A stretch of DNA of 34,234 nucleotides from Thermoplasmatota archaeon. Lineage in GTDB: Archaea; Thermoplasmatota; Poseidoniia; MGIII; CG-Epi1. The position numbers and the translations under genes were made by a program. A model generated the notes under the pieces. It was not told the DNA's origin. It ran no database searches and saw nothing but the letters and a program-made list of their open reading frames with translations. This document shows positions 1-34,234 of this stretch, one piece after another. The stretch covers positions 1 through 34,234 of the forward strand of contig JAYYHK010000048.1 of the NCBI GenBank assembly GCA_036148495.1. Direction: 5' to 3'. How positions within the stretch are numbered: position 1 is the stretch's first letter; each line of letters starts with the position of its first letter.

Positions 1-2472
1 GTGGGGTTCAATGTTGAAGATCCAGGCGGTGATAACCAAGTTAGAGGGCATCTATTGGATTGGATGATGCCAAGCGCTTGTGATTGGTATGACATTTGTT
101 ACTATGCTTATTACTACCAGGCCACGAGAGATTATTTCAACAAAAGTGGGGTTGGAATGCAATTTACTAACATGAGCGGAATGTATAATTTTAGAGCAGC
201 TCTTGAGGAATATGGATATGAGGTTTCCGATGTTACAGTTACTAATACGCCCAGAACACTCGGGAATGATACCCGCGGTGACGATGATGGTATCATTGAA
301 GAAGGAGAAGATTGGGAGTATGACGAAGAAACTTGCATAGAGTGGAGAATTTATTCGGGAGGTTCTTACGTAGTTAGAGTAGACGGAATTCCTATCGTGA
401 GTACCAATCCAGATCGCTATGTTCACTATCAAGATTATTCTCAAATGGATGCAGCAACAGAGTGCGATAATAATAATGGTCAAGGAGACAATAACATTAC
501 TATGTGGGGTGAAGGAGATTTTTCTGATATGGAGATGGTAGCTGACGAGAACAATGAAATTGCTATGGCTTTAGCACTTGCTTACTATCTAGATGTCGGA
601 AATTACCAAGTCAAATACTCCTATGATTCTCAAACGGTTCACACTAAAATGGATGAAGAAATTAGAAGATCCGATGTAGAAGAAGATGGAAGTAATTACA
701 AAGAGATAGCTCTGGAATATCTGTCAGATGATAACTGCGAAGATAATTGCGATTACATAGAGATGGGTTACTATACAATAAATGTTACTGCAGACTATCC
801 TGCAGAGTGTGAATTTGGAAATGATGCAGGCACTCCGTGTAATGAGATTGACGTGGGAGAAGATTGTGAAGATCCAAACAGCGGTTCTTGTTTTGACTTT
901 ACTATAGATTATTGTGAAGATATGGGTAACCAAGCTTGTCAAGAATTTATTCTCGCATGGTTTGATGAGTCATTGCTAACTTTTGTTTGCGGATTGGATT
1001 CTAGTATTATTCCTTTCCCTTTTGTTAACGATGGAAATAGAGATTGTCCGTTAGGAGCAGACGAGCAGCAATATGATGATAATAATGACCCTATCAACTG
1101 GTTTGACTGTGCAGATGGTACATTTGTTTGGATTTATCAAGTAAATGATGGATTTTCAGATTGTGTAAATGGAGAAGATGAAGGGCTCAACCCAGATACA
1201 GACAACGATGGAGTCCTAAATAATCTAGACCTTTGTCCGGAAACTGATGAGGGATCTGAGGTTGATGATGGCGGTTGTGCAGCAAATCAACGAGACTCAG
1301 ATAGCGATGGATTAACAGATGCAGAAGAAAATAACCTAGGCACCAATCCTAATGATGCAGATTCAGATGGAGACGGTCTTACAGACGGCGAAGAAGTAGC
1401 ATTGCATGATTCAAATCCTACTGTTTCAGATAGTGATGGAGATGGTTTGTCTGATGGTTTAGAAGTGATGCAGTATGGTACAGATCCAAACGATGCAGAT
1501 ACTGATGGTGACGGCACAAACGACACATTTGATGCATTCCCATTAGATAGTAGTGAGTGGATGGATACGGATGAAGACGGATTGGGCGATAACATAGATG
1601 ATGATGATGATGGCGATCAAATACTAGACGTAGATGATGTGTTTCCTTTGGATGCAACGGAGTCATCAGATATGGATAACGATGGCATAGGTGATAATTC
1701 CGATTCAGACATTGATGGCGATGGTGTTGAAAATAATCTAGATGCTTTTCCTTTAGACTCTTCAGAATCAGTAGATACTGACGGTGACGGTGTTGGAGAC
1801 AATTTGGATGCGTATCCAAATGATGCTAACCAATCAATTACAGTAGGCAATCAGCCTTTAATTATTCACCTTGATTATCACGGTGAAAATGGAATTGCAT
1901 CTTACGATATAGGTTATTATGCACATACACCTCAAGCATTCAATGTAGATGTTTACACTAGGCAAGACGGCGATATCTTGTACTATTATTTCGGCAGTAA
2001 CTGTCAAGGAGATTTTAATGGCAATTGGAGAACGTCAAATTCAATAAATCATAGCAATCCCTCATCTGAAAATTATGGATCAGGTTTGCAATATCCACAA
2101 AGGTGTACAGATCCTTCAATCAGATATAATAATTTCACTCATAATAATAATACTGATTGGGACATGACCTTCTATTACAATTTAGAAGAACTTGGAGGAA
2201 GTTGTCCAGAAAATTCCTCAGGTTTTCCAACTTGTAGTTGTAATGAAGGATATCAAGGCAATTTAATTTTTGATGAAAGCACGTTATCATGGGTAGGTAG
2301 TTGTTCTGAAAGTGACGCAAATGTGGAAGATCAAGTAGGCGATCAGAGCAATAATAATTCAGAATCAAATAATTCAATACCAATAGATGAAGAAAACGAA
2401 GTTCCAGGTTTTGGGTTTGCAACGGTTTCAATATCGTTATTAGTAATTTCTCTCATAAGAAGAAGAAAATAG
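1..2472 (+). CDS. Acidic secreted cell-surface (glyco)protein, 5'-truncated by the window edge. It carries thrombospondin type-3-like Ca-binding repeats, LDL-receptor-A-like and EGF-like Cys modules, and a C-terminal PGF-CTERM anchor signal.
   Basis: The ORF is open from base 1, so the GTG at position 1 is a window artefact. Repeated DxDxDGxxDxxD / DAFPLDSSE..DTDxDGxGDN units span aa ~397-610. Segments VNDGNRDCPLGADE and VNDGFSDCVNGEDE resemble the LDLa motif (DGxxDCxDGSDE). CPENSSGFPTCSCNEGYQG is EGF-like. An Asn/Ser-rich linker precedes PGFGFATVSISLLVISLIRRRK at the C-terminus. Confidence 0.75.
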   Translation: MGFNVEDPGGDNQVRGHLLDWMMPSACDWYDICYYAYYYQATRDYFNKSGVGMQFTNMSGMYNFRAALEEYGYEVSDVTVTNTPRTLGNDTRGDDDGIIEEGEDWEYDEETCIEWRIYSGGSYVVRVDGIPIVSTNPDRYVHYQDYSQMDAATECDNNNGQGDNNITMWGEGDFSDMEMVADENNEIAMALALAYYLDVGNYQVKYSYDSQTVHTKMDEEIRRSDVEEDGSNYKEIALEYLSDDNCEDNCDYIEMGYYTINVTADYPAECEFGNDAGTPCNEIDVGEDCEDPNSGSCFDFTIDYCEDMGNQACQEFILAWFDESLLTFVCGLDSSIIPFPFVNDGNRDCPLGADEQQYDDNNDPINWFDCADGTFVWIYQVNDGFSDCVNGEDEGLNPDTDNDGVLNNLDLCPETDEGSEVDDGGCAANQRDSDSDGLTDAEENNLGTNPNDADSDGDGLTDGEEVALHDSNPTVSDSDGDGLSDGLEVMQYGTDPNDADTDGDGTNDTFDAFPLDSSEWMDTDEDGLGDNIDDDDDGDQILDVDDVFPLDATESSDMDNDGIGDNSDSDIDGDGVENNLDAFPLDSSESVDTDGDGVGDNLDAYPNDANQSITVGNQPLIIHLDYHGENGIASYDIGYYAHTPQAFNVDVYTRQDGDILYYYFGSNCQGDFNGNWRTSNSINHSNPSSENYGSGLQYPQRCTDPSIRYNNFTHNNNTDWDMTFYYNLEELGGSCPENSSGFPTCSCNEGYQGNLIFDESTLSWVGSCSESDANVEDQVGDQSNNNSESNNSIPIDEENEVPGFGFATVSISLLVISLIRRRK
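2404..2469 (+). other. PGF-CTERM archaeosortase (ArtA-type) sorting signal at the C-terminus of the surface protein
   Basis: The last 22 codons encode PGF, then a hydrophobic helix (GFATVSISLLVISLI), then the basic tail RRRK, followed directly by the stop codon. An acidic Ser/Asn-rich linker lies upstream. Confidence 0.7.
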
Positions 2473-2481
2473 ATTGATATA

Positions 2482-2491
2482 TTCATATAAT
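2482..2491 (+). promoter_or_regulatory. Candidate TATA box for the HIT gene (leaderless spacing)
   Basis: The A/T element ttcatataat is centred about 24 nt upstream of the ATG at 2510. There is no SD-like purine run in between. Confidence 0.35.
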
Positions 2492-2509
2492 GTAGTCTTA
2501 TAGACACGC

Positions 2510-2929
2510 ATGACAGATTGCCTATTCTGTAAAATAGTAAATGGCGAAATACCCTGCCATAAAGTCTATGAAGATGATAAAATAATTGCATTTCTCGATA
2601 TACAGCCTTTAACCAGAGGTCATACTTTGGTAATTCCAAAGGAACATGCTTCTTCTATGGATAGGTTAAGTCAAGACTCTGCAGCAGCACTTGGTAAGGC
2701 CTTACCAACAGTTAGCAAAGCAGTTTTGAATGTCACAGGTGCTACAGCATACAACTTAGTCCAAAACAATGGCAAGGAAGCAGGAATGTCAGTATCTCAC
2801 GTGCACATTCATATTATTCCTAGGTATCCTGATTCCACTCACTCATTTCTCTGGGAATACGGTAAAATTAATCATGATGATGCTAAAATACTTTCCAAAG
2901 AAATTTTGAACGAAACTTCACGGAATTAA
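2510..2929 (+). CDS. HIT (histidine triad) family nucleotide hydrolase/transferase
   Basis: The histidine triad HVHIHIIPR lies near the C-terminus. The N-terminal CLFCKI..GEIP and the 139-aa size are typical of HIT/Hint proteins. Confidence 0.85.
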   Translation: MTDCLFCKIVNGEIPCHKVYEDDKIIAFLDIQPLTRGHTLVIPKEHASSMDRLSQDSAAALGKALPTVSKAVLNVTGATAYNLVQNNGKEAGMSVSHVHIHIIPRYPDSTHSFLWEYGKINHDDAKILSKEILNETSRN

Positions 2930-2950
2930 TTATTTTTCATTTTAAAAATG
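2930..2950. terminator. Candidate bidirectional oligo-T terminator between the convergent HIT gene and the pre-23S transcript
   Basis: A T5 run on + (2933-2937) follows the HIT stop. An A5 run on + (2944-2948) reads as T5 on the - strand just beyond the rRNA processing stem. Confidence 0.3.
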
Positions 2951-2980
2951 ATTGGGGTACATACGCAAACCCATCAAACG
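2949..2980 (-). other. 3' flank of pre-23S rRNA: 3' half of the processing stem
   Basis: 2960-2972 (catacgcaaaccc) is perfectly complementary to 5989-6001 (gggtttgcgtatg). tgatt 2949-2953 can pair with aatca 6009-6013. Confidence 0.7.
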
Positions 2981-5980
<3,000 letters not shown>

Positions 5981-6013
5981 ATTCGTCCGGGTTTGCGTAT
6001 GATCTGACAATCA
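5981..6013 (-). other. 5' flank of pre-23S rRNA: 5' half of the processing stem
   Basis: This is the complement partner of 2949-2980. An 8-nt internal segment on each strand (5981-5988 and 2973-2980) separates two perfect 13-bp helices. Confidence 0.7.
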
Positions 6014-6160
6014 TCGGTCCGTTTATTCCCCACTGTTAAGAGGATAGAACCTATGCCATCTTCCCCGGTCTTAATCTTCAAGATCGAGTGCACAATCTCC
6101 CTGAAATTGTCAAATTATTACAATAAGTCAACTACAAGGATTTGTCGGGAGAAAAAGGGG

Positions 6161-6170
6161 GTATATAATA
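6161..6170 (-). promoter_or_regulatory. Candidate TATA box of the 23S rRNA promoter
   Basis: The - strand reads tattatatac directly downstream of the Lon-N gene stop (6182) and about 180 nt upstream of the mature 23S 5' end. A second A/T element lies at 6109-6125. Confidence 0.3.
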
Positions 6171-6181
6171 CTGCGCAGGAA

Positions 6182-6865
6182 TTATATTTCTTTTTGCAAT
6201 ATTTCCACGATTTGGTTCGAAGAATTAGCTTCTAAAATAATTTGCTGCGCTTCAAGAGGTAAACTGCACATTGATGCAAGAGTGTAAAGATCTTGAATAT
6301 TCGCAGAGTCTAATTTAAGTCCACTACTTATGATAAAATCATTAAAATTTTCAAATTCAATTCCCATCTTGCTGGCAATATCTATGATTCTAAGTTCTAA
6401 TTTTCCTAATAGAAATTTCCAGTCTTTCAGGTTTACTTCATCTTGAATTTCATCTAAGTAATTAATATCGGCCTGAAAGTAAAGGGGCTCTCCTGATGAC
6501 TTTTGTAACATTTGTTTCATCGATGGCATGTCTGGAGGAAAATAATCTGCGGGCTTGTCAATAACAGGTGAAATTAATTTTTCAATAACAAATCGTTTTT
6601 TACCAAGTATTTCAATGTAATAATTACTGCCTGTTAAATCCAGGTCTTCACATTTGATAATATACACTAAAGTTCCGATTTTTACAGGAGATGCCCATCC
6701 ACCATTAGTTTTCTGTCCGTCAATTACATTGATTCCGAAAGTTCTACTCGCACTCATGCAATCATCAAGCATTTGCCTGTACCTAGGTTCAAATATTTTC
6801 AATGGGACCTTTTGGTTAGGAAACAAAACAATATCTATTGGAAAAATAGGAATTGTTTGAGACAT
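6182..6865 (-). CDS. Stand-alone Lon protease N-terminal (substrate-binding, PUA-like) domain protein
   Basis: The N-terminus IPIFPIDIVLFPNQKVPLKIFEPRYRQM is the hallmark start of the LON substrate-binding domain. The protein is 227 aa with no ATPase or protease part. Its ATG overlaps the pdxH stop (TAATG). Confidence 0.7.
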   Translation of the reverse strand: MSQTIPIFPIDIVLFPNQKVPLKIFEPRYRQMLDDCMSASRTFGINVIDGQKTNGGWASPVKIGTLVYIIKCEDLDLTGSNYYIEILGKKRFVIEKLISPVIDKPADYFPPDMPSMKQMLQKSSGEPLYFQADINYLDEIQDEVNLKDWKFLLGKLELRIIDIASKMGIEFENFNDFIISSGLKLDSANIQDLYTLASMCSLPLEAQQIILEANSSNQIVEILQKEI

Positions 6866-7503
6866 TATGGAGCTAGCCTCTCAATTTGCCATGTAGTTCC
6901 ATGGCGAGTATAAACAAAACGATCATGCATTCTGTCTCTTCTCCCTTGCCAGAATTCAACTTCCTTATGTTCAAGTCTGTAACCGCCCCAATATTCGGGC
7001 ATAGGGATTTCTTGACCCTCATATTTTTTTTCGAACTTCTTAAAGAGTTTTTCTAAATCAGCCCTGCTCTCAACAGTAGTGCTTTGCCTGGATGCTAACA
7101 CGGAAATTTGACTTAATCTAGGTCGTGAAGCGAAATATTTTTTCGATTTTTCAGGAGAAATTTTCCTAATTTTACCTCTAATTCTCACCTGTCTTTCCAA
7201 AGGGTGCCAATTGAAAGTTAAAGATCCATAAGGATTTGATTCAATTTGAATTCCTTTCGTGCTTTCATAGTTAGTGTAAAAAATGAATCCTTTTTCGTCA
7301 TATTCTTTAAGCAGAACTATCCGGCTAGTTGGCTTCCCAGAGTTGCTTGCAGTAGCCAATGTCATTGCATTAGGTTCTAAAGTGTCGTATTCTTCGATTT
7401 TTTCGAACCAATTACGGAACATCTCAGTTGGCGATTCTAGTAATTCATTTCGATCTAGTCCTGAAATGTCATACTGCTTACGCATCTCTTCTAAGCTTAC
7501 CAC
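6865..7503 (-). CDS. pdxH: Pyridoxamine/pyridoxine 5'-phosphate oxidase
   Basis: RIVLLKEYDEKGFIFYTNYESTKG, FASRPRLSQI, EFWQGRRDRMHDRF and the C-terminal ERLAP all match PdxH. The 212-aa size fits. Confidence 0.9.
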   Translation of the reverse strand: MVSLEEMRKQYDISGLDRNELLESPTEMFRNWFEKIEEYDTLEPNAMTLATASNSGKPTSRIVLLKEYDEKGFIFYTNYESTKGIQIESNPYGSLTFNWHPLERQVRIRGKIRKISPEKSKKYFASRPRLSQISVLASRQSTTVESRADLEKLFKKFEKKYEGQEIPMPEYWGGYRLEHKEVEFWQGRRDRMHDRFVYTRHGTTWQIERLAP

Positions 7504-7520
7504 TCATTTGTACTATCAAG

Positions 7521-7532
7521 AATAGATATAAG
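7521..7532 (-). promoter_or_regulatory. Candidate TATA box for pdxH (leaderless spacing)
   Basis: The - strand reads cttatatctatt, centred about 24 nt upstream of the pdxH ATG (7503). Confidence 0.3.
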
Positions 7533-7552
7533 AAATGTGTGCTATATATTAA

Positions 7553-7564
7553 GTTTATATAATA
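7553..7564 (+). promoter_or_regulatory. Candidate TATA box for the RDD gene (leaderless spacing)
   Basis: gtttatataata is centred about 26 nt upstream of the ATG at 7584. Confidence 0.35.
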
Positions 7565-7583
7565 TCACGATTGATTGTAATTA

Positions 7584-8096
7584 ATGGAGAATTTTCAAGT
7601 AAATAATATGCAGGCTTTTCCCTTCAAAGGATTTTGGATTAGAGTTGTAGCCTCATTATTAGATGCAATCATCCTCTCACTTGTTTTCATTTTTCTAGCT
7701 GGATTCATACTTTTCTTTTTTGGTTCATTATTTGGAGAAGCCGCAGGTATTGGTATGCTATTTCTATTTATTTTAGGAGGAAGCATTTTGATGTTACTTT
7801 ACAAGCCATTAATGGAAGCTTCCGATTATCAGGCTACATTTGGTAAATATTTTCTCAACATGAAGATAGTCGATAAAGAAGGTAGAAAAATTACATTTAC
7901 AAAATCTTTCATTAGAACAATATTATACGTGCTTCATACAGCCATACCATTTCTTAATGTGGTTAGTTGGTTAGCTTTTCTGATGATTGGTTTTACTGAA
8001 TACAAGCAAGGTCTTCATGACATTCTCGCAGAAACGTATGTAGTTACAAATCATTGGGAAGGGCCGGTTCCTTTGGAAGATAATTTTGGAGCATAA
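7584..8096 (+). CDS. RDD-family integral membrane protein
   Basis: FWIRVVASLLDAIIL (the R..D part of the motif) plus the C-terminal QGLHDILAETYVV, with three hydrophobic helices. Confidence 0.7.
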   Translation: MENFQVNNMQAFPFKGFWIRVVASLLDAIILSLVFIFLAGFILFFFGSLFGEAAGIGMLFLFILGGSILMLLYKPLMEASDYQATFGKYFLNMKIVDKEGRKITFTKSFIRTILYVLHTAIPFLNVVSWLAFLMIGFTEYKQGLHDILAETYVVTNHWEGPVPLEDNFGA

Positions 8097-8447
8097 ATGA
8101 TGGAAAGTATGGATGAAGAACAAAAGTGGGCTCTCGGAACTTTAACTATATTTGTAATCTTACTAATAATCTCTGGGATATCAGATTTTGTTGAAGTAGG
8201 TATCGGAGTTTGTACTTTTTTGTTTAGTTGGCTGGCAGTAAGTTATTCGATAAGGAATTTTGGAAAGGGAGGCACTTCCAAAGAAGAATTGCAAAAAGAA
8301 ATGCAAGTATTCTCTTTAATTTTACTATTTGTTTTGGTATTAATTACACTAGTAGGAGTTAATCAATATAGCGACTATGCATTTGTAACATTCGGATTCA
8401 CACTTACTTGGGTTGTAAGAAGTTTAGCAATTAAATATTTTAGCTAA
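8097..8447 (+). CDS. Small membrane protein of unknown function
   Basis: Four hydrophobic stretches. The ATG abuts the RDD stop (TAAATG), suggesting co-translation. No recognisable motif. Confidence 0.5.
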   Translation: MMESMDEEQKWALGTLTIFVILLIISGISDFVEVGIGVCTFLFSWLAVSYSIRNFGKGGTSKEELQKEMQVFSLILLFVLVLITLVGVNQYSDYAFVTFGFTLTWVVRSLAIKYFS

Positions 8448-9026
8448 TTATCTCTGACCTCTGCCATCCAATGCAGAAATTACAATTGCTAAACCAGCTA
8501 TAAATTTACGATTAAAGTTATTTTCGGGCGGAATATTGACAATCAGTTTTCTAATTATTGGATTAAATTTCTGCCTCATAGTGATAGGATTATCATTTCC
8601 CATGGTATGAAGCGTATATTTTTTAGGTAGAATTCCTAGAAAAACTCTTCTAGCAATTGCTTGAGCCATGCTGTCTTCTAATAACATTCCAATATCATTG
8701 CCATCTGGATCAAGAACTTGCCATTTAGTTCTAAGAATGGATTTCCAAAATTTTCTTCTTACAGTTCCCAATAAGATTCCTGCTTTAGGATCAAAAATAT
8801 CGAATCCCCCCCATGCATCTACTAAGTTCCTTTGCTTGATAACCAACCATTCGTTGTTTTTATTTTCGTCGTCATAAAGTCTGATGTCCTCTTTAATTCT
8901 AAATCTTTTTTGCTCACAGAACCCATATAATTGACCATTTTCATCCATAATGTGAAATTTATTTCCAAATATCTTTAGAAATTTTTCACGAATTAGATAT
9001 TGATTTAGTTCAGTCAGTTTTGCCAT
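8448..9026 (-). CDS. Phospholipid scramblase / LURP1-like (tubby-C-like fold) protein. Start moved to the ATG at 9026.
   Basis: Repeating beta-hairpin pattern F.I.DENG..., FDIFDPKAG.LLG.V.RK, W.VLDPDGNDIG.L, plus a C-terminal hydrophobic helix KFIAGLAIVISAL, as in the scramblase/LOR family. The GTG at 9035 lies only about 15 nt from the TATA-like element. The ATG at 9026 gives about 24 nt. Confidence 0.45.
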   Translation of the reverse strand: MAKLTELNQYLIREKFLKIFGNKFHIMDENGQLYGFCEQKRFRIKEDIRLYDDENKNNEWLVIKQRNLVDAWGGFDIFDPKAGILLGTVRRKFWKSILRTKWQVLDPDGNDIGMLLEDSMAQAIARRVFLGILPKKYTLHTMGNDNPITMRQKFNPIIRKLIVNIPPENNFNRKFIAGLAIVISALDGRGQR

Positions 9027-9043
9027 AGTTTGCACAGAATCTC

Positions 9044-9055
9044 AAATATATAAAA
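9044..9055 (-). promoter_or_regulatory. Candidate TATA box for the scramblase-like gene
   Basis: aaatatataaaa is centred about 24 nt upstream of the ATG at 9026 on the - strand. Confidence 0.3.
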
Positions 9056-9076
9056 TGTTTTTGTGTTTTGATACCT

Positions 9077-9086
9077 CTTATATAGG
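9077..9086 (+). promoter_or_regulatory. Candidate TATA box for the NfeD-stomatin operon
   Basis: cttatatagg is centred about 24 nt upstream of the ATG at 9105. Confidence 0.35.
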
Positions 9087-9104
9087 GCTTGTTTCTACTA
9101 TTGC

Positions 9105-9566
9105 ATGGCAGATGAATTGTTTGGTAGTGAGTTAGGATTAGCCTTTGTAATAGTTGGAGTTTTATTGTTCGTAGTTGAGGTATTTCAACCAGGATTTCTA
9201 ATTGCAGTTCCAGCCACAGTTTTCATTGCTCTAGGAATTTTACTTTCGTTTAATGTTGTTGACGGATTATTACTTTTGCCTATTGGACTGGCAGTAGGAT
9301 TGGGTTCATTGTATGGAACGATGATGCTTTACCAATCTTTAGCACCTCCAGACACACCTAGTGAAATGAGTATTGAAGGCAAAATTGGAGAGAAAGGCGT
9401 AGTTTCAAAAGAGGTTGTCGCAAACGAAAGGAGTGGCAAAGTTAAAATAGGTATGGAAGAAATGAGAGCTACATCAGAGCAAAATATATCTGTAGGAACC
9501 AAGGTTAAAGTTGTTGATGCAGAAGGAATCACAGTTACAGTAATGCCCTTAGAAGGAGAGGAATAA
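9105..9566 (+). CDS. NfeD-family membrane protein (short form, with C-terminal OB-fold)
   Basis: The N-terminal half has several TM helices. The C-terminal GKVKIGMEEMRATSEQNISVGTKVKVVDAEGITVTV matches the NfeD OB-fold. It lies immediately upstream of an SPFH gene, which is the canonical pairing. Confidence 0.75.
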   Translation: MADELFGSELGLAFVIVGVLLFVVEVFQPGFLIAVPATVFIALGILLSFNVVDGLLLLPIGLAVGLGSLYGTMMLYQSLAPPDTPSEMSIEGKIGEKGVVSKEVVANERSGKVKIGMEEMRATSEQNISVGTKVKVVDAEGITVTVMPLEGEE

Positions 9567-9567
9567 A

Positions 9568-10719
9568 ATGATAGGAGAAATAATATTCTTACTGTTAATA
9601 CTTGGAGCAGTATTAGTCGTTGTTTTAATGACTACTATTGTTCAAGTTGAGCAGTACGAATCGGGAGTCGCGCTACGATTGGGTAAGTTTCACACAATGC
9701 TCAATCCAGGATGGAATTTCGTTATTCCATTGATTACAAAAGTCTTCAAAGTAGATTTACGTATTCAAGTTCTTGACGTTCCACGTCAAGAAGTAATTAC
9801 AAAGGATAACTCTCCTACTATGGTAGATGCAGTTGTTTACTACAGAGTAGCAGATGCTAAGAAGGCTGTACTCAACGTTGCAAACTATAGAGCTGCAATA
9901 GTCAACATGGCACAAACAACTCTTAGAGGTGTAGTCGGAGATATGGAATTAGATGAAATTTTCTCTAGCAGAGATAAAATTAATGCAATTTTAAGAGATA
10001 AATTGGACATTGAAACCGATCCATGGGGTGTCAAAGTAGATAATGTTGAAATTAGAGAAGTTGATCCTTCTCCAAACGTTAAAGCTGCAATGGAGGAACA
10101 AACTTCAGCAGAACGAGAAAGACGTGCAGCTATCTTGAAAGCAGACGGTGAAAAGAGATCAGCAATTCTTTCAGCAGAAGGAGATAAGCAGTCACGAATT
10201 TTGACAGCAGAAGGAGACAAACAATCTCGAATTTTAGCAGCAGAAGGTGTCAGACAAGCCAAAGTCCTAGAGGCTCAAGGTTCTCGTTCAGAGACAATTT
10301 TGGAGAAACAGGGAGAAGCTCAAGGTCTAAGAATTACAGCTATGGGAGCCTCTGCATTAGACTCCAAAGCTCTGACAGTTTTGAGTTTGGATGCCTTGAA
10401 AAACATTGGTGAAGGTCAATCTACAAAGTTTGTACTTCCGTTTGAGATAACTAAATTATTCGAAGGTGCTGCAGATTATGTAGGCTACTCACGTAAAGCT
10501 CCAGATAGACAACTTTCTGAAGTTAAAGACGTTGAAAAGGCACTAGGTAACGCTGAAGATATTCTAGGTACAATTCCTACTGCAGATGAAATGCAAGCAG
10601 AACTAAATGCCATTAAGGAAGAAGCTGATGAGGCACTTAAGCAGGTAGTAGATGATGGAATTAAAGATCAAATGACCGCTACTGAGCCTCCTAAAGAGCT
10701 TAAAGAACCAAACGAATAA
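9568..10719 (+). CDS. SPFH / band-7 (stomatin/prohibitin-like) membrane scaffold protein
   Basis: An N-terminal TM helix is followed by an SPFH core (VEQYESGVALRLGKF...LRIQVLDVPRQEVITKDN...V.YRV.D) and a coiled-coil AEGxKQSxIL repeat region. An SD-like gaaggagagg lies before the ATG, which starts 1 nt after the NfeD stop. Confidence 0.88.
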   Translation: MIGEIIFLLLILGAVLVVVLMTTIVQVEQYESGVALRLGKFHTMLNPGWNFVIPLITKVFKVDLRIQVLDVPRQEVITKDNSPTMVDAVVYYRVADAKKAVLNVANYRAAIVNMAQTTLRGVVGDMELDEIFSSRDKINAILRDKLDIETDPWGVKVDNVEIREVDPSPNVKAAMEEQTSAERERRAAILKADGEKRSAILSAEGDKQSRILTAEGDKQSRILAAEGVRQAKVLEAQGSRSETILEKQGEAQGLRITAMGASALDSKALTVLSLDALKNIGEGQSTKFVLPFEITKLFEGAADYVGYSRKAPDRQLSEVKDVEKALGNAEDILGTIPTADEMQAELNAIKEEADEALKQVVDDGIKDQMTATEPPKELKEPNE

Positions 10720-10730
10720 AAAAAGAATCC

Positions 10731-10738
10731 AATATATA
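10731..10738 (+). promoter_or_regulatory. Candidate TATA box for arcS (leaderless spacing)
   Basis: aatatata is centred about 26 nt upstream of the ATG at 10761. Confidence 0.35.
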
Positions 10739-10760
10739 GGCGCTAATTTGGCGAGATATA

Positions 10761-12335
10761 ATGGAACCAATATCGCATGAGGGATTAGGCAGACTTCTAA
10801 ATTTAGATAGCAATCTGCAAACTCCACACATCGTATTCAGTCGAACAGAACTAAGTGAATCTGGTAATCTGGAGACTGGCGGTACCATAAAGATAGGTAA
10901 AGTATTTGATTTACCACCAAGTCCACTTGGATTAGATTCAGATAAACCACCATATTTGCAACTGTCAAAAGATATTGCAGTCATTGATAATGCATATTCA
11001 CTTCAACCTAAAAAGTTAGTAGAAATAGCCTCAACGTTCAGAAAAGAGGCAGGTTTTTCTAGATTAATTTATGCACCTGCAGTTGAACCTTCTCAAATGC
11101 CTATTCTAGCTTATTTAGGCGTAGATATTTTCGATGATTTAAATGTTGAATTACGTAGCTCGACTGGTTGGGTTTTGGAAAGCGGTGAATGGATTAAAAA
11201 TAATGGAAAGATTGATGATTTGTTTGCACACAATAAAGAAGAGTTAAATCGCTGGATTTTAAGAATTCGAAACGCGTTGTTGAATGGAAAATTAAGGGAA
11301 TTAGTAGAAGTGACAAGCCTTCACAATCCTCGAGTTTCGCAGATATTATACCATTCAACTCAGTTGTTGATTGATAAAGGAGCTAAAGTAAAATCAAACA
11401 TAAGATCAAATGATTTAAGTTTAAATCATCCTGCAATTGTTGATTTCCAGGATAGACTATCTAATTATGAGCCTCCAGCAAAGAATATGGTTTTGTTAAT
11501 ACTTCCATGTTCAGCAAGAAAACCATATTTCAAGAGCAGCAGTCACAAACGATTTTTTAATGCGCTTCGTGAGGTGGATAACTATCTGGCATTACATGTT
11601 GTATCTGTTACGTCGCCATTAGGTTTAGTTCCAAGAGAATTAGAATTTTGTTATCCCGCAGCTCACTACGACATCGCAGTAACTGGAAAGTGGAGTGCTT
11701 CGGAAATTGAGATGCTCAGAAACCAGTTAATTAAGCTCAATCCCAAAGAGCATTATGCGAAGGCAATTGTTCATGCAGGTTCTTCATCTAAGATTATGAC
11801 TAATCTGATAAAAGAATTAGGAATTGAAGTAGTGGATACTAGAGTAGAGAAACCTTCTTCTTATGAAGGATTAGAAATTCTTCAAAACGTTGCAAGAATG
11901 TCACTAACAGGTATTCCATTGCTAAATACTAAAGACAGAGCTCACGGAGAAGCTAGAGGTTTAGCTAAATTTCAATATGGTGAAATGTCAGATTTTTTGA
12001 TTAAATCAGAAATAAGCGGACGCATGCCTTACAAATTACGCTGTGGCGATTTTGCTGCAATGTCTCCATTAGTCGGAGGCTTTGGTTTAACCTTGAATGG
12101 AGCAATAACATATGCGTCACAGGGAGGTCCAATTGTAGTTGCTGAAGATTTTAAGTTAATTGGAGATTTATTTGCAGTAGGTGTAAAATCTTACAAAGGC
12201 AACTGGAATATTGGAGATCAAGTGGTTATAAAGCAGAATGATGAAGTTACTGCAGTGGGAATTGCAAAAATGGTTCCAGAAGAAATGATTTCAATGAATA
12301 GAGGAGTTGCAGTAGAGGTTAGACATCATGTCTGA
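10761..12335 (+). CDS. arcS: Archaeosine synthase (TgtA2/ArcS-like) with a C-terminal PUA domain
   Basis: The ArcS signature PC-x3-KPY-x2-S-x2-H is present as LPCSARKPYFKSSSHKRF (nt 11505 onward). The C-terminal GDQVVIKQNDEVTAVGIAKM is PUA-like. The adjacent radical-SAM partner gene overlaps it. Confidence 0.8.
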   Translation: MEPISHEGLGRLLNLDSNLQTPHIVFSRTELSESGNLETGGTIKIGKVFDLPPSPLGLDSDKPPYLQLSKDIAVIDNAYSLQPKKLVEIASTFRKEAGFSRLIYAPAVEPSQMPILAYLGVDIFDDLNVELRSSTGWVLESGEWIKNNGKIDDLFAHNKEELNRWILRIRNALLNGKLRELVEVTSLHNPRVSQILYHSTQLLIDKGAKVKSNIRSNDLSLNHPAIVDFQDRLSNYEPPAKNMVLLILPCSARKPYFKSSSHKRFFNALREVDNYLALHVVSVTSPLGLVPRELEFCYPAAHYDIAVTGKWSASEIEMLRNQLIKLNPKEHYAKAIVHAGSSSKIMTNLIKELGIEVVDTRVEKPSSYEGLEILQNVARMSLTGIPLLNTKDRAHGEARGLAKFQYGEMSDFLIKSEISGRMPYKLRCGDFAAMSPLVGGFGLTLNGAITYASQGGPIVVAEDFKLIGDLFAVGVKSYKGNWNIGDQVVIKQNDEVTAVGIAKMVPEEMISMNRGVAVEVRHHV

Positions 12336-13380
12336 AGCCTTCGTTCCTTTGACTGATTTTGTTAACGAATCAAAATCAATACCAAGAGATCATCCCTTAG
12401 ATAAACCTGTAGCAAAATGGACCGAAGAAGAAGTCTTAAACGGAGAAATTGTAGAAGCTGGCGTAGTAATTTTGAGGACAAGAGGTTGTTATTGGTCAAT
12501 TAAAGAAGGTTGTTCAATGTGCGGTTATTTCAATGATACAGTCCCGGGAGGAGTTAGTGATGATATGCTTCGTGAGCAATGGAAGAGGGTCAGACCGATC
12601 TTAAAGGGAAAGAAATATGCTAAAATCTACACTTCAGGTTCATTTATAGATCCTACAGAAGTTCCATTTGAATTTGCAAATGAAGTTATGTCAGATTTAT
12701 CAGATATGGGAGTTGAAAAAGTTCTCATAGAATCACTACCCGAATTTGTAAATCCTAAGAATTTTAATTATGAAAAAGCTCCAAAATTAGAAATCGCCAT
12801 AGGATTAGAATCTTCAAATCCTGTAGTTTTAGACAAATCAGTTAACAAGCGATTACGCTGGCCACATTTTGTAAAAGTTTGTAAACTTGCTCGTGACAAC
12901 GGGGCTGAGGTCAAAGCGTATATTTTGCTTAAGCCTCCTTATCTTAGCGAGAAAGAAAGTATTGACGACGCAGTAAAGTCGGCAATTGATGCAGCCCCTC
13001 ATGTCGATAAAATTTCGATTAATCCTGTAAATGTTCAGAAAAACACTGTTGTTGAAAAATTATGGTTTAGAAATGAGTGGGTAGCTCCCTGGCTCTGGTC
13101 AGTAGTAGATGTTCTAAAAAAGTGTGAAGATTTACCAATTAGAGTCTATTCAGATCCAACTGGAGGTGGAACTCGAAGAGGTGCCCACAATTGCCATGAT
13201 TGCAACAAAAAAATATTGCAAGCGCTGAAAAATCATCGTTTAGGCTTAGGAGATTTGAAGGGATTACATTGTAATTGTAAATCTCGCTGGGATGTTTTGG
13301 TGCAACAATCTAACTTAAGGAGGAACGGGTCTGAACCACATGGTTATCGTAGCGGTTTTTCAGGCAGCAGGCATTTTTAA
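12328..13380 (+). CDS. raSEA: Radical SAM enzyme for archaeosine formation (RaSEA-like)
   Basis: ILRTRGCYWSIKEGCSMCGY cysteine cluster, a radical-SAM-like TIM-barrel pattern (IYTSGSF, IGLES), and a C-terminal CHDC...CNC cluster. It overlaps arcS by 8 nt (ATGTCTGA). Confidence 0.7.
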   Translation: MSEAFVPLTDFVNESKSIPRDHPLDKPVAKWTEEEVLNGEIVEAGVVILRTRGCYWSIKEGCSMCGYFNDTVPGGVSDDMLREQWKRVRPILKGKKYAKIYTSGSFIDPTEVPFEFANEVMSDLSDMGVEKVLIESLPEFVNPKNFNYEKAPKLEIAIGLESSNPVVLDKSVNKRLRWPHFVKVCKLARDNGAEVKAYILLKPPYLSEKESIDDAVKSAIDAAPHVDKISINPVNVQKNTVVEKLWFRNEWVAPWLWSVVDVLKKCEDLPIRVYSDPTGGGTRRGAHNCHDCNKKILQALKNHRLGLGDLKGLHCNCKSRWDVLVQQSNLRRNGSEPHGYRSGFSGSRHF

Positions 13381-13403
13381 TGGGGCTAACATAGCTACTA
13401 ATA

Positions 13404-14096
13404 ATGGAAGAGATAAATTGGCTTAGAGTTTTTGCAGGTCTTTTACTTGTTTTATTCATTCCAGGTTACACATTAATTCAGGCTATGTTTCCTAGGAAAG
13501 GAGAATTAGATGAAGAATTTGACACACTATACAGAGTAACTTTAGGCATGGCTATGTCAATTTGTATAGTAATTTTAGTGGGATTTATTTTGGGAAATCC
13601 AGCCCTTGGAAACGCACCATCCTGGGGTAATTCTGACGATGAAAAAGGATATTTCCAAACTTTTTTTGTAACAACTGTCTTATTGATCTTATCAGCTATA
13701 TTTTTTGTTGCAGGTTGGTACAGAGGGGCGTATCCTTGGACAGCAAATATCCATCCAAATCTAGCGCGAGCTCCTCCTGGTATTCGCATCGAATCAGAAC
13801 TAGCAGTTGCGGGAAAATTCATACCAGCAGAATTAATTGAGCTTCAAGGACTTAAACACGATAGAGACAATGTTAAGCGAAAGCTTGCTGAGGTTGAATC
13901 TCGTAAAAGATCCGGCAGTTCAGTGATGAAAAAATATTATGAAAAAAAAGAAAAAACTCTTTTAGCAGATTTAGCAGATATAGACTCGAGAATGGCAGAT
14001 ATTGACCAACAGCTGAATCGACCAGGTGAAGGAGAAGGTTTGTCTGGAGATGTCGTTCTAGAAAATTCTTTAGAAACCGCTGATGAAGAGGAATAA
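13404..14096 (+). CDS. Archaeal membrane protein with a DUF1616-like N-terminus and a charged coiled-coil C-terminus
   Basis: LLLVLFIPGYTLIQAMFPRKGELD...RVTLGMAMS matches my recollection of the DUF1616 N-terminal pattern. It has three TM helices and then a K/E-rich helical tail. Confidence 0.5.
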   Translation: MEEINWLRVFAGLLLVLFIPGYTLIQAMFPRKGELDEEFDTLYRVTLGMAMSICIVILVGFILGNPALGNAPSWGNSDDEKGYFQTFFVTTVLLILSAIFFVAGWYRGAYPWTANIHPNLARAPPGIRIESELAVAGKFIPAELIELQGLKHDRDNVKRKLAEVESRKRSGSSVMKKYYEKKEKTLLADLADIDSRMADIDQQLNRPGEGEGLSGDVVLENSLETADEEE

Positions 14097-14098
14097 TT

Positions 14099-14452
14099 TT
14101 GGACTATAAACTTGTGATAGTAGTTCGGACAGATTTAGGCATATCTAAGGGAAAAATGGCCGCTCAAGTAGCACATGCAGCAGTTAATTGCTCACTTAAA
14201 GCGAAAAAATCAGATTCTTCAAATTTCAACAGATGGTATGCTGATGGCCAGAAAAAGGTAGTCGTTAAAGGAAGTAATGAATCTACTCTGAGGCAACTTC
14301 AGCAACATGCAAGAGATATTGGTTTGACTAATAGCTTAGTGAGCGATGCAGGTTTGACAGAGGTTCCTCCGGGAACTATAACCTGCTTGGGAGTCGGTCC
14401 AGCCAACGACTCGAAAATAGATGAAATAACTGGGAATTTATCTTTATTCTAA
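14099..14452 (+). CDS. pth2: Peptidyl-tRNA hydrolase, archaeal/eukaryotic type (Pth2)
   Basis: KLVIVVRTDLGISKGKMAAQVAHAAV and DAGLTEVPPGTITCLGVGP are Pth2 signatures. The protein is 117 aa. It has a TTG start 2 nt after the preceding stop. Confidence 0.88.
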   Translation: MDYKLVIVVRTDLGISKGKMAAQVAHAAVNCSLKAKKSDSSNFNRWYADGQKKVVVKGSNESTLRQLQQHARDIGLTNSLVSDAGLTEVPPGTITCLGVGPANDSKIDEITGNLSLF

Positions 14453-14462
14453 ACCCAACGCT

Positions 14463-14470
14463 TTATTTAT
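14463..14470 (+). promoter_or_regulatory. Candidate TATA box (leaderless spacing) for the zinc-ribbon gene
   Basis: tttattta, within ctttatttat, is centred about 24 nt upstream of the ATG at 14490. The same CTTTATTTA word recurs at 33361. Confidence 0.35.
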
Positions 14471-14489
14471 CACGCGTACATGGACACAC

Positions 14490-15161
14490 ATGGGCTGGTT
14501 TGGTAGAAAAAAAGAAGAAAAGAAAAAATTTGATTATTCAGATGAAACTAAAGAGCTTTTTGCAGAAAGAGACGCCTACTATGCTGAACAGCGTCGTAAA
14601 TTAGGCGGCGGCGATTCAAATCCAGAGTTAGCAAATCAAAAGCAAGAGACAGAGTCTCCTTCACGAAAAGAAGATTTAGATGATCTTCTAGGCGGTTCTG
14701 GTGATTTTAACCCTTACGTAAACAAAGATGCACCTACACCCTCAGCACCAAGCATCACACCTTCACAACCAACATCTTCGTCTTTAGCTTATTCATGTAT
14801 GTCTTGTGGAAAAGAATTTCAAGAAAAATGGGGTAAATGCCCTTCCTGTGGAGGAGATATGAAAAAGGCAGAGAGTCCATCTTCAGATTCTTCGCCATCT
14901 GCACCTATTCCTAACAACCCTACTCCCGTTTCTTCACCTTCAGACATTGGCGATCCTTTAGATGATCTTTTGGGAGACTTTAATTCAGCTAATGAAGAAG
15001 GTAGTAGTGATGATTCTTCAGAACAAGAACCAAGCAACATTAGAATGGTTAGTGATGATGATGGAGGCCTTTCAACAGATTTTGGAGCTCAACGTTCTAG
15101 CCATAGTAACCGTAGAAAAGTCCGTAAAGTTAGAAAAGTAAAAAGACCTCGCAATCCCTAA
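14490..15161 (+). CDS. Zinc-ribbon protein that is otherwise low-complexity/disordered and ends in a basic tail
   Basis: A single CxxC-x10-CxxC ribbon (CMSCGKEFQEKWGKCPSCGG). Long Ser/Pro/Asp-rich stretches. The motif LDDLLG..FN occurs twice. The C-terminus is RRKVRKVRKVKRPRNP. Confidence 0.6.
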   Translation: MGWFGRKKEEKKKFDYSDETKELFAERDAYYAEQRRKLGGGDSNPELANQKQETESPSRKEDLDDLLGGSGDFNPYVNKDAPTPSAPSITPSQPTSSSLAYSCMSCGKEFQEKWGKCPSCGGDMKKAESPSSDSSPSAPIPNNPTPVSSPSDIGDPLDDLLGDFNSANEEGSSDDSSEQEPSNIRMVSDDDGGLSTDFGAQRSSHSNRRKVRKVRKVKRPRNP

Positions 15162-15172
15162 CAGGAATTCAG

Positions 15173-16030
15173 ATGTCAGATTCTGATAAAATAGAAATAC
15201 CTGAGGCCGCTAAAGATGTAGGACTCGCACTAGGCAGTGTTCTTCTAGTTTTCTTAGTTACTTTTGCTTACAGCGGTAATTGGCCACCGATGGTAGTTAT
15301 TGAGTCAGGTTCAATGGAACATTCAGACAATCCATTGTATAAAGAACCAGGTTTTACACATATTGGAACAATTGACACGGGTGATTTAGTAGTAGTTAAA
15401 GAAGCTAAAAAATCAGATATTGTAACATATTTGCAAGGTAAAAAGACAGACTACAAAAAATATGGAGATTATGGGGATGTCATTGTTTATTACAAAAATG
15501 GAATAAAAGAAGTTGATGGTAGTCCTGTTACTCCAGTTATTCATAGAGCTATGGCTTGGGTAGAGGTTTTAGAGGAACCAAAAGATATGAATGGCGATAA
15601 TATAACGGATTATTATTACATTCCTGGAATAGACAGTTATTTTGGTCCAAAGATAGAATTCTCTGAAATAGGTCTCAGCGGAGGTGCACATTTGAAAGAT
15701 TTACAAAATTCAGGTTATATTACTAAAGGAGATTCTACAGGAAATCCTCACCCAGATCAGTTAACTCACAGAGACATTAACAATGATCCAGTTCAACCAG
15801 TAGACCCAGATTGGGTAGTTGGCATGGCAAGAGGTGAACTTCCTTGGTTTGGTTTAATTAAATTAAAAGTAACTCAACCTGATAACTACGACAAAGCACC
15901 CTCAGGTTGTAAATCAATGCTTTGGATTTCAGTGATAGTAATATTGGTGGGACCTTACTCAGTAGGTAAAGTATTAGAGGTACGAGATCAAAGAGCTAAA
16001 TTAGTTACTAAAGAGAAGAGTAAACGTTAA
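15173..16030 (+). CDS. Signal peptidase I, archaeal/ER Sec11 type (S26B)
   Basis: N-terminal TM helix, Ser box ESGSMEHS, His box PVIHRAM, the GD box YITKGDSTGNPHPDQ, and a C-terminal TM helix. Confidence 0.8.
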   Translation: MSDSDKIEIPEAAKDVGLALGSVLLVFLVTFAYSGNWPPMVVIESGSMEHSDNPLYKEPGFTHIGTIDTGDLVVVKEAKKSDIVTYLQGKKTDYKKYGDYGDVIVYYKNGIKEVDGSPVTPVIHRAMAWVEVLEEPKDMNGDNITDYYYIPGIDSYFGPKIEFSEIGLSGGAHLKDLQNSGYITKGDSTGNPHPDQLTHRDINNDPVQPVDPDWVVGMARGELPWFGLIKLKVTQPDNYDKAPSGCKSMLWISVIVILVGPYSVGKVLEVRDQRAKLVTKEKSKR

Positions 16031-16036
16031 TTATAA
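16027..16036 (+). promoter_or_regulatory. Candidate TATA box for proS (leaderless spacing)
   Basis: ttaattataa is centred about 26 nt upstream of the ATG at 16058 and overlaps the signal-peptidase stop. Confidence 0.35.
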
Positions 16037-16057
16037 CCAAGTAACAACTATTCTAGA

Positions 16058-17584
16058 ATGTCTAAATCACCAGCTGCAGCTAAACGCGGAATTCCCTCCA
16101 AGGAAAATTTCAAAGAATGGTATCCATTTATTGTTGAAGCTGCCGAGCTAGTTGACAAGAGATATCCAATCAAAGGAATGGATGTGTGGCGACCTTATGG
16201 TTGGAAAACCATGAGACTTATTGACAATTTAACACATGATGAAATGGAGAGGACAGATCATGAGGAAGTGAATTTCCCTCTATTGATTCCTGAAGATTTA
16301 TTAGATAAAGAAAATAAATTAGTTTCATTGCTTAAAAAGGCCAGAGAGGCAGGTGTCGATCCCTCAGAGTTAAGATTAGAGGACGATGTTGAAGGATTTG
16401 CTAAGGAAGTTTATTGGATTAGGCACGCAGGTGAGACCAAATTAGACAAGCCGATGTTTTTGAGACCAACAAGTGAAACGGCAATGTATACGATGTTTCC
16501 ATTGTGGATTCGTTCTCACGCAGATTTACCTCTAAAAACTTATCAAATTGTAAATACTTTCAGATATGAAACTAAGCAAACTAGATCATTCATCAGAGTT
16601 AGAGAAATTCATTTCTTTGAGGCACATACTGCGCACATTGACGAAGATGACGCTACAAGGCAAATTAATGAGGACTTAGAGATTGTAGAAAATTTAATGA
16701 ATGAATTAAATTTTCCAGTAATTATAACTAAAAGACCAGTTTGGGATACATTCCCCGGAGCTTGGTACACTATAGCTATTGATGTTATAATGCCAGACGG
16801 TAGAACATTACAGGTTGCTTCGGTTCACCATTACAGGGACCAATGGGCTAAAGCATTTGATGTGAAATATGAGGATGAATCAGGAGAGCAAAAATATGTT
16901 CACCAAACAACATATGGAATGTCAGAAAGATTGCTCGGTGCAACAGTAGCTACTCACGGCGATGATAAAGGATTGATTATGCCTCCTTCAATTGCACCAA
17001 TTCAAGTAATTATAGTCCCAATATTATCTAAAGAAGGTTCAGAAGAGATAATGGCCGTAGCCAACGAAATGGTTAAGACTTTAAGATCAGAAAAAATCAG
17101 AACTAAATTAGACGACAGAGACATCAGGCCAGGACAGAAATATTATGATTGGGAAATTAAAGGTGTTCCTCTTAGAATAGAATTAGGTCCTAGAGATTTA
17201 AAATCAAATTCATTCATGTGTGCTAGAAGAACAGGAGAAAAATCTAGCTACAGTTTAGATGAATTGGTAACCTCAGTTAGAGAAGAATTGAAATCAGTTG
17301 ATACCCACATGAAAGAGAGTGCTAAGAATCATTTTGATAATCGTATTAAGCAAATGCCATCTTTAGAAATAGTAGATTCACATCTTTCTCTTGATGAAAA
17401 TCTCGAGGAAGGTTTTGTCTATGAAATGGCCTTTGATGGGAATGATGCTGAAGCTGAAATGATAGAAAAGGAAACAGGATTTTCATTTTTAGGAGAATCT
17501 ACAACTCCATACGCTAATGAAAGAAAATGTGTAGTTTCAGGCAAGCCTACTCACAATAGAGTTTTCTTAGCTAAAACCTATTGA
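16058..17584 (+). CDS. proS: Prolyl-tRNA synthetase, archaeal/eukaryotic type
   Basis: Class II motifs (FLRPTSETAMYTMF; FRYETKQTRSFIRVREIHFFEAH; GMSERLLG), an anticodon-binding domain (IQVIIVPI), and a C-terminal extension ending in the conserved terminal Tyr (LAKTY). Confidence 0.93.
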   Translation: MSKSPAAAKRGIPSKENFKEWYPFIVEAAELVDKRYPIKGMDVWRPYGWKTMRLIDNLTHDEMERTDHEEVNFPLLIPEDLLDKENKLVSLLKKAREAGVDPSELRLEDDVEGFAKEVYWIRHAGETKLDKPMFLRPTSETAMYTMFPLWIRSHADLPLKTYQIVNTFRYETKQTRSFIRVREIHFFEAHTAHIDEDDATRQINEDLEIVENLMNELNFPVIITKRPVWDTFPGAWYTIAIDVIMPDGRTLQVASVHHYRDQWAKAFDVKYEDESGEQKYVHQTTYGMSERLLGATVATHGDDKGLIMPPSIAPIQVIIVPILSKEGSEEIMAVANEMVKTLRSEKIRTKLDDRDIRPGQKYYDWEIKGVPLRIELGPRDLKSNSFMCARRTGEKSSYSLDELVTSVREELKSVDTHMKESAKNHFDNRIKQMPSLEIVDSHLSLDENLEEGFVYEMAFDGNDAEAEMIEKETGFSFLGESTTPYANERKCVVSGKPTHNRVFLAKTY

Positions 17585-17613
17585 TCCTTCACAGTAGAGA
17601 TATCGAAGTTAGA

Positions 17614-17622
17614 CTTTATATA
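17614..17622 (+). promoter_or_regulatory. Candidate TATA box for the pilin-like gene
   Basis: ctttatata lies about 75 nt upstream of the ATG at 17695, implying a leader of about 45-50 nt. Confidence 0.25.
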
Positions 17623-17694
17623 CAGTCTGTGACCTGTTTATGTCCGACAGTAGAATCACTTGTGGTTCAAAACTGTCAGAAAGAGGACGCAACC

Positions 17695-18261
17695 ATGGAA
17701 CACAGAATAGAAAAAAACGATGAGGGAGTTTCCCCAGTTATTGCCGTTATTTTAATGGTGGCAATTACAGTTGTTTTGGCAGCTGTGCTGTACGTATGGG
17801 CAGCCAGTTTCTTAGAACAAGGAGAATCAGCCCCTATAGCCACTTTCTTTGTATCACAAGATAGTGCAAATATATATCACGTAGAAGTGATTAAAGTTAG
17901 CAAACAAGAAGACTTACTAGGATTTAGTTACTTCTTGAAAGACGGATCTGGATCGACATTTGTCGGTGGCAACGGCTTCGGTGAAGTTGCTATGCAATTC
18001 CAGGGCGGCGAAGAAATGGGTATAGATATGACCTATAGTGGAGATGATGAAGCATTAGAGAGCAGAGCAGCCAACGTCACAAACGACGACGGTAGTCAGT
18101 TCCCAGTTCACTTCTCTGACAACGACCGCGATGGCAAATTGTCATCTGGTGACCAATTCTTAGTGTACGGACCAGACCCTGGCCCAGCACAAGATGGTTG
18201 GAAACTAGATATCCAATTTGATGCAACCGGAGACATTATTGGCTCCGCTAAATTACTATAA
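17695..18261 (+). CDS. Archaeal type IV pilin-like protein (class III signal peptide, DUF1628-like)
   Basis: MEHRIEKNDEG|VSPVIAVILMVAITVVLAAVLYVWA is a typical archaeal prepilin N-terminus. DNDRDGKLSSGDQFLV is typical of this family. The start is placed at the internal ATG at 17695, because the upstream 38 codons of the tracked ORF (17581-17694) overlap the proS end and look non-coding. Confidence 0.7.
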   Translation: MEHRIEKNDEGVSPVIAVILMVAITVVLAAVLYVWAASFLEQGESAPIATFFVSQDSANIYHVEVIKVSKQEDLLGFSYFLKDGSGSTFVGGNGFGEVAMQFQGGEEMGIDMTYSGDDEALESRAANVTNDDGSQFPVHFSDNDRDGKLSSGDQFLVYGPDPGPAQDGWKLDIQFDATGDIIGSAKLL

Positions 18262-18290
18262 GTAGTTTAGACAGGAAATGTAGCGTTAGG

Positions 18291-18331
18291 TAGGGGAGTT
18301 GTTCCCCTATCTCTCGGTTACGACTTTTTTT
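18291..18331 (+). terminator. Hairpin plus T7 tract downstream of the pilin-like gene
   Basis: tagggga (18291-18297) pairs with tccccta (18303-18309) around a 5-nt loop. A T7 run follows at 18325-18331. Confidence 0.45.
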
Positions 18332-18357
18332 ACTTTAATTTCTTTACTAGCGAAGCT

Positions 18358-18372
18358 TTTATTTTATATATT
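18358..18372 (+). promoter_or_regulatory. Candidate TATA region for the esterase gene
   Basis: ttttattttatatatt lies about 30-40 nt upstream of the ATG at 18403. Confidence 0.3.
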
Positions 18373-18402
18373 AATCATAATGATTTGGAGTTAGTACAGA
18401 TA

Positions 18403-19470
18403 ATGAAGAAAATAACCTTAATTTTAATTACATTTATTTTAATTACAGGCGTTTCAGGATCTTATGGTTATTTTGTATACATTTATGATAATGATAGTTC
18501 AAGTTCTAAAGGTGCTATAGTTAGAGACGATATAGTAGAAGAAGAGCAATCTGAGGCTTCTCAGAATCAAACAGTAAGTAATGAAACGGAAGATCCTGAA
18601 GAAGAAAATTTACCTTTTGAGACGGTTGGAATATTTCGATGCATCGAAGTTGATTCAGAGCAAAGGTGTTGGCAAACACATGAACCCAGCGCCTCCATAC
18701 TAGGTTCTCCTGTTCCCTTAGTAATTGATTTACACGGTTACGGTTTTAATTCTACCGAGCATAGGAGGATTTCTGACTTTGATGTAATAACAAATGACGA
18801 AAACGCTGTCGTTCTATATCCAGAAGCTCTTGATTTTTCGTGGAACTCAGGCTGGTGTTGTGGTGAGTCAGCTAACCAGGAGCGTAATGATTTAGAATTT
18901 GTTATTGAGATGGTAGATATAGCGATTAATTTTCATAATATCGATTCTAAAAGAGTGTATGCTACAGGTTGGTCAAATGGATGCGCTATGGCTCAAGCTC
19001 TCGCCAACAAGGCAAGCCATATTTTCACAGCAATAGGGTGTATGTCATTCTATCTATTACAGTTACCTGATGACAATTACTCACCAATTCCTATCATTGA
19101 GCTTCATGGTGTCCGTGATTCAACTGTTCCGTATGCATTTGATGCCAGTGCTGGCCTAATTAATGGCCAAGTTCCATCGCTTCAAACTGCATCAGGAGCA
19201 ATTCAAAATTTGAATAATTGGAAGGATATGAATGGTTGCAATGGGCTAGTTCCCGACATAAACGAGCCAGGTACTTTATTCACCGTAGAAGGTTTTAGTG
19301 ATTGCACAAATAATGCTGAGGTCAGGTTAGTCACTTTGCATCTTCATGGGCATAACCCATACTCAGAAGATGCTAGACAGGAGAGTACTGGACTTTTCCT
19401 TCCAGCAAGCAGACTTCCTATCTCTACTTCCCAAATTGCTTGGGATTTTCTTAGTCAATTTTCTAAATAG
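18403..19470 (+). CDS. Secreted alpha/beta-hydrolase, PHB-depolymerase / feruloyl-esterase-like family
   Basis: Signal-anchor MKKITLILITFILITGVSG. LVIDLHGYG (oxyanion region). Nucleophile elbow GWSNG. Late HG..D and H residues. The start is placed at the ATG at 18403 rather than the TTG at 18385. Confidence 0.55.
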   Translation: MKKITLILITFILITGVSGSYGYFVYIYDNDSSSSKGAIVRDDIVEEEQSEASQNQTVSNETEDPEEENLPFETVGIFRCIEVDSEQRCWQTHEPSASILGSPVPLVIDLHGYGFNSTEHRRISDFDVITNDENAVVLYPEALDFSWNSGWCCGESANQERNDLEFVIEMVDIAINFHNIDSKRVYATGWSNGCAMAQALANKASHIFTAIGCMSFYLLQLPDDNYSPIPIIELHGVRDSTVPYAFDASAGLINGQVPSLQTASGAIQNLNNWKDMNGCNGLVPDINEPGTLFTVEGFSDCTNNAEVRLVTLHLHGHNPYSEDARQESTGLFLPASRLPISTSQIAWDFLSQFSK

Positions 19471-19475
19471 TTGTA

Positions 19476-22400
19476 CTATGTTCTTTTGGATCTATAGCTA
19501 ACGTATGCTAATCCACCAACAAGTCCAACAACTACAAGAGCAATCATTCTGAAAGAATTGTCATCGTCATCAGATACTGAGCTGACAGAAATTGTGATAG
19601 CCTTTTCGTTATTTGTCGAGTCTACCTCGTTCAAGGTTACAGAGGGGTCAATTGCAACTCTCAATGGGTGTGAGCCCTTTGTAGCAGTCCATGTAGCCGT
19701 TACGGTAACTTCTTCATCATCAGTTCCCTCAAAAAGGATAGTAGTTACGTTGAAAGGCTCGTCACCATCATAAAATACAATAGGTACATTGTGAATTCCT
19801 GTGTTGTTTACTAGGTTAGAAATTGTAGCAGTTAATGTTACTTCAGTTCCTACTGTAGGAACTTCAGGGTTCCACAATAACTCGGATACAGTAAAGTCAG
19901 GACTTTGTGCTTCTATTGGCGTCACACCTATCTCAAATGTATGCGTTACGTCATCGACTTGGTTATCGCTTCCGTCGGTCCAGGAAACAGTAACACTGAA
20001 TGTTTCTTTTTCATTCACTGTTACAGTTTGATCTGGAGTTATCTTCAATTCAGAAGTTACATTTTCTCCAAAATTAACACCCCATTTGTTTGGAACAAAT
20101 TCAGCAGTCCAATTACTTGGGATGCTATCTACACTTAGTTCATAGATAGTGTTTAAGTGACCGTTTGAAGAACCGTTGAAATTGAAAGTTACAGTTTGAC
20201 CCAATGCAACATTAGCTTCGGTTCTATCGACATTAACTTCAATTCCTCTCATCAGTTTCTTTTCGACAGTCTGATTTTGAAGAACACCGTCTTTCTCATC
20301 AGTAATATTTGCATTACTATTTAGATTGTAAACATAATCCTGTTCACCAGACAAGTCTTTGTGTTCACTTACTAGGCTGTAAATTCCGTCAGGAACCGTA
20401 ACATCTAGAATACCATTGTTAACCTCAATTTCAAAGCTAAAATTATCACCGTCCATTTCTATTTCATCGAAATCAATAGTTTCAGAATCTGCTGAAGAAA
20501 GATATGTTTCTCTAAAATTAATACCACGATTTAATGACGCATTTAGAGTAAATGCCCCTTCTAGTTCTAATTCAGCTATGTCGACATAACTAGTATCTTC
20601 ATTTGAATAAATCCAATATTGGTATGCACCAGTGTAAAGGTAGATTTCGTATTCTCCATTTTCGTCGGCCGTGGCATTAAATTGAACATTAGTACCTGCC
20701 ATGTTCCATATTTCTATTTCTGAATTTGGTAATAAGTCATCGGTATTAGCCACTCCATTGAAATCACGATCGTAAAATACTGTACCTGATAATTTTACTC
20801 TCCAATCAGATTCTCTTTTGAATGTTTGTTGTTCTTTTCCAGCTTTAACATTTAGGTTTTGAGCATTCAATTTAAAGCGTTCATTATCTCCATCTTCAAA
20901 GTGAGTCATTTCTATTTCATATGTTCTTGGAATCATATCAGAAAGAGTGATAGTTCCGTTCTCATCAGTAGTGAACGTTTCATCGTAATCAGCGAAAGAG
21001 TTTGTAAATCTTACATTAGCATTAGAAACAGGTAATTTACTTCCAGTTGCATTATTGTAAGTAACTTCCAAAGTGACGTTAACGGCGGTAGGATCTAACG
21101 TAATAGTATATTTGTCAGTGTCACCATCTACTACAAAATTATCTTCGAATAGCTCATACCCTTCAACATCTACTACAACAGAATATAGTCCATTAGGTAA
21201 ATCAATTTTGCCATAATCTATCGTGGAACCAAATAGCCCCTCGTCGGCAATTGTTTCGGTAATAAATACTATGTTATCTTCAGATTCAAATCGTACTTCT
21301 ATGGCGTTACCTTGTATTAAATCACCATCAGATGAAGAGATTACTTCACCTCTAAAGTTACCCTCATTTTTTAAGGTTAAATTATATTCTCTAGCGCTAT
21401 TTATAGTAACGGCACCGAGGAAGCTGTAGTGTTTGCTGCTAACTCCGTCTTGGAAGCTTACGTAGTAGTTTCCTTGTGACAAGCTTCCGGAGTATCCTTC
21501 AAACTTAGTGATATCGAATGTAGTAGAATTATCAGAATCACTTACAGGAGTAAAGGTAACCATTCCGTCTTCAGTAATATCATTCAAAGTTGCAAATCCA
21601 CTAATATCATATTTCTTTTCAGCACTTACATTTCCTAGGTCAAGGTTATCTTGTCCAATTTCAATATCAATTTGACCTAATGCAAAATATCTTGTTCCAT
21701 TTTCATGGTATGAAAACGAGTAAAGATAATTATCAGGAGGTAAAATTACGTCTGTCAGCATTCCGTCACCATCAGTACTAAAGTTTAGGAAGTATGAAGG
21801 ATCAGAAATTGGAGAGAATGAAATATCGGCATTAGCAATACCGCTGTTTTCAAACACAAATTTGCCTTGAATGTTTGTAGGAATACGTGCCATTTCTACA
21901 ATTAATTCTTTCTCAGCATTTAGTTCGAAATCTGTTATCTCTACTCGACTATTATTTGTTTCGGTAGACATTTCATATATTTTTTCAAAGGTATATCCAT
22001 ATTTTTGGGCACTTATTTCATATGAATTTATTGGTAATGTAATCATGATGCTGGGGTCTGAAGCCCATACGTTTAGAGCTCCAGTTGTTTCTCCGTCAAA
22101 ATTCACTAAGCCTTCTAGAGGAATTTCGTTACCTAAATGCTCTTCATACATTACGATTACTACATCCTGACCATAGTTGGAAGAAAGATTTGAATTTTCA
22201 TCTTCATCAGTCAAAATTACGGGTTGCAGTGCTACAAGATTTTGCCCATCTCCGCCTATGTGTGCATAGGCATTGTAAATACCTGCAGGCAAGATTAATT
22301 CATACTCACCATCAAAAGTACTAGTAGTGGATACGGTCCCACCTGCAGTAGAATCAAAAGTAATTTTAATATCTTCAAATCCTTTTTCATCATCGTCTAG

Positions 22401-25400
22401 AGTTTTACTTCCATTAACATCTTCGAATAATTTACCTTCAACAACATAACCGAGTCCCATTGCTGCAACAATAGGTAGTGAAATGGTATTACTATCGACG
22501 CGTTCTAAATATGCTAAGGTATCATTTCCTTTTTGGTGTAGCGTGAACAAGTCATAAGTTCCCTCTGGCAATACCGTGGCGAAGTAACCATTCTCATTGG
22601 TGAATACATTATAGCTATCAACTAAATTTACATTTCTTATTGATATTTGTTCATCAGCTATACCTTGACCAGCATGAGACAAAGTACCTTCAACCCGGAA
22701 TCCGTTTCTTAATGTAGCCTCATAGCCAAGAGAAGTACCTTTTTCAAGAGTAATATCGACACTATTATTTTGCCAATTAGCAGTATTATCAGCCAGTAAT
22801 CCTTCATTTTCTAGCCTTAAAGTGTAGTTACCAGGCAATAATTTTTCAAAACAGAAAGAAACTGGGCGATCATCGCCCTCATCTGGACAATCTGAGCCTT
22901 GTAGATAATTCTGATTCAAGAAAGTACTTTCTACAAGGCTACCGTTTGTTTCATCATACAATGATACTGTAATTTCAGTATTTCCTATTTCATCAGCAGA
23001 TAAAAATTGACCCCATATTGTACTTGGCTCTAGAGATTCTGTAATTTCAATGTCTTGGCCTGCACGAGTTGCAGAAGCGCCTAGATAGGAGCCTAGAGTA
23101 ATTTCGTGTTCTTCAACTACAGTTGTGATTGTATATTCACCTGGAGCTAGGCCTATGAATTCATACTTTCCGTTCGCATTTGTGTTGACAATTGTTTCTA
23201 CTCCTGAACGGATGTTAGTAGCTTTAATTGGTGTGACTGGCAGAGCTTCGTCTACACTTCCACTAAAAGTACCATCATCATCCATGTCCCAGAATAATCT
23301 TCCAGTGATGTTGGTAGGCTCAATTTCAATATCTATGTCAAATGTTGAGTTAACACCAGGGTATCTCATTGCAGCTTCCTCAGAAATATTTACTTTCAAT
23401 AAATCGTCTGCCGAGGTTCCTGTCAAAATATTATTGCTAACTTTTCTAATTTTTTCATCGTCTGAGGTTAATTCACCTATAGAAACAAATACACTTACAT
23501 TTCCGGCAACAGACAATACTGAATACTTCCCATTTTCATCAGTAGTAGTGCTGCCATGAGGAATTCCATATTCGTCTAAAATAGTTACATTTGCGTTGGC
23601 TACAGGATCACCATTTGGCGTTGAAACTGTACCTTGAATTGTTGCTCCATCGTAATATTTCAACATTCTTAATTGAGTACCTGATGATTTGATTAGCTTG
23701 AAGTGAGTCATGTTCCAGCCAGGTGCTGGCATCTTCCCTTCTTGTGCTATTGAACCTGTGATTCCAGGTATTCCATCCGAAATAGGTCGGCCGATATCTG
23801 TGGCAGACCATCCTATGAAAGCTCTAAAGAACATAGAGTTCAAAAATTGTTCTTTGTAGACAAGCACATCAGATTCGATAGTTAAAGAAGGGTTTGTCTT
23901 TAACAATTCGTTAATTTCATCGGCAGGTAAAGTTTGCCCGTTTGATAAAGTATATTGAACTTCTACATAGTCGTTGATATTGTAATCAGCCAAACTGATA
24001 GGTGCGTATAGAATTCCGGTTTGCCCTGGTTTTGGTCCATATGCCATCATTCTAGTATCGGCTGCAAAATATCGAATAGATTTACCAGTAATTTGCTCTA
24101 CTTCCCAAAGTAAATCTGAAATTGTAGTAATATCCATAGTCATTAGAATTACTTTACCAGCTCTAATTGCAGCATTTCTTTTGTTAACATCTTTTTCGCT
24201 TCCGTCAGAATTCTTAGGAATATAATCTTCTGGATTTGCTACGATATGTTCTAGTGCAGAAACATTCTCCTCATTTAGATATCCTTCTAAAATTTTACTT
24301 CTAACTTCAGAATTCAGTCTATCAGAGTCTCTACTTACTTCAGTCTCTAGAATCCTGTAAAGAAGGAGCGACATAGCTTCATGTTCAGACTGAGATGCGA
24401 TGAAATTACCTGCAATTTGGTAACCATATTGGAAATTATCAGCAACAGTAGGGTGCTCACCAATCTCAATTGCCCAGAATCCGTAATCCCACCAAGCCAT
24501 GAATCCAGGCCTATCTTCTGGAGCTTTTTCAGTATCTTGTTCAGCCAACCACTCAAGACCATCAATCCAATAGTCTGAAGGGAAAGAAGGCCCTGTGTTA
24601 CCCATGTACCATAACTGGTTCGAGCTTAAGTTAGGTGTATACATACCACCGACACCGTCAGGGTACAGAGTTTCATTGTTTCTTTGGCCGTAATCAAATT
24701 CTTCAGGTCTGAAGAAGTCATAACTTAGGAAATTGTAAATATCAGCGTCATGTTCTTTTTTATCTTCGTAGGGAACTCCAGCATCATAGCCATAGAATGT
24801 GTTTGGTAGGAATATGAATAAGCCAACGAAAAGAGCAACTAATGGCCTTTTTATTTCGAAGGATTTTCTTAACCCACTAATTCTATCACGGAAACGATAT
24901 TGGTCGATATCTTGAGCATCCATGTGCCCAATTACCATAATTAATACAATCAAAATAGTTGCAGTTAAAAGTCCAACTAGTACACTTATGGTAAAGAAGA
25001 ACCAAAATCCGATAGCAGCAGAAAGTAATGAAAGCCAGTAGAACAAGTTTCCACGTTTCCCCCAGTAGCTAGTCCATGTTTGTAATATAGCCGGGAAATC
25101 AGCCCATTGAATTATTAGCCAAGTCATCCAACCGCTTATTAGTGAAACAACAGGTGTTGCATTGAAAATAAAACGAACAGCTGACTGAGCCATAAATAAA
25201 GACACGAAAGCCCAGATCATTACAAACAGATAGTCTTTCTTCCACACACTTTGGTTGAATAGTTGATATGCCATCCAAATGACTCCGAAGATTGCCAACC
25301 AAATTGACACCGGCCCAAATGCAAATACAAAATCTGCAAATTCAGGAGGTTGAGCCTCAGCAATAGTATTGAAAAGTTTGGTTCTTACGAAATATCCTTG

Positions 25401-26558
25401 TCCACTGAATAGTAAGAATCCGAGTTCAGTGAAAACATATGTTAGTAGCAGGTAGAAGGCAAGGGCAACTAGTGCTGAACTTCCGATTACCAATAGCCAA
25501 GGTAAATCTCTAGTTGTCACCATCAATAAAGACATGATAACATAACCAAGCAAAATGTAAGCTGGAGCTTCCCACCAAGTATCGATGAAGCCCAATGTGT
25601 GGTAGTAAGGATAGGATAAAATTACAGGTAGACCTAGAGTGATTAATCCTATCATTCCGGTTGTTAAACTATCAACTCGTCTGAACGCATTGATTAACAT
25701 CTGAAAACCTAAGTAAATAGCAATGATTGCCATAATGTATGGGAATCCTTTCCAACTCATTGCAATCATAGCTATAGTCATACCTGCCAACCCGGCATAA
25801 CCTAGAGCTAGTTTTTCATTTTTAATCAAATCACTAAAACCTTTCTTAATACTATCAAAATTAGTCCAATCTGAAACCCACTTTCTATCATTAGATACAG
25901 TTAAAGCTCTCATAAAGAAAAAGAAAGTAGTAGTACCAAACAAAATTATGTATGAATCGTGATCAGCTAGAGCCAAACTTGAATGACTTACATGACTTGC
26001 GTTCACTCCAATTAAGAAGGCTCCAAGAAGTCCCGCTTCTTTACCAAATTGAGCTCTACCAATAGCATAAACAGGGAATACAATTAAAGCACCGTAAATT
26101 GCAGGTAATATTTGCATAGCCCACCAAACAGAATCTTCGGTTGAATCGAAAAGAGGTGAGAATATTAATCCAATTATTGCAATAGACCAATCGAATAACG
26201 GTGGACGGTTATTATTTGCACCATAAGGATAGTTTAGCATTGGATCTTTCTGCAGATGTTCACCGTTATCAACAACATGATCAACAACGTGTTTGTGGTA
26301 GTAAGGGTCACTACCTCCAGTTAATTGGTAGCCGTCTTCAGTCGCAGGTTCAGCAGTCCAAGCGGTTCTAATGTAAAGTGAAAATACAAAAATTAGAACT
26401 AGTAATCCTACAGTTCTCCAGTCAACTTTACTGGTTTTTTTAACAAGTCCTACTTTCTCAATACCTGCAGAGGGAGCTCTGCTGATAGAAGGAGTTGGGC
26501 GATTCTTGAAGCGACTCTTTACCTTAGAGTCACGTCGACGACGTGTTTGTCTTGCCAT
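19476..26558 (-). CDS. aglB: Giant (2360 aa) AglB/STT3-type oligosaccharyltransferase fused to about 1400 aa of carboxypeptidase-regulatory-like beta-sandwich repeats, a CARDB-like domain and a C-terminal TM anchor
   Basis: Catalytic WWDYG at aa 689-693 (nt 24480-24494). The EL5 motif TIAE is at nt 25356-25367. The first-loop acidic motif is SDPYYH (aa 83-88). The second motif is ADHD (DHD = nt 25956-25964). There are about 13 hydrophobic helices in aa 45-590. From aa ~970 there are repeated units of the type G.V....G.P...A.V.....G......TDENGKY. The CARDB-like segment is at about 19584-19916. The terminal helix is MIALVVVGLVGGLAYV, followed by RSKRT. Confidence 0.88.
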   Translation of the reverse strand: MARQTRRRRDSKVKSRFKNRPTPSISRAPSAGIEKVGLVKKTSKVDWRTVGLLVLIFVFSLYIRTAWTAEPATEDGYQLTGGSDPYYHKHVVDHVVDNGEHLQKDPMLNYPYGANNNRPPLFDWSIAIIGLIFSPLFDSTEDSVWWAMQILPAIYGALIVFPVYAIGRAQFGKEAGLLGAFLIGVNASHVSHSSLALADHDSYIILFGTTTFFFFMRALTVSNDRKWVSDWTNFDSIKKGFSDLIKNEKLALGYAGLAGMTIAMIAMSWKGFPYIMAIIAIYLGFQMLINAFRRVDSLTTGMIGLITLGLPVILSYPYYHTLGFIDTWWEAPAYILLGYVIMSLLMVTTRDLPWLLVIGSSALVALAFYLLLTYVFTELGFLLFSGQGYFVRTKLFNTIAEAQPPEFADFVFAFGPVSIWLAIFGVIWMAYQLFNQSVWKKDYLFVMIWAFVSLFMAQSAVRFIFNATPVVSLISGWMTWLIIQWADFPAILQTWTSYWGKRGNLFYWLSLLSAAIGFWFFFTISVLVGLLTATILIVLIMVIGHMDAQDIDQYRFRDRISGLRKSFEIKRPLVALFVGLFIFLPNTFYGYDAGVPYEDKKEHDADIYNFLSYDFFRPEEFDYGQRNNETLYPDGVGGMYTPNLSSNQLWYMGNTGPSFPSDYWIDGLEWLAEQDTEKAPEDRPGFMAWWDYGFWAIEIGEHPTVADNFQYGYQIAGNFIASQSEHEAMSLLLYRILETEVSRDSDRLNSEVRSKILEGYLNEENVSALEHIVANPEDYIPKNSDGSEKDVNKRNAAIRAGKVILMTMDITTISDLLWEVEQITGKSIRYFAADTRMMAYGPKPGQTGILYAPISLADYNINDYVEVQYTLSNGQTLPADEINELLKTNPSLTIESDVLVYKEQFLNSMFFRAFIGWSATDIGRPISDGIPGITGSIAQEGKMPAPGWNMTHFKLIKSSGTQLRMLKYYDGATIQGTVSTPNGDPVANANVTILDEYGIPHGSTTTDENGKYSVLSVAGNVSVFVSIGELTSDDEKIRKVSNNILTGTSADDLLKVNISEEAAMRYPGVNSTFDIDIEIEPTNITGRLFWDMDDDGTFSGSVDEALPVTPIKATNIRSGVETIVNTNANGKYEFIGLAPGEYTITTVVEEHEITLGSYLGASATRAGQDIEITESLEPSTIWGQFLSADEIGNTEITVSLYDETNGSLVESTFLNQNYLQGSDCPDEGDDRPVSFCFEKLLPGNYTLRLENEGLLADNTANWQNNSVDITLEKGTSLGYEATLRNGFRVEGTLSHAGQGIADEQISIRNVNLVDSYNVFTNENGYFATVLPEGTYDLFTLHQKGNDTLAYLERVDSNTISLPIVAAMGLGYVVEGKLFEDVNGSKTLDDDEKGFEDIKITFDSTAGGTVSTTSTFDGEYELILPAGIYNAYAHIGGDGQNLVALQPVILTDEDENSNLSSNYGQDVVIVMYEEHLGNEIPLEGLVNFDGETTGALNVWASDPSIMITLPINSYEISAQKYGYTFEKIYEMSTETNNSRVEITDFELNAEKELIVEMARIPTNIQGKFVFENSGIANADISFSPISDPSYFLNFSTDGDGMLTDVILPPDNYLYSFSYHENGTRYFALGQIDIEIGQDNLDLGNVSAEKKYDISGFATLNDITEDGMVTFTPVSDSDNSTTFDITKFEGYSGSLSQGNYYVSFQDGVSSKHYSFLGAVTINSAREYNLTLKNEGNFRGEVISSSDGDLIQGNAIEVRFESEDNIVFITETIADEGLFGSTIDYGKIDLPNGLYSVVVDVEGYELFEDNFVVDGDTDKYTITLDPTAVNVTLEVTYNNATGSKLPVSNANVRFTNSFADYDETFTTDENGTITLSDMIPRTYEIEMTHFEDGDNERFKLNAQNLNVKAGKEQQTFKRESDWRVKLSGTVFYDRDFNGVANTDDLLPNSEIEIWNMAGTNVQFNATADENGEYEIYLYTGAYQYWIYSNEDTSYVDIAELELEGAFTLNASLNRGINFRETYLSSADSETIDFDEIEMDGDNFSFEIEVNNGILDVTVPDGIYSLVSEHKDLSGEQDYVYNLNSNANITDEKDGVLQNQTVEKKLMRGIEVNVDRTEANVALGQTVTFNFNGSSNGHLNTIYELSVDSIPSNWTAEFVPNKWGVNFGENVTSELKITPDQTVTVNEKETFSVTVSWTDGSDNQVDDVTHTFEIGVTPIEAQSPDFTVSELLWNPEVPTVGTEVTLTATISNLVNNTGIHNVPIVFYDGDEPFNVTTILFEGTDDEEVTVTATWTATKGSHPLRVAIDPSVTLNEVDSTNNEKAITISVSSVSDDDDNSFRMIALVVVGLVGGLAYVSYRSKRT

Positions 26559-26620
26559 TGATGTTGTGTCCTTCCTGCCTCTTTAGAAATCAGAGACGGA
26601 TTGGGCGCCACTCGGATGGT

Positions 26621-26628
26621 TATATAAG
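26621..26628 (-). promoter_or_regulatory. Candidate TATA box for aglB
   Basis: The - strand reads cttatata about 65 nt upstream of the ATG (26558), implying a leader of about 40 nt. A purine-rich aggaagg lies about 10 nt before the ATG. Confidence 0.3.
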
Positions 26629-26658
26629 CTCTGCCCTAAAATCAGCTTTGAATCGTGC

Positions 26659-27948
26659 TTAAGATGAAGGTTGTATTTCACCAATACAATTTCCAAATCC
26701 AATCTTGTAACCTTTTCCTTTACAGAAACCTTTCAAAGTTATAACATCGCCATCTTCCAAGAAAGTTCTTTTTTCACCATTAGGAAGTGTAATTGGTTCT
26801 TTCCCACCCCATGCAATTTCTAGCATAGAACCTCGACTGTCTTTGTCAGGTCCGGAGATAGTTCCACTTGCTAATAGGTCCCCTGTTCGTAAATTACAAC
26901 CCGTGATTGTATGATGCGCAATCTGTTGAGCCATATTCCAATACAAATAGTTGTAATTTGTTCTAGATATTACGCAGGATTCATTCATTTCTTTAGTTTG
27001 CAAGTGTACTTCTAGTTCAATATCAAAATTGTGATCATTTTTATTTTTTAAGTAGTCAAAGGGTTCAGGTTCTTGCTTTGGGCTCTTACATCTGAACGGT
27101 TCCAGAGCTTCTAGAGTAATTATCCAAGGAGATATAGACGTTACAAAGTTTTTTGCTAGAAAAGGTCCTAGTGGGATATATTCCCATGTTTGAATATCTC
27201 TTGCTGACCAATCGTTAACTAAAGATAATCCAAAAACATGATTTTCAGCTTCATCTACGGGAATAGGTTCTGAAAGTAAATTGCCTGAACCAATCAAAAC
27301 CCCCATCTCAAGTTCAAAATCTAGTCTTTTACAATCACCAAAAACAGGCTCATCAGAATTTGGTGGCTTGGTCTGACCTTTTGGCCTAACAATGTCAGTT
27401 CCACTTAGCACAACGGACGAGGCACGACCATGATATCCTACAGGAATATGGAGCCAATTCGGCATCAAAGCAGCGTCAGGCCCTCTGAACATTGTTCCAA
27501 CATTTGTGGCGTGTTCTCTAGATGAATAAAAATCAGTATAATCTCCAACATCAACTGGCAATTCCATGTTGACGTTTTCCTTTGGAATTACGGCGATTTT
27601 TCTCAATTCTTCGTTGTCACGTAGCATAGGATTATCTTCACTTAAGACTTCACTAATTTTCATTCGGGTCTCTTTCCATGCTTTTCTTCCCATTGACATA
27701 AATGCGTTCAATGTAGGTTCATGGAAAATTTCAGCATCTTCTATTTCAGTACCTTCAAAGATTCCAGCGTCATCCAAGTGGGCTAAATCAATTACGAAAT
27801 CACCAATTGCAGTTACAACATGCAAGTCTCCGCCTTCTTTTGGGCTACAGACTCCAAAAGGTATATTCTGAATAGGGAAATCAGAATTTTCGTCTACATT
27901 TATCCAAGATTTTAGATTTGAATCGTGTGTTTTGTCCATTACATCCAT
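26659..27948 (-). CDS. fahA: Fumarylacetoacetase (long, eukaryote-like form with an N-terminal domain)
   Basis: The N-terminal FPIQNIPFGV motif, then DFYSS..H..N.G, GYHGRASS, LDFELEMG, FGL.L.NDWSARDIQ.WEY.PLGPF..K.F. The protein is 429 aa. An alternative ATG at 27939 would give a TAATG overlap with the upstream gene. Confidence 0.9.
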   Translation of the reverse strand: MDVMDKTHDSNLKSWINVDENSDFPIQNIPFGVCSPKEGGDLHVVTAIGDFVIDLAHLDDAGIFEGTEIEDAEIFHEPTLNAFMSMGRKAWKETRMKISEVLSEDNPMLRDNEELRKIAVIPKENVNMELPVDVGDYTDFYSSREHATNVGTMFRGPDAALMPNWLHIPVGYHGRASSVVLSGTDIVRPKGQTKPPNSDEPVFGDCKRLDFELEMGVLIGSGNLLSEPIPVDEAENHVFGLSLVNDWSARDIQTWEYIPLGPFLAKNFVTSISPWIITLEALEPFRCKSPKQEPEPFDYLKNKNDHNFDIELEVHLQTKEMNESCVISRTNYNYLYWNMAQQIAHHTITGCNLRTGDLLASGTISGPDKDSRGSMLEIAWGGKEPITLPNGEKRTFLEDGDVITLKGFCKGKGYKIGFGNCIGEIQPSS

Positions 27949-28946
27949 CCTAATTGTTTTAAGTCATCCATGGGCTCTTGAAAAGAGCAACTGCCAAATG
28001 AAATTCCATTATTTTGTCTGCTTTTTTCAATTGTTTCATTCCCAATTTCAAATCTGGAATCACGATCATCTCCCACCTTCCATACCATTTTATCTTCTAA
28101 AAATTCAAAGTCGTCTTCGTTTTGGCAATCAATCATGTGTGCCAATAAAATAAACATTCGAAATTTTTCTTGTTCATTTCCAGGTTTAGGAAATGTCGTA
28201 GCGAATGCACTAGCACTAAACATATTTATGAATCCATGCATTTCAGTATCGTATTCGTTTGAATGATGTCTCAATGGATGATGTAATCCTGCAGTAAATT
28301 TGAGAGGAACATTGTAGATGCTACAATTTTGTATCATCGCAGCGACCTGTTCAACAGATGGAAAAGCCTCTTTCACAATTCCTCCACACCTGATCTTTAT
28401 TCCCGTATTACCTAGAGTTGAAATCATTTTAATTGTTGGTGTAATTTTTTCATCCCATTCCCCATCATCTTCATTTGTAGCATAATTTATCCCAACATAC
28501 GGCAGCTCAGGAAATTCATGGTAATGTTCAAGATTGTTTGAATTTAGAATTTCAATAACACTTGTCATTGTATTTTTTGAAGGTGATGTGGAAGGTAGTT
28601 TAGTTTCTATGACTTCAATTGAAATTTTTCCCTTATGTTTTTCTCTGTAATCATTAATCATATCAATTTCTTTTTTGGTTTGGTGAAGAAATTCTCTATC
28701 TGAATTAGTTTGTCCACCCAAAACAGACAATTTTAATGTTCCAATCCCGTCAAACTTTGGAATGAATTCTTCTAAATCTTTTAGTTGGGATACAGGCATG
28801 ATAAATCTTCCTAGAATCCATTTTTTATTATCTTTGAAATGAGAAATATACTCAGCTACAGCCTCATTCAAAGGTAACTTGGCAGGAGGAAATAGACCAG
28901 CATAGTCTATCAACCCATTCATGAGTGTTTGAAGACTATTTTTCAT
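27939..28946 (-). CDS. Uncharacterised 335-aa protein embedded in the homogentisate operon; function unknown
   Basis: The ORF is intact and compositionally like its neighbours. It starts 5 nt after the HGD stop, and its end overlaps the FAH start by 10 nt. Local motifs are DYAGLFPPAKLP, IRCGG and KFTAGLHHPLRHH. I cannot assign a family. Confidence 0.6.
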   Translation of the reverse strand: MKNSLQTLMNGLIDYAGLFPPAKLPLNEAVAEYISHFKDNKKWILGRFIMPVSQLKDLEEFIPKFDGIGTLKLSVLGGQTNSDREFLHQTKKEIDMINDYREKHKGKISIEVIETKLPSTSPSKNTMTSVIEILNSNNLEHYHEFPELPYVGINYATNEDDGEWDEKITPTIKMISTLGNTGIKIRCGGIVKEAFPSVEQVAAMIQNCSIYNVPLKFTAGLHHPLRHHSNEYDTEMHGFINMFSASAFATTFPKPGNEQEKFRMFILLAHMIDCQNEDDFEFLEDKMVWKVGDDRDSRFEIGNETIEKSRQNNGISFGSCSFQEPMDDLKQLGWM

Positions 28947-28951
28947 CTAAT

Positions 28952-30136
28952 TTATTCGCCTAGAGCGTCTTTGTAACCTTCACCATCGAGCCAGGATTTT
29001 GAATAATCAGGATCTTCAACTTTTAGAGCATATTTAGCAACTTTTAGTGGATAATGAGTGTCAACCATCACAGCTAACTCATCGGTCCATTTTGCTCCGA
29101 TAGATGCTTCATATTTTCCAGGATGAGGGCCGTGTGTCAAACCATCAGGATGTAAGGTCATTGACCCAAATTCCACACCTTTTCTAGACATAAATTCCTT
29201 TGAATCGTAGTAAATAACTTCATCAGACATAATATTTGCATGATTATATGGTGCAGGAATTGCATTTTTGTCAAAATCAAACGGTCTAGGGCAGAATGAG
29301 CAAACTACAAATCTGTCACTAGCAAATGTTTGATGAACGGGTGGAGGTTCATGGATTCTACCAACAATAGGCTCAAAGTCATGTATGCTGAACGCAAATG
29401 GATAGTAATATCCATCCCATCCAACAACATCACAAGGATGGTGTCCTAGAGTTACTTCCGTGAATCTGTTTCTTTGTTTCACAATAATCTTGAATTCACC
29501 TTTTTCATCGTGAGGAACTAATTCATCAGGTCCTCTGAAATCACGTTCAGAATATGGGCTCCTCTCGATGATTTGGCCGTATTCATTTCTATATCTTCGA
29601 GGAGTTCGAACTTCACCAGGTGATTCTACAATCAAAAGCGAGTGCTCTTCGTCATTCATTACATATTTGTGCAAAATACCTCTTGGAATCACTAGGTAGT
29701 CTCCAGAGGAATATTTCATATTTCCAAAAGCAGTCTCTAGAGTTCCACTTCCTTGACTAACGTAAATTATTTCGTCACCCTGGGCATTTCGATAATAATA
29801 ATCATCATTTTTGTCAGGATAGCACATCATCATTACAACATCGTTGTTGAACAAGAAAGGTTTTCTGTCCATAATTGCGCTTCCCCCCTTATCAGCTCTA
29901 TTTGTGTAAAAATGCCTCATTCTGAGACTTTTATCGTCGTCTTCTTCAAGTGTAAAACTTCCGATTTCTTTAGTCGATAAAACTTCTGTGGGTGGATATA
30001 TGTGATACAAAAGTGAAGAAGGACCAACAAATCCTTTGTTTCCTTTTAATTCTTCATGGTATATATTTCCATTATCATCTCTAAATACTGTGTGTCTTTT
30101 CTTAGCTACTTTTCCTAGTTTATGATATCTGTGCAT
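28952..30136 (-). CDS. hmgA: Homogentisate 1,2-dioxygenase (short, about 390-aa form)
   Basis: The N-terminus Y..LG...KRHTVFRD..G..YHEEL.G..GF.G.SSLLYH..PPT and the cupin-type core with His/Glu-rich segments (IHEPPPVHQTF, LHPDGLTHGPHPG) fit HGD. Its ATG shares one base with the HPPD stop (TAATG). Confidence 0.8.
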   Translation of the reverse strand: MHRYHKLGKVAKKRHTVFRDDNGNIYHEELKGNKGFVGPSSLLYHIYPPTEVLSTKEIGSFTLEEDDDKSLRMRHFYTNRADKGGSAIMDRKPFLFNNDVVMMMCYPDKNDDYYYRNAQGDEIIYVSQGSGTLETAFGNMKYSSGDYLVIPRGILHKYVMNDEEHSLLIVESPGEVRTPRRYRNEYGQIIERSPYSERDFRGPDELVPHDEKGEFKIIVKQRNRFTEVTLGHHPCDVVGWDGYYYPFAFSIHDFEPIVGRIHEPPPVHQTFASDRFVVCSFCPRPFDFDKNAIPAPYNHANIMSDEVIYYDSKEFMSRKGVEFGSMTLHPDGLTHGPHPGKYEASIGAKWTDELAVMVDTHYPLKVAKYALKVEDPDYSKSWLDGEGYKDALGE

Positions 30137-31233
30137 TACAGGTTACCTCTCTCTGCTTGGTGTCTTTCAATTGCTTCAAATAATGCCTTAAAGTTTCCAA
30201 CTCCAAAGCCTCTCGATCCTTTTCTTTGTATAACTTCGTAGAATACAGTCGGTCTATCCTCTACAGGCTTAGTGAATAACTGCAGTAAGTATCCCTCATC
30301 ATCTCGATCAACTAGTATTTTCAATTTGCGGAGGACTTCGATGTCTTCATCGATTGCTCCGACTCTATTAGTCAAATCTTCATAGTAAGTATCTGGAACT
30401 TCTAAAAATTCAACTCCGTTTTCTTTCAGTTTTCCAATGGTTTTGATTATGTCGCTTGTTAGTAAAGCGATATGCTGGACACCAGCCCCATCATAGAATT
30501 CTAAGTATTCATCAATTTGTGATTTTCTTTTGCCTTCAGCAGGTTCATTGATTGGGAATTTGATTCTTCCATTGTCACTTTCCATCACTTTAGACATCAG
30601 TGCAGAATATTCAGTGGAAATATCATCATCACTAAAGGCTTGAATTTGTGAGAATCCCATCGTGTCTGCGTAGAAATTAACCCAATCTTCCATTTTGCCT
30701 AATTCCACATTACCGACGATATGATCAATAAATTTTAATCCAACGTTTTCACCTTCGATTTTGCTTTCTACGAATCCAGGTAAAAAGGGTCCATCGTAAT
30801 CATCGTGGGAAATGAAAGAGTGAACAGTTTCTCCGTATGTATAAATTGAAGCTTTGGTTATACTTCCGTTGTCATCACTAATAGTTTCAGGTTCTTTAGC
30901 ACTTTTCGCTCCACGAGCTACACATGCTTCGTAACATGCCTTTGCATCATCAACGTGAAACGCAATATCCTTTACACCATCACCGTGCCTTCTAATGTGC
31001 TCAGATAATTCATTATTTCCGTTGAGTGGGGTGGAAAAGACCATTCGTATTCGGCCCTGCTCTAGAACGTAACTAGCTTTCTCTCTGTCGCCTGTCTCTA
31101 AACCAGAGTATGCAATTTGATTATATCCGAATGCTTTTCGATAGTAGTAGGCAGCTTGCTTTGCATTACCCACATAAAACTCAACGTGATGTACAGCTTT
31201 AAGTGGAACTGGGTCTTTACTCATTATTTTCAC
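30136..31233 (-). CDS. hppD: 4-hydroxyphenylpyruvate dioxygenase
   Basis: [24 protein letters not shown], the C-terminal [31 protein letters not shown]. The protein is about 365 aa. The start is either the GTG at 31233 or the ATG at 31224. Confidence 0.92.
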
Positions 31234-31268
31234 ATCTCAGGAACAATTTTCCTTTGTTAACTATGAGC

Positions 31269-31275
31269 AAAAAAA
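31269..31275 (-). terminator. Oligo-T (T7 on the - strand) about 20 nt downstream of the M50 protease stop
   Basis: An A7 run on the + strand at 31269-31275, between the M50 stop (31298) and the HPPD start. Confidence 0.35.
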
Positions 31276-31297
31276 GTGCGCATTATTAAAGTCTTCT

Positions 31298-33340
31298 TCA
31301 AGAATTATCTTGGAAATAAGTTACCCAATTGTAAGTGTAGGAAAAATCAGAAGTTGGATCGTTTGATTCAAATGTTATTTCCCAATCTCCTATCATTTCA
31401 CCTTCGCTTGTTTTGTATTCTACATACTGTGGTTGAGCGCCAAGAAGATAATCTTCTTCAAAAACAACACCAGAAGGGGATGTTATTGTAACTGTTACAT
31501 CTTCCTGAAATGGCAATGCACTTTCTCCAGTCAAATTAATGTAAATGTTCACGCTTTCAACATATGGGTTCACAGAAGATTCAACATTTTCGTCGCCTCC
31601 GCCTCCTACGTCCCCATTTCCACTTTCTTCATGATTAATGCTAATTTCTTGGAAAGCTATACTTTGCCGATTTTCAGCATCTTTTGCAGTTAAAACAACA
31701 AAATAAAGTCCACCTTGAGACCAATTATGCTGTACTTTTTCACCTGTAGCAGTGTTTCCATCTCCAAAGTCCCACTCATATGAAACGAAAGCACCTTCTG
31801 AGTTTGAAGCGTCAAATTCGAAAACTTCGTCACTCCAGCCTTTAGTGATAGAGGCATCTATGTCAGCATTCAACGTCACAGGTTCAGTTCCTACTATCCT
31901 TGGCCCAACAATCTGCCAGACAATCAAGAACAGAACAGTAATTGCTAAAAGACTGACAAGTCTATCAACAATTTCTTCTTTTCTTTCAGCAGTCATGCTA
32001 CTTCGAACTTTGTCTAGCATTCCTGTTACACCATCAGCAAAAATGAATCCACCGTCCAGAGGAACTGCAGGAAGTGCGTTTGTTAATCCGACCATCAAAT
32101 TTAACCAGAAAATCCAATAGAAAGAATTGGCTAAAATCCAAAAGACACTGTCTGGAATAATTCCGACAATGCCAGTAGGTGCAAATAGTGCAGTAAAGTG
32201 TTCAGGGAATGGTTGTAACTTTTGGAAAGGTAGGGTGATGTATTGTAACATACCTCCAGCAGAACCTCCGGGATTAGCCAGACTGTCGGCGACAACTTCA
32301 GGATTAACTACAGCAATACCCATGAATCCCTTTCCAGACATCCATGTTTCGTAATTATCTGGATAATATTTGAGATAATAACTACCTTTATCTGACAAAG
32401 TTACTTGATAAGTTTCAGGAGTTCCTTTGTTGAGCACAGAGACATTAATCACTTGACCCGCATATGTCTCATTCATCACATTTGTAAAATCTTCAGAATT
32501 CAAGATTGTCTGATCGTTAACTTCAGTTATCAGCATCCAAGGTTCAAGTCCGGCTTCCTCTCCTCCATAATCTAAAACGACACTAGCGGAAAGTACTCCA
32601 TCACTAGAAGGTTCTAGGGACGCAACCATAACAGATGAGAATAGGAAAGAGAAAATTATTGCAATGACCATATTACTTCCGGGTCCTGCAGCGTAGAGTC
32701 TCATACGTTCCCATTTTTTCATGCTTTTCATTTCCTCTTCATCGGGTTCTACGAAAGCACCTACGGGGAAAAAGAACATCAATAATCCTAACGCTTTAAC
32801 CTTGACATTTGCAACTCTGCTCAAAATTCCGTGACTGAATTCATGAACTACCATAGCGATTACTAATGCTAAAATACCATACCACAAAGGAATTACAGGG
32901 TTTAATCCAGGCAACCCAATCATCATTTTAGGGGAGACAGATGCACTTTTTGGAATCTGCCAAGCTAATGTTGCCTGCCATAATAGCAGTAGAAACATAA
33001 AAATCATAATAAGGAAAACAGTTACTACCCAAACATCGCCAACTCTTTGCCAAAATACAGTTTTCTGAGAGACTTTTTCTATGAATTCTTTACCCCAATC
33101 AGTTCTCCACATTAGGAATGATCGGCCCCAAACCAGTTCCATATTGTATTTCTCTAAGTAGCCTTCATTATCTGCCCATCTAGCTCCAGTTACCCAAGCT
33201 ATTAGGAATAAAGCAAAGGTGTACCATCCCAGAAAGAAACAGAAAGTTAGTACCAGCAAAAACTGACTATGTCTACGAATATGGGATTCGATGGGCATCC
33301 CAGTTAATGTAGGTTCAATTTTCTCTTCTTCCTCAGCCAC
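31298..33340 (-). CDS. M50 site-2 protease family membrane metalloprotease with an internal PDZ-like region and a C-terminal PKD domain
   Basis: HEFSH zinc motif at nt 32831-32845. The second M50 motif is NALPAVPLDGG. The PKD signature is FDASNSEG..VSYEWDFGDGNTATG..V.H.W..GG.Y.V.LT..D. The annotated start is a GTG (33340). An internal Met is at codon 15. Confidence 0.8.
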   Translation of the reverse strand: MAEEEEKIEPTLTGMPIESHIRRHSQFLLVLTFCFFLGWYTFALFLIAWVTGARWADNEGYLEKYNMELVWGRSFLMWRTDWGKEFIEKVSQKTVFWQRVGDVWVVTVFLIMIFMFLLLLWQATLAWQIPKSASVSPKMMIGLPGLNPVIPLWYGILALVIAMVVHEFSHGILSRVANVKVKALGLLMFFFPVGAFVEPDEEEMKSMKKWERMRLYAAGPGSNMVIAIIFSFLFSSVMVASLEPSSDGVLSASVVLDYGGEEAGLEPWMLITEVNDQTILNSEDFTNVMNETYAGQVINVSVLNKGTPETYQVTLSDKGSYYLKYYPDNYETWMSGKGFMGIAVVNPEVVADSLANPGGSAGGMLQYITLPFQKLQPFPEHFTALFAPTGIVGIIPDSVFWILANSFYWIFWLNLMVGLTNALPAVPLDGGFIFADGVTGMLDKVRSSMTAERKEEIVDRLVSLLAITVLFLIVWQIVGPRIVGTEPVTLNADIDASITKGWSDEVFEFDASNSEGAFVSYEWDFGDGNTATGEKVQHNWSQGGLYFVVLTAKDAENRQSIAFQEISINHEESGNGDVGGGGDENVESSVNPYVESVNIYINLTGESALPFQEDVTVTITSPSGVVFEEDYLLGAQPQYVEYKTSEGEMIGDWEITFESNDPTSDFSYTYNWVTYFQDNS

Positions 33341-33362
33341 GTATTGTACTCCACACGGGGCT

Positions 33363-33370
33363 TTATTTAA
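33363..33370. promoter_or_regulatory. Single A/T element in a 48-nt divergent intergenic region; possible shared or bidirectional TATA box
   Basis: tttattta is centred about 23 nt from the ATG at 33389 (+) and about 26 nt from the GTG at 33340 (-). It is the only A/T-rich octamer in the spacer. Confidence 0.3.
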
Positions 33371-33388
33371 CCTCCATTATGGAGCACA

Positions 33389-34081
33389 ATGGCCAAGAAG
33401 AAAGGTAAACGTGAAGAAGGCTTCACATTTCCAGAATTCGATAAAGAGGAATTTCGTCAGAAAGAATTGAAAGATTCCAAGGTCATTTTGTTTGCAGTTT
33501 TCTATGCATTTACCATGGCAGTGATTTCCTATTACCTTGTTAGAATGACAAGTCTTGAAAGATCAGTAATGATTTTTGGATTCATCGCACCTTTTGGGTT
33601 GATTAAGATTTTACCACTTATTTTTGATACTAGTGATTTCGAAAGAAAGAATTGGTTTGGTCCAATGTTTATGTCTTTTTTAGCCTGGTTGGGTTTATTC
33701 ATATTGTTCTCAAATCCGCCTTTTAACGACATATCAAATCCTGAGTTTGGCGTTAATGAAATCTATGTTGAAGAAGATGGAAACTGGAATTTAACTACAG
33801 AAATCAATTCAGGAGAACCATTCATTTTTATTGTATCAGTTAAAGATAATTGGAAGGTTGATAAGGTTCAGATTAGTGCTAACAAAGGAGGTAGTGGATT
33901 TATGATGGCTACACCTATGACTAAATTAGAATCTGATAATTCTTTCAATATTTCTGGGGAGCATAGATATTTTTTCCATTTTGAGGATGGATTAGATGCT
34001 GAGGCTTATCTTTTCACGTTTGTAGCAGAAGATGAAGAAGGAAACAACTCTGTCAGAAAAACTAGTATTTCCGTAGTTTAG
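33389..34081 (+). CDS. Membrane protein of unknown function with a C-terminal beta-rich (Ig-like?) ectodomain
   Basis: Basic N-terminus, three hydrophobic helices (aa ~30-110), then a soluble domain (EIYVEEDGNWNL...FIFIVSVKDNWKVDKVQI...YLFTFVAEDEEGN). No recognisable catalytic motif. Confidence 0.5.
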   Translation: MAKKKGKREEGFTFPEFDKEEFRQKELKDSKVILFAVFYAFTMAVISYYLVRMTSLERSVMIFGFIAPFGLIKILPLIFDTSDFERKNWFGPMFMSFLAWLGLFILFSNPPFNDISNPEFGVNEIYVEEDGNWNLTTEINSGEPFIFIVSVKDNWKVDKVQISANKGGSGFMMATPMTKLESDNSFNISGEHRYFFHFEDGLDAEAYLFTFVAEDEEGNNSVRKTSISVV

Positions 34082-34234
34082 AGTAATTTTTGTTGAATTT
34101 CGTGTAGCTTTTCTAAGGCTTGTAATGGAGTTAGGTTCATCAAATCCATTTTCTTAATTTCATCAATTACCGGGTTTTCTTTAGTTTCAGTTCTACCTCC
34201 GAAGTCAGTAGAGAAAACAGATTGAACAGGTCCA
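34078..34234 (-). CDS. mutS: C-terminal end of the DNA mismatch repair protein MutS. This is a partial gene that continues beyond the window.
   Basis: I translated the - strand by hand: GPVQSVFSTDFGGRTETKENPVIDEIKKMDLMNLTPLQALEKLHEIQQKLL*. The ...D(L)xxLTPxxAL..L..L.. tail is the conserved MutS C-terminus. At 51 codons it is too short to appear in the ORF track. Confidence 0.55.
   Translation of the reverse strand, partial: GPVQSVFSTDFGGRTETKENPVIDEIKKMDLMNLTPLQALEKLHEIQQKLL

What the first reader, a model, noticed from the sequence alone, without database searches (positions are those of the whole stretch)
19476..26558. Oligosaccharyltransferase AglB fused to about 1400 aa of extracellular repeats, more than twice the usual AglB size
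The N-terminal ~960 aa carry every catalytic hallmark of AglB/STT3: the first-loop D, the DHD motif, TIAE in EL5 and WWDYG.

Characterised archaeal AglBs are roughly 500-1050 aa. Here the periplasmic domain continues without a stop into more than 10 carboxypeptidase-regulatory-like beta-sandwich modules, a CARDB-like module, and finally a second membrane anchor (MIALVVVGLVGGLAYV + RSKRT). The polypeptide would therefore be tethered to the membrane at both ends.

An enzyme of the N-glycosylation machinery physically fused to a surface-layer-like array is not something I know to be described.

Possible roles are a scaffold that couples glycosylation to envelope assembly, a spacer that positions the catalytic site, or an adhesin.
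Basis: partly seen in the sequence, partly recalled or inferred. Interest (0 to 1): 0.72.

Follow-up and report, generated by a model that had tools for sequence, protein, structure and literature searches.

The report
Giant archaeal glycosylation enzyme with surface stalk
This marine archaeon's protein-glycosylating enzyme (AglB) really is fused to a 1,400-residue string of about 14 beta-sandwich domains ending in a second membrane anchor, and this giant form turns out to be the usual one across a whole archaeal phylum, although I found no paper that describes it.

Summary
Window 19476-26558 (-) is one uninterrupted 2360-aa ORF. It contains an AglB/STT3 oligosaccharyltransferase, about 12 prealbumin-like (CarboxypepD_reg) domains, two Ig/CARDB-like domains, and a C-terminal TM helix with a basic tail.

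It is not an assembly artefact. Full-length relatives of 2070-3200 aa, 94% down to about 28% identical, occur in many separate assemblies. They come from Marine Group III/II (Poseidoniia), Methanomassiliicoccales, DHVE2 and other Thermoplasmatota, including Aciduliprofundum sp. MAR08-339 (on a 1.44-Mb contig).

The catalytic residues are invariant in an alignment of the window protein with 17 diverse relatives. dN/dS is about 0.05 for the enzyme part and 0.08-0.09 for the extension.

The extension is acidic and enriched in N-glycosylation sequons, strongly so in relatives. At least one relative ends in a PGF-CTERM sorting signal.

The extension's closest solved sequence relative is eukaryotic NOMO (E 5e-25). 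Its closest solved fold is B. anthracis TIE, which is also the closest fold reported for NOMO.

New finding: the last ~225 residues match a small CARDB-plus-anchor protein. Other Thermoplasmatota encode that protein separately, directly downstream of aglB. In this lineage it appears to be fused on.

Best reading: an active AglB tethered to a self-glycosylated envelope stalk or arch. It is common in databases, but I found no paper describing it.

The parts
19476..26558 (-). Complete giant aglB ORF, 2360 aa plus stop
   Evidence: Full-length relatives at 94-28% identity.
26620..26627 (-). TATA-like box TTATATAA about 62 nt upstream of the ATG, followed by a purine-rich AGGAAGG before the start codon. 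Read as a putative own promoter and ribosome-binding site.
   Evidence: Read directly from the sequence. This is inference only.
26427..26558 (-). N-terminal basic cytoplasmic tail, residues 1-44, starting MARQTRRRRDSK. The motif is conserved in most relatives.
24774..26426 (-). Multi-pass transmembrane GT-C domain of AglB, residues 45-595. It holds D84 (26307-26309), DHD 199-201 (25956-25964) and TIAE 398-401 (25356-25367).
   Evidence: Pfam STT3; hydropathy peaks; alignment to 3WAJ; invariant columns.
23664..24773 (-). Extracellular globular domain of AglB, residues 596-965, with WWDYG 689-693 (24480-24494).
   Evidence: Pfam AglB_core-like; PDB hits 3vgp and 3vu0; invariant WWDYG.
20259..23663 (-). 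Array of about 12 prealbumin-like (CarboxypepD_reg) beta-sandwich domains, residues 966-2100. It joins the AglB domain through a conserved junction with no linker.
19557..20258 (-). Two terminal Ig-like/CARDB domains, residues 2101-2334. They are homologous to the separate downstream partner protein of other Thermoplasmatota.
   Evidence: Pfam CARDB 2219-2319; partner HMM aligned to 2137-2359; pairwise E 7e-9.
19479..19556 (-). C-terminal transmembrane helix (2335-2353) and basic tail YRSKRT.
   Evidence: Hydropathy; modelled helix; conserved in nearly all full-length relatives.

Best explanation
This is the genuine, functional oligosaccharyltransferase of a Marine Group III (Poseidoniia, Thermoplasmatota) archaeon, in the giant form typical of that phylum.

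The N-terminal multi-pass domain and the WWDYG domain transfer lipid-linked glycans onto Asn-X-Ser/Thr sites outside the membrane. This is shown by homology and by invariant catalytic residues. Activity itself is inferred.

The polypeptide then runs, with no linker, into about 12 prealbumin-like domains and two Ig/CARDB domains. It returns to the membrane through a C-terminal helix with a basic cytoplasmic tail. The extension therefore forms an acidic, membrane-tethered stalk or arch on the cell surface. This topology is inferred from hydropathy and the positive-inside rule.

The extension is probably itself N-glycosylated, given its sequon enrichment. It would then act as a structural element of the envelope: a glycocalyx or spacer component that keeps the glycosylation machinery coupled to surface-coat assembly. 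In layout and domain type it resembles eukaryotic NOMO. This function is inferred.

The last ~225 residues correspond to a small CARDB-plus-anchor protein. Other Thermoplasmatota encode it as a separate gene directly downstream of aglB, usually with overlapping or abutting stop and start codons. In this lineage the two genes appear to have fused. The collinear homology is shown. The direction of the event is inferred.
For: Integrity:
- One ORF.
- Full-length homologues in ENA, JGI, NCBI, Logan and TARA assemblies.
- Nearly all untruncated ORFs in 80 genome loci are 2070-2500 aa with a C-terminal TM plus basic tail.

Catalysis:
- D84, D199, D201, E401 and WWDYG are invariant across an alignment of the window protein and 17 diverse relatives.
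- These regions align to AfAglB-L.
- Pfam STT3 and AglB_core-like score above their cut-offs.

Selection:
- Against two ~84%-identical MGIII loci, dN/dS is 0.046-0.058 for the enzyme part and 0.056-0.093 for the extension.

Extension:
- Confident all-beta models.
- Best fold match for both halves is BaTIE 6fwv, followed by SdrD and pilin stalks.
- The family profile hits NOMO2 9c7v_B at E 5.3e-25, ahead of the AglB structure itself.
- BaTIE is also the closest fold reported for NOMO1, which is a rod-shaped ER spacer (PMC8327139).

Substrate-like character:
- 30 sequons in the extension against 19.6 +/- 4 expected from shuffles.
- z > 2 in 12 of 18 relatives, reaching z 10-13 with 51-61 sequons.
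- D+E 16.8% against K+R 5%.
- P0077 passes the PGF_CTERM model.

Junction:
- Conserved, with no linker and no conserved internal Met.

Partner gene:
- A +1 CARDB-plus-TM gene is present in 40 loci. Its start falls within -4 to +8 nt of the aglB stop in 29 of them.
- Its HMM aligns end-to-end with the C-terminus of Poseidoniia-type AglBs and of the window protein: residues 2137-2359, 24.7 bits, E 7e-10 in a single-sequence search.
Against: - There is no experimental evidence for activity, for a full-length product, for glycosylation of the extension or for any envelope role.
- Sequon enrichment in the window protein itself is modest (z about 2.6).
- The DK/MI motif of the Ser/Thr pocket could not be assigned.
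- The match to NCBIfam TIGR04154 is 228 bits, below its 450-bit cut-off.
- aglB is not next to other glycosylation genes in this window.
- The NOMO match may only reflect a shared, widespread domain superfamily. The generic CarboxypepD_reg model scores far better than the NOMO-specific Pfam models.
- dS is close to saturation, so the dN/dS values are rough.
- The partner-HMM score on the window protein is low (24.7 bits) and carries a high composition bias (13.7).
- Whether these genomes also hold a second, normal-size AglB could not be tested.
Confidence: 0.6

Rival explanations
1. The extension is mainly an adhesin or binding stalk, for particles, polysaccharides or other cells. It simply uses AglB as a membrane anchor and has no mechanistic link to glycosylation or envelope architecture.
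For: The best fold matches are stalks of Gram-positive adhesins and pili: BaTIE, SdrD, RrgB, SpaA and BcpA. SdrD_B and SpaA Pfam hits occur in 17 and 14 of 18 members.
Against: No recognisable ligand-binding tip domain was found; every domain is a stalk-type beta-sandwich. Both ends are membrane-anchored, which is unusual for an adhesin. The architecture, domain number and length are conserved across very different habitats (ocean, sediment, gut, vents, soda lakes), whereas adhesins usually vary fast. The junction to AglB is conserved and has no linker.
Confidence: 0.17
2. It is a polyprotein. The product is cleaved after translation into a normal-size AglB and a separate anchored surface (glyco)protein, with the fusion only ensuring co-expression and co-localisation.
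For: In other Thermoplasmatota a related module (the +1 CARDB-plus-TM protein) does exist as a separate polypeptide. At least one relative carries PGF-CTERM, which implies C-terminal processing by an archaeosortase.
Against: The junction at residues 925-1000 is one of the best-conserved stretches. It has no low-complexity linker, no conserved internal Met and no obvious cleavage motif. The first prealbumin-like domain is the most conserved unit (E 1e-24), which suggests it packs against the enzyme.
Confidence: 0.12
3. The AglB part is catalytically dead and serves only as a membrane anchor for a surface protein. A second, normal AglB elsewhere in the genome does the glycosylation.
For: The match to TIGR04154 is below its cut-off. 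The DK/MI motif was not assigned. The rest of the genome could not be searched.
Against: All metal-binding and catalytic residues and WWDYG are invariant down to about 25% identity. dN/dS for the enzyme part is about 0.05. The closest relatives found with the catalytic domain alone are mostly giant forms, not a separate short paralogue group from the same taxa.
Confidence: 0.04
4. It is an assembly artefact, or a lost stop codon joining aglB to a downstream surface-protein gene.
For: None found. The exact window protein is not on record elsewhere, but a 94%-identical 2360-aa protein is.
Against: There are many separate assemblies with the same reading frame and the same length class, from 94% to 28% identity. 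Both halves are under purifying selection.
Confidence: 0.01

Closest known systems
Archaeal AglB-L oligosaccharyltransferases, e.g. Archaeoglobus fulgidus AglB-L (PDB 3WAJ/3WAK) and Pyrococcus AglB-L
   Same: A multi-pass GT-C domain with the first-loop Asp, the D-x-D/H motif, TIxE in EL5 and WWDYG in an extracellular core domain. The TM domain aligns over most of its length. Known AglB-L enzymes already carry one or two peripheral beta domains, P1 and P2, after the core (PMC3703281).
   Different: About 2.5 times longer. It has about 14 extra beta-sandwich domains and a second, C-terminal membrane anchor. The PDB chain of AfAglB-L is 875 aa. The DK/MI motif was not identified here. The protein falls below the TIGR04154 cut-off.
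Eukaryotic NOMO (nodal modulator, BOS complex subunit of the ER multipass translocon)
   Same: A chain of about 12 prealbumin-like domains followed by one TM helix and a short cytosolic tail, on the non-cytoplasmic side of the membrane that carries the OST. The family profile hits NOMO2 (9c7v_B) at E 5.3e-25, with three significant stretches of roughly two domains each. NOMO-specific Pfam models hit 10, 4 and 2 of 18 members. The closest solved fold for both is BaTIE. NOMO is a rod-like spacer whose length sets the ER lumen width (PMC8327139).
   Different: NOMO is a stand-alone type I protein with a signal peptide, and it partners with nicalin and TMEM147. Here the array is fused to AglB and ends in two CARDB-like domains. 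The generic CarboxypepD_reg model scores much higher than the NOMO models, so specific orthology is not shown. The taxon is Thermoplasmatota, not Asgard.
Stalks of Gram-positive surface proteins and pili (B. anthracis TIE, SdrD B repeats, RrgB/SpaA/BcpA)
   Same: Tandem prealbumin/CnaB-type beta-sandwiches forming an extended stalk. These are the top Foldseek hits, at E 1e-11 to 1e-8.
   Different: Those proteins are attached to peptidoglycan by sortase, and many carry a ligand-binding tip. Here there is no LPXTG motif and no tip domain, and both ends are in the membrane. Sequence identity is only 10-18%.
Archaeal S-layer and surface glycoproteins with a PGF-CTERM or TM anchor (e.g. Haloferax volcanii S-layer glycoprotein; from my own knowledge)
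   Same: Acidic, sequon-rich, beta-rich and C-terminally anchored. At least one giant-AglB relative ends in a bona fide PGF-CTERM signal, and relatives carry up to 61 sequons.
   Different: There is no evidence of lattice formation. The window protein has a plain TM anchor, not PGF-CTERM. No known S-layer protein is fused to its own glycosylating enzyme.

Membership tests
AglB/STT3/PglB oligosaccharyltransferase (GT-C, GT66) | N-terminal multi-pass (about 13 TM) domain homologous to STT3 | tested here: met
   Pfam STT3 at residues 72-507, 41.6 bits against a cut-off of 24.5. The family profile aligns positions 37-508 to residues 5-475 of 3WAJ, E 2.4e-23. Hydropathy peaks lie between 45 and 591.
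AglB/STT3/PglB oligosaccharyltransferase (GT-C, GT66) | Acidic metal-binding and catalytic residues in EL1 and the second D-x-D/H motif | tested here: met
   D84 aligns with AfAglB-L D47, and D199-H-D201 aligns with D161-H-H163. All are invariant in the 18-sequence alignment.
AglB/STT3/PglB oligosaccharyltransferase (GT-C, GT66) | TIxE/SVSE motif in external loop 5 | tested here: met
   T398-I-A-E401. T398 and E401 are invariant; I399 and A400 are at least 90% conserved.
AglB/STT3/PglB oligosaccharyltransferase (GT-C, GT66) | WWDYG motif in the extracellular core domain | tested here: met
   W689-W-D-Y-G693 is invariant. Pfam AglB_core-like scores 30.9 bits against a cut-off of 27. PDB hits 3vgp and 3vu0.
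AglB/STT3/PglB oligosaccharyltransferase (GT-C, GT66) | DK or MI motif forming the Ser/Thr-binding pocket | tested here: inconclusive
   The conserved stretch after WWDYG contains E725, L731 and R735, but no clear D-x-x-K or M-x-x-I. Variant DK motifs are known to be unrecognisable without a structure (PMC3703281).
AglB/STT3/PglB oligosaccharyltransferase (GT-C, GT66) | Transfer of a lipid-linked glycan to Asn in N-x-S/T | not testable with these tools
   This needs an enzyme assay or genetics.
NCBIfam TIGR04154 (archaeosortase A system-associated STT3 subfamily) | Score at or above the curated cut-off of 450 bits | tested here: not met
   228.4 bits for the window protein and 217-254 bits for four relatives. 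This is a related but distinct subfamily.
NOMO / BOS complex subunit | Chain of about 12 prealbumin-like domains homologous to those of NOMO | tested here: inconclusive
   Profile against PDB: NOMO2 at E 5.3e-25. NOMO_5th hits 10 of 18 members, best E 1e-11, but only 0.027 in the window protein. The generic CarboxypepD_reg model is far stronger, so homology is shown at superfamily level and orthology is not.
NOMO / BOS complex subunit | Stand-alone type I membrane protein: signal peptide, luminal rod, one C-terminal TM, short tail | tested here: not met
   The rod, TM and tail are present, but the array is fused to AglB and has no signal peptide of its own.
NOMO / BOS complex subunit | Association with nicalin and TMEM147 at the translocon | not tested
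   I did not search for archaeal homologues of these partners.
PGF-CTERM / archaeosortase A substrates | C-terminal PGF motif, then a TM helix and a basic tail, matching TIGR04126 | tested here: not met
   The window C-terminus is ...SFRMIALVVVGLVGGLAYVSYRSKRT, with no PGF and no TIGR04126 hit. Relative P0077 does pass (27.6 bits against 24.5); P0084 is below threshold.
Archaeal S-layer glycoprotein | Forms the two-dimensional surface lattice and is N-glycosylated | not testable with these tools
   Only indirect signs are available: an acidic, sequon-enriched, anchored beta-rich ectodomain.

The most novel reading that the evidence does not exclude
The prealbumin-domain rod plus anchor fused to AglB is the archaeal counterpart, and possibly a relative of the ancestor, of eukaryotic NOMO. 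It would act as a molecular ruler that sets the thickness of the glycocalyx or pseudo-periplasm around the site where proteins emerge and are glycosylated. The proximity of OST and NOMO/BOS at the eukaryotic ER translocon would then echo an ancient covalent OST-rod-partner module. That module is seen here in three forms: AglB plus rod, a separate CARDB-anchor partner, and their fusion.
Probability: 0.1. Interest if true: 0.85.

Novelty: new variant of a known kind. Interest (0 to 1): 0.6.

Why it matters
AglB is the one enzyme common to all archaeal N-glycosylation. It has been studied only in forms of roughly 500-1050 aa (from my own knowledge; the AfAglB-L PDB chain is 875 aa). This analysis shows that a major, ecologically dominant phylum uses a form 2-3 times larger. 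That phylum includes the ocean's Marine Group II/III, the gut and sediment Methanomassiliicoccales, and the vent-dwelling DHVE2.

In this form the enzyme is covalently tied to a long, sequon-rich, double-anchored surface stalk. In most lineages it is also paired with a directly adjacent small anchored partner gene.

The envelopes of these mostly uncultured archaea are essentially unknown. This protein is a concrete, conserved candidate for a major envelope component, and for a direct physical link between glycosylation and surface-coat assembly.

The sequence-level match to NOMO also offers a testable lead on where that poorly understood ER protein came from.

A homologue in Aciduliprofundum sp. 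MAR08-339 (a cultured strain, from my own knowledge) would make experiments possible.

Tried and rejected
- Mis-assembly or lost stop: rejected.
- Exact-sequence look-up of the window protein in other assemblies: nothing on record. The nearest protein is 94% identical.
- Direct phmmer of the extension against PDB sequences: no hit. Only the family profile reached NOMO.
- Glycosylation gene cluster around aglB in the window: none found. The neighbours are a homogentisate/tyrosine catabolism cluster, an esterase, a pilin-like protein and ProRS.
- tRNA or other RNA features near the gene: only a lone 23S rRNA far away.
- Literature: nine full-text searches found no description of a giant AglB or an AglB-CarboxypepD_reg fusion. 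The two main AglB surveys, Kaminski 2013 and Nikolayev 2020, are not in the held library, so a passing mention there cannot be excluded.
- DK/MI motif: I tried to assign it from conserved columns and could not.
- Thioredoxin two genes downstream in 11 loci: I considered whether it is an OST3/OST6-like subunit. It is a plain 116-aa thioredoxin, and its OST3_OST6 hit is weak (25.9 bits, below the 27-bit cut-off), so I did not pursue it.
- Other giant ORFs near aglB in loci L013 and L016: they share only a CARDB-like stretch with the window protein.
Full report
**1. The observation**

The window holds one uninterrupted ORF on the minus strand, 19476-26558, of 2360 aa with an ATG start.

Pfam places the following domains:
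- STT3 at residues 72-507
- AglB_core-like at 651-731
- CarboxypepD_reg units starting at 973
- SdrD_B at 1088-1149
- CARDB at 2219-2319

Hydropathy shows a cluster of TM peaks between residues 45 and 591. There is exactly one more, at 2335-2353, followed by YRSKRT.

A lone archaeal 23S rRNA gene elsewhere in the window, together with the named relatives, identifies the source as a Marine Group III archaeon (Poseidoniia, Thermoplasmatota). The nearest named protein is from 'Marine Group III euryarchaeote CG-Epi6', at 83% identity and 2367 aa.

**2. It is real and under selection**

A search of 5.8 billion proteins returned full-length relatives from 94% down to about 28% identity. They are 2100-2770 aa long and come from ENA, JGI, NCBI, Logan and TARA assemblies.

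A scan of one genome per species found 478 relatives. In the best 80 loci, almost every ORF not cut by a contig end is 2070-2500 aa. Each has 1500-1860 aa after WWDYG and ends in a TM helix plus basic tail. The few shorter ones are in contigs with masked bases or from nanopore-style assemblies.

The taxa represented are Poseidoniia (MGII and MGIII), Methanomassiliicoccales, Methanomethylophilaceae, DHVE2, halophilic 'plasma' lineages and many unclassified Thermoplasmata. MGII Poseidonia carries a 3185-aa version. Aciduliprofundum sp. MAR08-339 has a 2081-aa version on a 1.44-Mb contig.

Using only the catalytic 960 residues as the query against 1.84 billion cluster representatives, 89 of the best 150 are 2000 aa or longer. 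The giant form is therefore the usual one in this clade.

In an alignment of the window protein with 17 diverse relatives, D84, D199, D201, T398, E401 and WWDYG are invariant. D84 and DHD align with D47 and D161/H163 of the A. fulgidus AglB-L structure.

Against two ~84%-identical MGIII loci, dN/dS is about 0.05 for the enzyme part and 0.06-0.09 for the extension. dS is near saturation, so these values are rough.

The junction at residues 925-1000 is strongly conserved (GWNMTHFKL...LKYYDGA.I.GTV). It has no linker and no conserved internal Met.

**3. Anatomy of the extension**

An iterative HMM finds prealbumin-like units starting at about 970, 1080, 1285, 1370, 1561, 1650, 1732, 1819, 1921 and 2017. 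There is a weak unit at 1180 and an undetected stretch at 1450-1560.

AlphaFold2 models of residues 955-1660 and 1640-2360 are confident (pLDDT 86.9 and 87.9). They are all-beta, with 54 and 53 strands, and end in a helix at 2335-2359. This fits about 12 prealbumin-like domains plus two Ig/CARDB domains.

Foldseek against the PDB gives the same top hit for both halves: the Bacillus anthracis TIE protein (E 1e-11 and 4e-12). Next come SdrD, pilin shafts and alpha-2-macroglobulins. No enzymatic or ligand-binding tip domain appears.

The extension is acidic (D+E 16.8%, K+R 5%). It has 30 N-x-S/T sequons against 19.6 +/- 4 expected from shuffles. The enzyme part has 7 sequons in 965 residues.

Across 18 relatives the enrichment is z > 2 in 12. 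It reaches z 10-13 (51-61 sequons) in three lineages, two of which have C-termini that read as PGF-CTERM. P0077 passes the curated PGF_CTERM model. In the family as a whole, then, the extension looks like a heavily N-glycosylated, anchored surface protein.

**4. Link to NOMO**

A profile of the family searched against all PDB sequences gives NOMO2, a subunit of the eukaryotic BOS complex, as its best hit: 9c7v_B, E 5.3e-25, 90 bits. Three significant stretches each cover roughly two domains. This is ahead of the AglB structure 3WAJ (E 2.4e-23). Apart from AglB/STT3 chains, the only other hits at E <= 0.001 were two short uncharacterised proteins matching the CARDB-like region.

NOMO is a chain of 12 prealbumin-like domains followed by one TM helix and a short tail (PMC11186639). 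It is rod-shaped, and its length sets the ER lumen width. Its closest known fold was reported to be BaTIE (PMC8327139).

The layout and domain type are therefore shared. However, the generic CarboxypepD_reg model scores far higher than the NOMO-specific Pfam models. Only superfamily-level homology is shown.

**5. A partner gene, fused here**

In 40 of the non-Poseidoniia loci, the gene immediately downstream on the same strand encodes a ~250-aa protein. It has a signal peptide, a CARDB domain and a C-terminal TM plus basic tail. Its start lies within -4 to +8 nt of the aglB stop in 29 of the 40 loci, often as an ATGA-type overlap. That arrangement is typical of translational coupling.

Poseidoniia-type loci lack this gene. 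Their AglB is about 170-200 aa longer and ends in CARDB.

An HMM of the 40 partners aligns collinearly, right to the last residues, with the C-termini of Poseidoniia-type AglBs. For L004, HMM positions 52-264 match residues 2143-2367 at E 2e-11. For the window protein, HMM positions 57-265 match residues 2137-2359 at 24.7 bits and E 7e-10 in a single-sequence search. The pairwise BLAST E-value is 7e-9.

The simplest reading is a fusion of aglB with its partner, with loss of one TM helix and one signal peptide. The opposite direction (fission) is not excluded.

**6. Mechanism proposed**

Shown:
- An intact, conserved, selected gene.
- A complete catalytic site.
- A beta-sandwich array.
- A terminal helix.

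Inferred:
- Both termini are cytoplasmic and the array is outside the cell, so the protein forms a loop or arch.
- At about 4-5 nm per domain (BaTIE: four domains span 19 nm), the contour is roughly 60 nm. A hairpin could stand up to about 30 nm high.
- The array is N-glycosylated, plausibly by its own enzyme domain or by neighbouring copies.
- It functions as an envelope spacer or glycocalyx element that couples glycosylation to surface-coat assembly.

The rivals are an adhesin, a cleaved polyprotein, a dead enzyme and an artefact. They are weighed in the rival-explanations section.

**7. Novelty**

The kind of enzyme (AglB) is known. The architecture is abundant in databases under automatic names: 'STT3 domain-containing protein', 'carboxypeptidase regulatory-like domain-containing protein' and even 'peptide transporter'.

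Nine literature searches found no description of it. Two key AglB surveys could not be read.

I rate it a new variant of a known kind. It is of moderate to high interest because it is phylum-wide, concerns the unknown envelopes of abundant marine archaea, and opens a testable link to NOMO.

Noticed in passing
window 2998-5965 (-): A complete archaeal 23S rRNA gene stands alone. No 16S, 5S or tRNA gene was found elsewhere in the 34-kb window. This is the unlinked rRNA arrangement typical of Thermoplasmatota (that typicality is from my own knowledge).
   Followed up: partly
window 1-2472 (+): An 823-aa ORF that begins at the first base of the window. It carries bacterial thrombospondin type-3 (calcium-binding) repeats and is probably another large surface protein.
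   Followed up: no
window 26659-31233 (-): A homogentisate/tyrosine catabolism cluster (HPPD-like dioxygenase, homogentisate dioxygenase-like protein, an unknown 335-aa protein, fumarylacetoacetase) lies directly upstream of aglB on the same strand. The three genes nearest aglB are syntenic in 13, 11 and 9 of the loci analysed, the window included.
   Followed up: partly
window 31298-33340 (-) and 33389-34081 (+): An M50 site-2-type protease carrying PDZ and PKD domains sits next to a protein with an archaeal EMC6-like domain. EMC6 is a relative of a eukaryotic ER membrane-complex subunit.
   Followed up: no
window 26427-26558 (-), residues 1-44: The cytoplasmic N-terminus begins MARQTRRRRDSK. 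This very basic motif is kept almost unchanged in relatives down to about 30% identity. The C-terminal tail (YRSRR-like) is also conserved among the closer, Poseidoniia-type relatives. Function unknown.
   Followed up: partly
window about 23712-23720 (-), residues 947-949: A sequon at N947-M-T, in the motif GWNMTHF just before the junction to the first prealbumin-like domain, is conserved in most relatives. It may be a conserved glycosylation site on the enzyme itself.
   Followed up: no
L017 16363-17100 (+) and the equivalent position in 39 other loci: A small signal-peptide, CARDB and TM-anchor protein is encoded directly after aglB, within -4 to +8 nt of its stop in 29 of 40 loci. Two genes downstream, 11 loci hold a 116-aa thioredoxin with a weak, sub-cut-off OST3/OST6 hit.
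   Followed up: partly
P0118, P0258-P0294 (MGII Poseidonia sp.): The MGII versions are about 3150-3230 aa. In these the STT3 match begins only at residue ~345-410, so they carry an additional N-terminal region of unknown nature as well as a longer extension.
   Followed up: no
P0229-P0300: A second length class of related AglBs, about 1000-1300 aa, ends in beta-sandwich sequence with no C-terminal TM helix. Some are fragments, but a coherent group at roughly 1110-1290 aa looks like an intermediate form with a few prealbumin-like domains and no second anchor.
   Followed up: no
window 17581-18261 (+) and 13404-14096 (+): An archaeal type IV pilin-like protein (Pilin_N) and a DUF1616 membrane protein lie on the other side of aglB. 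Their relevance is unknown.
   Followed up: no

Follow-up and report, generated by a model that had tools for sequence, protein, structure and literature searches.

The window analysed here, a stretch of 34,234 nucleotides, is Poseidoniales archaeal DNA and carries a full-length archaeal 23S rRNA at positions 2998-5965. The list of open reading frames and the reading of the gene junctions reveal a tightly coupled operon on its minus strand, which belongs to the homogentisate route, the universal aerobic pathway of tyrosine and phenylalanine breakdown. The first step is encoded by HPPD (30136-31233), which matches TIGR01263 at 2e-140 (468 bits, cutoff 277); its listed start is the GTG at 31233, the ATG at 31224 being a likely alternative. 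The second step is represented by HGD (28952-30136, 394 aa) of the short archaeal/Bacillus type. This protein scores above the cutoffs of Pfam HgmA_N (4e-15, 56 bits, cutoff 20) and HgmA_C (7e-6, 26.4 bits, cutoff 21) and, with 81 bits, far under the cutoff of 511 of NCBIfam TIGR01015; judging by these profile scores, it is a divergent short form. Then follows a 335-aa ORF (27939-28946), whose product, referred to below as X335, is by its context and structure model a TIM-barrel protein and a candidate for the third step, that of maleylacetoacetate isomerase. The last gene (26659-27948) encodes FAH, the canonical two-domain fumarylacetoacetase of the fourth step, with a match to TIGR01266 at 3.9e-184 (612 bits, cutoff 375). 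The sequence-only reading had recognised HPPD, HGD and FAH as contiguous minus-strand genes, and both the ORFs and the Pfam and NCBIfam matches agree with this.

All these genes are co-oriented, and their junctions either overlap or measure 5 nt. HPPD and HGD are joined by a TAATG overlap. Between the HGD stop and the ATG of X335 lies the spacer attag (28947-28951, minus strand), in accordance with the 5 nt given in the sequence-only reading. The junction of X335 and FAH has the sequence ATGGATGTAATGG, so that the end of X335 and the start of FAH share 10 nt, counting from the first FAH ATG; if the second ATG, at 27939, is used as the start, the overlap is again TAATG. Both forms of this overlap had been pointed out earlier and are confirmed by the sequence, and in a related archaeal contig FAH is called at 426 aa with exactly the 1-nt (TAATG) overlap. 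The gene order HPPD-HGD-X335-FAH in the archaeal window is the order of the reactions, and some X335 operons elsewhere are also colinear with the pathway. No recognisable maleylacetoacetate isomerase gene is present in the window, and X335, the sole extra gene of the operon, occupies the place of the only pathway step without a gene.

X335 had been described as an ORF with no placeable motif, and the profile searches likewise gave no confident match to a characterised family. As a single sequence it matched no Pfam or NCBIfam family at E<=1 beyond noise, nor any PDB sequence beyond noise, and a profile of 53 X335 sequences retrieved only noise from Pfam, NCBIfam and PDB. Its homologues are named "hypothetical protein" in the databases; the one exception, the UniRef name 'Glutamate--cysteine ligase' on homologue P0214, was dismissed as lacking Pfam support. 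The homologues form 4,250 clusters at 50% identity and come from more than 590 species. As far as sequence comparison goes, X335 is thus a member of a previously undescribed family, and our full-text literature searches found no paper identifying this family or a gene of a non-GST maleylacetoacetate isomerase.

The evidence for the function of X335 comes from its genomic context. We collected 80 X335 loci from contigs, taking one genome per species; 71 of them were informative for FAH. In 63 of these 71 (about 15 phylum-level groups), the gene immediately downstream of X335, and on its strand, is FAH, often with gaps of -10, -4 or 0 nt; in one further informative locus FAH is split, and in two it is found within 3 kb. 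When 742 neighbour genes were clustered in an unbiased manner, only FAH (62 loci), HGD (22) and HPPD (15) proved recurrent, HGD being found within 6 kb of X335 in only 22 of the 80 loci. The enrichment of homologues beside fahA and hmgA, which had been proposed as a check, is therefore observed, with HGD and HPPD as the sole recurrent neighbours other than FAH. Without exception, the FAH partners of X335 are canonical two-domain fumarylacetoacetases (TIGR01266), and the HGDs of Bacillales and other bacterial X335 loci are 48-55% identical to that of the window. In Priestia megaterium the complete tyrosine operon has the order HPPD-X335-FAH-aminotransferase-HGD-amino-acid permease, with a divergent AsnC regulator, and X335 is its sole gene without an assignment. 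In Krumholzibacteriia the order is X335-FAH-acetoacetate-CoA ligase, in one case (L040) with HPPD and HGD upstream of X335 as well; in these loci a known enzyme thus accounts for the reaction that follows FAH.

At least five homologues (L014, L036, L042, L048 and L069) have no FAH nearby. In L042, L048 and L069, X335 is found among methyltransferase, transporter or metallo-beta-lactamase genes, and a search for an alternative context in L014, L042, L048 and L069 revealed nothing coherent, the neighbours being methyltransferases, SAM synthetase, transporters, a metallo-beta-lactamase and an SMP-30-like protein. These few homologues away from FAH are what could be expected if X335 were unrelated to tyrosine catabolism and merely hitch-hiked with FAH. 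The adjacency, however, is kept from archaea to about 15 bacterial phyla, at 30-37% protein identity and with variable surrounding genes; neutral hitch-hiking would not persist over such distances, and we regard this explanation as extremely improbable.

According to the record titles, the 80 loci belong to Poseidoniales, Bacillales, Chloroflexota, Planctomycetota, Verrucomicrobiota, Acidobacteriota, Ignavibacteria, Rhodothermia/Balneolia and others, with only two proteobacterial loci, both without FAH, and one cyanobacterial locus. Thus, the family is mostly bacterial, not archaeal-specific, and occurs in lineages most of which are not known to make glutathione. The cyanobacterial locus, that of Moorena, is an HPPD-X335-FAH-HGD cluster; cyanobacteria produce glutathione, and therefore the absence of glutathione is not a strict correlate of X335.

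The zeta-GST (MaiA, HmgC, GSTZ1; TIGR01262; EC 5.2.1.2) catalyses the reaction predicted for X335, at the same position in the pathway, and is linked to fahA and hmgA in the same way. To our knowledge, the isomerase of the homogentisate route is known only as this glutathione-dependent enzyme, while the majority of prokaryotic phyla are not known to produce glutathione. The zeta-GST consists of thioredoxin-like and helical domains (GST_N/GST_C), whereas X335 is a TIM barrel without sequence relationship to it, lacks the glutathione-binding motif, has no GST match in Pfam or NCBIfam at E<=1, and is distributed mainly outside Proteobacteria and eukaryotes. As a probe for the enzyme itself we used a GSTZ1 sequence confirmed as TIGR01262 at 8e-92. 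Neither the window nor the 80 X335 loci contained a tblastn match to it below E=0.3; at the level of loci the zeta-GST is absent from the window and from about 0.85 Mb of X335 loci. For the window, the earlier remark that nothing GST-like is present thus holds.

A second sample was anchored on FAH: the motif GDYTDFY retrieved 120 metagenomic loci, not ranked by similarity, of which 79 had at least 900 nt upstream. Among these 79, X335 is located upstream of FAH in 26, the zeta-GST adjoins FAH in seven, and no locus contains both. In this sample alone, the exclusivity is not significant (p = 0.089); pooled with the X335-anchored loci, it gives a Fisher p = 0.0008. In 46 of the 79 loci the fragment carries neither of the two, and therefore X335 is not universal. 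No third recurrent isomerase candidate was found in these FAH loci: their top neighbour clusters turned out to be spurious antisense ORFs of high-GC DNA, and the real recurrent neighbours (SHMT, RelA/SpoT, a flavin-reductase-like protein and a 405-aa protein) are arranged in a manner unrelated to catabolism.

As to the structure, the AlphaFold (AF2) model of X335 (pLDDT 93.5) is a (β/α)8 TIM barrel, and a second, independent AF2 model, that of a 33%-identical homologue (pLDDT 92.1), has the same topology. DSSP analysis of the model places the strands at residues 13-15 (beta1), 45-51 (beta2), 71-76 (beta3), 108-116 (beta4), 140-144 (beta5), 181-186 (beta6), 215-218 (beta7) and 317-319 (beta8), with helices between them and an additional three-stranded beta insertion at residues ~280-302, ahead of beta8. 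All top Foldseek matches of both models in the PDB are TIM barrels, of a generic kind (TM <=0.47, ~10% identity). The sequence-only reading, relying on the beta/alpha periodicity, had expected a barrel and not a GST, and the models and Foldseek do give a TIM barrel. No superfamily assignment was reached from these searches with the two models. X335 is, then, a conserved (beta/alpha)8 protein that resembles an enzyme and is encoded within an operon, and its sole near-universal genomic partner is canonical FAH.

The best, though weak, structural matches are the DRE-TIM metallolyases (pyruvate carboxylase CT domain, 4-hydroxy-2-oxovalerate aldolase, HMG-CoA lyase) and the class I aldolase barrels (DERA, LacD and others), which align with both models at Foldseek E ~1e-4 and TM 0.3-0.47. 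Pyruvate carboxylase CT and HOA aldolase gave weak values of E from 7.5e-5 to 1e-3 and TM 0.30-0.39, and the class I aldolases, also weak, E from ~1e-4 to 1e-3. These best matches are barrels that stabilise enolates or enamines. They do so with oxo acids, by means of a metal or of a lysine on beta6, and X335 has D14, K184 (invariant, on beta6), K216 (invariant, on beta7) and H222-H223. The metal ligands of DRE-TIM enzymes are an Asp on beta1 and a His-x-His after beta7; D14 and H222-H223 of X335 are in comparable positions, but their spacing is different, and the D-R-E signature at beta1 is replaced by IDYAGLFPPA. Furthermore, the identity to these barrels is only ~10%, the insertion before beta8 is extra in X335, and neither X335 nor 52 homologues matched Pfam HMGL-like (PF00682), DeoC or aldolase families at E<=1.

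Conserved residues were located in an alignment of 128 family sequences sharing at most 50% identity (A3) and in a further alignment, A2, together with the DSSP strands; all coordinates below refer to the minus strand. The invariant polar residues E114, E144/147, K184, R186, K216, H222 and C320 are at strand C-termini, and, judged from the secondary structure of the model, D14, E114, E144, K184/R186, K216/T218 and C320 are at the strand C-termini or one residue further. The motif I13-D-Y-A-G-L-F-P-P-A22 (28881-28910) covers beta1 and the following loop, with A16, G17, P20 and P21 invariant and D14 and Y15 shared by 90% or more of the sequences. The invariant acidic residue E114 (28605-28607; A3) is near the C-terminal end of beta4. 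At the end of beta5, E144-F-P-E147 (28506-28517) contains a conserved acidic residue, the invariant position being E144 in alignment A2 and E147 in A3. K184-I-R186-C-G-G189 (28380-28397) forms the C-terminal end of beta6, with K184, R186 and G188 invariant. In K216-F-T-A-G-L-H-H-P-L-R-H227 (28266-28301), which spans beta7 and the loop behind it, K216, T218, G220, H222 and P224 are invariant, and at least 90% of the sequences retain H223 and R226. Finally, G318-S-C320-S-F322 (GSCSF; 27981-27995, codons checked) directly follows beta8, and its C320 is the sole invariant cysteine of the family in A2 and A3. The sequence-only reading had singled out the motifs IRCGG and KFTAGLHHPLRHH; both are present in X335, the former as IKIRCGG, but the cysteine of IRCGG is not conserved. 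C187 was rejected as a catalytic cysteine because it is Thr in Bacillales.

This arrangement bears upon the possibility that X335 is a non-catalytic partner of FAH, i.e., a chaperone, scaffold or regulator. Translational coupling and the conserved adjacency to FAH could be explained in this way; nevertheless, the modelled TIM barrel with invariant Lys, His, Glu, Arg and Cys at what would be its catalytic face points to an enzyme, and in organisms with maiA (seven loci) FAH works without X335. Such a role seems highly improbable to us.

Taken in its genomic context, X335 is probably the non-GST, glutathione-independent maleylacetoacetate cis-trans isomerase of the homogentisate operon. We also lean, by a little, toward the fuller proposal that the new TIM-barrel family is the sought isomerase and the one most commonly linked to FAH, ahead of the zeta-GST, and that it acts by covalent catalysis via C320. 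This reading would apply to environmental prokaryotes, among them Marine Group II/III archaea, Bacillales, Chloroflexota, Planctomycetota, Verrucomicrobiota and Acidobacteriota. The mechanism could be as follows. The conserved R186, R226, R310, K184 and K216 would bind the dicarboxylate substrate where the barrel opens at its C-terminal side, and the 4-oxo/4,6-dioxo group of the substrate would be polarised by a divalent metal on D14, E114, E144, H222 and H223 or by a lysine iminium. C320, the proposed nucleophile by analogy, would as a thiolate assume the role of the glutathione thiolate of zeta-GST and add to C2 of the enone; rotation about the C2-C3 bond in the enolate intermediate and elimination of the thiol would give fumarylacetoacetate, to be split by the co-translated FAH into fumarate and acetoacetate. 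The cysteine addition is an analogy, and metal-only or lysine-iminium mechanisms would fit equally well.

The closest parallel to such chemistry is maleate cis-trans isomerase of the Asp/Glu racemase superfamily, which isomerises a maleyl group without a cofactor, with an enzyme cysteine as the Michael nucleophile. The likeness to the invariant cysteine at the barrel mouth of X335 may be regarded as a mechanistic analogy: the fold and family differ from the X335 TIM barrel, no Pfam match exists, and the substrate is maleate, whereas a maleyl-diketo acid is predicted for X335. The mycothiol-dependent (MDMPI) and L-cysteine-dependent maleylpyruvate isomerases are non-GST enzymes of Gram-positives without glutathione; they have a DinB-like helical fold and act in the gentisate pathway, whereas X335 is a TIM barrel of the homogentisate route, and neither X335 nor its homologues matched DinB or MDMPI_N in Pfam. 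Their use of mycothiol or L-cysteine, and the production of bacillithiol by Bacillales, would suit a variant of our main reading, in which X335 is an isomerase employing a small thiol other than glutathione (bacillithiol, cysteine, coenzyme A or another). However, archaea and some 15 bacterial phyla share no single low-molecular-weight thiol, and an invariant protein cysteine is at hand in X335, which makes this variant rather improbable.

A more serious alternative, although still an unlikely one in our opinion, is that X335 acts in the same pathway but catalyses a different reaction on the substrate or product pool of FAH, for instance as a maleyl-/fumarylacetoacetate keto-enol tautomerase, a detoxifier of succinylacetoacetate-type side products or an acetoacetate-handling enzyme. 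In this case the isomerisation would proceed without an enzyme or with a low-molecular-weight thiol as its catalyst, or an FAH accepting the cis isomer would make it superfluous. Indeed, the tight linkage of X335 and FAH shows co-function and not which reaction is involved, Schiff-base aldolases and metallolyases, which make or break C-C bonds, are among the structural neighbours, and certain Bacillus strains were reported to use a maleylacetoacetate hydrolase route (Crawford 1976, cited by PMC4457819). Against this, several X335 operons already contain a bona fide acetoacetate-CoA ligase gene for the activation of acetoacetate, the FAH partner never departs from the canonical type, isomerisation alone among the canonical steps lacks a gene in complete operons, and X335 and the zeta-GST never occur in one locus.

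The assignment of X335 as the isomerase would also fill a gap that has been noticed before. Hagedorn and Chapman reportedly described, in J Bacteriol in 1985, glutathione-independent maleylacetoacetate and maleylpyruvate isomerase activities in Gram-positives including B. megaterium. A study of B. anthracis states that no maleylacetoacetate isomerase gene was identifiable (PMC4457819). Priestia megaterium, a cultured and genetically tractable carrier of X335, makes the hypothesis testable. If it is true, X335 would provide a clean new case of non-homologous isofunctional enzymes and a thiol-cofactor-free isomerase for pathway engineering, and a pathway hole would be closed in thousands of genomes and metagenome-assembled genomes. 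The reconstructions of the abundant marine archaea (Poseidoniales) would be corrected accordingly, aromatic amino-acid catabolism becoming in them a complete, operon-encoded trait.

Four consecutive ORFs, all on the minus strand of the window, encode 4-hydroxyphenylpyruvate dioxygenase (HPPD, 30136-31233; TIGR01263, 2e-140), a short form of homogentisate 1,2-dioxygenase (HGD, 28952-30136; passing the Pfam models HgmA_N and HgmA_C, far under the NCBIfam hmgA cutoff), the 335-aa protein X335 (27939-28946), which matched no family, and a canonical two-domain fumarylacetoacetase (FAH, 26659-27948; TIGR01266, 3.9e-184). The operon proposed in the sequence-only reading is thus borne out by ORFs and family matches, and its junctions are as described there: HPPD and HGD share a TAATG overlap, HGD and X335 are separated by 5 nt, and the X335 stop overlaps the start of FAH, forming another TAATG overlap if the second ATG of FAH is used, from which FAH is called on a related contig. 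TATA-like A/T boxes lie within the 64-nt and 100-nt gaps on either side of the block, which makes it plausible that the four genes are a transcription unit of their own. The HPPD ORF is listed from a GTG at 31233, the likely true start being an ATG three codons further (31224, MSKDP...); a TTTAATAA box is located ~55 nt upstream, inside the 64-nt gap that follows the M50 peptidase gene. As for the 394-aa HGD, its score of 81 bits against TIGR01015 (cutoff 511) indicates that the curated equivalog model misses this homogentisate dioxygenase of the archaeal/Bacillus type, and the pathway may be under-called by automated pipelines.

The remaining genes of the window are housekeeping ones. The window is archaeal: the locus is most closely related to Poseidoniales contigs of Marine Group III/II, and there is a full-length archaeal 23S rRNA gene (2998-5965, minus strand, 2703 bits), which accounts for the GC spike at 4-6 kb (0.51 vs ~0.38). 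No 16S rRNA, 5S rRNA or tRNA gene accompanies it anywhere in the 34-kb window, the rRNA arrangement being an unlinked one. Directly downstream of FAH lies a giant 2360-aa ORF (19476-26558, minus strand), whose orthologue on related contigs has STT3/AglB oligosaccharyltransferase, CarboxypepD_reg, SdrD_B and CARDB domains; the synteny of M50 peptidase, four-gene operon and giant AglB is kept in two Poseidoniales contigs (L083 and L084). The ORF running from the first base (1-2472, plus strand, listed with 823 aa) contains bacterial-type thrombospondin type 3 (TSP3) calcium-binding repeats, and its product is probably large and either secreted or located at the surface. For four ORFs encoding 116-350 aa (8097-8447, plus; 8448-9035, minus; 12328-13380, plus; 15173-16030, plus), Pfam gave no match at E<=1e-4.

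X335, which the sequence-only reading could not place, matched no family in Pfam, NCBIfam or the PDB sequences, either as a single sequence or as a 53-sequence profile. The family is large: an exhaustive HMMER scan yielded 4,250 clusters at 50% identity (E<=1e-3), 714 of them at E<=1e-30, and scanning species-representative genomes (one per species) gave homologues in more than 590 species. The only database name borne by family members, including those of Priestia megaterium, Paenibacillus, Peribacillus and Brevibacillus, is 'hypothetical protein'; the UniRef name 'Glutamate--cysteine ligase' on the Alkalihalobacterium chitinilyticum homologue (P0214) is backed by no Pfam family and is probably an annotation-transfer error.

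The AlphaFold2 model of X335, built from a mixed archaeal and bacterial alignment (pLDDT 93.5, pTM 0.92), has eight beta/alpha units, and the predicted fold is a TIM barrel, as the earlier suggestion of a barrel enzyme had anticipated, with a three-stranded beta element inserted ahead of beta8. The P. megaterium homologue, 33% identical to X335, was modelled independently (pLDDT 92.1) and has the same topology. Foldseek against PDB retrieved only generic TIM barrels (E about 1e-4, TM 0.3-0.47, about 10% identity), recurrently the carboxyltransferase domain of pyruvate carboxylase, 4-hydroxy-2-oxovalerate aldolase, DERA and other class I aldolases, so that X335 represents a new sequence family built on a fold already known. 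In 128 sequences with mutual identity of at most 50%, the invariant residues (X335 numbering) are A16, G17, P20, P21, E114, E147, K184, R186, G188, P196, K216, T218, G220, H222, P224, G238, G318 and C320, E147 giving way to E144 as the invariant column in another alignment; D14, Y15, H223, R226, H237, N241 and R310 are at least 90% conserved. The cysteine of the IRCGG motif noted in the sequence-only reading is not conserved in the family. Active sites of TIM barrels are situated at the C-termini of the strands, and it is to the C-termini of the predicted strands that the conserved polar residues map, so that in the model they look like an active site.

The neighbourhood of the family was analysed in the best 80 loci from species-representative genomes by tblastn and by an unbiased clustering in which all 742 neighbouring genes were compared with one another. 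The recurrent neighbours are FAH (62 loci), HGD (22) and HPPD (15), any other gene being found in at most 9. Of the 71 loci with sufficient DNA on the downstream side, 63 have FAH as the next gene downstream in the same orientation, many junctions overlapping by 4-10 nt; beyond these, FAH is split in one locus and lies within 3 kb in two. According to record titles, the loci belong to Poseidoniales archaea, Bacillales, Chloroflexota, Planctomycetota, Verrucomicrobiota, Acidobacteriota, Ignavibacteria, Rhodothermia/Balneolia, Krumholzibacteriia, Calditrichota, Gemmatimonadota, Armatimonadota and, in one case, a cyanobacterium. Proteobacteria contribute just two of the 80, both without FAH nearby. 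In two loci on Alcaligenaceae-binned contigs (L042, 5508-6476; L048, 5983-6969) the homologue has no FAH nearby and is surrounded by genes for SAM synthetase, methyltransferase and MFS and MatE transporters, which may represent a diverged function or mis-binned contigs.

The gene orders follow the pathway: HPPD-HGD-X-FAH in archaea, one Chloroflexota and one Acidobacteriota locus, HPPD-X-FAH-HGD in Bacillales, and X-FAH-acetoacetate-CoA ligase in Krumholzibacteriia, where one locus (L040) adds HPPD and HGD upstream of X. Cyanobacteria are a glutathione-making lineage, and the HPPD-X-FAH-(one gene)-HGD cluster of the cyanobacterium Moorena sp. (L017) indicates that the family is not strictly limited to organisms without glutathione. 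In the P. megaterium operon (CP107543.1, about 4.85 Mb), whose order is HPPD-X-FAH-aminotransferase-HGD-amino-acid permease beside a divergently oriented AsnC-type regulator, everything from uptake through FAH is assigned except the isomerisation, and X is the sole unassigned gene. The main rival explanation, that X335 performs another FAH-linked reaction, would share the adjacency to FAH, and we regard it as unlikely; that X335 is the isomerase of the homogentisate pathway seems to us rather probable.

The textbook enzyme for this step is the glutathione-dependent zeta-GST (MaiA). A zeta-GST sequence, validated as TIGR01262 at 8e-92, served as the probe; it confirmed the earlier remark that the window contains no GST-like sequence and found no match in the X335 loci, about 0.85 Mb in all. 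For a reverse sample not centred on X335, metagenome contigs were scanned for the FAH motif GDYTDFY, which gave 120 loci, every one confirmed as FAH; the 79 in which the contig extended 900 nt or more upstream of FAH were used for counting. X335 lies upstream of FAH on the same strand in 26/79 (33%), adjacent in 24 of the 26; zeta-GST is present in 7/79 (9%), usually directly downstream of FAH; no locus of the 79 has both, and 46 have neither. The mutual exclusivity is not significant in this sample alone (p = 0.089) and becomes significant on pooling with the X-anchored loci (p = 0.0008), although the two samples were drawn differently. The loci with neither gene mostly share one conserved arrangement, SHMT/FAH/flavin-reductase-like or RelA, which is unrelated to catabolism, and the isomerase of such genomes could be encoded anywhere in the genome. 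Many environmental FAH genes (L085-L204) have this non-catabolic setting, and their fragments carry no X335 and no zeta-GST: in 12 loci the gene immediately upstream is serine hydroxymethyltransferase, mostly in divergent orientation, and directly downstream is a 213-aa flavin-reductase-like protein (5 loci), a 405-aa unknown (7) or RelA/SpoT (4-5), examples being L089 1537-2178, L181 2428-3645 and L197 1226-2500.

What these data show is that X335, an enzyme-like predicted TIM barrel, is co-translated with FAH in homogentisate operons where no known isomerase is encoded. X335 departs from zeta-GST/MaiA, the DinB-type maleylpyruvate isomerases and maleate isomerase in every structural and sequence criterion, and has no HMM match to the DRE-TIM and class I aldolase families. 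By analogy with zeta-GST, which acts by glutathione thiolate addition, rotation and elimination, and with maleate isomerase, whose nucleophile is an enzyme cysteine, we propose that in converting maleylacetoacetate to fumarylacetoacetate C320 would add to the enone C2, conserved Arg and Lys residues would hold the two carboxylates, and the enolate would be stabilised either by a metal (D14, E114, E144, H222/H223) or by a Lys iminium (K184 or K216). The weak modelled kinship to enolate-/enamine-stabilising barrels is compatible with this mechanism without proving it. An external thiol cofactor common to the whole family seems unlikely, since its lineages differ in, or have no known, low-molecular-weight thiols.

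Work published in 1985 reportedly described maleylacetoacetate and maleylpyruvate isomerase activities of Gram-positive bacteria that need no glutathione, with no gene assigned to them. In a study of B. anthracis no maleylacetoacetate isomerase gene was identifiable, and an alternative hydrolase route was mentioned (PMC4457819). The literature searched contains no description of the X335 family; textbooks cover the reaction and its pathway but not this protein family. The isomerase assignment is supported, not proven, by its agreement with all the computational tests run, and X335 is probably a non-homologous isofunctional enzyme within an operon that is itself known. If this is true, the family would fill an acknowledged gap in the pathway that extends to many phyla.
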